From: an uncultured Desulfobulbaceae bacterium
GTDB taxonomy: Bacteria; Desulfobacterota; Desulfobulbia; Desulfobulbales; BM004
DNA: 64,000 bases
NCBI GenBank assembly: GCA_945787325.1
Contig: CALZHP010000004.1
Coordinates: 2,262 to 66,261 of the forward strand
Direction of reading: 5' to 3'
Shown: positions 1 to 64,000 of the stretch, piece after piece
Layout: every line of letters begins with the position of its first letter
Position numbering within the stretch: the stretch's first letter is position 1
Program-made: the position numbers and the translations under genes
Notes under the pieces: model-generated
Told to the model about the DNA's origin: nothing
Database searches by the model: none
What the model saw: only the letters and a program-made list of their open reading frames with translations

Positions 1-1
1 G

Positions 2-988
2 CTTGAAGAAGCAAACCGCCATCTGCAACAACAAGCAGATCATTGCATTTTATTGTGCGGTATGCTTGGTGGATCACCGGCAATGCAGAAGGTGTTTTCT
101 TTCGTCAGAAAAGTGAGTGGTAATGATTATCCGGTTCTTGTCACCGGAGGTTCAGGAACCGGCAAGGAGATGGTCGCCCACGCCATCCATGAGCTCAGTC
201 CCAGAGATAAAAAACCATTTGTAATAATAAACTGTGGGGCAATTCCTGAAAATCTTCTGGAAAGTGAATTGTTTGGTCATGAGAAGGGGTCCTTTACCGG
301 AGCGGTGTCCAGAAACATTGGGAAATTTGAGCAGGCAGATACCGGGACAATATTTCTCGATGAGATAGGAGAACTGCCTCTTGGCATGCAGGTAAAAATT
401 TTACGCTGTCTTCAGGAAGGTACCATTGAACGTGTAGGAGGGAACAAGACACTATCTCTGGATGTCCGCGTTGTAGCAGCAACAAATGTCGACTTGAAAG
501 ATGCTGTATCAAAAGGAACTTTCAGGGAAGATCTTTATTTTCGATTGAATGTAGTTCCTGTAAAATTGCCGCTTTTAAGCGAAAGGCCGGAAGATATTAT
601 TATGCTGGCCCAACATTTTCTTCAAACAGAGGCAAAGGTTCTTAAAGCAGGAAATGTATCTTTTTCTCCAAGTGCTATTGCCGCCCTGTCAGCCCACTCA
701 TGGCCAGGAAATGTCCGCGAGCTGCAGAATCGTATCCGTCGGGCTCTTTCGATTCTCTCTGGCCAGGTGATTACACCAGAAGACTTGGGGTTGGATGAGG
801 GACAGGAGGATACTGAAGAACAAAGACTTCTCACACTGCAGGAAGCACGCGAACAGGCAGAGAAACGGTGTGTTCAACATGCACTGATCCTAACCGGCAA
901 TAATATCAGCCAGGCAGCCAAACTGCTCGCTACCAGCCGCCCCACCCTCCATGATCTGATCAAGAAGCATAAAATTAACCAAGTCTAG
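2..988 (+). CDS. prsR: sigma-54-dependent enhancer-binding response regulator, 5'-truncated by the window edge; PrsR-like (PEP-CTERM-box regulator)
   Basis: The reading frame is open to the window edge. It has Walker A GGSGTGKE, the sigma-54 contact loop GSFTGA, Walker B FLDEIGE and a C-terminal Fis-type HTH (ISQAAKLLATSRPTLHDLIKK). The PrsR assignment rests on context: a PrsK-like kinase and PEP-CTERM genes lie nearby. Confidence 0.8.
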   Translation, partial: LEEANRHLQQQADHCILLCGMLGGSPAMQKVFSFVRKVSGNDYPVLVTGGSGTGKEMVAHAIHELSPRDKKPFVIINCGAIPENLLESELFGHEKGSFTGAVSRNIGKFEQADTGTIFLDEIGELPLGMQVKILRCLQEGTIERVGGNKTLSLDVRVVAATNVDLKDAVSKGTFREDLYFRLNVVPVKLPLLSERPEDIIMLAQHFLQTEAKVLKAGNVSFSPSAIAALSAHSWPGNVRELQNRIRRALSILSGQVITPEDLGLDEGQEDTEEQRLLTLQEAREQAEKRCVQHALILTGNNISQAAKLLATSRPTLHDLIKKHKINQV

Positions 989-1499
989 ACATAATCAATT
1001 GTAAAATTTAATAACGAACCGTCCAAATGTTTTTAATACTGGGATAATATGTGATGGTCCACTGCCCGGACAGTATGTGCATATTAATCGATTTCCCGCA
1101 TGACTAATGTTGATAAGGCTTAACCTGAAACTGTAAAACTTTCTGACAGTAGTTGTTGGTATGCATTTGTTCTGCGGTTCGATATATAATTAGATCTCCA
1201 GCTCTGTTAATGAACAGTCAACACAGGTTTCTTTTGTTTCAGTTATTTCTTAATCTTCACTAAGTTGTTGTAAAATTGTTTTTTTTAAATATGCTCACAG
1301 GGATATAAGTGTATTCCATTTTTCAAAACAAACAGGCCATGTCGACGAAATAGACCTGTCAGTTTTTTTTACACCGGCAGAATTGGCGGTATAGAATTCA
1401 AAATAAAATTTAGTTTATCAATAAATGTTCTAAATCTCATAGCCCATCAATAGCGTGTTTAGAAAGATATTATATGGTTTTCTTGATTACATGGTCAAC

Positions 1500-1514
1500 T
1501 GGCACATCAATTGC
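1500..1514 (+). promoter_or_regulatory. sigma-54 (-24/-12) promoter of PEP-CTERM gene 1
   Basis: TGGCAC-atcaa-TTGC matches the GG-N10-GC consensus exactly. It lies about 85 nt upstream of the ATG at 1598. Confidence 0.75.
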
Positions 1515-1597
1515 TACTCAATCTTTAAATATTGAACAATTAGATATTGCTTTTAAATATATTTAAGGACGAAATAATAACAAATGGAGATAAAACC

Positions 1598-2149
1598 ATG
1601 AAAAAGAAACTTTTTACAGGATTGGTAACCGGGATGTTCCTGGCAGGCATGGTTAGCATGGCGAATGCAAACATCATTGATATGTTTGGATATATTAATG
1701 AAAGCCATAATGTAGATTACCAATATTTTAGTCTTGATACAGCTGGATCGGTAACAGTTGTTATGGAAACATTTGATGCTCAATTTGATCCAGTAATGTA
1801 TCTCTTCCAAGATGATGGATCCTTAGATAGTTCTGATTTAATTGATTCAAATGATGATGGGGGGAGCACTCCAGCAGCAACATTCCGAAATTCATTGATC
1901 ATGCAACCCTTAGCTGCAGGAAACTATCTCACTGCTGTCTCGAGTTTTTTATTTTCTCTAGATGAAGCCATTAGCGGAGTGAACGGTGTTGAATATATTA
2001 ATGATGGCTCATATCGTTTAAATATAATGTCTTCTCAAACATTAACATCAAGATCAGGCTCTGTCCCCGAACCAGCCACCATGCTGCTGATGGGTACCGG
2101 TCTTGTAGGGCTGGCAATTACACGTCGCAGAAAAGCTAATAAAAAATAA
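1598..2149 (+). CDS. PEP-CTERM sorting-domain secreted protein 1
   Basis: Signal peptide MKKKLFTGLVTGMFLAGMVSMANA. The C-terminus VPEPATMLLMGTGLVGLAITRRRKANKK gives the PEP motif, a TM helix and a basic tail. A GGAG sits upstream of the ATG. The ORF-track start at 1547 is an upstream TTG. Confidence 0.9.
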   Translation: MKKKLFTGLVTGMFLAGMVSMANANIIDMFGYINESHNVDYQYFSLDTAGSVTVVMETFDAQFDPVMYLFQDDGSLDSSDLIDSNDDGGSTPAATFRNSLIMQPLAAGNYLTAVSSFLFSLDEAISGVNGVEYINDGSYRLNIMSSQTLTSRSGSVPEPATMLLMGTGLVGLAITRRRKANKK

Positions 2150-2200
2150 AGCGCGACACTTGTTAGCTTTAATGAGCTAACAAGACGAAATCTCTAAAAA

Positions 2201-2234
2201 GCCTGAATCGGAAAACTCCGATTCAGGCTTTTTT
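2201..2234 (+). terminator. intrinsic terminator
   Basis: GCCTGAATCGG-aaaact-CCGATTCAGGC followed by TTTTTTG. The same stem recurs at 6814. Confidence 0.8.
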
Positions 2235-2340
2235 GTGTTAGTTGAGCTTTATTTGTCAAGCAGATTGACAACTTTTAAAAAGATTTCGGTTTGATAAAGT
2301 ATTGGATCAAGAGCTTAAAATGAGTGTCGAAATAATATTC

Positions 2341-2719
2341 TCATTCCCTTCGACGCATTGAGATATTCTGAAAATTCAACTGATTATCAGATGTTGTTAT
2401 TATCGGTACAGACTCTATCCGTGGATTATCACCAAAAAGTATACAGATTTCAGTTGCATTGACTGCTAACTTTTTTTCACCAAATATCGGAAAGAAAGAC
2501 CGCTCTTGCTGATATCAACTACTTGAATTAGTGCCGGTTATGGCCTGTTTGATTTATACGATAATTCGCTCCTTTTCCGAAAAACGTGTATGAACCTTTG
2601 GCTCGTAGATTTCCTTCCATCTCCATACGCCCACCTCTAGAACCTGGGAATCCCCTTACACAATAAAAATGAAATTTCCCATAAACGGGGATCGCAATTA
2701 ACCCGATAAAACTTGTCAT
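2341..2719 (-). pseudogene. decayed PilZ-domain paralogue (copy A)
   Basis: The C-terminal half reads NATEICILFGDNPRIESVPIITTSDNQLNFQNISMRRRE*. The N-terminal half (VDISKSGLSFRYL) lies in another frame, with the shift in an A-run. Both are clearly homologous to the intact PilZ gene at 6968..7342. Confidence 0.7.
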
Positions 2720-3119
2720 CTTGTAATAAAGAATTTATTTGAAAAACTAAGATTTTTCGACACCTTAATTATGCAGTAAAAGAAACCCCAGGAAGGATCA
2801 ATACTTCTAATTATTGAAATCTCCATTTATTCTAAAGACTTAAAGGTTGGACACGTACAATTTTCTTCTGGCGATGATTATATCGAAAACCTCAGTATTG
2901 AGGAGGTTCATACGGAGAAAGATAAGCAGAGACTTCTTGCGTTGCAGTATGCGCTGGTTCAGTCTGAGAAACCCTGTGTACAAAAGGCACTTGCCATGAC
3001 GAGAAAAATACCAACTAGACAGACAAACTGCTTGTCAACATTCGCCTTAAGTCTATAGTCTGAAAGAACTAATCAAAGAACACAAGGTCGACTATCTTAG
3101 AAAAATAGCCAAACAACAA

Positions 3120-3979
3120 ATGATAATGTCATTTTCACAGAAACAAACTTTAACCACTATTGCGGGTACCACTCACTTTGCAAGTCAATGGACTGTAAGC
3201 ATCATTTTATTGTCTGTTATTCTCAGTAGTTCACTCCCCCTGACAGCCGCCGCAGCCAGGTCGGCCGAAGATATTTTGGTGGTTTATAACTCGGCTATAC
3301 TGGCCAGCCAAGAGGTTGCAGAACACTATAAAAAAAAAGAAAAATACCTCCGGAAAACGTGCTGGGCCTTTCCCTTCCTGATGCAGAGCAGATCTCCCGA
3401 CAGGAGTATGATCTGGAACTTGTAAAACCTCTCAGGGCACATATTCAAAAGCTCAGGGCAAAGGGCAGTAAGCCTGTCATTCTGCTGGTCTACGGTATCC
3501 CACTAATAATAAGAGAAGAAGCCGGCCAAGAGGGAAAAGCATCTGACAAGACCTCGGTTGCGGTGGACAGCGAACTTAACTTGATCCTGGATTACCGCTA
3601 TCCGAAGGCCGTCTGACTGCCCAACATGTTTCTCCCCAAATTCCACTCCCTGCCGGAGATCGAGGCCATCCGGTATAATTTAATAATGGTAGCAAGAATC
3701 GACGGACCGACACCGGCCATTGCCAAACGCCTGGTCGACGATGCTATAACAGTTGAAGAGAAGGGGTGACCGCCAACCTGGGTCCAGTACAGGAGCCATA
3801 TCTACAATCCTTCCCTCTGCCCGATGTCTTCTTCCCACTCCTGATGAGCGGACGGCTTCCCTTGGTAGAAGGTCTATTACAACAGCATCCCCAACCTTTC
3901 CTGGAGGCAAGTCCTAATCGGCCACCCGCTTTACACGCCATTTAATAACAAACCAGCCATTGATGAACCGTCAGAGTAA
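3120..3979 (+). pseudogene. decayed secreted protein gene (TIGR03790-like family, name recalled from memory)
   Basis: Signal peptide plus ILVVYNS..EVAEHYKKK, then a frameshift in an A9 tract (3330-3338) into KKRKIPPENVLGLSLPD. There are in-frame TGA codons at 3614 and 3767, and later stops. The original C-terminus GHPLYTPF is still readable near 3917-3979. Confidence 0.65.
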
Positions 3980-4307
3980 TTCTCTTTTACATTCAAGAAA
4001 TCCCAAGGAGCTGTTACAAAATATGCTGAGTGACGATGTGGATACCTTACTCCTGATGGACCCTTTATAACTCCTGAAGTTATCAACAGGGCATAATAAA
4101 ATTCAATACATTACGGGCGCATCACCAGTTCGAATCCGGCTTTTACGCGCCCGAAGGAAGAACCCCTGGAGTGATGCCGACAAAATATGTAATCGAGTAT
4201 TTCCACAGTGATACCTAGTCAAACTGTCAGCCAATCAACAAATAAACGATATCCATAGGTCAAGTGTAAAATATTCTGACATCAACTGTTTTACCTGTGG
4301 CAGCGAC

Positions 4308-4340
4308 AAAAAAATCCCCTGCACCGAAGTACAAGGGATT
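4308..4340 (-). terminator. intrinsic terminator of PEP-CTERM gene 2
   Basis: The minus-strand RNA forms CCCUUGUAC-UUCG-GUGCAGGGG followed by a U7 run. Confidence 0.7.
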
Positions 4341-4364
4341 TAATGATACTATAAAAAAATCAGA

Positions 4365-5093
4365 TTAAGATTTGTTGGATTTTTTTCTGCGGGCCGCGGC
4401 AAGACCAACCAGACCGGTACCGAAGAGAAGCATGGTGGAAGGCTCAGGTACAGAGTTAGATGTAGATTCGTAAGCAACCGCGACTTGTCCGGGAGACGGG
4501 TTGGCATAAGTTACCAGCGCAGTTCCTCCGGTTATACCACCTACATAATTACCACTAAAACTGGTCACGCCGGCCATCAGCGGATCAGCAGCAATGCTCA
4601 CAAGACCAGTAGATGCTACGCCGCCAACATTGAAAGACATTGAGCTGCCAAGATAGGACAGGATTCCGTTGGCATTATTATTGATAGTGTCATAAATTGG
4701 TCCTTCTCCGATTACAACAAGATTGCCACCACCGTCTATAAAAGTCGAAAGCAGTGCAAGTTCAGTAGCGCTCCAGGCGTCATTGGTAGAGGCAACAACC
4801 CACTCCATGTCAACCAAAGCACTCGCAGACATGGCTCCAGAAGAAAAATTGCCACCATTAGCACCGATACGGCTTGACCAGTTGGTAAGAGTCCAATTAC
4901 TGGATGCTGTTCGTCCAAATACGTCATCCCCATTAAAAAGGTTGCTGAAAAACTGATCATTTATGCTACTACCAATATTACTGTCAGCAACGCTAATGAT
5001 GTTTGCGTTCACGCTAGACACCGAAAATATTAACATAGTAGTGATTACTACCAGCATCAATGAAAGCGGTTGGGTTTTTCTTAGTTGGATCAT
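4365..5093 (-). CDS. PEP-CTERM sorting-domain secreted protein 2
   Basis: Signal peptide ending SVNA. The C-terminus is VPEPSTMLLFGTGLVGLAAARRKKSNKS. A strong AAGGAGG RBS precedes the ATG. Confidence 0.9.
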   Translation of the reverse strand: MIQLRKTQPLSLMLVVITTMLIFSVSSVNANIISVADSNIGSSINDQFFSNLFNGDDVFGRTASSNWTLTNWSSRIGANGGNFSSGAMSASALVDMEWVVASTNDAWSATELALLSTFIDGGGNLVVIGEGPIYDTINNNANGILSYLGSSMSFNVGGVASTGLVSIAADPLMAGVTSFSGNYVGGITGGTALVTYANPSPGQVAVAYESTSNSVPEPSTMLLFGTGLVGLAAARRKKSNKS

Positions 5094-5162
5094 GGTGTCC
5101 TCCTTATTATTTTAAATTTTACCAATTTTTTACCAATTTAAATTAAATTATGTCATTTTAAT

Positions 5163-5177
5163 GCATCAAACATGCCA
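5163..5177 (-). promoter_or_regulatory. sigma-54 (-24/-12) promoter of PEP-CTERM gene 2
   Basis: The minus strand reads TGGCAT-gtttg-ATGC, with GG-N10-GC spacing preserved. It lies about 70 nt upstream of the ATG at 5093. Confidence 0.6.
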
Positions 5178-5301
5178 GAATTGTAACATGCCGATTTGCC
5201 TGGATAATTCAAGATATGCATTTAGTTGACTAGCAAAATTGGAAATATTTCCGACACCCAGATACAAACCATGATTATTTGCTTCCTTCTATAATATTGT
5301 G

Positions 5302-5660
5302 TTATTTTGATATGTTAGGCACGTCTCCTATGAAGCAGTTTAAATATATCTCGTATTTTACCAAAACGGGCCCAAATTTGGTGTCGAAATATTTTACACA
5401 TCCCCTTCTACGCATGGAGATATTCTCAAAATTCAATTGATTATCAGATGTTGTTTTCATCGGCACAGACTCAATCCATGGGTTATCACCTAGAAGTCTA
5501 CAGATTTCAGTTGCATTGCCTGCCATCTTTTCTTAACCAAGATACCGGAAAGAAAGTCCACCCTAACTGATATCAATAACATGATACATGGCACCGGTTG
5601 TACTTTGACCCACTAAAACAGTTTTTCGCTTCTTAACCGAAAACAGTGCACAGATTTATA
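5302..5660 (-). pseudogene. decayed PilZ-domain paralogue (copy B)
   Basis: Reads SVKKRKTVLVGQSTTGAMYHVIDIS*GGLSFRYLG*EKMAGNATEICRLLGDNPWIESVPMKTTSDNQLNFENISMRRRG. There are two in-frame stops relative to the intact copy. The native C-terminal roughly 20 codons are deleted and replaced by read-through. Confidence 0.75.
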
Positions 5661-5912
5661 TCTCAGGATTTTTTCCGTCCTACAAGATATCTATTTAAAA
5701 AATACAGGAACTTTGTCACAGTAAGCTTGGCAATTTTCACTGTACTGGATTTGCACAGTTAAGCTGACAAACACTTATTCTGCTGATTAATAAAGCATAA
5801 CACTTAATTACATTTCTCCACGAAACATCCAGATGTGGATTTTTTCAAAATATTTCCTGAGATAAAGTTACATTTTCAGGAAAATACTTACTTATATGAT
5901 GATTTTTTTCGG

Positions 5913-5938
5913 ATATCTGTAATTCAAATTACAGATAT
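5913..5938. promoter_or_regulatory. perfect 12-bp inverted repeat, candidate enhancer (UAS) or operator
   Basis: ATATCTGTAATT-ca-AATTACAGATAT, located about 115-140 nt upstream of the sigma-54 promoter at 6051. Confidence 0.3.
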
Positions 5939-6050
5939 ATGAAAATAAAATGTCCGTGTTTTTTACAACAGCATTAAATGGTATGCTTTACACCTCGTCA
6001 TTAGCGTGATTACAGACTATTCAATAATTTTATTATCTCTTAATTGGAAA

Positions 6051-6066
6051 TGGCATAGTATATGCT
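6051..6066 (+). promoter_or_regulatory. sigma-54 (-24/-12) promoter of PEP-CTERM gene 3
   Basis: TGGCAT-agtat-ATGCT, with GG-N10-GC spacing preserved. It lies about 75 nt upstream of the ATG at 6142. Confidence 0.6.
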
Positions 6067-6141
6067 TAATAATGAACACATATATAATTTGAGATATTTT
6101 ATTTATGATATTGGTAAGCTAATAAAAATTTGGGGATACAG

Positions 6142-6762
6142 ATGAAGAAGGCAATGATTAGTTTAACTTCCATGTTTTTGGTAGTTGGCTTGATTGGAGT
6201 TGCAAATGCGACGTTGATCAATTTCGATTTTACCGGCGGTGACAATACATGGAATACAGACAGTGCAATTTTTACAGGTGATGACGGTTCAACAAGGACT
6301 CGAGCTACTGCTATTCCTTCCAGCAGTAGAAACCTTTATTTAGGTCAAGATGGTCTTGGTGTCTACGGTTTTCGTGACAGCGCTGAATATGATGATGCGC
6401 AAGTCGATGGATATCAAATTAATGAATGGATTAATTTTGACTTTCGTAGTCCTGTCAGATTGGTTTCAGCAAGTTTTAGTCATGTTGGCTCCAACGATGA
6501 TTTTGCCTTTTATGCCAATGGTAGATATTTCCAAAGTACAGACATCCCAAATAGTCATACATATACGTTCCAACAGACATGGATATCGAGTCGCTTTTGG
6601 ATCGGTGCAGTTGCTGATAACGATGATTTTTTCATATCAGGTATACAAATTGACGATGGTGCACATGGTGCCCCTGTTCCCGAACCAGCCACTATGATGC
6701 TGATGGGCACAGGTCTTGCCGGTCTAGCGTTCTCCCGTCGTAAAAAAGCAAATAAAGCGTAA
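6142..6762 (+). CDS. PEP-CTERM sorting-domain secreted protein 3
   Basis: Signal peptide MKKAMISLTSMFLVVGLIGVANA. The C-terminus is VPEPATMMLMGTGLAGLAFSRRKKANKA. The ORF-track start at 6130 is an upstream TTG. Confidence 0.9.
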   Translation: MKKAMISLTSMFLVVGLIGVANATLINFDFTGGDNTWNTDSAIFTGDDGSTRTRATAIPSSSRNLYLGQDGLGVYGFRDSAEYDDAQVDGYQINEWINFDFRSPVRLVSASFSHVGSNDDFAFYANGRYFQSTDIPNSHTYTFQQTWISSRFWIGAVADNDDFFISGIQIDDGAHGAPVPEPATMMLMGTGLAGLAFSRRKKANKA

Positions 6763-6813
6763 TGAATGAAATGAGTTGGCAATACTGAGATGACTTAAAT
6801 ATTCAAAGATAAA

Positions 6814-6847
6814 GCCTGAATCGGAGTAATCCGATTCAGGCTTTTTT
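6814..6847 (+). terminator. intrinsic terminator (paralogous to the one at 2201)
   Basis: GCCTGAATCGG-agtaat-CCGATTCAGGC followed by TTTTTT. Confidence 0.8.
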
Positions 6848-6967
6848 CATATATATTGTAAGATTTTTGGGATAGTCCAATCGATATTCAGCTTTGGGTA
6901 TGGTTGTGATCCGTTTTGTTCTCAAATTTAAAGGTGGCACGTGTGTCAAAATATTTTACACATCCCT

Positions 6968-7342
6968 TTATGTGTCTACCCTTTGCATAAATTCCTCAAG
7001 CTGAGACTTCTGAGCGGAGGTAAGTGAATCGAACTGTAATCCCCTCCGACGCATGGAGATATTGTCAATATTAAAGTGAATATCAGACGTGGTTTTTATC
7101 GGAACCTTCTCCAACCATATATTGTCATTAAGAAGAATGCTAAGTTCACTCACATTGTTAGCCAACTCTTGCTCACCAAGATATCGGAAAGCAAGACCGA
7201 CCTTGCTGATATCAACAACATGATAAAGGGCACCGGTTGTCTTTTGGCCTACTAAAACAAGAATACGCTTCTTTACAGACAAGCGTTTATGGGCCCTTCT
7301 TTCATTGATTTGTTTATTAGCTTCCACAATACCCCCCTTCAT
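6968..7342 (-). CDS. PilZ-domain protein (c-di-GMP receptor family), the intact copy
   Basis: Both PilZ motifs are present: an RxxxR-type ERRAHKR and DISKVGLAF (D/NxSxxG). Confidence 0.8.
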   Translation of the reverse strand: MKGGIVEANKQINERRAHKRLSVKKRILVLVGQKTTGALYHVVDISKVGLAFRYLGEQELANNVSELSILLNDNIWLEKVPIKTTSDIHFNIDNISMRRRGLQFDSLTSAQKSQLEEFMQRVDT

Positions 7343-7721
7343 ATCAGGAAATATGATGCATTCACAACAAACATTGTGCCCATCAACGGGGATTTATAAT
7401 ATTACATTATATCATCGGCACATTACTGCCCGCCCTATGCCTTTTATAATTGCCCGATTGAGATAGACACCCTTACAGGTTACTCTTTTCAGTACCCCAT
7501 AGAGGTATAAATATCGACTTCGAGTACCCATGGGTAATGCCCGCAAATTCCCTTTCTAAAAGTTTAGTTCCAACACCTCAAAACTTTTCATGCAATAATA
7601 TTGCCAGTCATTTATCAGGCTGATATTATTGAATATAACTTATCGAAAACTTAATTTAATTTATGAGGCATAATTCATGTGTAAATATTTCTGACACTAG
7701 TTAACGATTTAGATATAAATC

Positions 7722-8112
7722 GTTGGCGTAGAACGCAGGGCTTAGGGCGCAAGGTCTATAAAATGAAAATTGAATAAATAAATGGCGTAAGGCTTAAGGC
7801 ATAGGGCGTAAGGCAGAATATTGAATATTGAAAAATGAATAATTGGGAGTTAAAGGTGTAGTATCCTGATAACATTCCACTAATATTAGGTACATGCCAT
7901 TTTACAATTCCCCCCTAAACCCTATGCCTTTTATTTATTCAATATTGTCCGCCTCACGCAAAAACGCTCCGCCGAAAGGTATCAAGCCTATACAAAATTT
8001 AATCTCACTTGCCCCGTTAATAACAACGCAACTTTACGTTATTGTAGCAATCTGCAATTTTCAATATTCAATATTCAATTTTCATTATAAAGGCCCTACG
8101 CCATTTAATTAT
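7722..8112. repeat. mosaic of short dispersed repeat modules in both orientations
   Basis: Modules seen: AATATTGAATATTGAA (7817-7832) and its reverse complement (8060-8076); GGCGTA(A/G)GGC (7784, 7805) and its reverse complement GCCCTACGCC (8093); CCTATGCCTTTTA (7435, 7921); ATGAAAATTGAATA (7763) and its reverse complement (8075). Confidence 0.7.
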
Positions 8113-8119
8113 CCATTCT

Positions 8120-10201
8120 TCATTCGTCATTTACAGCCGGTATCTCTACCACAAACCTGGCACCGCCTTCTTCATTATTCCCCGCAGCAATATTGCAGCC
8201 CAGGCTTTCAATAAGCCCTCTCACCTGCCAAAGACCGATGCCGCTGCCCTTAGATTTGGAGGTTTTAAACGGTTCAAATAATCCATCCGGCAGAAGTTCG
8301 GACGGTATACCCGGCCCGTTATCTGTGATTTTAAGTTCTATTATTTCAGTTGTTTTCGGAGCTGCATGAATCCTAACCGAAGTTCCGGCGCCTCCTGCCT
8401 CCAGAGAATTGAGCAGGATATTCTCAAGGATACTTGAAAATATTTCCGGGTCAGTGGTTATCTTCGTTGTATATTTGCACTTCAGATCAACCGTCAGTTC
8501 AGGGAGTTTGCGACCAAGCTTGCCAATGCAGTCTTTCAAAAATTTGCAGAGGACTAATTCCTGCCATTCTGGTGTAATTTCTCCTTTAAGCGAATGCAGG
8601 CGGTTTTGCACTTTGGCCATTCTTTTCAAAGCATCGTCCATCGATTCCAGGAGATCCTGCTGAAACACGGGATTATTGATATGCGCCGGAGCGTTTTCCC
8701 GGGCAAGAGACAGCATGGTGGCCGCGTTTTTAATATCATGGAGGACATAAGCGGAGAGGTTTTCCCAGGCGGATTGCTCGCGGGTATGGGCCAGTTCTTC
8801 GGCCATCCGGGTGGCCAGAAGTGCAGAAGCAGCCTGGGAACCCAGGGCGGCTAGAAGATCGAAATCATCGTGCCCGTAGATTCCACCGGAAAACTCCGGG
8901 CCAAGCCCGATATAACCGACACATTGTTCACCAATTGCCAGGGGCACCAGCAGGACAATTCCAGATGTATCTAAAAACACATGCTCCAGCGTGGCTAATT
9001 CATTTACTGCTTTATCATAATTGGAATCAGCCACATAAAAATGATCGTTTTCTTTAAGATGCAGTACAAGTGGATTGTCAGGGTCCAGGTTAATGTTGGG
9101 CGTTTCGGCAAACCCTTGGTCCCTGAAGGGTTTGTACCCTTGCTGGGCATCTCCAAGCCAGATCTTGATATCAGTCGTATAGAGGCTGTCGGCCAATACC
9201 TGGCGCAATGCGGCGACAACACCTTTTTCACTCAATTCTCCCTGCAGAAGAGAAGAGAATGCAAGCCATTCATCCCTGTACTCGTATTTATTCACATAAA
9301 AATTGGTGCTGATAAAATATTTCACCCGATGACGCACTTTGCCTGATAGCGAAAATATTAAAATCAGCAGTATGCCAATGATAATCAGCAGCCACTGCAG
9401 AATAAAGGGCAGAGACAATCCATAAGCCCGTATTATGAAAGAGACAATACCCACAAAAAAGAGATATGCGCCAAAGACGAGCGGCGCAATTGTCGAATAC
9501 ACAACCTTACGAGATACAAATACCTTGCGATTAAGCAATCTATGGCGGACGATGCCATACACCATCATAGACCAGGCGATCAGTAAAATAACGGACAGCA
9601 ACTGAAAGTGGCGAGGTACCAGTCGCAGATAGGTAATCCGATAGGAAGATGACCAGGCAAAGGTGCCGCTTAAAAGAAAAAAGCCGATGACTACAAATTT
9701 ATACTCCCATCGTCCTTTTAAAGTCAGTGCCCTCCAGAAAGACTCCAGATACCAGGCCAATCTAAGGGCGGCGACAAGCAATAGCAAGGAAGAAAAATAC
9801 AACAGTCCGTATTGAGGGAGGATTATCATATCTTCAACACGGTCATACACCGGCTGGCTGTACACCCAGAAACCGCCCGTACCAAATACGACGGCCGCAA
9901 GTACAACAATTATCATAATAAAAAGATTCGGCTTCTGAGCAGCAGGATTAATAGTATATTGCATCCTGTATGCCATGATAATTATGAGCAGGGAATATAC
10001 ATTTTCAGAAAATACAAGGGAGGGAATCGACTGATCCTGCAGGTGAAAGGAGAAATAGACATATTCCCCGCCAAGCAGCGTTACACTCAATAAGATTCGC
10101 ACCAGCCCGAAGGAAAATTGACGTTCCGCTTCTTTCACCCTCAGATCAAGTAAACATGAAAGCAACAGCGTAAGATTCAGGATGTAAAAAAGTGCAGTCA
10201 T
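8120..10201 (-). CDS. prsK: PEP-CTERM-system-type sensor histidine kinase (PrsK-like)
   Basis: 693 aa. It has a roughly 300-aa polytopic N-terminal membrane domain, a central GAF-like region, an H-box (LHDIKNAATML) and HATPase motifs (LNSLEAG, DNGPGIP, GSGIGLW). The architecture and size match the PrsK family, recalled from memory. Confidence 0.8.
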   Translation of the reverse strand: MTALFYILNLTLLLSCLLDLRVKEAERQFSFGLVRILLSVTLLGGEYVYFSFHLQDQSIPSLVFSENVYSLLIIIMAYRMQYTINPAAQKPNLFIMIIVVLAAVVFGTGGFWVYSQPVYDRVEDMIILPQYGLLYFSSLLLLVAALRLAWYLESFWRALTLKGRWEYKFVVIGFFLLSGTFAWSSSYRITYLRLVPRHFQLLSVILLIAWSMMVYGIVRHRLLNRKVFVSRKVVYSTIAPLVFGAYLFFVGIVSFIIRAYGLSLPFILQWLLIIIGILLILIFSLSGKVRHRVKYFISTNFYVNKYEYRDEWLAFSSLLQGELSEKGVVAALRQVLADSLYTTDIKIWLGDAQQGYKPFRDQGFAETPNINLDPDNPLVLHLKENDHFYVADSNYDKAVNELATLEHVFLDTSGIVLLVPLAIGEQCVGYIGLGPEFSGGIYGHDDFDLLAALGSQAASALLATRMAEELAHTREQSAWENLSAYVLHDIKNAATMLSLARENAPAHINNPVFQQDLLESMDDALKRMAKVQNRLHSLKGEITPEWQELVLCKFLKDCIGKLGRKLPELTVDLKCKYTTKITTDPEIFSSILENILLNSLEAGGAGTSVRIHAAPKTTEIIELKITDNGPGIPSELLPDGLFEPFKTSKSKGSGIGLWQVRGLIESLGCNIAAGNNEEGGARFVVEIPAVNDE

Positions 10202-10441
10202 GGCCTGTTTTTATTATTTTATGTCAAGGTATCAATTCAAGTAAATAATTAATGATACTTAAGGAATTATGGGAACATACTCCCATGTTCTCAGGTTTGT
10301 CAACGTTTGGTGACTTGATGTTTCAAGGGGAAATATGAGTTGATATTTTTCAACAGTTCAAATAAATAAAACAACCATTTAGATGACGATACGAAATATT
10401 GGCTCTGTGTTGAATACGTTTGCTTTATGCTAATCATCAGC

Positions 10442-11347
10442 TTACTCAACAATGACTTGTTCAAAGCTTGATGGAATTTTTATTTTAAAATCATTATCTT
10501 GCAGTGATGCGTCAGGAATTACAGAGTGTAAAGTTATTGCCACCTTGCCGTTATGATCCAGGCCTGAAACAGTTATTCTGCCAGGGAACAAGCAACTTTC
10601 AGCGTTTCGAGAAATGAATTCACCATACCTCACATCCATCTGAGTTCTCCCCTTATCATCCATCACTATATGCCTGGTGATAACTCCCCGCTCCGGATTG
10701 AATAAAATGCTCCTTGCGAATTCCTCCGATTCAAAACGTATATCAAGCCAGTAACTGCCCTCCTCTTCACCACGTCGTAAAGATATGATTTCAAAAAGGA
10801 CAGGCTGAAGCCGGCCGGTTAACCAGCCATAACTCTGTTCAGGGTTGAAGCCCTTCGGGGCATACTTTGTGAAAGTTTTTGAGTGCACTACCCCTATATA
10901 TGCCTTGTTTTCTGGTACAATTACACTGGTAAAAGTTTCTCCACTGGTACCAATAAGAAGCAAGGGCTGGCCAAGTGGGTTTACAGCTATGAATTTGAAG
11001 AATGAGGGGGAAGCGGCAAGCAGATAACCATCGAGGGTACCAGCCCGGTTCCAGAGCATTGTACTTGCAGAAAATGTTACCGAAACTTCTGCGTCTAGGC
11101 AGCAGCCGCAATCTGCCTGACGTTCTAGAACTTCTTTAAAGTCTGATATAATTTCTCTGCTTTCTAGAGCGGGAAGAAGTACGGTCTGTTGAGGAGGGGG
11201 CCTGAAGAGGGCGCACCCATGCAGAAGAAGAGACAGGAGAAAAACTGAAACCAGCGCGTTCAGAGTATTTCTGAAATCCAAACCGGCATCATTGAGGGAT
11301 GGATTTAATTTTCTGCCTGACGATCTCTTTTTTATCCTCTTCCTCAT
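10442..11347 (-). CDS. lipoprotein, LolB/DUF4292-like (function tentative)
   Basis: Lipobox LLLHGC. The ATG at 11347 overlaps the upstream TPR gene by 59 nt. An in-frame TTG at 11281 would give MDFRNTLNALVSVFLLSLLLHGC and remove the overlap. Confidence 0.6.
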   Translation of the reverse strand: MRKRIKKRSSGRKLNPSLNDAGLDFRNTLNALVSVFLLSLLLHGCALFRPPPQQTVLLPALESREIISDFKEVLERQADCGCCLDAEVSVTFSASTMLWNRAGTLDGYLLAASPSFFKFIAVNPLGQPLLLIGTSGETFTSVIVPENKAYIGVVHSKTFTKYAPKGFNPEQSYGWLTGRLQPVLFEIISLRRGEEEGSYWLDIRFESEEFARSILFNPERGVITRHIVMDDKGRTQMDVRYGEFISRNAESCLFPGRITVSGLDHNGKVAITLHSVIPDASLQDNDFKIKIPSSFEQVIVE

Positions 11348-13019
11348 AAATTTCCAATGATTTATTATATACTTCGAGGGCTTTCTGTGGCTTATTTAAC
11401 TTCAGGTAAACATCACCCATGTGTTCGAAAATAACAGCATCACTTTCCACTAGCTCGATGGCCTTTTCAAGCTCTTTTTCAGCACGCTCAATATCACCTA
11501 GTTTGAAGTAAACCCATCCCAGGCTGTCTCTGATAAAGCCATCGTCCGGCCGTGCATCTACCGCTTTCTGGATGTATTGCAATGCTTCATCAAGCCTTAT
11601 ACCTTTATCGGCCCAGGTATATCCAATATAGTTAAGGGCTGCACTGTTCTCCGGATCAAGTTCCAGAACTTTTTCCATCTTGACGATGGCATCATCCTGC
11701 TCTCCTATCCTCTCCAGGAAAAGGGCATATTCAAGATAAATCTCAACGTTATCTTTGAACTTCACTTCGGCAATATCCAGCACCGCCCTCGCTTTGTTGA
11801 GCTGTTCCTGTTCCTTATAGAGAAAGGCAAGCGCTACATGAAATCTCAGCCTCGATGTGTCATCATTTTCAATTCTTTTCTCGAATATGGCTATAGCTTC
11901 AGCGGTCCTTTTTTCCTCCTGCAAAATCCTAATCAGCAACAGGGACGCCTCTTCATACTCCTCAGCAGTAGAAGGGATTACCCTCAGCAATTCAATTGCC
12001 TCATCAGGATTACCGTTTTCATTATGTGCTATTGCCAGCAGCATGCGGGCCAGATCTGAGTCTGGATCGGTTTCCAGGATAGAAGAAAGAATGGCTATGG
12101 CCTCATCATATTTTTTCTGTGCCAAAAGAACACGTGTGATAGTTATATCTACCTTCTGTATATCTGAGGCATAGCCCCTCAGCTCGTTGAGTTCCTCAAG
12201 AGCACGCTCCGGTTCTTCCCGTGATAGGAATAGATTGACCAGCCGCGCCCGTGCCAACTCGTTGGTTTCATCTTCTTCAAGAATCCTGTGATACAAAGCG
12301 ACAGCCTTTTCAGGAAGATCCTGCTGCTCAAAAAAATCGGCCATTTCCAGGGCCAATCTGTTTGACCAGCTGATATTAAGTGCATTCTGGTAGCTTTTTT
12401 CAGCCTTTGAAACGAATTTAAGCTCTCTGTAAAGCCTGGCAAGGTAATAATGCCCCAGGTAGGAATTGGGATCTAATTTTACAAGACGAGTAAGGGCAAC
12501 CTGTGCTTTCTCGTACTGCCTATCCTGCCCATATAGACTTCCAAGCTGCAGCAGTGTCTGGGGATCTTCTTTTTTCTCAAGAATGTCGTTGTATGTTGCA
12601 GCCGCCGAATCTATATCGCCCATGCTGGAATAAATTTTGGCCAACAACAATTTGGTTCCAATGTCTTCCGGCTTTTTAGCACTGATTTTCTTGAGCCATT
12701 CAGCTGCTTCCTGCTTCCTGTCCATCCTGACTAAAAGAATAGCAAGGTCATTTGCTATGGGATCTGCTTCTGGATCACAAACCAGGGCCTTCTCATATGC
12801 TTCTCTTGCTTCATCATAGCGCTGGTCGTACTCGGCAGATTTACCCCAGAGATAATAAAAATAAGAACAGCTTACATCTGCAGGCTCGACAGCTTCCTCC
12901 TCAACAGTGACAGCTGGCTTCACTGAAGGCGCAGGAGCCTGATAGCCGGTCGTTCCAGCACAGGACCAGATGAAAAATAGAAGACATAATATTAAAAGAA
13001 ATTCTCTTTTCATTACCAT
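11289..13019 (-). CDS. TPR-repeat lipoprotein
   Basis: Signal/lipobox MVMKREFLLILCLLFFIWSCAG, followed by more than 10 TPR-like A/Y/L-periodic repeats. Confidence 0.85.
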   Translation of the reverse strand: MVMKREFLLILCLLFFIWSCAGTTGYQAPAPSVKPAVTVEEEAVEPADVSCSYFYYLWGKSAEYDQRYDEAREAYEKALVCDPEADPIANDLAILLVRMDRKQEAAEWLKKISAKKPEDIGTKLLLAKIYSSMGDIDSAAATYNDILEKKEDPQTLLQLGSLYGQDRQYEKAQVALTRLVKLDPNSYLGHYYLARLYRELKFVSKAEKSYQNALNISWSNRLALEMADFFEQQDLPEKAVALYHRILEEDETNELARARLVNLFLSREEPERALEELNELRGYASDIQKVDITITRVLLAQKKYDEAIAILSSILETDPDSDLARMLLAIAHNENGNPDEAIELLRVIPSTAEEYEEASLLLIRILQEEKRTAEAIAIFEKRIENDDTSRLRFHVALAFLYKEQEQLNKARAVLDIAEVKFKDNVEIYLEYALFLERIGEQDDAIVKMEKVLELDPENSAALNYIGYTWADKGIRLDEALQYIQKAVDARPDDGFIRDSLGWVYFKLGDIERAEKELEKAIELVESDAVIFEHMGDVYLKLNKPQKALEVYNKSLEIYEEEDKKEIVRQKIKSIPQ

Positions 13020-13186
13020 AACTTTGAAATTTTCATACTTCTATCTGTCACTGTTATCCAAAATGAAATGCCCAAGGAAACCGATTCTTTGCTACCGCCT
13101 ACAGATAAAGCATTTATATAATATTCACTTACAATAAAACAATATCTATCGCCATAGAATATTTCAGAATTACCGGATTTGAATGT

Positions 13187-13828
13187 TCACAATACGCTCT
13201 TTTCTCCAATAAGCTGCTTTACTTCACGCAAAACATCATGATGTATTTCGTCAATGGTGCGAACAGCATCTATTCTTTTAATATAATCACCATCCAGATT
13301 GTCAAACAGCTCGGATACTTTCTGCAGGGCCTCCTCCTGCTCAAAGCTATTCAGGGACTCTCCCCTCAACTCCTGTATACGGTGGATGCCAAGGGTTGGT
13401 GGCGCTACGAATATCAGCGCCAGATCAGGGCGCGGAGCAAAATTCTCATTGAGCTGTAAAATCTCTACCGGGTTAAGCCCTGCAGCTCCCTGGTAGGCCA
13501 CTGTCGAAAGATAATAACGATCCGTTAGAACAATTTTTCCCTCGGCAAGCGCCGGAGCAATTACTTCATTTACATGCTGTTTCCGGTCTGCCATGAACAG
13601 TTCCAACTCCTCTTCTCTTGAAACACTGGTCCTGTTGACAAAAAGCTCCCTGATCCTCTGCCCGAAAGGTCCATCTGTCGGTTCAAATGTTGTTACTACC
13701 TCATACCCCATACCGGTCAGTTTTTCTGAAAGCAAACGTATCTGAGTTGATTTTCCTGTACCGTCAATACCTTCGAATGCTATCAAAAGACCCGCGTTCC
13801 ACACGCCGTTACTATTAGTAATACTCAT
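13187..13828 (-). CDS. tmk: thymidylate kinase
   Basis: P-loop FEGIDGTGKSTQ and a DRY motif (TDRYYLST). Confidence 0.92.
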   Translation of the reverse strand: MSITNSNGVWNAGLLIAFEGIDGTGKSTQIRLLSEKLTGMGYEVVTTFEPTDGPFGQRIRELFVNRTSVSREEELELFMADRKQHVNEVIAPALAEGKIVLTDRYYLSTVAYQGAAGLNPVEILQLNENFAPRPDLALIFVAPPTLGIHRIQELRGESLNSFEQEEALQKVSELFDNLDGDYIKRIDAVRTIDEIHHDVLREVKQLIGEKSVL

Positions 13829-13847
13829 CGAGAATCGCCGTTAAATT

Positions 13848-14864
13848 TTATAAGTTAACTTTCTTGGTATACTTTTTTCTGTTGCCTGCAATTTCTCCGG
13901 CCAGCATAAAGGCAGCTTTAAGACTTTCAAAGCTCGCTATTCCTTTGCCGGCTATATCATATGCAGTACCGTGATCAACAGATGTCCTTATGATCGGCAG
14001 GCCAATCGTGACATTTACTCCATCTTTAAAGTGAAGAAGTTTAAAGGGTATGAGCCCCTGGTCATGATACATGCACACAACAGCATCATATTTACCTGCA
14101 GCAGCCATGTTAAAAACAGTATCAGGCGGAAAGGGGCCCAGAATATCCCAGTCATCCTGAGCAGAAGCGGAGACTGCTGGAATAATGATATTTTTTTCTT
14201 CCTCCCCGAACATTCCCTCCTCACCAGCGTGAGGATTGAGCCCGGAAACGGCGATTCGCGGTCTTGGTATGCCAAAATCTACCTGCAAGGATTTACCTGT
14301 CAAACGTATAAGACTCTCCACCGAAGATTGGGTGAGTGTCCCCGGTACCTCCGCCAGAGCCTTATGTATAGTCACCAGTGTAACCCTTAAACTGCTCCCG
14401 GCCATCATCATGGCATATTCTGTTGAATTACAAATGGAGGCAATCATTTCAGTATGACCCGGGAAGTTATATCCGGCATTATTCAGAGCCGACTTGGTGA
14501 TCGGGCATGTAACCATGGCGGCAAAAGTTCTATCCAGACAGAGACGTACCGCCTCCTCAATGTACTGGGCCATAGCGTGTCCCGTTTCCCTGGTTGGTTT
14601 TCCCCACTGTAGATTAGTGGGATCGAGGCTTGTAACAGAAATTACTGGAAAAGTTCCGTCAGTTATTTTATTGCCGGGTTCCCATGGAACAAAATCCAAT
14701 TCTGCAGACTGTGCTTCTGCACTCCGTCTCAGAACAGAAATATCCCCCAGAACAACAGGAATATCTTCCTGAAAGTCCTCATGGTTTTTCAGATAGCGTA
14801 TAATAATTTCAGGACCTATTCCCACAGGGCATCCCATGGTTATGCCAATATATTTTTGCTTCAT
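13848..14864 (-). CDS. pdxA: 4-hydroxythreonine-4-phosphate dehydrogenase
   Basis: PdxA motifs GHTEM, NPHAGEEG and IRTSVDHGTAYDIAGKG. Confidence 0.9.
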   Translation of the reverse strand: MKQKYIGITMGCPVGIGPEIIIRYLKNHEDFQEDIPVVLGDISVLRRSAEAQSAELDFVPWEPGNKITDGTFPVISVTSLDPTNLQWGKPTRETGHAMAQYIEEAVRLCLDRTFAAMVTCPITKSALNNAGYNFPGHTEMIASICNSTEYAMMMAGSSLRVTLVTIHKALAEVPGTLTQSSVESLIRLTGKSLQVDFGIPRPRIAVSGLNPHAGEEGMFGEEEKNIIIPAVSASAQDDWDILGPFPPDTVFNMAAAGKYDAVVCMYHDQGLIPFKLLHFKDGVNVTIGLPIIRTSVDHGTAYDIAGKGIASFESLKAAFMLAGEIAGNRKKYTKKVNL

Positions 14865-14879
14865 TTTTTTAATAAAAGT

Positions 14880-15272
14880 TCACACACCATAACAGAGATC
14901 AAATGCATTTTTTAACAGTTCGATTTTAACTTCCCCCGGTTCAGAATGACCGCCACCGTCAAACATGATTCCTACGACATCAAAGCGGGCAGGCTTTTCC
15001 TGAAGTTCATGTTTTGAAATATAATCCAGAGCTGCCTTAGACAACTGACGCTGCTTGTGATGTGTTACAGATTCAAACGGTTCACCAAATTTGTTAATGT
15101 TTCTGGTTTTCACTTCAACAAAAACCAGCGTGCCAGCGTCTTCAGCAATAATATCGACTTCTCCAACCCGCACACGATAATTTTTGGCCAGAATCTTATA
15201 ACCCAAACCCTGAAGATGGAACAATGCCAGTTCCTCTCCTTTTCTGCCCAGGGTCTGCCTTTGTTCGGTCAT
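14880..15272 (-). CDS. yraN: YraN-family (UPF0102) endonuclease
   Basis: GRKGEELA..GYKILAKNYR..GEVDIIA...LVFVEVKTR. Confidence 0.88.
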   Translation of the reverse strand: MTEQRQTLGRKGEELALFHLQGLGYKILAKNYRVRVGEVDIIAEDAGTLVFVEVKTRNINKFGEPFESVTHHKQRQLSKAALDYISKHELQEKPARFDVVGIMFDGGGHSEPGEVKIELLKNAFDLCYGV

Positions 15273-15392
15273 TATTTTTCCTTATCGATTTCATCAGTTG
15301 CGTCAGCTGATTTTCCAAAATATAAAAACAGGTCCAAACAACATAGCAAAGTCTATACTCCCTTGAAAGTATAACGACAATTCTGGCTATGA

Positions 15393-16064
15393 TTATTTGC
15401 AGTCTGAGCAGCCTGATCTCAGATGTTCACGGACTCCTTTAAAGGTTTGCCGGTGAATTTTGCAAGGCCCATATTCCTTTATGGCCTTTCGGTGTTCCGC
15501 GGTTGGGTACCCCTTGTTCTTCTTGAAATTATAAGCGGGAAAACGCTGGTGGTAATCCTCCATCATACGATCACGCATTACTTTGGCAACAATTGAAGCA
15601 GCTGCGATAGATGCACTCTTTGATTCACCTTTAGTAAGCGTTTGCTGGGGAATTGACACGGGTACAGAAAAAGTACCGTCTACCAGGAGATAGTCGGGCT
15701 GGCGGGATAAAGCCTGTACTGCCTTTTTCATGGCGAGCAAAGAAGCCTGAAGAATATTGAATTGTTCGATTTCGGAGACGGAAGAAATGCCAACCGTGAT
15801 CTGGGCACCGATTTGGTGAAGTTTATCGTTAAGCCTGATACGGTTGTTATGTGTGATTTTTTTAGAGTCAACAAACTCTTGGTAATCACAGTCAGTTGGA
15901 AGGATAACGCAGGCAGCTACTACCGGGCCTGCCAGTGGTCCTCTGCCAACTTCGTCAAGACCCGCCACAAGGGAATGTCCTTTCCTGTGAAGACCTTTTT
16001 CAAAAGAAAATGTATCGGTTACAGGGTCAGGCCATAATTTTTCCTGACCCTTCCGTTTAATCAT
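15393..16064 (-). CDS. rnhB: ribonuclease HII
   Basis: AGLDEVGRGPLAGPVVAA, DSKK and ASIVAKV motifs. Confidence 0.92.
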   Translation of the reverse strand: MIKRKGQEKLWPDPVTDTFSFEKGLHRKGHSLVAGLDEVGRGPLAGPVVAACVILPTDCDYQEFVDSKKITHNNRIRLNDKLHQIGAQITVGISSVSEIEQFNILQASLLAMKKAVQALSRQPDYLLVDGTFSVPVSIPQQTLTKGESKSASIAAASIVAKVMRDRMMEDYHQRFPAYNFKKNKGYPTAEHRKAIKEYGPCKIHRQTFKGVREHLRSGCSDCK

Positions 16065-16101
16065 CTCTCAAATGCGATACCCGAAAAATGGACGAAAAGT
16101 A

Positions 16102-16455
16102 TTATACTCTTCCTTTTTCCTTGATTCTCGCAGCCTTGCCACGCAGACTGCGCAGGTAGTATAGTTTGGAACGACGCACTTTACCCTCTGCAACAACCTC
16201 AACCTTTTCTACTCGGGGGTTATGTAGGGCGAAAGTTTTTTCTACTCCAACACCATGGGAGACTTTTCTTACGGTATAAGAGGCGTTCATTTTACCTCTT
16301 TTCTTACGGATAACAACTCCTTCAAATACCTGTACTCTTTCCTTGGTGCCTTCGATAATTCTGATATAAACCTTTACCGTATCACCAACACGGAAATCCG
16401 GCATATCAAAACGCATTTGTTCTCTATCAATTCTGTCGATAATGTTCGTGCTCAT
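16102..16455 (-). CDS. rplS: 50S ribosomal protein L19
   Basis: FRVGDTV.V...I.EG.KERVQ.FEGVVI; 117 aa. Confidence 0.95.
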
Positions 16456-16614
16456 AACTCTGCTTCTCGGAATTTTATATTACTCCGAAGGGTGCCTCCG
16501 TACCACCCATTCTATTATTATAATAATGTGTCGTGTTTCTTATTGGAAACTGACCAAAAGGTCAATCAATTTCTTAAATTTATTACAATTCAGGCGTATA
16601 TGCCCTTTTGCGAA

Positions 16615-17214
16615 TTAGTCTTTTCCCACTCCCAAAAGTCTATCCATCACAATAGCTGCCGCTGACCGAACAGACAGGTGGTTATAACCTGTCATTCCTT
16701 TGATTGGCGGCAATGAACAATCTGCAGCTGCCATTACCTCCGGTGCCAGGCCCCAGGCAGTTCCAAAAAGAATCAGATGACTCTCCCCGGCAAGAACTTT
16801 TTCTCTGACCTTACGATAAGGGTTGGTATCTTCCCGACACTTGGCACATGTGACCAGGACCTTTGGCCGTTCTCCCCATTTCTTTGTCACTAGCCGGTAA
16901 AGCTCATCGAGATCGCTGCATATCCGTACAAGTGAAAGGGCCTCACCTCTTATGCTGTTGTAAGTGGAACCTTCACCAACAAGCCAATGGTCAAGGATTT
17001 CCTTAAAAAGTATCTGCTGATCCTCATAAGGCGTGACTATATAAAAGGTGTCAACTCCATATGTCTTTGCCGCCCTGGCAATATCATGCAAATCCAGGTT
17101 GGTAACAGCAGAACCTATTGTTTCGCCGTTTTTGTTTACCACCGGATAGTGAACAAGCGCTAGATCAATTTTGACAGGCATTACGCCTTCATTGCTGTTT
17201 TCCAGGCTGTTCAC
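16615..17214 (-). CDS. SPOUT-class RNA methyltransferase-like protein (TM1570/Methyltrn_RNA_4-like, recalled from memory)
   Basis: Reads LALVHYPVVNKNGE..TNLDLHDIARAAKTYGV..ILFGTAWGL..GYNHLSVRSAAAIVMDRL. It is not TrmD. It sits exactly where trmD normally lies, between rimM and rplS. The start could be the ATG at 17181 (MPVKIDL). Confidence 0.6.
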   Translation of the reverse strand: MNSLENSNEGVMPVKIDLALVHYPVVNKNGETIGSAVTNLDLHDIARAAKTYGVDTFYIVTPYEDQQILFKEILDHWLVGEGSTYNSIRGEALSLVRICSDLDELYRLVTKKWGERPKVLVTCAKCREDTNPYRKVREKVLAGESHLILFGTAWGLAPEVMAAADCSLPPIKGMTGYNHLSVRSAAAIVMDRLLGVGKD

Positions 17215-17334
17215 AATATATTCATTCTGCAGACCTCATGGTTATCACGACACAATCTTCAACATCCACGCATCAACCAATAGATGACCGAAGTTATAGT
17301 CCATGTCTACGCGCTTTTTTCCATGGTATCTGTT

Positions 17335-17892
17335 TCAATCATTAATTTCGAGCAATCCAGGAGGAGGAGAAATAACCACTGTCCGCTCATGCTCATCCAG
17401 GCGAAGAATGATCTCATTATTGACAGGGATCAAGTATTCAACGCCTTTTCCTTTTACTACTAAAACATCGTGTGCCTTGGTCGTTAAAAAGGTTTTTGCG
17501 GTACCAATTTCCAAGCCGGTGTCTGTTACTACCTTCCTGCCAATTAAATCATGCAGATAAAACTCATTAGGTTCTAGAGTAGGCAGGTCGGTTTTTTTCA
17601 ACCAAACCTCCATGCCGGCAATTTCTTCAGCAGCATTCCTGTCTAACACCCCAGCAAGCTGCAAAACCACCTGATCGCCCTGACTCCTCGCCCGAACAAT
17701 AGAAATTGGTAAAATTCGTCGCGATTCAGTATCCCGAAGAATCACTTTTCTGTACAACTTGAAATTCTCGGGAGAGCGTGAGTAGGGTAAAACCTTAATT
17801 TCACCATGTATCCCATGGGCCTTAACGATTTTGCCTATCGAGACGTACCCATTCTCGAGATCCTGGAAATGCTGTCCGTTGTTGCGGACCAT
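17335..17892 (-). CDS. rimM: 16S rRNA processing protein RimM
   Basis: IGKIVKAHGIHGEIKV plus a PRC-barrel C-terminus. It sits in the conserved rpsP operon position. Confidence 0.9.
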   Translation of the reverse strand: MVRNNGQHFQDLENGYVSIGKIVKAHGIHGEIKVLPYSRSPENFKLYRKVILRDTESRRILPISIVRARSQGDQVVLQLAGVLDRNAAEEIAGMEVWLKKTDLPTLEPNEFYLHDLIGRKVVTDTGLEIGTAKTFLTTKAHDVLVVKGKGVEYLIPVNNEIILRLDEHERTVVISPPPGLLEIND

Positions 17893-17893
17893 C

Positions 17894-18124
17894 TTATTCC
17901 ATTATTTCAAGTCGTGATTTCTTACTACTCTTGCCTGCCACTGCAGTTAACAAGGCTCGCATTGCTTTCGCAGTTCGTCCCTGTTTACCGATCACTTTGC
18001 CCAGATCTTCCTTGGCCACTGTCAGTTCGATAACAATGGTATCATCCTGTTCAACCTCGTTCACCTGAACAGCATCGGGCTGATCAACCAGAGATGTGGC
18101 AATATAGTGTATCAGTTCTTTCAT
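17894..18124 (-). CDS. KH-domain RNA-binding protein (YlqC/UPF0109)
   Basis: KEDLGKVIGKQGRTAKAMR (GxxG KH motif). It lies between rpsP and rimM. Confidence 0.9.
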   Translation of the reverse strand: MKELIHYIATSLVDQPDAVQVNEVEQDDTIVIELTVAKEDLGKVIGKQGRTAKAMRALLTAVAGKSSKKSRLEIME

Positions 18125-18136
18125 GCCGCCCTAATC

Positions 18137-18391
18137 CTATTCTGTCACCGGAGCAGATTTTTGCTTGGCAATCAGGCTTTTCACCGTTGTAGACGGTTGT
18201 GCACCCTTGGAAATCCAGGACTGCAACTTTTCATCATCAATTTTGATCTCGGCCGGATCCTTCAACGGATCATAGGTGCCGACAAGATCAAGGTATCTGC
18301 CATCACGCTTGGACTCGGAATTAACTGCTACAATGCGGTAAAACGGCTTTTTCTTCCTGCCAAGTCTGGTTAACCGAATTTTAACTGCCAT
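18137..18391 (-). CDS. rpsP: 30S ribosomal protein S16
   Basis: [22 protein letters not shown]. Confidence 0.95.
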
Positions 18392-18483
18392 TATCTGAAC
18401 TTCCTCCTCGTTAACTGCAATTGATTATTGTGGTTCGTTTGTGAACAAAAAAAAATCTATTATTTAAATATTATTATTAAAAA

Positions 18484-19836
18484 TTATCTGGCAAGGCCTT
18501 TTGGCAACTTTCTTCTTTTCTTGCCGCTGACCATACCCGGACGACCCTTAAATTTTTTCATCATCTTGAGCATCTGGGTATAACTTTTCAGAACCTTGTT
18601 AACATCCTGCACAGATGTACCACTGCCCTTTGCTATCCGCTGCCTGCGGCTTGCGTTTATTAACATGTGGTTGCGGCGTTCACCCAGTGTCATTGAGCTG
18701 ATAATAGCCTCAGTCCTCACGAGCTCACTTTCATCGGGCTTAGGCATGTTCTTCATCTGCTTCAGCTTCCCCATACCGGGGATCATACCCATAAGTTGCT
18801 CAAGGCTGCCCATCTTTTTAATCTGCTGGATCTGATCAAGAAAATCCTCCAGGGTAAAAGCATTTTTCCTAAGTTTCTGGGCAAGTTTGTCGGCTTTTTT
18901 CTTGTCGACGACTGCTTCGGCCTTCTCAATGAGCGAAAGTACATCACCCATGCCAAGGATTCGTGATGCCAGCCGGTCAGGATGAAAAATTTCCAGGGCA
19001 TCAAGCCCTTCACCGGTTCCGACAAATTTAATCGGCCGCTGTGTAACTTTCTTTATGGAAAGAGCCGCACCGCCACGGGCATCACCCTCCATCTTTGTGA
19101 GGATCACCCCTGAAATTTTAAGATCCTGATTAAATTTATCGGCAACCGTTACCGCATCTTGGCCAGTCATGGAATCTGCAACAAACAGAATTTCAGCAGG
19201 ACTAGTCTCTGCCTTGATCCGTTTTAGCTCGTCCATCAGTTCCTGGTCAACATGCAATCGGCCGGCGGTATCAACAATCAGTGTGTCATGGTTAGCTCTT
19301 ACAGCCTCAATAATCGCCTTACGACAAATTACTTCCGGCTTTTCATCAGACTGCGATGGATGAACAGGTATGCCAATGCTGTCCCCGAGAACATGCAGCT
19401 GTTCGATGGCGGCTGGCCTGTAAATATCGGCAGGAATAAGATAAGGCCGTCTCCCCTTCCCCTTAAGCAGACTGGCGAGCTTAGCCGCCGTAGTCGTTTT
19501 ACCCGAACCCTGAAGACCGGCTAGCATGATGACGACCGGCTGTTTACCGTCCAGCTTCAGATATTCTGTCTGACCGCCTAACAGTCCGACAAGTTCCTCG
19601 TGGACAACCTTAATAACCTGCTGTCCCGGAGAAAGGCTGCTGAGGACTTCTTTTCCGACAGCCCTTTCAGTTATTGAACTAATAAATTCTTTGACAACCT
19701 TGAAGTTAACATCGGCCTCCAGGAGCGCTAAGCGCACTTCACGCATTGCATCCTGAATATTATTTTCAGTGAGCTTGCCATGTCCGCGCAGCTCCTTGAA
19801 AACCGAATTAAGGCGGTCACTTAGATTCTCAAACAT
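18484..19836 (-). CDS. ffh: signal recognition particle protein Ffh
   Basis: NG domain GLQGSGKTTT, DTAGR, TKMEGDARGG, and a Met-rich M domain. Confidence 0.95.
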   Translation of the reverse strand: MFENLSDRLNSVFKELRGHGKLTENNIQDAMREVRLALLEADVNFKVVKEFISSITERAVGKEVLSSLSPGQQVIKVVHEELVGLLGGQTEYLKLDGKQPVVIMLAGLQGSGKTTTAAKLASLLKGKGRRPYLIPADIYRPAAIEQLHVLGDSIGIPVHPSQSDEKPEVICRKAIIEAVRANHDTLIVDTAGRLHVDQELMDELKRIKAETSPAEILFVADSMTGQDAVTVADKFNQDLKISGVILTKMEGDARGGAALSIKKVTQRPIKFVGTGEGLDALEIFHPDRLASRILGMGDVLSLIEKAEAVVDKKKADKLAQKLRKNAFTLEDFLDQIQQIKKMGSLEQLMGMIPGMGKLKQMKNMPKPDESELVRTEAIISSMTLGERRNHMLINASRRQRIAKGSGTSVQDVNKVLKSYTQMLKMMKKFKGRPGMVSGKKRRKLPKGLAR

Positions 19837-20065
19837 AATAACGTATACTAGTTGTTACCTTGTCATTTTGGGCGGATAAAAAAACACCTCGAAAAAACAG
19901 AGAAAGATAATTGGAAATCGCTAGAATGTCAAGCCTTGCGGCAGGCTATGCAAATAATACTTTCACATGTATTTGCACGGTAAAAACTTCGGTAAAACCT
20001 TTAAACAAACAAGGCAGAGCATCCGGCACTACCCTGTCGGTCTGCACATTGAGGATCACATTGTT

Positions 20066-21019
20066 TTAGGAAATAACTTCTGCCAAACATTTAGCCAATG
20101 AATCAGGATTGTCCACCTGAAATTTCCGGTATGAATACCCTTTGGGCACTATTTTTCGCAATAAACCTGTGAGTACTGTCTTGGGCCCTGACTCAATAAA
20201 TATTTGGACACCGTTGGTAGTCAGCTTGTTGATAATCTCATACCACCTTACCCGGGAAGCTATCTGTCGGGCCATTATATCGCGTATCACATCCGGATCG
20301 TCTTCAGTGTCCGCTGTCACGTTGAAATAAACGGGAATAACAGGTTTGTTAAACTGTACTCCTGCCATTACCTTTTCAAAATCAGGTACGGCATTTGCCA
20401 CCAGTGGACTGTGGTTGGCAATGCTGACGTTAAGCGGAATGACCTTGCCTCCTTTTTCGGCAACAATATTAGACACCTTGTCCATTGCAGCAACTTCACC
20501 TGAAATGACCACCTGTTTATCGGAATTATGGTTGGCAGCAGTCACAATATCACCCTCCGACAGACCGTCCAGGATTTCCTGGATCTCATCTAGGGTCATT
20601 CCAAGTACAGCTCGCATGCCCCCAGGATTTTTCTGACCCTCACGTTCCATGAGTCTGCCCCTTTCCGCCACCAGTTTCAAAGTGTCTTCCGTATTGAGAA
20701 CACCGGCAGCATAAAGTGCACTGAATTCTCCAAGGCTATGACCAATAACATAGTCGGGTTGTATCCCACCTTTTCTTAATGCATTCCAGCAGATCAGGTT
20801 CAACACTGTAAAAGCAGGCTGTAGATGAATGGGTCTGGTCAGTTCCTCCATGGGACCTTCCAGGCATAATTTCCGGACGGGAAAGTTCATTATCGATTCG
20901 GCAAGTTCCATCAGCTCGAGCGCTTCGGGATCGGTCTCCAGAAATTCCTTTCCCATACCGATATACTGGGACCCTTGTCCAGGAAACATCACTCCTGTTT
21001 TGTTTTCATTGTTCGACAT
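20066..21019 (-). CDS. fabD: malonyl-CoA:ACP transacylase
   Basis: FPGQGSQYIGMG and the GHSLGEFSA active site. The start is trimmed to the ATG at 21019 (MSNNENK), because the longer ORF-track start overlaps lspA. Confidence 0.9.
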   Translation of the reverse strand: MSNNENKTGVMFPGQGSQYIGMGKEFLETDPEALELMELAESIMNFPVRKLCLEGPMEELTRPIHLQPAFTVLNLICWNALRKGGIQPDYVIGHSLGEFSALYAAGVLNTEDTLKLVAERGRLMEREGQKNPGGMRAVLGMTLDEIQEILDGLSEGDIVTAANHNSDKQVVISGEVAAMDKVSNIVAEKGGKVIPLNVSIANHSPLVANAVPDFEKVMAGVQFNKPVIPVYFNVTADTEDDPDVIRDIMARQIASRVRWYEIINKLTTNGVQIFIESGPKTVLTGLLRKIVPKGYSYRKFQVDNPDSLAKCLAEVIS

Positions 21020-21584
21020 GCCGATTAACTCCATTTTTTTCTTTGTCCATACCCAGTAACATACCCAGCAGAAATAACCCAACACCTACAGTAATTGCGG
21101 AATCAGCAACATTAAAAGCCGGCCAGTGATATCTGCTCACATAGAAATCTAGAAAATCGACCACCGCACCAAAGCGCAAACGGTCTATCAGATTTCCCAC
21201 TGCTCCACCTGCAATGAGTGCGATTGAAAATACAAACAAACGGCCCTGGTTCTTTACATGGCGATATGCGAAAATCATAATAAGCAAAGCTACGATGGCG
21301 ACTGTCACAAAGAATACCTGCCTCCACATGGCCTGTTCACCCGCAAGGAAACCGAACGCCGCTCCGGTGTTAGTCACATAGACAAGATTAAAAAATCCCG
21401 GGATAACAATCTTGTGTTCATGAAGGCTAAAGTTGTCCATTATCAGCTGCTTAGTAAACTGATCAAGCAGAATGACTGCTGAGATTATCAGAATAAATAT
21501 GATGTCGGTAATTCTATGCTTCAAAACAGTCTGCCACCAGGTTCTGCTTATAGTTGAGCTACAACCGATGAACAGCGGCCACAA
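21006..21584 (-). CDS. lspA: lipoprotein signal peptidase II
   Basis: LDQFTKQ, NTGAAFG and FNVADS motifs. The ATG at 21584 overlaps the ileS 3' end. An in-frame TTG at 21524 is an alternative start. Confidence 0.88.
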   Translation of the reverse strand: MWPLFIGCSSTISRTWWQTVLKHRITDIIFILIISAVILLDQFTKQLIMDNFSLHEHKIVIPGFFNLVYVTNTGAAFGFLAGEQAMWRQVFFVTVAIVALLIMIFAYRHVKNQGRLFVFSIALIAGGAVGNLIDRLRFGAVVDFLDFYVSRYHWPAFNVADSAITVGVGLFLLGMLLGMDKEKNGVNRHVEQ

Positions 21585-24361
21585 ATTTGTGGATGTTCAG
21601 CATCCTGACCGACTGTATCGACACGAAGCCAGCAGCGTTCACATTTTTCATTCTCAGCTGGTCCCACAAGAATCTTTAATTCCGGCATTTCTTCGCTGTG
21701 ATAGGCATCCTCACCAAGTTCATCGACCTGTTTTAATTCGGAGACAATGGATATCAGCTTGAGAGTATCCCATTCGTCTTTTAAAAAGTCAGCAATGTCA
21801 CCACTAACCGAAACTTTGACATCAGCTTCAAGAGGATGTCCGACAACTTTGTCCCGTCGGGCAATTTCCAGGGCCTTGGTCACTTCAGCTCTCACACTGA
21901 ATAGACGCTTCCACTTCGCCTCCAGTTTTTCATCGAGCAGTGCATCGTTTTCAGGGGGAAACAGCCCGCAGAATATATTTGATTCAACACGTTCAGGATT
22001 TCCAGCATCGGGAAGATGCTCCCAGGATTCAGCCACGGTGAAACTGAGGATAGGCGCCATCATCCTCAGCAGGCCATCCAGTATATCGTACAGTACCGTC
22101 TGCGCCCCTCTTCTTTGAGCTGACGCCGGCGGAGCTGTATACAGTCTGTCCTTTATAATATCAAGATATAATGAGCTCATGGTCACACCGCAAAACTGGT
22201 GCAGTCCATGAAAGATTGTATGAAATTCAAAATCTTCATACGCCTTGCAAGACTTCCTTTTCAACAATTCAAACTGGTGAAGGGCCCAGCGGTCCAATTC
22301 ATTTAGTTCATTTAATGAGACCCGGTCTCTATCTGGTACGAAATCATACAGGTTGCCAAGTATGTAGCGGATGGTATTTCTGATTTTACGATACGCATCG
22401 GATAACTGCTTCAGGATTTCATCGGATATTTTAATATCATCCCGATAGTCTTCGCTGGCCACCCATAACCTCAGAATTTCAGCGCCGTATTTTTTTATAA
22501 CTTCTTCAGGTGCAATAACATTACCGACACTTTTCGACATTTTCCTGCCATTGCCGTCCACCACAAAGCCATGCGTCAAAACTCCCTTGTACGGTGGTAT
22601 ACCCCTGGTGCCGACAGAAGCCAGCAGAGAGCTCTGAAACCAGCCCCGGTGTTGGTCGCTGCCTTCCAGGTAAAGATCGGCCGGTGCCATGAGTTCTTCC
22701 CTCTCTTCAAGAACGGCGGCATAACTTACCCCAGAATCGAACCAGACATCGAGGATGTCTTCTTCTTTTTCGAATGTTTTGGATCCGCAAGCGTTACAGG
22801 AAGTCCCTTCACCAATAAACGTAGAATTGTCATATTTAAACCAGGCATCAGCCCCTTCCTTGGTGAATATTTCAACTATCCTGTCAGCGACTTCAACATC
22901 CTTGAGCACTTCGCCACAATCCTTGCATGTAAAAACTGTTAAAGGCACGCCCCAGGCACGCTGCCGTGAAAGGCACCAGTCGGGTCTTGCTTCAACCATA
23001 CCGTATATTCGCTCCATACCCCATTTAGGGGTCCACACAACCTCTTTAATACTCTTCAGGCTTTTATCGCGAAGATCATTGTTTTCCATGGATATAAACC
23101 ACTGCTCTGTAGCACGGAAAATAACCGGTTTTTTACAGCGCCAGCAGTGAGGATAGCTGTGTGAAATCTCATTCTCTTTTATCAATACTCCCTTCTTGGC
23201 CATATCATCATTTATAATCCGGTTGGCATCATAAATGTTCATCCCCTCATAGGGGCCGGCTTCATGGGTAAATATTCCATCGTTGTCAACCGGTGACAAA
23301 ACTGGCAGGTCGTATTTCAGGCCACTCTGGTAGTCTTCACGCCCATGGCCAGGTGCTGTATGAACACATCCGGTTCCTGTTTCCAGGGTAACGTATGGGG
23401 CAAGAATGATTAGTGACTCTCTTTCCATAAAAGGATGTCTGCAAGTGCGGCCCTCCAAGGGGACAGCAGAAAAAGTGCTAATGACTTCATAATTTTCTAT
23501 GCCGAATTCAGAAAACGCCTGCGCCACAAGCTCTTCAGCCACTATCCAGATCTCATCATCAGTTGCCACAGCGGCATAGGTATGATCGGGATGAAAAGCT
23601 ACTCCAAGGTTGGCAGGTAAGGTCCAGGGTGTAGTGGTCCAAATCAGCGCAAAGATACTTTTGCCACCTATTTTTTCATGAGCAAGCTCTGGGATAACAT
23701 CGCCAAGGTCTTCAGCAACTTCGAATTTTACATAAATCGATGGTGAGGCATGATCGTAATATTCAACCTCGGCCTCGGCCAGAGCTGTGCGGCAGGAGGA
23801 GCACCAGTAAACGGGCTTTTTGCTCCTGATTACCGAGTCCGACAGTAGAAACTTGTTAAATTCACGGGCTATGGCAGCTTCGTAAGCATAATTAATAGTC
23901 AGGTACGGCTGCTCCCAGTCACCCAGAACGCCAAGGCGCTTAAATTCCTGTTTCTGGGTTTTTATCCATTTCTCTGCGTACTTGCGGCATGCACCACGAA
24001 CAGCCAGCTTGCTTATCTCTTTTTTCTTTGGGCCTAGTTGCTTGTCAACATTGTGTTCAATAGGTAGACCGTGACAATCCCAACCGGGGACATAAGGGCT
24101 ATGGAACCCTGCCATACGTTTTGATTTAAGGATAATGTCTTTCAATATTTTGTTAAAGGCCGTCCCTAGATGAATATGGCCGTTAGCATATGGAGGTCCA
24201 TCATGCAATATATAAGGCGGACGTCCTGCAGTTGCCTCCTGAATTTGAGAATACAGGTTTTCCTTTTCCCAGCGGTCTAAATACATCGGCTCTTTCTGCG
24301 AGAGATTAGCCTTCATCTTGAATTTAGTTTGAGGCAGGTTGAGCGTCTCGCGATAATCCAT
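21548..24361 (-). CDS. ileS: isoleucyl-tRNA synthetase (type 1, with C-terminal zinc finger)
   Basis: HIGH-type PYANGHIHLG, KMSKS, and C-terminal CERCW...CGRC. Confidence 0.97.
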   Translation of the reverse strand: MDYRETLNLPQTKFKMKANLSQKEPMYLDRWEKENLYSQIQEATAGRPPYILHDGPPYANGHIHLGTAFNKILKDIILKSKRMAGFHSPYVPGWDCHGLPIEHNVDKQLGPKKKEISKLAVRGACRKYAEKWIKTQKQEFKRLGVLGDWEQPYLTINYAYEAAIAREFNKFLLSDSVIRSKKPVYWCSSCRTALAEAEVEYYDHASPSIYVKFEVAEDLGDVIPELAHEKIGGKSIFALIWTTTPWTLPANLGVAFHPDHTYAAVATDDEIWIVAEELVAQAFSEFGIENYEVISTFSAVPLEGRTCRHPFMERESLIILAPYVTLETGTGCVHTAPGHGREDYQSGLKYDLPVLSPVDNDGIFTHEAGPYEGMNIYDANRIINDDMAKKGVLIKENEISHSYPHCWRCKKPVIFRATEQWFISMENNDLRDKSLKSIKEVVWTPKWGMERIYGMVEARPDWCLSRQRAWGVPLTVFTCKDCGEVLKDVEVADRIVEIFTKEGADAWFKYDNSTFIGEGTSCNACGSKTFEKEEDILDVWFDSGVSYAAVLEEREELMAPADLYLEGSDQHRGWFQSSLLASVGTRGIPPYKGVLTHGFVVDGNGRKMSKSVGNVIAPEEVIKKYGAEILRLWVASEDYRDDIKISDEILKQLSDAYRKIRNTIRYILGNLYDFVPDRDRVSLNELNELDRWALHQFELLKRKSCKAYEDFEFHTIFHGLHQFCGVTMSSLYLDIIKDRLYTAPPASAQRRGAQTVLYDILDGLLRMMAPILSFTVAESWEHLPDAGNPERVESNIFCGLFPPENDALLDEKLEAKWKRLFSVRAEVTKALEIARRDKVVGHPLEADVKVSVSGDIADFLKDEWDTLKLISIVSELKQVDELGEDAYHSEEMPELKILVGPAENEKCERCWLRVDTVGQDAEHPQICGRCSSVVAQL

Positions 24362-24754
24362 TATAATTCTCCTTTAACGACGGTAAATATCAAAAAATAT
24401 TAAGGCCGGGAATTTAACTGTGACCGGCAGTGTTAAGTTACAGCTTCTATCGAATAGCGATCAATTAAGAATATGAAAATTATAAATCATTTAACAAAAA
24501 CTAAATCCGCTAGAATACCAGTTACGTAGCAAGTTGCAAGGGTAAAGTTTAAAGCTTTAATACAGCTTTGTTACAACACATTAAAACAAGCCTGAGCAAT
24601 AAACAGTTTCTTAATGTTTAATGAGGATTATCCGTTTGACAACCACCAATGATTTATATAGTGTGTCGGCGTTAAATATTCTTTATTAGGATCATTCCTT
24701 ATCATTTCATAAACTATACAAATTTGTCGAAACAAGATCCCATCGGAGAAAAAT

Positions 24755-25513
24755 ATGACCAAAGTAATTGCCATGTCCGGAAAAGGCGGTACCGGCAAAA
24801 CGACCTTGTCGGCTTTGTTAATAAAATATCTTATTGTAAAAAAGCTCACTCCTGTCCTTGCTGTGGATGCCGATTCCAATGCAAATTTAAATGAGCTGCT
24901 GGAACTTGATGTTGATCTTACACTCGGCCAAATAAGAAAAGACCTTAAGGGAGACATGCCGCCAAACATGACCAGGGACCAGTTCATGGAAATGAAGGTT
25001 CATCAGGCACTGATAGAATCATCCGGCTTTGACCTGCTTGTTATGGGGCAGCCCGATGGACCGGGTTGCTACTGTGCGGCCAACCAGCACCTGGCAATGA
25101 CAATGGACCACCTGGCTACCAATTATCGATACATCCTGGTTGACAACGAAGCCGGTATGGAACATTTAAGCCGTATGAACCTCCGAGCTGTTGATACACT
25201 GCTAGTCGTCTCAGATCCTTCCGCAAGAGGAATATTGACTGCCAGACGTATTGCTGATCTCACATCTCCTCTCGGCATTGAGATAAAAAGCAAACAACTG
25301 ATTGTAAATCGGGCCCCTGATCCGGTACCTGAAGCGCTCAATAATAAAATTAATGAAGCCGTTGAGAACTCGGATATGCAGCTGGGTGGAATTCTGCCCA
25401 GCAGCGATACTCTTATTGAGCAGGAATTAAGCGGTAACTCTTATCTGAAACTTGGACATGATGTAGATATCGTTAAAAAGGCATTTAATATTTTTTCACA
25501 TATTATTTCATAA
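24755..25513 (+). CDS. CooC/AcsF-type P-loop NTPase (MinD/ParA superfamily, Ni-insertion accessory family)
   Basis: Deviant Walker A SGKGGTGKTT and the CxC metal motif GPGCYCAAN. Confidence 0.75.
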   Translation: MTKVIAMSGKGGTGKTTLSALLIKYLIVKKLTPVLAVDADSNANLNELLELDVDLTLGQIRKDLKGDMPPNMTRDQFMEMKVHQALIESSGFDLLVMGQPDGPGCYCAANQHLAMTMDHLATNYRYILVDNEAGMEHLSRMNLRAVDTLLVVSDPSARGILTARRIADLTSPLGIEIKSKQLIVNRAPDPVPEALNNKINEAVENSDMQLGGILPSSDTLIEQELSGNSYLKLGHDVDIVKKAFNIFSHIIS

Positions 25514-25614
25514 CAATTTTCCGCATTTCACAATGAGGATTGACAGCAAGAAATGATCAATATACAGTTATATCGTTTATTTAAACCTGAAATGTTTTGA
25601 CCGGCAGATAATAC

Positions 25615-26292
25615 ATGGAAAAACCGATGGTGGAACTAGTCAAGGTCAGCAAAATATATCCACCGGATGTTGTTGCCCTCGAGAATGTTTCCATACTCAT
25701 AGAAAAAGGAGAGATGGTTTTTTTGACCGGAAAAAGCGGGGCCGGCAAAACAACACTCCTCAAACTTATATGTGGTCTGGAACAGCCAGACCAAGGCCTA
25801 ATTGAAGTTGCCGGCAAAGACCTAAGCCGCATCAGACCAAAAGACATGCCTTATATACGACAGAAAACAGGTATGGCTTACCAGGACTTCAAACTCCTGC
25901 CTGATCAAACAGTTGCACAGAATATTGCCATGCCAATGCAGGTTGTATTCAGATCTATACGCTCCATAAAAAACAGGGTCTCTGAGCTCCTCGAAAAATT
26001 GAAGCTGGATGGGAAACACGATACCCTGGCCTGTAATCTTTCAAGAGGAGAACAGCAGCGTGTTGCTCTTGCAAGAGCGGTAGCCAACCTGCCCCCACTC
26101 ATTCTTGCAGACGAGCCCACCGGCAATCTGGACGGTGCAACAACCAGGCTTGTTATGGAACTCCTTGAAGAATGCAATGATGCTGGTTCAACTATTATCC
26201 TGGCCACCCACGACAAGTCCATATACAGCAATACAGCTCACAGGGCCGTTCAAATACGAGATGGTTATTTCGTTCCAACGGAGAACAATTAA
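25615..26292 (+). CDS. ftsE: cell division ABC transporter ATP-binding protein FtsE
   Basis: GKSGAGKTT, LSRGEQQRV and ILADEPTG. Confidence 0.92.
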   Translation: MEKPMVELVKVSKIYPPDVVALENVSILIEKGEMVFLTGKSGAGKTTLLKLICGLEQPDQGLIEVAGKDLSRIRPKDMPYIRQKTGMAYQDFKLLPDQTVAQNIAMPMQVVFRSIRSIKNRVSELLEKLKLDGKHDTLACNLSRGEQQRVALARAVANLPPLILADEPTGNLDGATTRLVMELLEECNDAGSTIILATHDKSIYSNTAHRAVQIRDGYFVPTENN

Positions 26293-26299
26293 GCAAGAT

Positions 26300-27187
26300 A
26301 TGAAATTTTTTTCGTATATTCTATCACAAACAGGAAGAAATTTACTGCAGACTTGGGGATCACAGCTGATGACACTGCTGACTGTCGGTCTTTCGGTTCT
26401 TATTTTTTCTTTTTTTCTTCTCATTAATACGAACATCATTAAAGCAGGGGCAAAACTTGGTGACGACATACGCTTGATACTTTTCCTTGAAAAAGAGCCC
26501 GACCCTGCTATGACAGCACTGTATAGAAAAAAAATCACAGACTTTACCGATGTTAAAGAAATTAGATTTATCAGCCGTGATATGGCATATAAAAAACTTG
26601 CCGACCAACTTGGTAATGATAGTGATGTACTTGCGGATATGGGTTCCGACTTTCTCCCACCTTCGATAGAAGTTTATCCTAATATCGACCTTAAAGGTCT
26701 GTCTGAGATTAAACTTTTTTCAGAGTATCTTGAGAAACTGTCTGGAGTTGTAAAAGTGCAATATGGCCAGGAATGGATAGAACGTTTTCATTATTTCACT
26801 GAACTACTTCGAGTCATTATTATATTGAGCGGCGGCCTGCTTGTACTGACAACAATATTTATGGTTTCCTATACCATCAAACTTTCGGTTGTCGCGCGGC
26901 AGGCGGAACTGAAAATCCTTCGTCTTATTGGAGCTACAAACAGCTATATAAGCACCCCTTTTCTCGTAGAAGGATTTCTGCAGGGCCTTATAGGTGCTGC
27001 AATTGGGCTAACTTCGCTCTATTTTCTTTTTGATTGGATCAAAAAGAACTTTAACAATCCAGGTCTGTTCAATTTCTTTGAATTTTCTTACATACCAACA
27101 TCAACAACTTTGTTAATTCTTGCAGTGAGTGTTATTCTTTGCACCGGCGGCAGCATCGCAGCAATGCGAAAATATCTTCGTATCTGA
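26300..27187 (+). CDS. ftsX: cell division permease FtsX
   Basis: Four-TM permease with a periplasmic domain. The start is taken at ATG 26300, just after the ftsE stop. The ORF-track start at 26105 overlaps ftsE in another frame. Confidence 0.88.
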   Translation: MKFFSYILSQTGRNLLQTWGSQLMTLLTVGLSVLIFSFFLLINTNIIKAGAKLGDDIRLILFLEKEPDPAMTALYRKKITDFTDVKEIRFISRDMAYKKLADQLGNDSDVLADMGSDFLPPSIEVYPNIDLKGLSEIKLFSEYLEKLSGVVKVQYGQEWIERFHYFTELLRVIIILSGGLLVLTTIFMVSYTIKLSVVARQAELKILRLIGATNSYISTPFLVEGFLQGLIGAAIGLTSLYFLFDWIKKNFNNPGLFNFFEFSYIPTSTTLLILAVSVILCTGGSIAAMRKYLRI

Positions 27188-27189
27188 TA

Positions 27190-28809
27190 ATGAAATCAAG
27201 GTGTTTAAAACCATTCAGTTTCGATCGGGAGCAATTGTTACCAGTTAAGTGGACCTTAGGAACATTTATTCCTCTCCCTTACAGGAGCCATAAGTATCCC
27301 GGCACCAACATCATGCTAAATGTTGTGATCCTCGTATTTCTTTTCTCAATATTCAACGCGCCTTTCAGTTCTGCAGCAACAAGCGAAGAGATAAAAGATT
27401 CCGAAAATCAACAAAGTATCATCAAATTAAAATCCAAGAAATTTGATTCACTGATTAATAACAAAAAATCAGAGAAAAAGCGTACCATCAGGATCAAACC
27501 ACTGCTAAAGGAAGAGCAGGATAGTGAACCCGTTACCAATGATGTTAATGAAAAAAAGTCAACTTCAATCACTATCCGTCAGGCTGAACAAATTAAACCT
27601 GTGCAAGAAGAATCTCCTGAAAAGGTTGAGAATCTAAGTAGGAAAGAGTTGCTTGAACAACACCGTATAATCCTTAACAAAGCAGATGTTCTTAAAAAAG
27701 ATGACGTCATCAAATATGTAGGCTCTCAACTTGAGGAAATCAATATTCTTGCAGCAATTGAGAAAATTGATATGAAACTGGCCTCTCAGAGAGCGAGAAT
27801 TATATCTCTCCAGAATAAATACAAGAGCCAGGAGAAACTGCTTCAACAGAGACAGGAATTAATAGATAAAAAAAACAGTGAAAAAGAAAAGGTAAAACAA
27901 CATGTTAAAAAAAGGTTAAGCGCATACTACCATATGGGCGGCACCGGGGTCATGAACGTTATCTTTTCCACTGAATCATTTGCCGACCTTCTGGTTTTTG
28001 AAGAGTATTTTCACCATTTGCTGCTTTATGATCAAAATATAATTCGTTCTTACCTTGATAAAATAGATAAGCTGTCAAAAGCACAGGATTCGCTCATACT
28101 CGAGAGAAAAAAGCTTCCAGAACTGCTTGATCAACTTCAGGAGGAAAAAGAATTCCTGGCGACAACGTTCGATGAAAAATTGGCACTGTTAACAAAGGTT
28201 AAAACTGAAAAGAAACTATATCAGCAGGCCGTTTCAGAAATTGAAAAAGCGGCGGCCGATCTGGCTGTATCAATTGAAAAATTCAAGGAAGATACCCGGA
28301 AGCAAACCTTGGCTTCTTATCCTGATTCTACGGCAAACCAATCGACATCATCAGGAAAAACTAAAAAAGGTAAAACAATTGCCGCCTTCAAAGGTAAGCT
28401 AGATCCTCCTCTTTCTGGATTGGTGATAAAAAATTACGGAAAACATACCAATAAGAAATTCGGTATAAATACTTTTGAAAACGGTATTGATATCAAGGCC
28501 GAACAGGGTACGTTGATTAAGGCTGTTTTTGATGGAAGAATTGTCAATGCCGGTTACCTGCGTGGATATGGCAATATGATCATCATCGACCATGGACAGC
28601 GGTATTATTCCGTCATCTCCCGGGTTGGCACACTTTTACGAGAAGAAGGCGAATCAGTTATTGCCGGTGATACTATCGGCATCATGGGTGAAAATAAAAC
28701 TTTGCTTGGAGAAGGGCTGCATTTTGAGTTTCGTCACGGCTCGGAACCGCAGAATCCTCTGGCATGGCTGAATAAAAAGAAATTAATTGTACGAGCCAAG
28801 ACTAAATAA
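27190..28809 (+). CDS. envC: EnvC-like murein hydrolase activator (coiled coil plus degenerate LytM/M23 domain)
   Basis: Long coiled-coil region. The C-terminal LytM domain is GIDIKA..GYGNMIIIDHG..GLHFEFRH, and it lacks the first catalytic His. It follows ftsEX. The start could be ATG 27313 (MLNVVILVFLF signal). Confidence 0.8.
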   Translation: MKSRCLKPFSFDREQLLPVKWTLGTFIPLPYRSHKYPGTNIMLNVVILVFLFSIFNAPFSSAATSEEIKDSENQQSIIKLKSKKFDSLINNKKSEKKRTIRIKPLLKEEQDSEPVTNDVNEKKSTSITIRQAEQIKPVQEESPEKVENLSRKELLEQHRIILNKADVLKKDDVIKYVGSQLEEINILAAIEKIDMKLASQRARIISLQNKYKSQEKLLQQRQELIDKKNSEKEKVKQHVKKRLSAYYHMGGTGVMNVIFSTESFADLLVFEEYFHHLLLYDQNIIRSYLDKIDKLSKAQDSLILERKKLPELLDQLQEEKEFLATTFDEKLALLTKVKTEKKLYQQAVSEIEKAAADLAVSIEKFKEDTRKQTLASYPDSTANQSTSSGKTKKGKTIAAFKGKLDPPLSGLVIKNYGKHTNKKFGINTFENGIDIKAEQGTLIKAVFDGRIVNAGYLRGYGNMIIIDHGQRYYSVISRVGTLLREEGESVIAGDTIGIMGENKTLLGEGLHFEFRHGSEPQNPLAWLNKKKLIVRAKTK

Positions 28810-28969
28810 CAGGTTGGCAGAGTTTTCCTAGCCGATTTATTATATTGTCCAATAGCCTTTAACATGATAAAAATGAAGTCTTATAAAGAATTTATTTCAT
28901 ATAATTAAACTTTTTGTTGAACTAAACAGTTTATACTGTTTTTTAAAAAACACTTTTGAGTACAGTCTC

Positions 28970-30319
28970 ATGACCCTGAAAAACAAAAGGAAACCTACTT
29001 TAAAAGCATTGCTTACAGCTGCTGTTTTCTGTCTGCCCCTGCTTTTTACTATGCCCTGCTTTTCCAAAGAACAATCTTCAACTGTTCAGGAAACTTATAA
29101 AAATCTGGAAATGTTCTCCAATGTTCTGAGCATAATCCAACAAAATTATGTTGAACCAATAGACACCCAGGATGTTATTGAAGGAGCTATCAGGGGAATG
29201 CTAATGACACTTGATCCCCATTCATCTTTCATGAACCCAGACGACTTTAAGGAACTTCAGGTTGAGACTAAGGGCAGCTTCAGCGGTATAGGCATTGAAA
29301 TAACCATCAAGGATGGAATCCTGACTGTTGTTTCACCAATCGAGGGAACCCCAGCATACGAGAAGGGCATTAAAGCAGGTGACAAAATAATTAAAATTGA
29401 AAATGAGCCGACCAAGGATATGTCCTTGATGGATGCTGTTAAAAGACTGCGAGGTTTCAAGGGTACACCGGTTACTATTTCAGTTCACCGTCAAGGATGG
29501 ACTGAACTTCAAGAGATAACCATCATTAGAGATGTCATTCCAATTCACAGTGTCAAAGCTAAAATTCTTGAGCCGGGTTTCGCTTATGTCCGCATAACAA
29601 ATTTCCAGTCACAGACAAGTAAAGACCTGAAAAAAAGCTTAAAAAGTCTCACCAAAGAAACTGAAATTAAAGGGCTTATTCTCGACCTCAGAAACAACCC
29701 GGGAGGGCTCCTTGATCAATCAGTCAAAATTTCCGATCTATTTCTTGAAGAAGGATTAATTGTTTTCACCAAGGGGCGACATACAAACCAGGACATGGAA
29801 TTCAAAGCGCATTCAACCGGCACTCTCTATTCTTTTCCAATTGTTGTTCTTGTGAATGAAGGTTCCGCAAGTGCTTCGGAAATTGTCGCTGGTGCGCTCC
29901 AGGATAACAAACGAGCCCTTGTTCTTGGTACACAGACTTTTGGTAAGGGTTCTGTACAGACTATAATACCCATGAATGATGGCGCCGGTTTACGCTTAAC
30001 AACCGCGAGATATTATACACCAAGCGGTGTGTCAATTCAGGCCAAGGGTATCACACCGGATATAATTATACCATTTAAGCCAGTCAATGGTGATGAGGAA
30101 GTGGAAACTAAACAGCCAAAATTCCTTCGTGAAAAAGATCTTAAGCGTCACATGGAAAACGATAATGAGTTGAAAAATGGAGATGCTGAAAAAAAAGAAG
30201 AAAATGACACTGGGGAAGAAGAGAAAAAAGCTGACGAGATTAAGAAAGACAACCAGCTATATACAGCACTACTTATTCTAAAAAGTTTAAATGTTTTATC
30301 TGTCGTCACCGGTAACTGA
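28970..30319 (+). CDS. ctpA: carboxy-terminal processing protease (S41)
   Basis: PDZ domain plus the S41 catalytic region GSASASEIVAGALQD and TFGKGSVQ. Confidence 0.9.
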   Translation: MTLKNKRKPTLKALLTAAVFCLPLLFTMPCFSKEQSSTVQETYKNLEMFSNVLSIIQQNYVEPIDTQDVIEGAIRGMLMTLDPHSSFMNPDDFKELQVETKGSFSGIGIEITIKDGILTVVSPIEGTPAYEKGIKAGDKIIKIENEPTKDMSLMDAVKRLRGFKGTPVTISVHRQGWTELQEITIIRDVIPIHSVKAKILEPGFAYVRITNFQSQTSKDLKKSLKSLTKETEIKGLILDLRNNPGGLLDQSVKISDLFLEEGLIVFTKGRHTNQDMEFKAHSTGTLYSFPIVVLVNEGSASASEIVAGALQDNKRALVLGTQTFGKGSVQTIIPMNDGAGLRLTTARYYTPSGVSIQAKGITPDIIIPFKPVNGDEEVETKQPKFLREKDLKRHMENDNELKNGDAEKKEENDTGEEEKKADEIKKDNQLYTALLILKSLNVLSVVTGN

Positions 30320-30353
30320 CGGCTACTTACAGGATTATATGCTAAACAATAAA

Positions 30354-30383
30354 AGAACCCTGGGGAGCAGGGTTCTTTTTTTT
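30354..30383. terminator. intrinsic terminator between convergent ctpA and era
   Basis: GAACCCTG-gggag-CAGGGTTC followed by T8, with an A-rich tract on the other side. Confidence 0.75.
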
Positions 30384-30437
30384 GTGCCAAGTTTTTATAA
30401 TATAAATTAAAGAGCATCTTGTGCTCTGGTAACCCGC

Positions 30438-31349
30438 TCAGAAACCTAGTTCACGAATTATTCGCATATCTTTAGTCCAGTTTTTCTGGACTTTAACCCA
30501 GAGTTTCAATAAAACACGTTGCGCAAGCAGAGCTTCAATGTCATGGCGGGCATTTTTACCTATCTGTTCCAGCTTTGAGCCTCGTTTACCTATAATAATT
30601 CCTTTCTGGGATGATTTCTCCACCATTATAGTTGCATGAATTGTTACGAGTCCTTTTTTTTCATCCTCCTTAAAGCTATCTATAACTACAGCTGTTGAGT
30701 AGGGAATTTCTTGCCCAGTAAGAAGGAATATCTTTTCCCTGATAATTTCTGATGCTATAAAACGTTCAGTTGCATCTGTCGGTATATCCTCAGGGTACAG
30801 GCGCGGACCTTTCGGCAGAATTTTAAGAAGTTCTTTTACCAGAATATCTGTGCCGTCGTTATACAATGCAGATATAGGAATAATTGACGAAAAAGTAAAA
30901 AGATCATTGTATTCGTTGATTAATGAAAGCAGTTTTTCCTTGTCTACCAAATCTATTTTGTTGAGTATCAGAATTGCGGGCTGCTTTCGCCCTTCAAGAT
31001 ATTTGACTGTTGCCTTATGCTTTTCTGGTAGGGGGAGAGATACATCCACCAAAAAGAGAACCGCATCTACTTCGCTAAGACTGTCAAGGGCGATCTTAAC
31101 CATTTCTATGTTAAGTGGCTCTCTTGCCTTGTGGATACCGGGTGTATCGAGGAGGACAACCTGGTAGTCCGTGTCATTCATGATGCCCATGATACGGTTA
31201 CGCGTTGTTTGCGGCTTAGGTGTGACTATTGAAATTTTCTGCCCCAAAAGAGAGTTCATCAGGGTCGATTTACCTGCATTGGGAGGACCTACAATGGCCA
31301 CCATACCTGATATTATATTTTCTTCAGTAAACATTGTATTAACATACAA
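30438..31349 (-). CDS. era: GTPase Era
   Basis: G1 GPPNAGKST, G3 DTPG, G4 NKID, and a C-terminal KH domain. Confidence 0.93.
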   Translation of the reverse strand: MYVNTMFTEENIISGMVAIVGPPNAGKSTLMNSLLGQKISIVTPKPQTTRNRIMGIMNDTDYQVVLLDTPGIHKAREPLNIEMVKIALDSLSEVDAVLFLVDVSLPLPEKHKATVKYLEGRKQPAILILNKIDLVDKEKLLSLINEYNDLFTFSSIIPISALYNDGTDILVKELLKILPKGPRLYPEDIPTDATERFIASEIIREKIFLLTGQEIPYSTAVVIDSFKEDEKKGLVTIHATIMVEKSSQKGIIIGKRGSKLEQIGKNARHDIEALLAQRVLLKLWVKVQKNWTKDMRIIRELGF

Positions 31350-31659
31350 ATATTAATAGTTAGAACAACTTGTTCTGACCAGTTAAAGTTCCACAGTTTA
31401 ATCACAAATGACCATTTTTCAAGTTACTTGTTTTCCATTTAATATGTACTGTTAATTCGTGACAATTCAGATAATACTTGTTACATGAGCTGGCGATGTA
31501 CTTACTTTACAAGTGTATTTCATTTAACGCACAGATATTACGGCTGGAAATAGCAAATTGAAGAAGTTGATCCCTCTTCTATAAAATCATCACCAAGAGT
31601 ATCGTAAATGCTTAACAATTTAGATGCTTGATTAGCGTCAGGAGCCAGGCAAAAACTCA

Positions 31660-33651
31660 ATGTTTATGAAAAACAAAATCATAGAATATCTCGATAATGG
31701 TAAGTTCATAGTCGCTACTGTTGTTGAAGACACTGGCAACCGACTTAAGTTGATCAACCAGAACGGCCGGGAAGTTAATCTTCCACTGTCCAGAATTGTG
31801 CACGCAACGTCCAAACCAAATCCTGCCGGCCAAAGCCGTGAAGACTTACTCAAAAAGCTGAAAAAAACATCCGAGAGTCGTACCTCACTGATGCGTATCG
31901 TAAATCTTCATGAGATATGGGAAATATCTTCTGAAGAACCTGAAAACTCTTATGACCCAAGTTTTCTTGCCGGACTTTGCTTTGGGGAAGACGCAACAGA
32001 TGATCAGGTTGCCTCACTGCTGCGATGCGTATTTGTTGACCCGCTTTACTTTAAATATAAACAAGGGAAAGTAATATCACATTCACCTGAAATAGTTGAA
32101 CAGATCAGGCTGCGGCTTGAAAAAGAGAAACATAGAGAAGCACTGTTGGAGGCTGGCGCCAAAGGGCTCATCCTGCTATCTAAAGGAGATGATATTAGAG
32201 ACTGGCCGGAAAAGGACCGCTGCCTGCAACTTGTAAAAAACTATTATCTATTCGGAAGTGAAGCAGAAGATTACGATACCGCCAGGGACCTTCTGAAAAG
32301 AGCCAACCTAACTGCCCCCCATGATGTCTTTCACTTGCTTGTAAAATGCGGAATCTGGAAGAAAAATGAAAACATTCCACTATTGCGCAGTGGTATACCT
32401 CTTGATTTTTCAGATGAGGCAATTGATCAAATTAAGACAATTATAGATCCCGATGCTGATCAACTTATTAACCATGGACGCAAAGATTTACGCGATTTGT
32501 CTCTCATAACTATAGATGGGGCAGACACAAGGGATTATGACGACGCCCTGCATATAGAAAAACATGGTGATAATTATATGGTCGGGGTTCACATTTCCGA
32601 TGTGGCATTGTATGTAAAGCCAGGCGATCCTCTTTTTGATGAGGCGTTGTCCAGAGGAACATCGATATATTTCCCCGAAGGCCCCCTGCCTATGCTTCCA
32701 AAAGAGCTTTCTGAAGGAGTATGCAGCCTGGTCGCCAACAAGACACGCGCAGTTTTAAGTTGCATGTTTCTTTTTTCACCTGAAGGAGAAGTGCTCCAGT
32801 TCGAAACATTCCCCAGTGTTGTCAAAGTCAAACGTCAATTAAGCTACCAAGACGCAGACAAGCTGATTGGAACAGACTGGGAAATCAGCACCCTATCCAA
32901 ACTCAGTGTGAAACTTAGAGATCAACGCCTTTCGTCCGGCGCTCTTTTACTTCCTTTCCCCGATGTCAATATCCAGATCGGCCCTGATGAATCTACCAAT
33001 GTATACTTGTCAGAGGTAGATACCCCCGGACGCGTACTTATTTCTGAATTCATGATTCTAGCAAATACTTATTGCGCCGGATATCTTGCCGACAGGGAAG
33101 CGCCCGGGTTATACAGGTCACAAAAACCTCCTCGCCAAAGGCTGGTTCATGGACTGGACAAGGACCTTTTCATAAATGCCCGACAGAGAAAAAAGCTGTC
33201 ACCAATGTCATTATCAATTAAACCCGGACCCCACGCAGGGGTCGGCGTGCAGTATTACACGACTGTGACCTCACCAATTAGAAGATTTCTAGACCTAGTC
33301 CTTCAGCACCAGCTATATAGTATCATGGCTGGCAGGGGCATTCTTTTTTCGCCGGCGGAACTTGAAAGATTTGCTGTTAATATTGAGTCAACCAGAAACC
33401 GTGCCAACCAGGTGAGATACCTCAGGCATCGTTATTGGCTGCTTAAACACCTGGAATCTAAAAAAGGCCAGCGCTTTACATCCATAATCGTGGAAAAGGG
33501 GCCCAAACGCGCTCATCTTCTCCTTTCCGATTTTCTTTTGGATGTGGATATGCCGGCAAATCAGGCCATTAATGCGAAACCTGGAGATAGTGTCTCTATT
33601 CGTCTTGAAAAAGTGAATGCACTCAATAACTTTATTCGCTTTGAATGGTAA
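31660..33651 (+). CDS. RNase II/R-family 3'-5' exoribonuclease (RNB domain)
   Basis: RNB motifs TIDGADTRDYDDALH and TSPIRRFLDLVLQHQL. Confidence 0.85.
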   Translation: MFMKNKIIEYLDNGKFIVATVVEDTGNRLKLINQNGREVNLPLSRIVHATSKPNPAGQSREDLLKKLKKTSESRTSLMRIVNLHEIWEISSEEPENSYDPSFLAGLCFGEDATDDQVASLLRCVFVDPLYFKYKQGKVISHSPEIVEQIRLRLEKEKHREALLEAGAKGLILLSKGDDIRDWPEKDRCLQLVKNYYLFGSEAEDYDTARDLLKRANLTAPHDVFHLLVKCGIWKKNENIPLLRSGIPLDFSDEAIDQIKTIIDPDADQLINHGRKDLRDLSLITIDGADTRDYDDALHIEKHGDNYMVGVHISDVALYVKPGDPLFDEALSRGTSIYFPEGPLPMLPKELSEGVCSLVANKTRAVLSCMFLFSPEGEVLQFETFPSVVKVKRQLSYQDADKLIGTDWEISTLSKLSVKLRDQRLSSGALLLPFPDVNIQIGPDESTNVYLSEVDTPGRVLISEFMILANTYCAGYLADREAPGLYRSQKPPRQRLVHGLDKDLFINARQRKKLSPMSLSIKPGPHAGVGVQYYTTVTSPIRRFLDLVLQHQLYSIMAGRGILFSPAELERFAVNIESTRNRANQVRYLRHRYWLLKHLESKKGQRFTSIIVEKGPKRAHLLLSDFLLDVDMPANQAINAKPGDSVSIRLEKVNALNNFIRFEW

Positions 33652-34093
33652 ATTGAATTATTACCGATATGAAACCTTCTCCACATATTCTACATTTGAC
33701 TGATCCTTCTTAGATCACTTACTACCAAATTTACCCCACTTTCTCCCCCAAGACTCTAAACACAATTAATTAATTGTAATAACAGACAAATTTACCAATT
33801 TCATCATTTTCGCTAACTACAGTATTCGTGGTTAAAATGACAGTGAAACATTGATGAAACCATAAAGATTCAAATAACCCCTTCTTTTCAATCCTAGAAA
33901 ACCATCCAAAGAACATAATTATTGAAAAAAAATTCCAATAATTAAACGCTGATTTAAACACAAGATAAAGTATCCATCGATCCCAACACCACAATATGTA
34001 GTACAAGTCCCCTGAAAAAGACGAATAATTTGTCTTTGAACAAATAGGCACACGTTTTTTTTCACTTGACATGTCAGTTTGGTTTCTATAAAA

Positions 34094-34138
34094 AAGGGAC
34101 ATAGTGGTATAAAGTGGGAAAAAGGGGTTCAACGGGGT
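34094..34138 (+). promoter_or_regulatory. candidate MraZ operator: G-rich boxes with 10-bp periodicity
   Basis: GGG (34096), GTGG (34104), GTGGG (34114), GGGG (34124) and GGGG (34134), each separated by an A/T-rich spacer. They lie directly upstream of the mraZ ATG at 34150. Confidence 0.5.
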
Positions 34139-34149
34139 ATCAATTAACC

Positions 34150-34617
34150 ATGAGTGAAAACAGTAGATCGACTGAAAATCGCTTCAGAAGCAGATCAGAA
34201 CACAATCTTGACGCAAAGGGCAGGCTCAGTATACCCAGCCGGTTCCGTGATGTTCTGCGTAGGGAGTATTCTGAAATTCTCATGGTTACCAACTGGCAAA
34301 GTTGCTTAAAAGCCTATCCAGTTCTCGTCTGGGAAGATATTGAAGCAACCCTTCTTGGACAGGGAAAAAAGCAGCCAAACATGGGTGCTTTTGTTCGTTA
34401 CGTTATTTCAGGCGTTACAGAATGTTCTCTGGACAAACAGGGAAGAATTTTACTGCCGCCTGCTCTGAGAACTGATTTTAAGATAAAAAAAACAGTGATG
34501 CTCAGCGGCATGCTTGACCATTTTGAAATATGGGACAAAGCTGCCTGGACTACGGAAACGCAACAGACACGAGACAACTTTAACTCCTTCGATCTTTCAA
34601 CACTGGGAATTTTGTAA
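34150..34617 (+). CDS. mraZ: transcriptional regulator MraZ
   Basis: Two MraZ repeats, DAKGRLSIP and DKQGRILLP. The start is trimmed to ATG 34150 because the longer ORF-track start runs through the repeat boxes. Confidence 0.9.
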   Translation: MSENSRSTENRFRSRSEHNLDAKGRLSIPSRFRDVLRREYSEILMVTNWQSCLKAYPVLVWEDIEATLLGQGKKQPNMGAFVRYVISGVTECSLDKQGRILLPPALRTDFKIKKTVMLSGMLDHFEIWDKAAWTTETQQTRDNFNSFDLSTLGIL

Positions 34618-34621
34618 AAAG

Positions 34622-35497
34622 GTGATTCATTATCCGGTTCTGCTTAAGGAAACAATCGAATACTTGGCGCCCAAAAATAATGAGATCTACGTTGACGGAA
34701 CAATGGGAATGGGGGGCCATACAGCTGAGATCCTCGAAAAAAGCAAACCGGACGGGCGGGTAATAGGACTTGATTGGGATGAAGAAGCTTTGGCCCTGGC
34801 CCGTGAAAGGCTTTCAGTATATGGGGACAGGCTCAGGACATTTCGAAGAAATTATGCGGAAATCAGTGAATGTCTGAAAGAACTTGGGATATCAAAGTTA
34901 AACGGTATCGTTCTAGACCTGGGAATGTCTTCATACCAGCTGGATTTAAGCAGTCGCGGCTTTACTTTCAAGGGAAGTGAACCCCTTGATATGAGGATGG
35001 ATAATCGCGGCAAGACAACAGCCGCGGAACTATTAAACTCAAGGAGCGCAGATGAATTGGCAGACATTTTTTTCTATTACGGTGAGGAACGGCAGTCTAG
35101 AAGAATCGCTGCTCGAATCGTGGAAGAGCGAAAGAACGATCGGATTGAAACCACGGACAGGCTTGCCGGCATTGTGGCACAAGCTGTCCCCAAACGTTTT
35201 CACCCGAAAAAAATCCACGTTGCGACAAAGGTCTTCCAGGCACTACGAATTGCCGTCAACCGTGAACTGGAAAATCTGAAAAATATTCTGGATGAAGCAC
35301 CGGCACTCATTGTTCCTGGGGGGAGGTTGTGCATAATTTCGTTCCATTCACTTGAAGATCGGCTGATCAAATGGAAATTCCGTGAGCATTCATCATTTAA
35401 TATCCTCACCAAAAAGCCGGTTATAGCAAGCGAAATTGAATGCCGTGAAAACCCACGATCCAGAAGTGCAAAGCTGAGAGCAGCCACAATAAAGTAA
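34622..35497 (+). CDS. rsmH: 16S rRNA m4C1402 methyltransferase RsmH
   Basis: HYPVLLKE, DGTMGMGGH and DLGMSSYQLD. The start is the GTG at 34622, just after the mraZ stop. The ORF-track start at 34514 overlaps mraZ. Confidence 0.9.
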   Translation: MIHYPVLLKETIEYLAPKNNEIYVDGTMGMGGHTAEILEKSKPDGRVIGLDWDEEALALARERLSVYGDRLRTFRRNYAEISECLKELGISKLNGIVLDLGMSSYQLDLSSRGFTFKGSEPLDMRMDNRGKTTAAELLNSRSADELADIFFYYGEERQSRRIAARIVEERKNDRIETTDRLAGIVAQAVPKRFHPKKIHVATKVFQALRIAVNRELENLKNILDEAPALIVPGGRLCIISFHSLEDRLIKWKFREHSSFNILTKKPVIASEIECRENPRSRSAKLRAATIK

Positions 35498-35589
35498 GAA
35501 ATTGAAACATAAAGTTAGCCGCTGAAAGGGAAACACTTAACCAAACAAAGATCAAACAAGGCCGTAATTATTAAATTGGAGGATTTGCA

Positions 35590-35955
35590 ATGATAAATGA
35601 TTATGCCGGGCACTACTTCAATACTGCTATTAGGAAGCAGCATCCCGTCAGAAGAAACTCATCATATAAGAAACTCCTCGGGGTTAACGGCACTTGGATG
35701 ATGTGGAAAAGTATTGGTGTAATGCTCGTAATGACTATGACAATAGGAATTACTTCCACTGTCTGGTTCGGCTGGCAGATTAAAAATTCACTCAGCAGTA
35801 TTGGCATTGAAAGAACGACTCAACACAACATCGTAACGGAAAACAATCAACTGGCTGCTAAGCGCGATCGGCTGCTGGTAAGAGAACAGATTGAAGCTGC
35901 GGCAAAAAAACTGGGCCTTGTTACTCCCACAGCACGTCAGCTTCGCAAACCGTAG
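35590..35955 (+). CDS. ftsL: cell division protein FtsL
   Basis: A single TM segment followed by a coiled coil, ending in QIEAAAKKLGLVTP. It sits in the conserved dcw position. Confidence 0.75.
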   Translation: MINDYAGHYFNTAIRKQHPVRRNSSYKKLLGVNGTWMMWKSIGVMLVMTMTIGITSTVWFGWQIKNSLSSIGIERTTQHNIVTENNQLAAKRDRLLVREQIEAAAKKLGLVTPTARQLRKP

Positions 35956-35966
35956 GATCAACATGA

Positions 35967-37913
35967 ATGAAATTCCGGCCTCATCGGCATAAACTGCCTG
36001 AGCTCAAAAGGAAACTTTTACTGGTAACCGGGTTAACTGTTTTCCTGGTTCTGGCCGGTATTTCTACAGCCTTCCTAAAGACACATCCTGACTCTTTGTC
36101 CGGTTTTATTAACCGGCAGGACCATCAACCGAAAAAAGAACTGAAAAACTACCGCGGCAAGATTTACGATAGGAACTTCAGGGAGTTAGCCGGCAGTTAT
36201 CAGACTTGTGCGGTTTACGCCCGCCCTTTAGAAATTGAGAATACAGAATTTGTTGCGGACCGCCTCACACAGACACTTGATCTGGATAAAGCTAAACTTC
36301 TGTCTGATCTTAAGTCAGAAAGGGGTTTCGTTTGGCTGATAGAAGCTCTTGACACTGAGAGTGCCTCAATTATATCAGATCTCAATTTGAAAGGAATTTA
36401 CGTAACAGACAAAACGAGACGGCTTTATTCGAACAACAAAACTGCAGCTCATATACTTGGTTTTACTGAAAACGAACAGGGATTGGATGGCGTTGAACTG
36501 CAATACAACAGTATTCTTAAAGGTGACACACTGCAGACAATTGATCTGCCTATGATTGAAGTTGAAGAAAATAACGGGCTCCCTAAAGGTGCTGAACTCA
36601 TATTAACACTGGATCTTAAAATCCAGAATATACTGGAGTCAAATCTCAGTAAAGTTATGAAAAAAAATGGTGCTACATCCGCCAAAGCAATAATTATGGA
36701 TCCGAACAACGGTGCCATTCTGGCAATGGCTAGCCTGCCTTCCTATGACCCCAACCGTTACTGGGAATACAGTGCTGGAGAAAGAAGTAATCGAGCAATA
36801 AATGAGCTTTTATTTACCAAAGGACTTGATGGTTTTATAAACAGCGTAATCCAAAAAGAAGCCATATTGAAGGAATTACCATCCAAGAAGAACCGAAAAG
36901 ATAAACCAAGTGAATATATAGTATTAGCTCCACGAAAAATTAAGAAAAAAATTACTGACAGAAGAGCTGCCTTTTATGCTGAGAATTTACAAGATAAGGT
37001 TGTCAGTTTTGCTGGAAACAGCAAATTCAATATTGATCTTCCAGCAGGTACAGATTCTTCTGACAGCAGTTACTCCACTTCTTTCTGGGTCGATACATTA
37101 AAACATTCATCCGCACTACAGCTTCTCTCAGATTTCGCTATCCTCATAAATAGCGGAAAAAATGTAGGCCCACACATGCTGGCCGGCATTCTGGACAAAT
37201 CGACCGGACAAACTCTGCAAACAAAATTCAGCAAATTGAATCGAACAATTTTAGACAATGAATCAGGGGAGTCTGCTTTAAACTTTATCACCGAACTTGG
37301 TACAGCCGGACCCAAAAAATCCTTTTTTTTGGAAGCCATTTTAGAACACGAGCCGGCCAAAACTTCACAAACTGAAGCAGATAGTCAAAATCAAAAAGTG
37401 AAAGATTTTCAAGAATCAAAATATAACAGTGTCATGTTGGCCGCCATTCCGTCAGAGAAGCCGGAACTAATTATGATTACAGCCTTTGATGGCTTAAATG
37501 TCCAGCGGAACAAAGGGGCCAAATTCAAATCACCTTCATTAAATATCGGTAAAAAAATATTACCGAAAGTTCTGCCTCTCAGCCAAACAAAAATTGTTTC
37601 AGCAAACCAGCCTGTTGGGGATATGGAGAACGCTGCGATTCTAGAAGCTTCTTTACACAAAATAAAAGCGAAACGAAAAGCTGGCAATAAATTAGTTCAA
37701 AAAGATAAGCCTGTTAACTTCAAAATGCCTGATGTTACAGGAAAAAGTTTACGCGGCGCCCTCCAGTCATTACAGCAGTATAGCTTGACAATTAACATTA
37801 ATGGTTCAGGAAAAATTACAGAACAATACCCCGAGGCCGGAACTACAACAGTGAGTGGGCAAAGTTGCAGTCTCAAACTGAAGACGCAAACGAAATTTCA
37901 GCCAGCACATTAA
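35967..37913 (+). CDS. ftsI: FtsI/PBP3-like protein with a degenerate (non-catalytic) transpeptidase domain and a C-terminal PASTA domain
   Basis: N-terminal TM anchor and PBP dimer domain (YRGKIYDRN, HILGF). IIMDPNNGAILAMASLPSYDPN aligns to the transpeptidase entry region. The SxxK position reads FTKGLDGF (nt 36813-36836) and the KTG position reads ELGTAG. PASTA domain: MPDVTGKSLRGALQSLQ. Confidence 0.8.
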   Translation: MKFRPHRHKLPELKRKLLLVTGLTVFLVLAGISTAFLKTHPDSLSGFINRQDHQPKKELKNYRGKIYDRNFRELAGSYQTCAVYARPLEIENTEFVADRLTQTLDLDKAKLLSDLKSERGFVWLIEALDTESASIISDLNLKGIYVTDKTRRLYSNNKTAAHILGFTENEQGLDGVELQYNSILKGDTLQTIDLPMIEVEENNGLPKGAELILTLDLKIQNILESNLSKVMKKNGATSAKAIIMDPNNGAILAMASLPSYDPNRYWEYSAGERSNRAINELLFTKGLDGFINSVIQKEAILKELPSKKNRKDKPSEYIVLAPRKIKKKITDRRAAFYAENLQDKVVSFAGNSKFNIDLPAGTDSSDSSYSTSFWVDTLKHSSALQLLSDFAILINSGKNVGPHMLAGILDKSTGQTLQTKFSKLNRTILDNESGESALNFITELGTAGPKKSFFLEAILEHEPAKTSQTEADSQNQKVKDFQESKYNSVMLAAIPSEKPELIMITAFDGLNVQRNKGAKFKSPSLNIGKKILPKVLPLSQTKIVSANQPVGDMENAAILEASLHKIKAKRKAGNKLVQKDKPVNFKMPDVTGKSLRGALQSLQQYSLTININGSGKITEQYPEAGTTTVSGQSCSLKLKTQTKFQPAH

Positions 37914-37944
37914 TATTTTTTTCAGTTTTAGAGTAGATACCAAA

Positions 37945-39582
37945 ATGACTGCACACTTGACAGATAGTTACCATAATACCCTCAAACATGTCCTGGATGG
38001 CATTCAACACCATCTGACTGCAAAGGAGGGGAATATAAGAATATCCGGTATTTCAATTGATTCTCGTAAAATTACATCTGGCAATATTTTTGTTGCTGTT
38101 TCCGGTAATAACGTTGACGGCCATATGTTTATTGAAAAAGCAATAAAAGCAGGCTGCAAAGCTATACTTGCGGATAGAGGAAAAGTCCCAAGAGGCGTTC
38201 GTAAAAAAACTGTTGTGGTTGAAGTAGAAAACACCCGAGCTGTTCTCGGGCACATTGCCTCTAATTTTTATAATCACCCAGCACGTTTAATGAAAATGAT
38301 TGGCATTACTGGAACCAACGGCAAGACAACTGTTTCGTACCTGATTGAATCAATTATCAGGGCCGGCGGTGGTAACCCTGGTGTAATTGGAACAGTTTCA
38401 TACCGCTATTCTGGCAGGAGCGGTAAAAATATTGAAATGCCGGCGGACTTCACTACTCCAGAAGCCCCTGATTTGCACAAACTTCTTAAGAAAATGTCTG
38501 ATAATGGTGTCAGCCATGTGGTTATGGAAGTTTCTTCACATGCTCTGGCTCAGCAACGAATTGAGGGGCTGAAATTTGACGTGGCCCTGTTTACCAACTT
38601 AAGCAGGGATCATCTCGATTTCCATAAGGATATGAACAGATATTACGACAGCAAAAAAAAGCTGTTTTGTGAATACTTGCACCCCAATGGACAGGCCATA
38701 GTCGTAATCGACAAAAACAAGGCGCAGCATAAAGGCCCTGACAGCATTCAGGATAATTCTACCAATTGGGGACATAAAATGGCTGCTGAGGTAGAGCATG
38801 AACTCTGCTCTCAAAGCAATAAAATTTCGGTCATGACATGTTGTCTTGACAAGGATTGCAGCATACATCCATCCAAATACAGTTTCACTCTTGCCGGCAC
38901 CAGTGCCGAGATAGTGAACCCGAAAGGATCTTTCCAGATTTACTCCGAGCTGACGGGTGAATTTAATCTGAGAAACATCCTTGCAGCTACAGGTGCAACA
39001 GCATCCCTGGGATATAAAAATACTGAAATATTTAAAGGCATTAGTGCTGTAAAAAATATTCCTGGCAGACTCGAAAAAATTCGTTCATCCAACCAAGCTA
39101 CCTTCTTTGTTGATTATGCACACACGCCAGATGCCATGGAAAATGTTCTTCAAACTCTAAAACAGCTGCAGTCCGGAAGGCTTATATGTGTGTTTGGATG
39201 CGGTGGAGACAGAGACCCGGGCAAAAGACCCATGATGGGGAAAATTGCAGGTGATTATTGTGATGTCGTACTGGCAACATCTGATAACCCCAGAACAGAA
39301 TCTCCCATAAAAATCCTCAATGAAATCGAAATAGGTCTTAAACGCTCGCATCTTGGCAGAAATCGTGCCGAAATCATTCTAACAGAGAATAAACGGCAAG
39401 GTTATGACATCATTCAGTCTCGGAGGGAAGCGATCGCTGTTGCTGTTCGCTACAGCCGTTCCGGTGACATTGTTCTGATTAGCGGTAAAGGTCACGAGTC
39501 ATATCAGATTACCATCACAGGAGTGAAGTATTTTGATGATCGTGAAGAAGTGAGAAAGCAAATGGGGGTAATACAATGGTAA
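37945..39582 (+). CDS. murE: UDP-MurNAc-tripeptide synthetase MurE
   Basis: GITGTNGKTT, DYAHTPDA and DNPR motifs. Confidence 0.93.
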   Translation: MTAHLTDSYHNTLKHVLDGIQHHLTAKEGNIRISGISIDSRKITSGNIFVAVSGNNVDGHMFIEKAIKAGCKAILADRGKVPRGVRKKTVVVEVENTRAVLGHIASNFYNHPARLMKMIGITGTNGKTTVSYLIESIIRAGGGNPGVIGTVSYRYSGRSGKNIEMPADFTTPEAPDLHKLLKKMSDNGVSHVVMEVSSHALAQQRIEGLKFDVALFTNLSRDHLDFHKDMNRYYDSKKKLFCEYLHPNGQAIVVIDKNKAQHKGPDSIQDNSTNWGHKMAAEVEHELCSQSNKISVMTCCLDKDCSIHPSKYSFTLAGTSAEIVNPKGSFQIYSELTGEFNLRNILAATGATASLGYKNTEIFKGISAVKNIPGRLEKIRSSNQATFFVDYAHTPDAMENVLQTLKQLQSGRLICVFGCGGDRDPGKRPMMGKIAGDYCDVVLATSDNPRTESPIKILNEIEIGLKRSHLGRNRAEIILTENKRQGYDIIQSRREAIAVAVRYSRSGDIVLISGKGHESYQITITGVKYFDDREEVRKQMGVIQW

Positions 39583-41042
39583 CCTGCGCATCGAACTCAG
39601 ACATTGACTGGACTCTCGACCAGGTTCTGCTTGCAACCGGGGGCAGATACATTGCAAGGAAGAATGCTAAACTTAGAAATGACGGCATGAGTGGTAGCTC
39701 GGTACATTTTCACTGTATTTCCACGGACTCACGTGCCATTCACCCAGGGGATATATTCCTGGGGCTTTCAGGTGAAAATTTCGACGGTGCCTCTTTTGCC
39801 CCGGATGCTGTCAAGAAAGGAGCAGCCGGGCTTATTTTAAACCAAGCCATTAATTCAGATATCGAGGAACCTACTCCCTCTATACCGGTAGTGGTTGTGA
39901 AGGATCCGCTCCTTGCGCTTGGCGATCTCGCAGCATACCGTCGTTCGCGAATGAAACACCTGAAAGTTGTCGCTATCACTGGAAGCTCTGGTAAGACCAC
40001 GGTCAAAGAAATGACCTCTTCCGTTGTCTCAAAAAAATTCAATATCGTTAAAACGCAAGGGAATTTCAACAACTTGGTCGGATTACCGCTTTCCTTGCTA
40101 CCTGTTAAAAGCCAACATGAAGTTGCAGTCCTGGAAATGGGGATGAACCAACCGGGTGAAATAGCACGGCTTACAGAAATCGCGGACCCTGATATTGCCT
40201 GCATCAATAACATACAGGAAGCCCATCTCGCTGGGCTCGGATCAATAAAGGGTGTTGCAAAAGCTAAGGGTGAGCTTTTTGCCGGCACAAAATCCTGGGG
40301 AACGCTTGTTGTTAATGTTGATGATCCACAGGTCCGAATTCTAGCGAGGAAATACCGGCACAGAAAAATCACCTTCGGCAGAAGAAAAGGTGCTGATATT
40401 CGGGCAACACATATCAGGGACAACGGTGAAAATGGCATGACTTTCACCCTTCATATCGGAAACAGACGCGTTCGCCTTCAGATCAAGGCTTTCGGAACTC
40501 ATAATGTAATGAACAGCCTTGCTGCAGCCGCAATAGCAAGTGGATTAGGAATTTCCATGTCAACAATCGTTAAAGGGCTTTCAACATTTAAGCCGTACGA
40601 CAAGCGTTCCCAAATTATTCATCTTGCATCGGGCCTGAAAGTCATAAACGACTCATATAATGCAAACCCTGCTTCAATGCAGGCTGCTCTGAGTGCTCTT
40701 CATAATCTGAAGCGAGAACGCAAAACCATGGCCGTTCTGGGTGATATGTTTGAACTTGGCGACAAGAGCAAAGACGCTCACAGTAAACTGGGGCAGGCCG
40801 CATTCGATTCCGGCGTTGATTACCTTGCAGCAACTGGTGAATATGCCGGGGATATTATTAAAACTGCCCTGCAGTCAGGTTTACCCAAAGAAAGAGCAAA
40901 AGTATTCAAGAATAAAAATGAAATATCGAAGTGGATAAAAAGACTTATAAAATCCGGAGATCTCCGACCAAATGATTGGCTGCTTATAAAAGGTTCCAGA
41001 GGAATGGAAATGGAAACCGTTCTTGAAGAGCTTAATAAATAA
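39576..41042 (+). CDS. murF: UDP-MurNAc-pentapeptide synthetase MurF
   Basis: ITGSSGKTT and NDSYNANP. It overlaps the murE stop by 7 nt. Confidence 0.93.
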
Positions 41043-41068
41043 CAACAAAATATTCTGTAAAAAGTAAT

Positions 41069-42148
41069 ATGCTTTACCACTTACTATATCCACTCAGCAG
41101 CTTCTTCAGCGGATTTAACGTATTCCGCTATATAACTTTCAGGTGCATAGGTGCATCTATCACAGCCTTTCTGATCGTGATATATGTCGGACCGGCATTT
41201 ATACGGTTAATTAAGAAACACCAGATCGGCCAGGTAATCAGAGAGGACGGCCCGGAAACACATTTCGATAAACAGGGTGTACCAACCATGGGCGGTGTGT
41301 TAATCCTCCTTACCATCGCCTTGGTAACTCTATTGTGGGTTGATTTGAGTAATCGATATGTGTGGCTGGTATTGTCCGTCACTCTCTGGTTCGGTCTGGT
41401 GGGTACGATTGATGATCTACGCAAAATAAAGAAAAAGAACAGTTCTGGTCTCAGTGCTCGAGCGAAATTTATCCTGCAGATAGTTGGTGCCTCAATTGTA
41501 GGAATTTTTCTTTTCCTGCACCCGCAGTTCGACGGTCACCTCAATTTCCCGTTTTTCAAGAACATCCGCCCTGATCTAGGTTGGTGGTACATTTTATTTG
41601 CTGTTCTCGTCATAGTCGGAGCTTCTAACGCGGTTAATCTAACAGATGGACTGGACGGATTGGTTACCGGCCCCACTGTTATCACTGGCAGTGTATATCT
41701 TATCTTTTCCTACCTCGCAGGCCACGCGGTACTGGCTGATTACCTGCAAATTGTTTTTGTTCCCGGCGCCGGTGAAGTAGCCGTTTTTTGCGGCGCACTG
41801 GTAGGCAGTTGCCTTGGTTTTCTCTGGTTTAACTCATTTCCTGCCCAAATATTTATGGGTGACGTTGGTTCATTGGCGCTTGGAGGAGCACTGGGAACTA
41901 TAGCAATAATAACAAAACAGGAATTCCTTCTCGCCATTGTAGGCGGGATTTTTGTAATGGAAGCGGTCTCAGTAATTTTACAGGTTGGTTTTTTTAAGTT
42001 AAGCGGTGGAAAAAGGATTTTTTTAATGGCTCCTTTCCATCACCATTTTGAGAAAAAAGGGTGGGCAGAACCAAAGGTGGTTGTCCGCTTCTGGATTGTT
42101 TCAATAATTCTAGGCCTTGTGGCCCTGGCAACACTTAAATTGAGATAA
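41069..42148 (+). CDS. mraY: phospho-MurNAc-pentapeptide translocase MraY
   Basis: Polytopic membrane protein with [21 protein letters not shown] and PFHHHFE. Confidence 0.95.
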
Positions 42149-43638
42149 TGACTGAAATATTTCGACAAAACAAGTGCAGGATTTCACCAAACACCCACAT
42201 TGTAGTTGTTGGTCTGGGTAAGTCTGGGATTGCAGCTGTCCGGTTTTTTTTAAATCGGGGGTGCCAGGTTTCCGTCTCTGATTCGAGTCCAATAGATTCT
42301 TGGGACCAAAAGCTGATATGCGAATTGAAGGAAAAGAATGTTTTCATTGAAGGTGGGAAACACACCTCTGAGCTGTTCTGCTCAGCTGACATAATTATGG
42401 TGAGTCCCGGCGTTCCCCTCGATTTGCCTGTTCTTAAAGAAGCTCGAACACACTCTATACCTGTTGTAGGAGAAATGGCATTCACAGCACAATTTATGAA
42501 AACACCAATTGTAGCTGTAACAGGAACCAACGGTAAGACAACAGTTACTACTTTACTGGGGGATATTTTCAAGGCGAGTGGTCAAAACGTGTTTGTCGGC
42601 GGCAACATAGGAACTCCACTCTTTGAATACATGGATAGTCCACAAGACAAAGACATTGCTGTTATTGAAGTCAGCAGTTTCCAACTTGATACGGCTGGTG
42701 GAGAGGGCTGTTTCAGGCCAAAAGCTGCCGTTTTACTTAATATTTCTCAAGATCACCTCGATCGATATGAATCTTTCAATGCCTATGCTCGTTCAAAGTT
42801 CAGTATCTTCGCGGCCCAGAAAGAATCTGACTTTTCCGTGATCAACGTCGATGACCCGGAAATCACTTCCCGTATTCATCTCTTACCGCCCAGCAAACAT
42901 CTATCATTCGGTCATGAGAAAATTACCAATGCTGGTTCCTCAGTAAGAGGCTACAAAGTATTTCTTTCAGAAAAAGTCACTCCTTCAGGATTGCAGGAAA
43001 AATATGATCTGGAAGATAGCAGCCTAAGTGAATTGCCAAACTCACTGAATGCTGCAGCTGCAATCCTAATAGCCAGGGTTATGGGTTGTAGTGAAGAGTG
43101 TATAAACAAAGGCATTAAGAGTTTTAGTCCCCTTCCCCATCGGTTAAGTCTCGTCGATGATATCGGAGGTGTCAGCTACTATGATGACTCGAAAGCAACC
43201 AACATAGGCGCCACACTTTCAGCTCTCAACTCTATAAAAAAACCGGTAATACTCATTGCTGGCGGCCGGGACAAGGGGGGAGATTACAGGCAACTGCACA
43301 AAGCCATAAAGAAAAAAGTAAAAGCCCTTGTGCTTTTAGGTGAAGCCAGAGGCAAAATGATTGATTCCTTTAAAGGCCTGACTTTGATCGAATCTGCTGA
43401 CACCATGGCAGATGCGGTAAATTCAGCTGCAACTCTTGCTCAACAGGGGGATGTGGTTCTGCTATCCCCCGCATGTTCCAGTTTTGACATGTTCTCCAGT
43501 TATGCAGAACGGGGAGAAATCTTCAAAAAAGCTGTCAATGATCTAAAAAAAAAACTGGCGGGTAGCCAATTGCCTGCTGCAGTTTGGGGGATGTCCGCAG
43601 CCAAGTGTCGAATCGCAAATGAAGCGACACAAAACTAA
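42148..43638 (+). CDS. murD: UDP-MurNAc-L-Ala:D-Glu ligase MurD (with a roughly 30-aa C-terminal extension)
   Basis: VVGLGKSGIAA, VTGTNGKTT and DDSKATN. It shares 1 nt with the mraY stop. Confidence 0.92.
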   Translation: MTEIFRQNKCRISPNTHIVVVGLGKSGIAAVRFFLNRGCQVSVSDSSPIDSWDQKLICELKEKNVFIEGGKHTSELFCSADIIMVSPGVPLDLPVLKEARTHSIPVVGEMAFTAQFMKTPIVAVTGTNGKTTVTTLLGDIFKASGQNVFVGGNIGTPLFEYMDSPQDKDIAVIEVSSFQLDTAGGEGCFRPKAAVLLNISQDHLDRYESFNAYARSKFSIFAAQKESDFSVINVDDPEITSRIHLLPPSKHLSFGHEKITNAGSSVRGYKVFLSEKVTPSGLQEKYDLEDSSLSELPNSLNAAAAILIARVMGCSEECINKGIKSFSPLPHRLSLVDDIGGVSYYDDSKATNIGATLSALNSIKKPVILIAGGRDKGGDYRQLHKAIKKKVKALVLLGEARGKMIDSFKGLTLIESADTMADAVNSAATLAQQGDVVLLSPACSSFDMFSSYAERGEIFKKAVNDLKKKLAGSQLPAAVWGMSAAKCRIANEATQN

Positions 43639-43676
43639 GGACAAATCAACATCAATTACGAGAAAGGAGAAAAATT

Positions 43677-43877
43677 ATGACGAAGGCAAAATGCTGCATC
43701 TGTAAACAGGAAAAAGATATATTTGGCTGGGTATTGATGACACAACACAAAAGCCTGTCACTGGCATATTGTCCGGAATGTTATCAGGACAAAAAAGGAG
43801 ATGAGCAGGAGCAACTGGTCGATTGTTCAAACTTTATCGACGATACGAGTGATCTGCTTTTTTGCTTTAAAAGCTGA
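43677..43877 (+). CDS. mini zinc-ribbon protein, paralogue 1 (CxxC...CPxC), function unknown
   Basis: 66 aa reading KCCICKQEKDIFGW..LSLAYCPECY. A strong AAAGGAG RBS lies 8 nt upstream. No TM segment. Confidence 0.7.
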   Translation: MTKAKCCICKQEKDIFGWVLMTQHKSLSLAYCPECYQDKKGDEQEQLVDCSNFIDDTSDLLFCFKS

Positions 43878-43941
43878 TTCCAAAGATCCAGTATCAATTT
43901 TGCATCAGATTTTCAAATCACCAGCCTAGAGGAGGGGCAGC

Positions 43942-44160
43942 ATGAGTGTAAGAACTATTTGCTGTGTTTGCCGAAAAACAAAAGACCTAAACGGGTGGAT
44001 CGACAAATTTATTTCTCAATACAAAACGCTTTCTCATGGATATTGCCCGGAGTGTTATGAAGAAACTATCAAAAAAATTGATAAGGCAAAAGCAAAAGGA
44101 AAGCACAAACCAAATATCTCAGAAACTTTTGATATGACTGGTGAAGATTTTTTAAGTTAG
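43942..44160 (+). CDS. mini zinc-ribbon protein, paralogue 2 (CxxC...CPxC), function unknown
   Basis: 72 aa reading ICCVCRKTKDLNGW..LSHGYCPECY, with a Lys-rich tail. A strong GAGGAGG RBS precedes it. Confidence 0.7.
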   Translation: MSVRTICCVCRKTKDLNGWIDKFISQYKTLSHGYCPECYEETIKKIDKAKAKGKHKPNISETFDMTGEDFLS

Positions 44161-44263
44161 AGGCCATAATATTTCTGATGTTAGCTATTAATCATATAGC
44201 ATCATAGTAGTTATACTGTGCATATATAAGGAATTATTATTGTAAATTTACGAGTTACAAAAC

Positions 44264-45421
44264 TTGAATAAATCAGACAAGGACCCAATACGAATGGTTG
44301 TTACCGGAGGTGGAACCGGTGGGCATCTTTTTCCCGGTATTGCAGTAGCAGAAGAAATATTGCGGCGGTTTCCGGATGGGCGTGTTCTTTTCATTGGAAC
44401 TAACCGCCTTGTTGATAGCAGTATCCTTAATGATCAGTCATTTGAAACTACCAGTATCAAAAGCAGCGGTATAAAGGGCATGAGTTTTATCTCCCGTTTA
44501 AAAGCACTTTTGCAAATACCTTACAGTGTCATTCAGGCAGCAGGCATTTTACGGAGGTTCAAAGCTGATCTTGTACTCGGAGTAGGAGGTTATGTGACAG
44601 GTCCCGTTGTACTTGCAAGCCGGATAATGGGCGTACCTGCATGCATACATGAACAGAATTCTGTGCCGGGAATGGCCAATCGATTACTTGGTCATATTTG
44701 CAATAAAGTATTCCTTTCAATACCCGGCAGTGAAAAATATTTTCCTTCCGGAAAAACTCTTTTAACTGGCAATCCCGTTAGGCAAGAATTGCTTAAATCA
44801 ATAAACACTCAAATTTCAGAAATTTCAAGTAATGACAGGAAGGTGCCTACCCTTCTTATCCTGGGCGGAAGCCAGGGGGCTCACAGGGTAAATATATTAA
44901 TGCTTGAATGTGTAAAAAAGCTCTTGTCTGACATGCCGAACAGCTTTAATATAGTCCACCAAACCGGCAGTGCCGATAAAGATTATGTGAAAAAAACCTA
45001 TAGTGAATTGGGTATATCAGCAGATGTCTCTGCATTCATTAAAAATATGAATGAGGTCTACCAAAAGGCGGACCTCATAATCTCAAGAGCTGGGGCCACA
45101 ACTCTCGCCGAGCTTGCCGTGCTCGGCAAGCCCTCGATATTAATTCCATACCCCTACGCCGCTGATAATCATCAGGAAAAAAATGGGCAATATCTCTGCA
45201 ATTCCGGTGGGGCCAGAATGTTTATTGAAGCAGGTCTAACTGGTGAAAAACTGGCAGGAGAAATTTCCAAACTCCTACAGGACCCTGAATCTCTCAAGAT
45301 AATGGGTGAAAAAATCAAGCAAATGGGAAAACCTGAAGCAACCGACGCAATTGTAAACCAAAGCCTTACTTTACTGGGCATCAAATATAACAAAACTACT
45401 TCTGCAAACACTGATGTATAA
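44264..45421 (+). CDS. murG: lipid II GlcNAc transferase MurG
   Basis: [10 protein letters not shown] and RAGATTLAE. The start is TTG 44264, or possibly ATG 44294. Confidence 0.92.
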
Positions 45422-46799
45422 AAAAACAAAGCATATTCATTTCGTGGGAATCGGCGGCATAGGTATGAGCGGTATTGCCGAAGTGCTGATAAATCTTGGA
45501 TATAAAGTAAGCGGTTCCGATCTCAGGGAATCTGAAATAACTAAAAGTCTCAAGAAACTCGGTGGAACAATCCATAAAGGACATAACAGCGAATGGGTAG
45601 ATGGTGCAGATGTTGTGGTAACATCTTCAGCTGTAAAGGAAGATAACCCGGAAGTCCTTGCAGCAACTGACGCCCATATACCGGTAATTCCTAGGGCGGA
45701 GATGCTAGCAGAACTTATGCGCCTGAAAAAATACGGTATAGCAATTGCCGGCAGTCATGGAAAGACAACCACTACATCAATTGTGGGCTGGCTCCTTGCT
45801 CAAGCCGATCTCGATCCCACAGTGGTTATAGGTGGTAAGGTTAACAGCTTTGGTGGCAGCAACGCCAAACTTGGCGAGGGAGAATTCCTGGTTGCTGAAG
45901 CTGATGAAAGTGACGGATCTTTCTTGAACCTGTCTCCAGTAATAGAAGTTGTCACCAATATAGACCTAGAGCACCTGGATTTTTATAGTGACCTTGACGA
46001 CATAAAAAGTATTTTCCTGAGATTCATAGACAAAATACCTTTTTATGGAGCAGCAATTCTTTGCCTTGATGACCCGAACGTTGCTGACATATTACCCTTT
46101 GTAAAGAAAAGAATTATCACTTACGGCATGACCGCTCAAGCGGATGTACATGCCAGGGAGATTTCGACTTCTGGGTTGACTTCTCACTTTGAAGTATGCC
46201 TTGGAGATCAATCACTGGGCGTAATTGAACTATCTTTGCCTGGTACTCATAATATCTATAACGCCCTGGCTGCCATCACCGTTGGACTGGAGCTTGACAT
46301 CCCGTTTGAAACAATTGCATCTGCACTGAAAAGTTTTTCCGGAGTCCAACGAAGGCTACAGATAAAAGGTGAAAAAAAGGGAATAACTGTAATTGATGAT
46401 TATGGCCATCATCCTACAGAAGTAAGAGCTACCCTCTCAGCCCTTCGTGATGCGTGGCCGGGAAGACGGCTGGTAGTCCTTTTTCAACCGCACCGCTATT
46501 CCCGTACCAAAGGTCTTATGAAAGAGTTCCATACCGCATTTCATGCTGCAGATGTTTTAGTTCTTACTAACATTTATGCGGCAAGTGAAGAACCGATTAA
46601 AGGAGTAACTTCCGAGGCATTATTAAACGGTATCAAGATGCACGGACAGAAAAACACTTTACTGGTTCCAGATATTGAAAACCTGCCTGAAGAAATATTA
46701 CCTATCTTACATAGTGAGGATATCGTTCTCACCCTCGGTGCCGGTAATATCTGGAGATCGGGAGAGCAATTGTTGAGCATGCTTGAAGGAAACTCATAA
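45414..46799 (+). CDS. murC: UDP-MurNAc:L-Ala ligase MurC
   Basis: [20 protein letters not shown] and DDYGHHP. It overlaps murG by 8 nt. Confidence 0.94.
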
Positions 46800-46814
46800 G
46801 GAGAAATAACATTC

Positions 46815-47768
46815 GTGCCGTCACTGCAACATTTATCACAAGAGTTAACGCAGTTCTGGCAAGGTAAGATTTTATGGGATTTTCCCATGGCCCGATTCTC
46901 TACATTTAAGGTTGGCGGGCCTGCCGAAGCTGTACTCGTAGCTGAGAGCCAGGATGAGCTGGTCATGCTGGTACAATGGCTTCATAAAAACAAAATCCAC
47001 AGTTATGTTATCGGCAAGGGAAGCAATATTCTGGTGCCGGACACAGGATTGAAGGGCGCTGTAATAGTTCTTGGGAATAAATTTGCTTCCCTTGAAATAG
47101 AGCCGAATGATGATCAAGAAACGAAAAAATCTACTACACTGGTTAATGCTGGGGCAGCCTGCTTGCTTAATAAACTTGTAAAGTATTCAACTGAAAACAA
47201 TTTAAGCGGTTTGGAGTTTGCGGCAGGCATTCCAGGAAGTGTGGGCGGAGCAATAGTAATGAATGCAGGAGCATGGGGTGGTGAAATGAGTGATGCCATC
47301 CACTCTGTTACTTTTATGGACCCAGAAGGTATTATAATGAGTCCCGGGAAAGAGCAACTTCAATTTGCTTACAGAAAATGGGGCGGCAGCAAAAAAAGTA
47401 TTGTGCTGTCCGGTGTCTTTTCTTTAACAAAAGGAGAAAAAAATAAGATATCAGCAACCTGCAAGAAGTATCAAAAAGCTCGAAAAATTAAACAACCCCT
47501 GGGAATACCCAGTGCAGGTTCTTTTTTTAAAAACCCTCAGAGTCTGCCGGCAGGAAAACTTATTGAAGATGCAGGTTTGAAGGGTTTCAGTATTGGCGGA
47601 GCTATGGTCTCTCCAGTACATGCCAACTTCATTGTTAACACAGGGAAAGCCACTGCAGACGATGTTTTTGCCGTTATGCAGGAAGTACAGGATAAAGTTC
47701 TTCATAGCTCAGGTATCATGCTGGAACCGGAAGTCCATATTCTTGGAGAGGAGGGCTGTCAGGCATGA
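46815..47768 (+). CDS. murB: UDP-N-acetylenolpyruvoylglucosamine reductase MurB
   Basis: FAD-binding region FKVGGPAE, GKGSNIL and SAGSFFKNP. GTG start. Confidence 0.9.
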   Translation: MPSLQHLSQELTQFWQGKILWDFPMARFSTFKVGGPAEAVLVAESQDELVMLVQWLHKNKIHSYVIGKGSNILVPDTGLKGAVIVLGNKFASLEIEPNDDQETKKSTTLVNAGAACLLNKLVKYSTENNLSGLEFAAGIPGSVGGAIVMNAGAWGGEMSDAIHSVTFMDPEGIIMSPGKEQLQFAYRKWGGSKKSIVLSGVFSLTKGEKNKISATCKKYQKARKIKQPLGIPSAGSFFKNPQSLPAGKLIEDAGLKGFSIGGAMVSPVHANFIVNTGKATADDVFAVMQEVQDKVLHSSGIMLEPEVHILGEEGCQA

Positions 47769-48628
47769 AATCTTTCCGTTTAAGAAAAAGGCAGAAAACA
47801 TACAGGAGCTCATCTCGACCTACAGATTATAATACGAGAAAACGTACTAGAATCACGACATACTTTAATAAAAAACATATATTCCAGCTTCTGTCGATAT
47901 TGCTTCTGTTCTGTGTCGGAAGTGTTGCATCGATGGTTATATACCAGAAGCTCTGCAAGTCTGATTTTTTTAGAATAACAAACACATATATTAAAGGTTG
48001 TGAACATACAAACAAGACTGAAATACTTGAGCAGTCGGGTATTGACATACACACTAACCTGCTGGCCTTGGATGTATCAGCTGTTAAATCTAAGCTTGAA
48101 GAACACATTTGGGTGCACCACGTGGACATTTCACGGGTCTGGCCGAATCAGCTGAAATTTATTGTTTAAGAGAGAAAACCTTTGGCACTTCTCAACACCA
48201 GTAATGGGCTCTATTACATTGATAAATACGGCAAAAAAATAACTCATGTAAATATGCCCGGAGACCTTGATTTCCCTGTCATAACTGGTATAAATGAAAA
48301 CACTATGACTGCTCGGTCGAATGAGGTAAAATCCACTGTGCTTGACAACGCTCTCACCTTTTTACGATACGCAGGTCGCGGCAATCCAATATTACCGAAG
48401 CAGAACATTTCTGAAATCCATATTACAGAAAAAGGCGGTATGGTTCTTTATCTTCTGGATCACACTTTTCCCATTTATCTTGGACAGGAGAAAATAAGCG
48501 GTCAATACAACCGTCTCATCAAGGTCCTCAAGGGTCTGTATAAGAAAGATGAACTCTCAAATATTGCCTATATCGATATGGATTATCAGGAAGATAAAGT
48601 CCTGGTTGGCAAAACGAAATCTGGTTAA
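47765..48628 (+). pseudogene. ftsQ: ftsQ interrupted by a single in-frame TAA (48170-48172); otherwise full length
   Basis: The two ORF-track pieces (47765..48169 and 48182..48628) are in the same frame. The junction reads VWPNQLKFIV*ERKPLALL, which matches the conserved FtsQ POTRA motif WPxxL.I.V.ER.P.A. Confidence 0.75.
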
Positions 48629-48639
48629 ACGAACCATAT

Positions 48640-49881
48640 ATGAAAGACATGAAAAACGAACAGCGTGGTAAAATAATAGTCGGACTTGATATTGGTACGA
48701 CAAAAATCTGTGCCGTGATCGGTGAAGTTCTAAATAGCGAAATAGATATTATCGGCATTGGTACACACCCATCTGTCGGCCTTAAGAAGGGTGTTGTTGT
48801 CAATATTGATAGTACAGTTAATTCAATCCGTGCCGCGATTGAAGAAGCGGAAGAGATGGCCGACTGCGTAGTCGACACTGTTTGTGTCGGCATCGCTGGG
48901 AGCCATATCAAAGGATTCAACAGCCCCGGTATAGTAGGCATAAAAAACCGGGAGATAAAGCAGGATGACATAGATCGCGTCATAGACGCTGCCCGTGCTG
49001 TAAATATCTCACAGAACCAGGAAATAATCCATGTTCTGCCGCAGGAATTCATGGTTGACGATCATACCGGCATACAGGATCCCCTCGGCATGACCGGTGT
49101 ACGGCTTGTCACCAACGTGCATATCGTCACAGGGGATGCCACTTCTGTACATAACCTTGTCATGTGTTGCAATCGAGCCGGTCTGAAAGTTGCGGATATA
49201 GTACTAGAATCACTTGCTTCGGCCAATTCAGTTCTTACAGTAGAAGACATGGAACTTGGCGTTGCTCTGCTCGAAATAGGCGGCGGCACCTCTGATCTTG
49301 CCATATTTTCCGGTGGGACTATCAAACACACTTTCGAGCTTGGTCTGGGAGGAAACAATCTGACTAACGACTTGTCAGTCGGTCTCAGAACTCCATTACA
49401 GGAAGCTGAAAAACTGAAAATTAATTACGGAAGTGCACTCACGTCAATGATAAACAAGGATCATACTATTGAAGTTCCCGCAGTTGGGGATCGTAAACCA
49501 AGAAAGTTGTCCAGGAAAATCATGGGGGAAATTCTGGAGCCGCGTATTGAGGAAATGCTGATCCTTATAAATCAGGAAATGATTGATTCATCTTATAAGG
49601 AAAGACTGACGGCTGGAATAGTAATAACAGGCGGTACAGCCCTGCTCAACAATATAGTTGACCTTGCAGAGCAGATCTTCGATCTTCCTGTACGTATAGG
49701 GTACCCTCACCATGTTGGGGGGCATACCAATACGATTGATTCACCACAGTTTGCAACCGGTGTTGGGCTGGTAATATATAACAGCAGAAATGTATCCGGC
49801 CGCAAATACCGTGTAAAAGATAAAAAAGTTTTTAACCGTTTCGGCGGTTGGATGAAAAACATATTTACCAATCATATGTAA
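48640..49881 (+). CDS. ftsA: cell division protein FtsA
   Basis: Actin-fold motifs GLDIGTTKICAVIGE and EIGGGTSDLAIF. Confidence 0.95.
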   Translation: MKDMKNEQRGKIIVGLDIGTTKICAVIGEVLNSEIDIIGIGTHPSVGLKKGVVVNIDSTVNSIRAAIEEAEEMADCVVDTVCVGIAGSHIKGFNSPGIVGIKNREIKQDDIDRVIDAARAVNISQNQEIIHVLPQEFMVDDHTGIQDPLGMTGVRLVTNVHIVTGDATSVHNLVMCCNRAGLKVADIVLESLASANSVLTVEDMELGVALLEIGGGTSDLAIFSGGTIKHTFELGLGGNNLTNDLSVGLRTPLQEAEKLKINYGSALTSMINKDHTIEVPAVGDRKPRKLSRKIMGEILEPRIEEMLILINQEMIDSSYKERLTAGIVITGGTALLNNIVDLAEQIFDLPVRIGYPHHVGGHTNTIDSPQFATGVGLVIYNSRNVSGRKYRVKDKKVFNRFGGWMKNIFTNHM

Positions 49882-50043
49882 AAATACTGTAAAAACGGGC
49901 GTTATAAATATGGCTAAGTAAAATGTTTGATGTAATGACAGCAATCACTGCAATATTTGCGTTACTTTTAGATAAGACAATCTAAATCGAACCTTTTACG
50001 AAGTCATCAATATGTAAAACTAGAGTTCAATAAGGGGGGAAAC

Positions 50044-51219
50044 ATGTCATTCAGAATGGCGGAAACTGAGTCAATGGCCAGAATTAAGGTCATAGGTGTA
50101 GGTGGTGGAGGAGGAAACGCCGTCAACACCATGGTGGACAACAATCTGCAAGGCATCGAGTTCATTGCTGCAAATACCGATATCCAAGCCCTGGAAAATT
50201 CCAAGGCGGACATCAGACTGCAGCTGGGACCAGGTGTCACCAAGGGGCTTGGCGCAGGAGCCGACCCCGAACGCGGAAGAGACGCAGCTGAAGAAAGTGT
50301 CGAGGATATCCGTAAACTTCTGAAAGATACGGATATGGTTTTTGTTACTGCCGGACTGGGAGGAGGTACGGGCACTGGAGCGGCTCCGATTGTATCCCGG
50401 GTCAGCCGGGAAGCAGGAGCTCTCACTGTGGCAGTTGTCACCAAACCTTTTTTCTTTGAAGCTAAAACCCGTATGAATAAAGCGGAAGAAGGCTGGGAAG
50501 AACTCAAGGAACATGTTGATACAATAATCACCATACCAAACGACCGCCTTTTATCCATTATGCAGAAAGGCAGCAAACTGATGGATATGATGAAAAAGGC
50601 AGACGATGTCCTGCTACAGGCAGTGAAAGGCATCACCGACCTCATCAATCTTCCTGGCCATATGAATGTCGACTTCGCTGATCTTCGAACTGTAATGAGA
50701 CAGGTTGGGCCCGCAATAATGGGTGCCGGAGTCGGTGTTGGAGAGAACAGAGCAGTAGAGGCCGCTAAAAAAGCAATAGATAACCCCCTGCTTCAAGACG
50801 TCGGTATCGACGGTGCCAAAGGTGTTCTTATAAATATATCCGCCAGTGAAGACTCGCTTACCATGACTGAATTCATGGAAGCATCTACCCTGATTCAGGA
50901 AAAAGCCCATGTTGATGCTAATATCATTGTAGGTGCCCTTTTCGATGAAAGCCTCGGTGATGAACTTCGGGTTACCGTTATTGCAACGGGAATAAATGAA
51001 GAAGAGGAACTTTTTGCCGTCCCTGAACCTGTACTACCGATAAATAGGGTTAAGGAAGAAAAAGCAAATGAGTCCGATGATAAAACTACTGAAAGAACAT
51101 CAAACAGGCCTTCCTACCGAAAAAATAAAGGTGATGTGAGAAGACCTGTACCAGTTCCAAGGTTTCTGGACGAGTCGGAACTTGAAACACCGACCTATTT
51201 GAGACAAGCGGCAGACTGA
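50044..51219 (+). CDS. ftsZ: cell division protein FtsZ
   Basis: GVGGGGGNAVN, the GGGTGTGAAP tubulin signature, and the C-terminal peptide ELETPTYLRQ. Confidence 0.97.
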   Translation: MSFRMAETESMARIKVIGVGGGGGNAVNTMVDNNLQGIEFIAANTDIQALENSKADIRLQLGPGVTKGLGAGADPERGRDAAEESVEDIRKLLKDTDMVFVTAGLGGGTGTGAAPIVSRVSREAGALTVAVVTKPFFFEAKTRMNKAEEGWEELKEHVDTIITIPNDRLLSIMQKGSKLMDMMKKADDVLLQAVKGITDLINLPGHMNVDFADLRTVMRQVGPAIMGAGVGVGENRAVEAAKKAIDNPLLQDVGIDGAKGVLINISASEDSLTMTEFMEASTLIQEKAHVDANIIVGALFDESLGDELRVTVIATGINEEEELFAVPEPVLPINRVKEEKANESDDKTTERTSNRPSYRKNKGDVRRPVPVPRFLDESELETPTYLRQAAD

Positions 51220-51279
51220 TCAGGACATGCAGATTGATGGATTTACACATGCCGGGTTTATATGATGTAAAGGAGTTAA

Positions 51280-53055
51280 ATGGGCCGAAAGAATTCTTCT
51301 GCCGCTAAAGCCTCAGAGCATAATGATTATCTGTCGCGCGAAGCAGGAGGATGGAAGAAAAAATGGAAAGGAAAGCTTCCTGTAGCTCTTATCTACCCCA
51401 ACACGTACCCGGTCGGCATGTCAAATCTGGGCTACCAACTGGTATACGGCCTGCTAAATGAACATCCTGATATTGTCGCGGAAAGAATTTTTCTAACGGA
51501 TGGGGATAAAAGGCCTGTATCAGTTGAATCCTGCAGGCCTTTACTGGATTTCCCTATACTCCTCTGTTCAATAAGTTTTGAACATGATTATCTTCAACTC
51601 CTGAAATTGCTCGATCTCGGCGGGCTTCCCCCCTTAGCCGCAGATCGAGCAAGGACAGGATTTAATTTTTCAGGTTCTTCCCAAAAGCCTCCAGGCACCG
51701 GACCACTTGTGATTGCCGGCGGCGTTGCCACCTTTATTAACCCCGAACCACTCGCCCCCTTTATCGACCTGTTCATCATCGGTGAAGCAGAACCAATATT
51801 ACCGCAAGTTATGGAATTTCTTCGTTCAAAAACCGGTCCTGTCGATAGAAATACATTACTCAGGGAACTGGCCGTAAAGTACCAGGGATGCTACGTGCCT
51901 GAATTATATGAGGAAACCTATAACGATGATGGCACTCTTTCACCAACTACAGCTTCTTCTGGACTGCCTAAAAGAATAAAAAAAATTACACTATCCAGCC
52001 TACAGGACAAAGCCGGTCATTCGCTTGTAATGAGTCCTGACGCTGAGTTTGCCAACCTGTATATGACCGAACTTGGACGCGGATGCAGCAGGGGCTGCCG
52101 CTTCTGCGCAGCTGGATTTGTCTACAGACCTCCACGCCTGTGGAGCGCTGATACAATAATCAGCGCGCTTAATGAACGCCTTCCCGGCAGTAAACGAGTT
52201 GGTCTTCTGGGCATGGAAATGGCCAGGCGTGAAGACCTTGTATCCATCGCCGACTATCTGCTAAAAGATTCCTGTTCCCTTTCATTTTCCTCATTGAGGG
52301 CTGATGTCATAACCCCTGAACTGCTTGATCTGTTGGGTCAGAGCGGACTCAAATCAGCAGCAATCGCACCCGACGGAGGATCTGAACGTCTAAGAAAAGT
52401 CATCAACAAAAATATTACTGAAAAAGATCTGCTAACTGCCGCTGGAGCACTTGTCAATGCTGGGGTAATGAATCTCAAGCTCTATTTCATGATTGGCCTT
52501 CCAACTGAAACCGATGATGACATTCTGGAAATGGTTGAATTGACACGCAGGATAAAGAAGAAAATTCTTAAAATCGGGCAGCAAAAGAAAAAGCTCGCGA
52601 CACTTACTTTAAGTGTTAACAATTTCATTCCAAAACCATGGACACCATTCCAGTACGAATCCTTTACACCCATTTCTCTATTGAAAAAAAGGATAAAACT
52701 CCTACGAAGTAAGCTGGCAGGTGAATCTAATATTAAAATTACGGTCGACAGCCCAGAAAAGGCGTATTTCCAGGCCGTTCTTGCCCGCGGAGACCGTAAG
52801 GTAGGACGCGTACTTCTTCAAATTGCCAGATCAGGCAAAAACTGGCGCCAGGTTTTTAAACAGGAGGGAATAAAGCCAGAAGATTATGCCATGCGGAAAA
52901 GGGAACAATTTGAAGTCTTTCCTTGGGAAATCATTGACCATGGTATTGATCGGCAGTATCTTTGGGCCGAATACAAAAAAGCATTGATTGGAAAAGCAAC
53001 CGGTCCTTGCGATACGGAAATATGTAAACGCTGCGGAGTATGTAATGACCAGTGA
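51280..53055 (+). CDS. B12-binding-domain radical SAM protein (TIGR03960-like, name recalled from memory)
   Basis: CxxxCxxC cluster GCSRGCRFCAAG. The N-terminal region YPNTYPVGMSNLGYQ is typical of this family. Confidence 0.8.
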   Translation: MGRKNSSAAKASEHNDYLSREAGGWKKKWKGKLPVALIYPNTYPVGMSNLGYQLVYGLLNEHPDIVAERIFLTDGDKRPVSVESCRPLLDFPILLCSISFEHDYLQLLKLLDLGGLPPLAADRARTGFNFSGSSQKPPGTGPLVIAGGVATFINPEPLAPFIDLFIIGEAEPILPQVMEFLRSKTGPVDRNTLLRELAVKYQGCYVPELYEETYNDDGTLSPTTASSGLPKRIKKITLSSLQDKAGHSLVMSPDAEFANLYMTELGRGCSRGCRFCAAGFVYRPPRLWSADTIISALNERLPGSKRVGLLGMEMARREDLVSIADYLLKDSCSLSFSSLRADVITPELLDLLGQSGLKSAAIAPDGGSERLRKVINKNITEKDLLTAAGALVNAGVMNLKLYFMIGLPTETDDDILEMVELTRRIKKKILKIGQQKKKLATLTLSVNNFIPKPWTPFQYESFTPISLLKKRIKLLRSKLAGESNIKITVDSPEKAYFQAVLARGDRKVGRVLLQIARSGKNWRQVFKQEGIKPEDYAMRKREQFEVFPWEIIDHGIDRQYLWAEYKKALIGKATGPCDTEICKRCGVCNDQ

Positions 53056-54472
53056 TGCAGTTAAAACAGATCTGGCAAGCCTGAAACCATTCAGGCTTGT
53101 TAAATTTTTCTCATTCACGGGCCTGAGTGTTGTTCTTGTTTTCACAATGGTCCTTTCGTGGGTTATTTCCAACAACGCCCAGAAAGTATTGTTGGAACGA
53201 AGCGAGTCATATGCTCTTCTTCTTGCTGAAAACCTCAACAAACAGGTCTTCCTTCAGTTCGTGCTACCGACTGCATTACGTTACGGCGGTATCGCTCTAA
53301 GGAATCCCAAACAGTTTGAGAGGCTTGATAATGTTGTGCGCAATACAACCCTGGGATTGAACGTGGATTCTGTGACTATCTTTGACTCGCAGGAAAATAT
53401 CATTTCTTACAGCACAATTCAGGAGCAAGTTGGCAAGGAAGATGTGGGTGGTATGGAATATAAAAAAGCTCTAGCGGGCGAAAATTCCACTATCCTGATT
53501 TCGAGAGGGAATCTGCTCGACCTGTTTCCCGGTTCTTCAGACATTTCGTGTAAATTGAAAACGTATATTCCCTTCCGCCAGGAACACAATCCTGACAAAG
53601 AACTCATAGGTGTTACAGAAATTGTCCTCGATCTGTCAGACGACCTCAGGGCTATTATTAAACTTCAGGGCACGATTATTATTGTTTCATTACTTGTAAT
53701 GAGCATGTTGTTTGTCGTTCTGCGACTCATAGTGGAACGAGCAGACCGCATTATTGAGGCGAGGGCGCAGGAAAGACGAAAACTTGAAATCAAACTGCAT
53801 GATGCCGAAAGGCTGGCAACACTTGGAAAAATGGTTGCTGCTGTTTCACATGAGATAAAAAGCCCATTGGGGATCATCAGAAGTACTGCTGAAATACTAA
53901 ACAAACGAGCAAAAAGCGAAAGCATTGGTAGTGATAACCTTACAAATATAATAATCGAAGAAACTACGCGGCTGAATGGGATTGTCATGGAGTTTCTGGA
54001 CTTCGCAAGACCGCATATTCCTCAATTAAAACTTTCTTCAATCAATGATATTCTCTTGAAAGTCATACAGTTTATGGAACCGGAGTTCAACAAGAACGAC
54101 ATTAAGCTGGTCAGCAATCTTGATCCTTCGCTTAACCCGCTTGAAGTGGACCAGAACCTACTGCATAGAGGCTTTCTGAATATATTAGTCAATGCCGTCC
54201 AGGCTATGCCGGAAGGCGGGACTTTAACGGTTTCCTCCAAAAGATTGAGTAGAAAAGGCTCCGCTCTTATAGAAATTACAGATACCGGGTCCGGCATGTC
54301 CCCGGAAAAGCAGGAAAAGATATTCACGCCCTTTTTCACAGATAAAAACCGGGGCACTGGCCTCGGCCTTCCCATTGTAAGAAACATTATCGACAGTCAC
54401 AGCGGGACGATAGAAGTGGTCAGCAAAGAAGGTGAAGGAACAACCTTTTCTATTGTTCTAGGAAATCAGTAG
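53045..54472 (+). CDS. sensor histidine kinase
   Basis: Two TM segments flank a periplasmic domain. H-box SHEIKSPLG, N-box LVNAVQAM, G-boxes DTGSGM and GTGLGL. The ATG at 53045 overlaps the radical-SAM stop by 11 nt. Confidence 0.88.
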   Translation: MTSDAVKTDLASLKPFRLVKFFSFTGLSVVLVFTMVLSWVISNNAQKVLLERSESYALLLAENLNKQVFLQFVLPTALRYGGIALRNPKQFERLDNVVRNTTLGLNVDSVTIFDSQENIISYSTIQEQVGKEDVGGMEYKKALAGENSTILISRGNLLDLFPGSSDISCKLKTYIPFRQEHNPDKELIGVTEIVLDLSDDLRAIIKLQGTIIIVSLLVMSMLFVVLRLIVERADRIIEARAQERRKLEIKLHDAERLATLGKMVAAVSHEIKSPLGIIRSTAEILNKRAKSESIGSDNLTNIIIEETTRLNGIVMEFLDFARPHIPQLKLSSINDILLKVIQFMEPEFNKNDIKLVSNLDPSLNPLEVDQNLLHRGFLNILVNAVQAMPEGGTLTVSSKRLSRKGSALIEITDTGSGMSPEKQEKIFTPFFTDKNRGTGLGLPIVRNIIDSHSGTIEVVSKEGEGTTFSIVLGNQ

Positions 54473-54504
54473 AATTGAAGTTCGGATCCTTCTTTATTTT
54501 CAAC

Positions 54505-57030
54505 TTATTCCGGATTAAAAAAACGCAGACGAAGTGCATTTGTCACCACCGAAACGGAGCTCATGGCCATGGCGCCACCGGCAATCATCGGATTCAGGGT
54601 CGGACCTCCGAATATATAAAGAAGCCCTGCCGCCACAGGGATGCCGACAATATTATAGATAAAGGCCCAAAAGAGGTTTTGCTTGATATTGCGCATGGTT
54701 GCGCGACTCAAGGATAAAGCGGTAAGCACCCCTTCAAGTTCCCCCCGCATCAACACAATGTCACCAGATTCGATGGCTACATCAATTCCCGTGCCCATGG
54801 CAATGCCGACATCAGCTTTGGCAAGTGCCGGTGCATCATTGATGCCGTCACCTACCATGGCTACCGTGTGTCCCTCTTCCTGCAGGTCTGCCACTTTTGC
54901 AGCCTTATGTTCCGGCATTACCTGGGCTATTACCTCGGTTATTCCAGCCTGACCGGCAATAGCCCTGGCCGTTTCTTCATTGTCTCCGGTCAGCATAACA
55001 AGCTTCAGTCCCATTTTCTTGAGCCTGCTTATGGTCTTGTCCACTTTCGGTTTTATCTGATCTGCTATAGCAAGCAGTGAGCTGAGCCTGTTATCAATAG
55101 CCAGAAACAACACCGTTTTTCCTTGCCGCGACAGGCCAGAAACAACTTCATTGCCAGCCTCTGGGATATCAGTTCCAATAACTCCTGATTCCTCCATAAA
55201 TTCCCTGTTGCCGAGTAGCAGGTCATGATTGTCAACACGGGCACGAATGCCGCGTCCGGGAACTGCCTCAAATGTTTCAGGGTCTGGCAGGGCCAGCTTC
55301 TTTTCTATTCCTGCATTCACAATGGCCTCGGCAAGAGGATGTTCGGAAGATTGTTCTGCACCGGCCACAATTGAAAGAATATCGGCGTCGGAAAGGTTCT
55401 GGCCGGGAAGAACTATATGGTCGGTCAGGGCCGGTTTTCCATATGTCAGCGTCCCGGTCTTATCAAACACAATGGCCTGTACCTTCTGTGCCATCTCCAG
55501 GGCCTCACCGCTTTTGATCAGGACTCCAAGCTGGGCTCCCCTGCCTGTCCCGACCATTATTGATGTGGGAGTGGCAAGCCCCATGGCACATGGGCAGGCA
55601 ATAACAAGCACGGCTACAAATATACGCAGCGCAAAGGGAAAGTCTGCAGTCCCGATATAATACCAGGCCAGACCTGAAAGAACAGCGATGACCATGACTA
55701 TGGGTACGAAATAAAAACTGATCCTGTCGGCCAGGTTAGCGATCGGTGCTTTGGACCCCTGCGCCTCCTGCACCATACGGATAATTCTCGACAAGACAGT
55801 ATCCTGCCCCACTCTTTCGGCCTGAACTCTCAGTGCCCCATTCTTATTAAGTGTACCGCCGATAACTTTGTCACCTTCTTCTTTTGACACCGGCAGACTT
55901 TCACCGGTCAGCATCGACTCATCGACACTGGAACGACCCTTTATGATAACGCCGTCCATGGGGACCCGTTCGCCTGGACGGACGAGGATAACATCTTCAG
56001 CTTCGATTTCCTCGGCCAGAATTTTCACCATCTCTTCGACCCCTTTTTCATCTACCCTAACCAGGGTCGCTTCATCGGGCGTAAGCTGCATCAATTGGCT
56101 GATGGCATCTGAAGTTTTTGCCTTGGAACGTGTTTCTAGGTATTTCCCTAAAGAAACGAGAGCGATCAATACACCTGCTGATTCGAAATACAGGTCCATA
56201 ACTCTAGCCATAGGATCAATGCCGAGAGCTATCTCGACAAGATTCCAGGTGCTGTAAGTAAACGCTGCTCCTGTCCCAACGGCGATAAGTGAATCCATGT
56301 TGGGCGACCCCCTGAACAGGCTCGGGAAACCAACCTGGTAGAATCTGCGACCGGACCACATAACCGGCAGCACCAGAAAAAATTGGGCCAATGCAAAATT
56401 GAAAGGCGAATGATGGGGATCAAGCATCTTCGGCAGGGGCATGCCAACCATTTCACCCATGGACAGAACAAGGAGGATAAAAGCAAAACAGAAGGCCGGG
56501 ACCAGATCCCTCTTCATTTTTGCAAGTTTTTCCAGATTCTCCTGCTGTTTTTTGGCTAGTGCCGAGCCCCCCGTAGATGTATCTATAAAAGCTTCGAAAC
56601 CTATCCTGTTTATTGCTTCCCGTATTTTACGCTGACTGGTTTTACCGCGCTCAAAATGCACCACGGCTGTTTCCATGGGCAGGTTAACGGAAGCACTGGT
56701 AACGCCAGGCATTTTAGAAACGACCCTTTCAATACGCGAAGAACACGACGCACAGGTCATACCCTTAATAGCAAGGTCAAGTTTTACATCGGTTGATGGT
56801 TTAACCAGCTCAAAACCAAGCCCTTTAACCTTGTCGGCAATTTCATCGATGTTTAATTTCTCTGGATCCCATTCGAGATCCATACTCTCAGCAGCAAGAT
56901 TCACTGAGGCTTTAACAACACCATCCTGCGCCGACAGAACCCTTTCAATACGTGAGGAACAGGAAGCACAGGTCATCCCCTTAACGGCAACCTGAGCCTT
57001 CTGCGTTTCAATTTCTTCTGAATGATCCAA
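54505..57030 (-). CDS. copA: copper-translocating P1B-type ATPase
   Basis: Two N-terminal HMA domains (GMTCASC twice), the CPC motif, DKTGT and [11 protein letters not shown] start. Confidence 0.93.
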
Positions 57031-57094
57031 TTTGTTATCCTAAATAACTAGTTCTTAGTACTTCAATGTAGTTGCTTAAATTATTAATTTAATC

Positions 57095-57245
57095 TTTTTC
57101 TCATTAAATATTCATTATTGAATCTTCAATATTCAATATTTAGCAATCATTTTTCAATTTCTATTCCATATGCCATGCGCCCAGAGTCTTATGCCTTTTA
57201 ATTTTTCATTATTCAATAGTCATTATTCATTCAATATTCTCGATC
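57095..57245. repeat. second locus of the dispersed short-repeat family seen at 7722-8112
   Basis: TTCAATATTCAATATT (57125-57140), a TATGCCTTTTA module near 57190, and TTCATTATTCAATA-type modules. Confidence 0.6.
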
Positions 57246-57466
57246 GGCAGAGATTATAATCACTATATTGCTATTAAGCAAAATCACCGCCCATTTTAAA
57301 AAAACATACCACAGCGTGCCAGCCCATCGTGCATCAGACTTTTCATCATGTGCACTACCCACCGGAAATATTTGACACACCACATGATTCAATATATTTT
57401 GCAGCCTGTTTTTTTAAGTAAACTATAAAAAAATTTCAAATAAATATATACAGAAGGAAAACTACC

Positions 57467-59206
57467 ATGAGTACAAAAATAGTTATCATTGGTGGGGTCG
57501 CGGCCGGTCCCAAGACAGCCTGCAGAGTAAAAAGGCTCATGCAGGATTCCCAAGTCACAATTATCGATCAGGACAGCCTCATCTCATACGGCGGCTGTGG
57601 TATTCCATATTATGTTTCAGGCGATGTCTCTGATGAAAAGGAGCTGCGATCTACCAGCTTCCACATGGTACGCGACGAAGCTTTTTTTGAGAACGCCAAG
57701 GGTGTTACGGTACGCACTAGAACGCGCGCCCTTTCAGTTGATCGCAAATCTAAAACAGTAGAAGTGGAAAATATTGAAAATGGCGAAAAAGATAAAATAT
57801 CGTTCGACAAGCTCGTCCTTGCCACCGGCAGCCGTCCCAATCGGCTCCCTATAGATGGAGCCGATCTGCAGGGTGTCTACACCATTAGCGATATGCATAA
57901 GGCTATCGCTATCAAAGAAGACCTGGCCCAGGGAAAAGTTGGCCGTGCCGTGGTTATCGGCGGTGGCGCCATCGGTATCGAGATGGCTGAAGCCCTCGGG
58001 GACCTATGGGGTGTTGAGACTACCGTGGTCGAATACATGCCGCAGCTTCTGCCCAGAATTGTTGATAAAACTTTCGCTGGCATGGTTGAAAAACACCTGC
58101 GGGATAAAGGTGTTACTGTCCTCACAAGTGAAAGCGCCACCCGCCTGGAAAGAGATGACAATGGCTGGGTATGCAGAGTGGTTACAGGTGAAAGATCAAT
58201 TGATACAGATCTTGTCGTCATGTCGGTAGGGGTTCGGGCGCGAAGCGAACTTGCCAGAGAAGCCGGATTATTAGTATCTCCGCAAGGCGGCATTGTCGTC
58301 AATAACCGTCTACAGACCTCCGATCCTGATATCTACGCGGCCGGTGACTGTATTGAAACAATTAATCTAGTCACCGGTAAAAAAAGTCATGCCCCCATGG
58401 GTTCCCTGGCAAACCGCCAGGGCCGTGTCGTCGCGGACAATCTAGCGGGCATAGCAAGCACATTTGATGGTTGGATAGGCACTTTTATCTTAAAGGCATT
58501 CAATGTTAGCATTGGCGCCACTGGTCTTTCGCTGGAAGCCGCTAAAGCTGAAGGATACGATGCAGATATTGCCATAACAGCCCAGTCCGACCGGGCTCAT
58601 TTTTTCCCTACTCAGACAGTTGTACTCCTGCAGATGGTTTTTGACAGGAAAAACAGAAGAGTCCTCGGCCTGCAGGGATTTTCATCCATGGGTGAAGAAG
58701 TTAACGACAATGTGCTGGCCCGTATTAATGCCTCGGCCGCTCTTATTGCCAAAGGGGCAACCATAGAGGATTTCATCGATCTGGAAATGGCATATGCACC
58801 ACCTTTTGCTACCGCGCTCGATGCTCTGAACGCCACTGCCAACGTTGCTGATAACGTGGCAACCGGCCGACTGCGAACAGTATCCGTTGAAGACTTTCTT
58901 TCATGGATGGACAACCGTGACAGCCGCAAGGAGTGGGCCGCACTCGATATAAGGCATCCCGCAGAGGCGCAAGTCTTTGTAGATACTTTCGGTAAAGAAC
59001 AGTGGGTGTCGGTACCCTATGTTGAAATACGCAAGCGCTATAAAGAATTGCCAACCGATAAAAAACTGATCATTATCTGCGACGCCGGCACCCGCTCATC
59101 GGAAACCCAGAGTTTCCTAGACAGCATTGGCATGGAAAATAATCTGGTGCTGGGCGGCGGGTTTAATGTAATTCGAAGACTCCCAATCAACTGGTGGCCT
59201 GATTAA
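57467..59206 (+). CDS. FAD-dependent pyridine nucleotide-disulfide oxidoreductase with a C-terminal rhodanese domain (CoA-disulfide/persulfide reductase-like)
   Basis: IIGGVAAGPK, the redox Cys in YGGCGIPYY, VVIGGGAIGIEMAE, and the rhodanese active-site loop CDAGTRS. Confidence 0.85.
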   Translation: MSTKIVIIGGVAAGPKTACRVKRLMQDSQVTIIDQDSLISYGGCGIPYYVSGDVSDEKELRSTSFHMVRDEAFFENAKGVTVRTRTRALSVDRKSKTVEVENIENGEKDKISFDKLVLATGSRPNRLPIDGADLQGVYTISDMHKAIAIKEDLAQGKVGRAVVIGGGAIGIEMAEALGDLWGVETTVVEYMPQLLPRIVDKTFAGMVEKHLRDKGVTVLTSESATRLERDDNGWVCRVVTGERSIDTDLVVMSVGVRARSELAREAGLLVSPQGGIVVNNRLQTSDPDIYAAGDCIETINLVTGKKSHAPMGSLANRQGRVVADNLAGIASTFDGWIGTFILKAFNVSIGATGLSLEAAKAEGYDADIAITAQSDRAHFFPTQTVVLLQMVFDRKNRRVLGLQGFSSMGEEVNDNVLARINASAALIAKGATIEDFIDLEMAYAPPFATALDALNATANVADNVATGRLRTVSVEDFLSWMDNRDSRKEWAALDIRHPAEAQVFVDTFGKEQWVSVPYVEIRKRYKELPTDKKLIIICDAGTRSSETQSFLDSIGMENNLVLGGGFNVIRRLPINWWPD

Positions 59207-59239
59207 CGAGGCGATAAGGCCGAATCTACGGCGTCATCA

Positions 59240-59273
59240 GGCGCACCACATACCTATCGTATAGTGGTGCGCC
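59240..59273 (+). terminator. 10-bp GC-rich hairpin downstream of the oxidoreductase (terminator-like, weak T-run)
   Basis: GGCGCACCAC-14 nt-GTGGTGCGCC followed by CTCTTCCTT. Confidence 0.4.
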
Positions 59274-59444
59274 CTCTTCCTTGTATCTTCGTCCATCTCA
59301 CCTCGATAATTAGTTAATTTTAAGAGTACATAATACATAATTTTATCCATTACTTTTTCCAATTAATCTAATCATTTCAACAACAAAAATTCTGAAATTT
59401 GTTAATCCTTGAACACCATAATCCGCATGGAGGTCAGTCAAAAG

Positions 59445-60038
59445 CTACTCACAATTGTTATGCCGCTTCCACATTACCGGGTCGTGTCCCGGGGGGATGT
59501 TCTCACAGGGATCATTGTCACCATACCCGCGTAGATCGTTGTATAGATTCACCTGAGCTTTGCTTACGACAGGCAGTGCTTTTAAATGTGTCACGAGGTG
59601 AACATACCGCAACTGTTTTTTTATCTCATAAATGTCAGTCAAAAGCCTGTCCAGTTTCTTCTCGTCGATGTTGTTTGAAGCAAAAGAATAGTTAAGTGCT
59701 TTCTCTGCTTCGATGAGCTTATTGCCAAGTGGTACTGCTCCCGATTTCATCTCGAAAAATAATTCTTCAAGTTGAAGCACCTGTTTATCATTAAGATCAA
59801 TTTCTTTTTTCATCTCCAAGAGATGTTTAGGGCCCGGCACACCATTCAGTTCCGCCGCTTTTGCCAACCCCCAACCCTCACCGTTTTTCAGGGCTTTCAT
59901 ATCTGATTGTGAAAGGGTCTTGATCGGTCTTGTTTCCTGGCCGGCGTACTTTGAATGATACTTTGGCTGGTTGGTATCCTGTGCGTAACAATTTATAGAA
60001 AAGGCCAGCAGACTCACAAGAATAATTACTGATTTCAT
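59445..60038 (-). CDS. periplasmic helical protein with a Cys/His-rich C-terminal tail, function unknown
   Basis: Signal peptide MKSVIILVSLLAFSINCYA. C-terminal tail DPCENIPPGHDPVMWKRHNNCE. Confidence 0.6.
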   Translation of the reverse strand: MKSVIILVSLLAFSINCYAQDTNQPKYHSKYAGQETRPIKTLSQSDMKALKNGEGWGLAKAAELNGVPGPKHLLEMKKEIDLNDKQVLQLEELFFEMKSGAVPLGNKLIEAEKALNYSFASNNIDEKKLDRLLTDIYEIKKQLRYVHLVTHLKALPVVSKAQVNLYNDLRGYGDNDPCENIPPGHDPVMWKRHNNCE

Positions 60039-60125
60039 AATAAATCTCCTTTCTTGTATTCATAATATAAACTCTGGTTCTTGTGGGATTATGAACCAGA
60101 ACTGAGGAGTTTCATATGATTTCGA

Positions 60126-60728
60126 TCATACCACTTTCATTATCAAAATTTTACTTCGAAAACGTTTTATCAGCTTTTCACTTTCAAGTTTCGCAAGTTC
60201 CCGATAAAACGTTTCATGGGCCAGGCCGAGATCGGCAGCAGTCTCTTTATGAGATTTTTCTAATTGGACTTCAGCACTTTCAGGATCTGCAGCCAGGTAA
60301 AGATAGTGAAGTATCCGCTCTCTGGCGGAAAGAATATTTCTGAGTTCAAGTTTTGAGCGTAACGATCTTATTTGAGCTGATAAAAGAGCTATGTACCCTT
60401 CAGATATTTCAGGTTGGGTCCTCAATACTCCTAAAATGTGCTGCTTAGGATAGATATGTATTACAGAAGCTTTCAGTGCAATAGCACTACAATGGTATAT
60501 TTCAGAAAAAAGAGCGGCCTCCGCGAAACTTTCACCTTCGTTGGCGGTATGCATTGAAACCACCCTGCCCTCAACGGTATATCTTTCCAGCTGGATTTGT
60601 CCCTTCTCAACTGCAAAGATATTTCTGGCCTCATCGCCTTGTGAAAAAACATACTCTCCAGGCTTGAGAGTCATTTTTTTTACTGGATTAGTGGTGAAGA
60701 AAATATGTTCTAATGAACTAATAGTCAT
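60126..60728 (-). CDS. Crp/Fnr-family transcriptional regulator
   Basis: N-terminal cNMP-binding-type beta-barrel (GEYVFSQGDEARNIFAVEKGQI) and C-terminal HTH (HKETAADLGLAHETFYRELAKL). Confidence 0.85.
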   Translation of the reverse strand: MTISSLEHIFFTTNPVKKMTLKPGEYVFSQGDEARNIFAVEKGQIQLERYTVEGRVVSMHTANEGESFAEAALFSEIYHCSAIALKASVIHIYPKQHILGVLRTQPEISEGYIALLSAQIRSLRSKLELRNILSARERILHYLYLAADPESAEVQLEKSHKETAADLGLAHETFYRELAKLESEKLIKRFRSKILIMKVV

Positions 60729-60760
60729 TTAAAGAACTTATCCTTTTCTCTTACTATTTA

Positions 60761-61882
60761 TCAAAACCTGAAAGATATATTTATGGAGCCGAACTCATCA
60801 GCCTCTTTCTGACCTTCATACTCACGGGAGCGGAAAATATTGGTAAACGAGATTTGGGCACGGTCGAAAGTAAGTACAATTCCTGCCTGTATATCACCTA
60901 CAAAATGCTTTTTATCGACACTATGACTGTCTCTGAAGGTGTTACCGTCCAGAAAGATATTGCGGGCTACTGCCCTGCCCTCTGCTCCGGCAAACAGGTA
61001 CCATCCGAAACCTGAGTGGGGCTCAAAAAAACCGGAACCCATCAGCCCCGGTCTTATACGCGGCGGTCCGTAATCGTTGGGCAGGTCTCTTCCGAACCTC
61101 ATCATGCCGCCAACTGAAAGATAAGTATACACATTACCCAGCGCTCCACCGACGCTCGGCGTGAAGTCGAGCTCCGCATCAAAAAGCCAATTGTCCGTGT
61201 TCAAAGGCTTCGGCCACTTACGCTCATAATTCATAAGAATGCCAAGTTCGTCCTTCAACTGGTTATCCCATCCTTCGGGCTGCTCTACATCAATTACACG
61301 GTGCCATTCACTCTGCACCTGATCACCCAGTGAAGTTGGGCCTATGTATCCGATATCCAGTTCCAGGTTTTCCAGATACGGAAGATCCTTGTTTTTTTCC
61401 ACCGTCACCAGGCCCACCCCGATATACAACCATCCAGCATATGGTTGTTCAGATGGTATAAGCTCACGAACAGTGATGTCTTCCGGTGTATAAATATTTT
61501 GGCCCATGATAAAACTCAGCCGTCTGGCCTTTTTATCGGTCAGGTACTTCTTGGATATAAGAGGAGTTCTGTCAACGGTGTTAACCACCTGTTTGGCAAT
61601 TTTCCTGGTTGCCTTATCTATAATAGGAAACTTCTTTCTGGCATCTTCCTCCTTAAAAGGAACCAGGAATGATATTCGTGAACCATGCGTATAATGACGG
61701 TCCGTGCCCTTTCCAAACAAGTCATTTTCCATCTGCACGTTGAATACACGTTTAGGAGGTTTATTGTTACTCCCATCAGAGTGATTCGCGTGTGCTATGT
61801 GAGAAATAGCTGCAAATGATAAAGCAATGAACATAAAAACTGTTACTTTGCGATATTTAGTAGTTATAAGAATCACATTCAA
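60761..61882 (-). CDS. LpxR-family (DUF2219) outer-membrane lipid A deacylase-like protein
   Basis: Signal peptide followed by FNVQMENDLFGKGTDRHYTHGSRISF, typical of the family (recalled from memory). The C-terminus is a beta-barrel ending in F. TTG start. Confidence 0.7.
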   Translation of the reverse strand: MNVILITTKYRKVTVFMFIALSFAAISHIAHANHSDGSNNKPPKRVFNVQMENDLFGKGTDRHYTHGSRISFLVPFKEEDARKKFPIIDKATRKIAKQVVNTVDRTPLISKKYLTDKKARRLSFIMGQNIYTPEDITVRELIPSEQPYAGWLYIGVGLVTVEKNKDLPYLENLELDIGYIGPTSLGDQVQSEWHRVIDVEQPEGWDNQLKDELGILMNYERKWPKPLNTDNWLFDAELDFTPSVGGALGNVYTYLSVGGMMRFGRDLPNDYGPPRIRPGLMGSGFFEPHSGFGWYLFAGAEGRAVARNIFLDGNTFRDSHSVDKKHFVGDIQAGIVLTFDRAQISFTNIFRSREYEGQKEADEFGSINISFRF

Positions 61883-62007
61883 AATATTCTTCCCAATGTT
61901 AATTTTATTGGCATTTCATGTGCGGGGCACCCAATTCCGTACCACTACAATTACAGTTTTTCAATATATTGTGCATAAAAGTTTCAAGAAAATATGCAGC
62001 AAATAAT

Positions 62008-62045
62008 AAAAAACCCCCAACCCTCTATCAAAGAGTGGCTGGAGG
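62008..62045 (-). terminator. intrinsic terminator of the 62073..62444 gene
   Basis: The minus-strand RNA forms CCUCCAGCC(A)CUCU-UUGAU-AGAGGGUUGGGGG followed by U6. Confidence 0.65.
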
Positions 62046-62072
62046 TTTTTATAACTAATGTAGGAATCTGGA

Positions 62073-62444
62073 TTAAGTATCCATTGGTGGAGATGGAGCT
62101 GGAGTTGGTGGAGGTGGATCATCACCATCATCTGTTGCTTTTATTGTAATAATCGTCGCACCGCCTATGAGTAAAATAGCTGCACCGATCTCTTGACCCG
62201 TAAGGTTGGCTGTTGGGACATTATTAAATTTCTTTACTGCCTTATATTTTTTTGAACCACCAAAAGAAAAAGACAGCATGAAGGATGGAATAGGTTTCTG
62301 GTAAGGATCGTCAAAATCCTGTTGGTAGCCGAAATTGGCGCCCTCGAAGTGGATACCACCAGCTTGTGCAATTGCTGAAAGCCCCGGCGCTAATAGTAGT
62401 GAGGCGACAATTAAAGAAATAACGTACTGCTTAATTCTTCCCAT
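62073..62444 (-). CDS. small secreted protein with an acidic, proline-rich tail, hypothetical
   Basis: Signal peptide ..APGLSAIAQA, an internal hydrophobic segment, and the tail DDGDDPPPPTPAPSPP. Confidence 0.55.
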   Translation of the reverse strand: MGRIKQYVISLIVASLLLAPGLSAIAQAGGIHFEGANFGYQQDFDDPYQKPIPSFMLSFSFGGSKKYKAVKKFNNVPTANLTGQEIGAAILLIGGATIITIKATDDGDDPPPPTPAPSPPMDT

Positions 62445-62555
62445 ATTCCTTTCTCCTTTTTCAGATTTAAAATGAATTTTCCCTTCTTGGTAATAAGAAT
62501 TAAGCTACTAATTTTTTTTGAGATTTTCAATTACTAAAATGAAGCTCAATACGGT

Positions 62556-62855
62556 TTAAAGCAGAAAATAGAATAATACGCAGATGATAATTTCAATTAC
62601 GAACTGCACTTGAGGACATTTTTTAATTATTGAATGGATCAGGAATCCGGTTGAAAATAATGCCGCTATAAATATGTACCGTACAGCGTTAACGCCAAAA
62701 CGCCAAAGAATGTCACGTGTTATTGGAAAGAAGTTGGAGATGGCTTCATATAAATAATCAGAAAATCCAAATATCATTATTACCCCAACAAATGCAAGAA
62801 GCATTGTGCTTGCCCTGATGGAAAACCGTTGCTTAAACGACCATGCTGTTCTCAT
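62556..62855 (-). CDS. small integral membrane protein, hypothetical
   Basis: 99 aa with three predicted hydrophobic helices. No recognisable motif. Confidence 0.4.
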   Translation of the reverse strand: MRTAWSFKQRFSIRASTMLLAFVGVIMIFGFSDYLYEAISNFFPITRDILWRFGVNAVRYIFIAALFSTGFLIHSIIKKCPQVQFVIEIIICVLFYFLL

Positions 62856-63081
62856 AATAATCTGATGTAAATTAATTGATTATATTATTCAAACAATTAT
62901 ACAATTGCTCAAAATGCAATCCCAATTTTTCTTTATACTACTGGGCTTTACACGTTGTTACATATAGATTTTACATAAAGATGTAAAGATTTGATTAACA
63001 ATTGACGATAATTGTTAATCAGAGTTTTACTTGGTTCAAATAGTGTATGTTTTCAGTATACTTTTACTGGGAGAATCATTG

Positions 63082-63720
63082 ATGCGACTCACCAAAACAG
63101 GCATTTTGTTAAGTATGTTTATGTTCTCGAACATTGTATACGGACCAACTCTGTTGAAAGCTGAACAGACTGCTACAATGACACCCGAGTCGAAAATTGC
63201 TGAGGCAGCAAAAATATTCAATACAGGAAACAATTTATCAGAACGCCTTTCCAAATCGCTGCATGAAGCTCGCCGAGAAAAAGATATAATAAAGGTAACC
63301 TGTCTGCATGATAAACTGACACAGGTTAATGCCAACTTGCGCACCACAACTCAAAGAACTAAGGCATTGCTTGAAGCAAAACAGATGAATGATGTTGGAA
63401 GGACCAATCACGAGTTTACGGTTCTTTCCGTTCTTTCTCAGAAGTTTAACCTCTTGGATCAGGAAGCAAATCTATGTGTGGGACAGGATTTTTTTGAGCC
63501 TGAAACTTCTCAAGTAGTAACAGACTCTGCTGCTGTCGATATTCCTCATGATCAAATCATGCCTATGGAGATTTCGATGAACCTTCAACCTTCTTCTCCA
63601 TCAGTTTCTGCTGTTAATGCACCACCGCCTATCAATGATACAGAGGCAGTTCCAACAAAGTCAGACATTCCCCCTTCCGGTATACAATCAACCATGCCAC
63701 CGTGGGTGAACAGCCGTTGA
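63082..63720 (+). CDS. secreted protein with a Pro/Ser-rich C-terminus, hypothetical
   Basis: The ATG at 63082 gives the signal peptide MRLTKTGILLSMFMFSNIVYG. The ORF-track start at 63031 is an upstream TTG. Confidence 0.55.
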   Translation: MRLTKTGILLSMFMFSNIVYGPTLLKAEQTATMTPESKIAEAAKIFNTGNNLSERLSKSLHEARREKDIIKVTCLHDKLTQVNANLRTTTQRTKALLEAKQMNDVGRTNHEFTVLSVLSQKFNLLDQEANLCVGQDFFEPETSQVVTDSAAVDIPHDQIMPMEISMNLQPSSPSVSAVNAPPPINDTEAVPTKSDIPPSGIQSTMPPWVNSR

Positions 63721-64000
63721 TAAAAGTCTTATACATATTAGGGATCATACTACTGCTCAATGGTTGTACCAGTATGATTCATAATCAACCTGCAAGCATG
63801 GGACTGGCCATACCTCCTGAAGTAGAGCTATGGTTGGAACCTGGTGAGCAAAGCAAAATCACACCCCGCATTGCTGACCTTGCCCGGGAAATTGATTCGG
63901 CAAATACCTCGCCGATGATAAATGTTCTGCAGGTATTCCACACCTTGTCGACCCTGTTCAAGTACGATATCGAAAAAAGTTCCACAGCACTGGAGCTGAC
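63717..64000 (+). CDS. lipoprotein, 3'-truncated by the window edge (not in the ORF track)
   Basis: The TTG at 63717 overlaps the previous stop (TTGA). It reads LIKVLYILGIILLLNGC (lipobox), and the frame stays open to position 64000. Confidence 0.4.
   Translation, partial: MIKVLYILGIILLLNGCTSMIHNQPASMGLAIPPEVELWLEPGEQSKITPRIADLAREIDSANTSPMINVLQVFHTLSTLFKYDIEKSSTALEL

What the first reader, a model, noticed from the sequence alone, without database searches (positions are those of the whole stretch)
47765..48628. ftsQ carries a single in-frame TAA inside its most conserved POTRA motif
The two ORF-track pieces (47765..48169 and 48182..48628) are in the same frame and are separated only by TAA at 48170-48172. 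The read-through sequence VWPNQLKFIV-*-ERKPLALL matches the canonical FtsQ motif (WPxxL.I.V.ER.PvA), and the rest of the gene shows no decay. This could be a very recent nonsense mutation, a sequencing or assembly error, or a stop that is read through. The downstream piece has only a TTG and no obvious RBS, so independent translation of the periplasmic part looks unlikely.
Basis: seen in the sequence. Interest (0 to 1): 0.6.

Follow-up and report, generated by a model that had tools for sequence, protein, structure and literature searches.

The report
One-base stop codon interrupting ftsQ
An otherwise normal cell-division gene (ftsQ) carries a single premature stop caused by one base change; it shows no sign of being a programmed signal and is most likely a sequencing or consensus artefact or a very young mutation.

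Summary
The in-frame TAA is at 48167-48169, codon 135 of a 287-codon ftsQ (47765..48628, +). It lies between invariant residues of the POTRA motif but in a variable column.

The closest orthologue (75% identical, same length) has GAA (Glu) there, and all 12 related loci are intact. So this is one G->T change.

Nothing downstream has decayed. dN/dS is 0.20, and no window-specific change occurs at 51 conserved columns.

TAA is the normal, commonest stop in this window, and TAAG is its commonest context. No RNA structure follows the stop. The downstream piece has no membrane anchor. No other gene in the window is split this way. Programmed read-through, code reassignment and a functional split gene are therefore all unsupported.

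The sequence exists in public data only as one 67-kb NCBI contig, and every protein I looked up from it (four) is a singleton. Artefact versus genuine young nonsense allele cannot be settled without reads.

The finding is ordinary and of low interest. A side observation is more interesting: this Desulfobulbaceae-like clade lacks ftsW in the dcw cluster, and its FtsI-like protein has lost its catalytic motifs.

The parts
47765..48628 (+). ftsQ, 287 sense codons in one frame, interrupted at codon 135. It lies between murB (46815..47768, ATGA start/stop overlap) and ftsA (48640..49881) in a dcw cluster.
   Evidence: POTRA_1 + FtsQ_DivIB_C; 151 FtsQ homologues, the best 75% identical over 287 aa.
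47745..47755 (+). Strong Shine-Dalgarno (GGAGAGGAGGG) for the ftsQ start at ATG 47765.
   Evidence: -12.5 kcal/mol, the strongest among the 28 genes scored in the window.
47879..47944 (+). The single transmembrane segment (residues about 39-60, IFQLLSILLLFCVGSVASMVIY), preceded by a basic cytoplasmic tail.
   Evidence: Kyte-Doolittle 19-residue maximum of 2.39. It is the only TM-grade window in the protein.
47981..48175 (+). POTRA_1 domain (residues 73-137). The stop removes its last strand.
   Evidence: profile 5-69/69 in the joined protein, but only 4-63/69 in the N piece.
48167..48169 (+). Internal TAA, codon 135, followed by G (TAAG). The orthologous codon in the nearest relative is GAA (Glu).
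   Evidence: Orthologue column is E/K/R/V/T/I/Y. It aligns to Asp in P. aeruginosa FtsQ (8bh1 family) and Val in the 2vh2 FtsQ chain.
48168..48184 (+). Weak SD-like AAGAGAG (48168-48174) followed by in-frame TTG (48182-48184). This is a possible but functionally pointless re-initiation site.
   Evidence: -5.4 kcal/mol, mid-range. (the C piece has no membrane or export segment).
48185..48580 (+). FtsQ_DivIB_C (beta) domain, residues 141-272, fully preserved downstream of the stop.
   Evidence: omega 0.196; 49 of 51 conserved columns kept, and both departures are shared with the intact relative.
48626..48628 (+). The genuine ftsQ stop codon, also TAA.
   Evidence: TAA ends 38 of 60 ORFs in the window.

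Best explanation
What it is. ftsQ here is an ordinary, selectively constrained FtsQ/DivIB gene. It encodes a cytoplasmic tail, one TM helix, a POTRA domain and a beta domain. Codon 135 reads TAA instead of a sense codon. The ancestral codon was most probably GAA (Glu), as in the nearest relative, so the lesion is a single G->T change at 48167.

Age and nature. The change is evolutionarily instantaneous, because nothing else in the gene has changed. It is not a programmed signal. It is not read-through, not recoding and not a functional split.

My committed reading. The T does not represent the organism's working gene. It is a base-call or consensus error, or a minority allele captured in a single uncorroborated assembly. 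On this reading the cell makes normal full-length FtsQ.

Shown: the single-codon lesion, intact relatives, absence of decay, ordinary stop usage and context, and uniqueness of the assembly.

Inferred: that the T is an artefact or minority allele rather than a fixed mutation. This rests on FtsQ being essential in model organisms and under purifying selection in this lineage.
For: - Nearest orthologue (P0001 / locus L043): 287 aa, no gaps, GAA at codon 135.
- All 12 related Desulfobulbales-type loci have ftsQ with no in-frame stop.
- Downstream of the stop, omega is 0.196, against 0.13-0.19 upstream.
- The window sequence keeps 49 of 51 columns that are at least 80% conserved in 18 outgroup FtsQs. 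Both departures are shared with P0001. It is, if anything, slightly closer to the outgroups than the intact P0001 (0.516 vs 0.500).
- About 50 other genes in the window cover their family profiles end to end. No other gene is split by a lone stop.
- TAA is the main stop (38/60) and TAAG the commonest context.
- There is no structure after the stop (z = 0.47).
- The N piece, FtsA, FtsZ and FtsI are each singletons from one NCBI contig of 67,345 bp among about 15 billion proteins. No independent observation of the T exists.
- Errors fall on genes regardless of essentiality, whereas real nonsense alleles in FtsQ-like genes are strongly counter-selected (inference). FtsQ's C domain carries the FtsB-binding hot spot and the FtsQBL complex is essential in E. 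coli (PMC6695665).
- Conserved morphogenetic genes with premature stops or frameshifts do occur in deposited genomes (PMC12516126).
Against: - No reads or coverage are available, so an artefact cannot be shown.
- The window otherwise looks like a clean assembly. There are no frameshifts in about 50 kb of conserved coding sequence, so the per-base error rate is probably low.
- The genome does contain at least one genuine multi-lesion pseudogene (TIGR03790 family, 3120-~4000), so real gene inactivation happens in this organism.
- This clade already has an atypical divisome, with no ftsW and a non-catalytic FtsI-like protein (PMC7873302). The assumption that FtsQ is indispensable is therefore borrowed from E. 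coli, not tested here.
Confidence: 0.48

Rival explanations
1. Genuine, very young nonsense allele. The sequenced cell or dominant population really has TAA at codon 135. It makes a 134-residue membrane-anchored stub (tail + TM + POTRA lacking its last strand) with no beta domain. That is a loss-of-function or severely hypomorphic ftsQ caught before any further decay.
For: - A single-lesion pattern is exactly what a brand-new pseudogene looks like.
- The assembly seems otherwise accurate.
- A real pseudogene exists 44 kb away.
- The lineage's divisome is already reduced (PMC7873302).
- Public genomes do carry annotated pseudogenes in core morphogenetic genes (PMC12516126).
Against: - FtsQ is intact in all 12 relatives and under purifying selection (omega about 0.19).
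- The missing beta domain is the part that binds FtsB in E. coli (PMC6695665).
- Such an allele should be lethal or strongly counter-selected (inference from E. coli genetics).
- There is only one assembly and no second observation.
Confidence: 0.38
2. Tolerated stop through low-level read-through. Near-cognate tRNAs (Glu, Lys, Gln, Tyr) occasionally decode UAA. Column 135 accepts many residues, so a trickle of functional full-length FtsQ would be made, enough for a low-abundance divisome protein.
For: - Column 135 is variable (E/K/R/V/T/I/Y), so any near-cognate insertion should be harmless.
- The gene has the strongest SD in the window.
- FtsQ is a low-copy protein, about 300 per cell in E. 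coli (PMC6695665).
- The downstream sequence is perfectly preserved.
Against: - UAA shows the least read-through and is recognised by both RF1 and RF2 (PMC5289835).
- UAAG is the commonest normal stop context here.
- There is no downstream structure.
- The stop is not conserved in any relative.
- No tRNA (hence no suppressor tRNA) is found in the window.
- Typical basal UAA read-through (about 1e-4 to 1e-3, from my own knowledge) would give far less than one molecule per cell at normal expression.
Confidence: 0.07
3. Functional split gene. Termination at TAA is followed by re-initiation at TTG 48182, giving two polypeptides that together replace FtsQ.
For: The SD-like AAGAGAG lies 7 nt before an in-frame TTG and 12 nt after the stop, with mid-range pairing energy.
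Against: - The C piece has no TM or signal segment (maximum hydropathy 0.54, against 2.39 for the real TM), so it would stay in the cytoplasm, away from its periplasmic partners.
- The cut falls inside the POTRA domain, not between domains.
- No relative is split.
- None of the 120 listed homologues is a stand-alone half with matching boundaries.
Confidence: 0.02
4. Altered genetic code, or special decoding of TAA in this organism.
For: None found.
Against: - TAA terminates 38 of 60 ORFs in the window, including ftsQ itself and most dcw genes. These proteins end where their family profiles end.
- ftsQ is the only gene with an internal TAA.
Confidence: 0.01

Closest known systems
FtsQ/DivIB family (Pfam POTRA_1 PF08478 + FtsQ_DivIB_C PF03799), e.g. 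FtsQ in the P. aeruginosa divisome complex (8bh1) and the FtsQ periplasmic domain (2vh2)
   Same: - Domain order, single N-terminal TM and length (287 aa).
- Position between murB and ftsA in the dcw cluster.
- The conserved WPN..L....ER.P.A motif.
   Different: The reading frame is interrupted by TAA at codon 135. All relatives examined are uninterrupted.
Young single-lesion pseudogenes, or annotation-level 'internal stop' pseudogenes in core morphogenetic genes of deposited genomes (e.g. ftsI and murE in Streptomyces abyssalis, PMC12516126)
   Same: A highly conserved cell-envelope or division gene carries a premature stop in a public assembly, with the neighbouring genes intact.
   Different: Here there is a single assembly, no reads and no second strain. 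A real lesion and an artefact therefore cannot be separated. No additional lesions are present, unlike the TIGR03790 pseudogene in the same window.
Programmed stop-codon read-through and natural nonsense suppression
   Same: An in-frame stop is followed by conserved coding sequence in the same frame.
   Different: - The stop is UAA rather than the leakier UGA or UAG.
- The context is the ordinary one.
- There is no downstream structure.
- The stop is not conserved in relatives (PMC5289835).

Membership tests
FtsQ/DivIB cell-division protein | POTRA_1 domain followed by an FtsQ_DivIB_C (beta) domain | tested here: met
   PF08478 at 1.2e-14 (5-69/69) and PF03799 at 3.2e-10 (1-113/114) in the joined translation.
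FtsQ/DivIB cell-division protein | Bitopic topology: short cytoplasmic tail, one TM helix, the rest periplasmic | tested here: met
   a single TM-grade window at residues 39-60. The tail is basic.
FtsQ/DivIB cell-division protein | Encoded in the dcw cluster immediately upstream of ftsA-ftsZ | tested here: met
   murC-murB-ftsQ-ftsA-ftsZ, the same order as in 8 relatives.
FtsQ/DivIB cell-division protein | Uninterrupted open reading frame giving one polypeptide | tested here: not met
   TAA at 48167-48169. The gene belongs to the family by descent. Whether a full-length protein is made is unknown.
Programmed stop-codon read-through | The stop codon is conserved at the same position in related genomes | tested here: not met
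   sense codons in all relatives, GAA in the nearest.
Programmed stop-codon read-through | Leaky stop and context (UGA or UAG, unfavourable +4 base) and/or a stimulatory downstream RNA structure | tested here: not met
   UAA-G is the commonest genuine stop context in the window. Fold z-score is 0.47. UAA is the least leaky stop (PMC5289835).
Programmed stop-codon read-through | Full-length product detectable | not testable with these tools
   Needs proteomics or a reporter assay.
Decaying pseudogene | Disrupted reading frame | tested here: met
Decaying pseudogene | Relaxed constraint: extra lesions, raised dN/dS, loss of conserved residues | tested here: not met
   (omega 0.196 downstream). 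(no window-specific loss at 51 conserved columns). No second stop or frameshift.
Sequencing or assembly artefact | The variant is absent or mixed in raw reads, or absent from independent assemblies of the same organism | not testable with these tools
   No reads are available. The organism is represented by one contig only.
Stop-codon reassignment | The codon is not used as a terminator and occurs in-frame in many genes | tested here: not met

The most novel reading that the evidence does not exclude
The TAA is genuine, and the organism lives and divides with it. One route is that trace near-cognate decoding of UAA at a residue-tolerant column supplies the few FtsQ molecules needed. The other is that, in a clade with no FtsW and an FtsI-like protein stripped of its catalytic motifs, the FtsQ beta domain has become dispensable, and this genome records the first step of its loss.
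Probability: 0.08. Interest if true: 0.6.

Novelty: already known. Interest (0 to 1): 0.15.

Why it matters
As it stands, the finding matters mainly for annotation. The locus should be flagged as ftsQ with an internal stop pending read-level verification. It should not be called as two genes or as a recoding event.

If the stop proved genuine and fixed, it would be a natural experiment on FtsQ dispensability in a lineage whose septal peptidoglycan machinery is already unusual.

The side observation may be the more useful lead for cell-division biology. This is a Desulfobulbaceae-type clade whose dcw cluster lacks ftsW and encodes an FtsI homologue without the SxxK, SxN and KTG motifs.

Tried and rejected
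Searches for an independent copy of the same organism:
- Exact-sequence look-ups of the N piece, FtsA, MurB, FtsZ, MraY and FtsI all returned nothing.
- The cluster look-up showed that the N piece, FtsA, FtsZ and FtsI are singletons from one 67,345-bp NCBI contig. Exact MurC is not in the collection.
- The metagenome scan with FtsQ gave only a distant 34% hit.
- The genome scan with FtsA gave relatives at no more than 83% identity.

Tests for special decoding or structure:
- Rfam and tRNA scans of the whole window were empty, so there is no suppressor tRNA and no known RNA element.
- The RNA fold downstream of the stop was no better than shuffles.
- The promoter/terminator scan around the gene was at chance level.

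Readings considered and rejected:
- Frameshift or hopping bypass. The conserved protein continues in frame 0 immediately on both sides of codon 135 (V134, E136), so only the stop codon itself needs explaining.
- Selenocysteine or pyrrolysine. These use UGA and UAG, not UAA (established knowledge).
- A general decay of the dcw region. The overlapping ORF pairs elsewhere turned out to be separate intact genes (fabD/lspA/ileS, ftsE/ftsX/M23, a radical-SAM protein gene / a histidine-kinase gene).
- ftsW loss as a lesion specific to this genome. It is lineage-wide (PMC7873302).

Full report
**1. The observation**

The region 47765..48628 (+) is one reading frame of 287 sense codons interrupted once. 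The interrupting codon is TAA at 48167-48169, codon 135. The ORF list gives 47765..48169 (134 aa plus stop) and 48182..48628 (a TTG start).

Pfam places POTRA_1 on the N piece, truncated at profile position 63 of 69. It places FtsQ_DivIB_C on the C piece from profile position 1. The joined translation restores POTRA_1 to 5-69/69, followed directly by the C domain. This is therefore one ftsQ gene with a single in-frame stop, not two genes.

The gene sits in a dcw cluster. The order is mraZ, rsmH, a small ORF, an ftsI-like gene, murE, murF, mraY, murD, murG, murC, murB, ftsQ, ftsA, ftsZ. A scan for all places where a lone stop separates two open stretches of at least 80 codons found ftsQ as the only split gene. 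The other cases are adjacent genes in the same frame or antisense shadow ORFs.

**2. What relatives show**

A search of about 5.8 billion proteins found 151 FtsQ homologues. The best (P0001) is 75% identical, also 287 aa and uninterrupted. The rest are 53% identical or less and come from Desulfobacterales/Desulfobulbaceae-type metagenome bins.

In the alignment the stop lies inside the conserved block W126-P127-N128 ... E136 ... P139. A141. Its own column is variable (E, K, R, V, T, I, Y). The contig carrying P0001 aligns codon for codon without gaps and has GAA at codon 135, against TAA in the window. That is one G->T change.

FtsA-anchored loci from 185,579 species genomes gave relatives with FtsA 77-83% identical. 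tblastn of the joined FtsQ against all loci found no in-frame stop in any of the 12 related ftsQ genes. Against solved structures, codon 135 aligns to Asp in P. aeruginosa FtsQ and Val in the 2vh2 FtsQ chain, in the strand just before the conserved Glu.

**3. Has the gene decayed?**

No.
- Nei-Gojobori estimates against the nearest relative give omega = 0.196 for codons 136-287. The values are 0.13 for codons 41-134 and 0.19 for the tail.
- In a relative-rate check against 18 more distant FtsQs, the window keeps 49 of 51 columns that are at least 80% conserved downstream of the stop. Both departures are shared with the intact P0001.
- Its mean identity to the outgroups downstream (0.516) is slightly higher than that of P0001 (0.500).
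- There is no second stop and no frameshift.

The stop is therefore either extremely recent, not real, or harmless.

**4. Is it a programmed or tolerated stop?**

The evidence is against this.
- TAA ends 38 of 60 ORFs in the window, including ftsQ itself and most dcw genes.
- TAAG is the commonest genuine context among 28 well-supported genes.
- UAA is recognised by both release factors and shows the least read-through (PMC5289835).
- The 121 nt spanning the stop fold no better than shuffled sequence (z = 0.47).
- No tRNA and no Rfam family occur in the window.
- The stop is not conserved in any relative.

Frameshifting or hopping is unnecessary and unsupported, because the conserved protein continues in the same frame on both sides.

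A split gene is implausible. A weak SD-like AAGAGAG lies 7 nt before TTG 48182 (-5.4 kcal/mol, mid-range). However, the C piece has no hydrophobic segment (maximum 0.54, against 2.39 for the TM at residues 39-60). It could not reach the periplasm, where the FtsQ beta domain meets FtsB (PMC6695665). The cut also falls inside POTRA rather than between domains.

**5. Artefact or real allele?**

This cannot be decided here. Every attempt to find the same organism elsewhere failed. The cluster look-up shows that the 134-aa N piece, FtsA, FtsZ and FtsI are each singletons seen on one NCBI contig of 67,345 bp.

The window otherwise looks clean. About 50 genes cover their family profiles end to end. 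It also contains one genuine pseudogene, a TIGR03790-family gene at 3120-~4000. That gene has a frameshift, in-frame stops and, judging by eye from the three-frame translation, an apparent internal deletion.

Errors fall on genes regardless of their importance. Real nonsense alleles in a constrained and probably essential division gene should be rare. On the other hand, real pseudogenes outnumber consensus errors in good assemblies. I put an artefact or minority allele at about 0.48, a genuine young loss-of-function allele at about 0.38, and tolerated read-through at about 0.07. That it is a single new base change and not a programmed feature I hold at about 0.9.

**6. Context worth recording**

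In seven relatives the order is mraY-murD-murG-murC-murB-ftsQ-ftsA-ftsZ, with no ftsW (an eighth, truncated locus shows only murG-murC-murB-ftsQ-ftsA-ftsZ). The literature reports ftsW as absent from Desulfobulbus and cable-bacteria genomes (PMC7873302).

The ftsI-like gene (35967..37913) and its relatives match class B PBP models only up to the start of the transpeptidase domain. The catalytic Ser of SxxK aligns to Glu in relatives (PGELA against PGSTV/PGSTFK). The SxN and KTG regions are missing or replaced, and all 44 PDB PBP alignments stop at that point.

The lineage's septal machinery is therefore atypical. This slightly weakens the E. coli-based assumption that FtsQ must be indispensable. 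Even so, FtsQ itself is intact and constrained in every relative.

**7. Verdict**

This is an ordinary single-base nonsense lesion in an otherwise normal ftsQ, seen in a single uncorroborated assembly. Interest is low. The locus should be annotated as ftsQ (internal stop) and checked against reads.

Noticed in passing
window 35967..37913 (+); relatives P0122-P0174: The dcw-encoded FtsI-like class B PBP (648 aa, with a C-terminal PASTA domain) matches PBP models only up to the start of the transpeptidase domain. In relatives the SxxK serine aligns to Glu (PGELA against PGSTFK). The SxN and KTG regions are absent or replaced. All 44 PDB PBP alignments end at that point. This looks like a lineage-wide non-catalytic 'pseudo-transpeptidase'. 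The window protein is only 30-37% identical to the aligned Desulfobulbales-type relatives (26% to the SpoVD outgroup P0183), although FtsA is 77-83% identical.
   Followed up: partly
window 43639..44263; loci L001-L004, L006, L009, L010: There is no ftsW between murD and murG in the window or in 7 relatives. This agrees with the reported absence of ftsW in Desulfobulbaceae (PMC7873302). Only the window has a 626-bp insert here. It carries two paralogous small Cys-rich ORFs (43677..43877 and 43942..44160; CCxC...CPEC motif, 45% identical). They have no NCBIfam hit (Pfam was run only on the second, with no hit) and no tblastn match in the relatives.
   Followed up: partly
window 3120..~4000 (+): A multi-lesion pseudogene of the TIGR03790 family, next to PEP-CTERM-type proteins. 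It has a frameshift in an A-rich run near 3360-3425, in-frame stops (around 3614 and later) and further frame changes. Judging by eye from the translations, about 100 codons appear to be missing. The stitched translation matches the profile at 2-166/316 with E = 6e-30.
   Followed up: partly
window 48212..48514 (ftsQ codons 150-250) vs L043: Synonymous divergence from the nearest relative dips to 0.24-0.34 in the distal half of ftsQ. It is about 0.8-1.7 in the proximal half and 1.0 in ftsA. This could reflect nucleotide-level constraint, such as internal promoters for ftsA/ftsZ, or a recombination tract.
   Followed up: no
window 35590..35955 (+): A 121-aa ORF lies between rsmH and the ftsI-like gene. 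It has one hydrophobic segment and a charged, helical-looking C-terminal part, which is the position and shape of FtsL. It has no NCBIfam hit (Pfam not run on it). The literature says ftsL seems absent from many Desulfobulbaceae genomes (PMC7873302).
   Followed up: no
window 1..8200: A region of low coding density. It holds three proteins whose C-terminal VPEP..(hydrophobic)..RR(R)KK tails look PEP-CTERM-like by eye (1547..2149, 4365..5093 on the minus strand, 6130..6762; no family search was run on them). It also holds a sigma-54 activator fragment at the window edge and a large membrane histidine kinase at 8120..10201.
   Followed up: no
L001 76..3045: The relative L001 has a single 989-aa ORF where the window has separate, overlapping murE (37945..39582) and murF (39576..41042). 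This may be a murE-murF fusion in the relative. It was not verified.
   Followed up: no
window 25615..28809 (+): An intact ftsE-ftsX operon followed by a 556-aa M23 peptidase / EnvC-like protein with a coiled-coil region. The rest of the division toolkit in the window appears undamaged.
   Followed up: no
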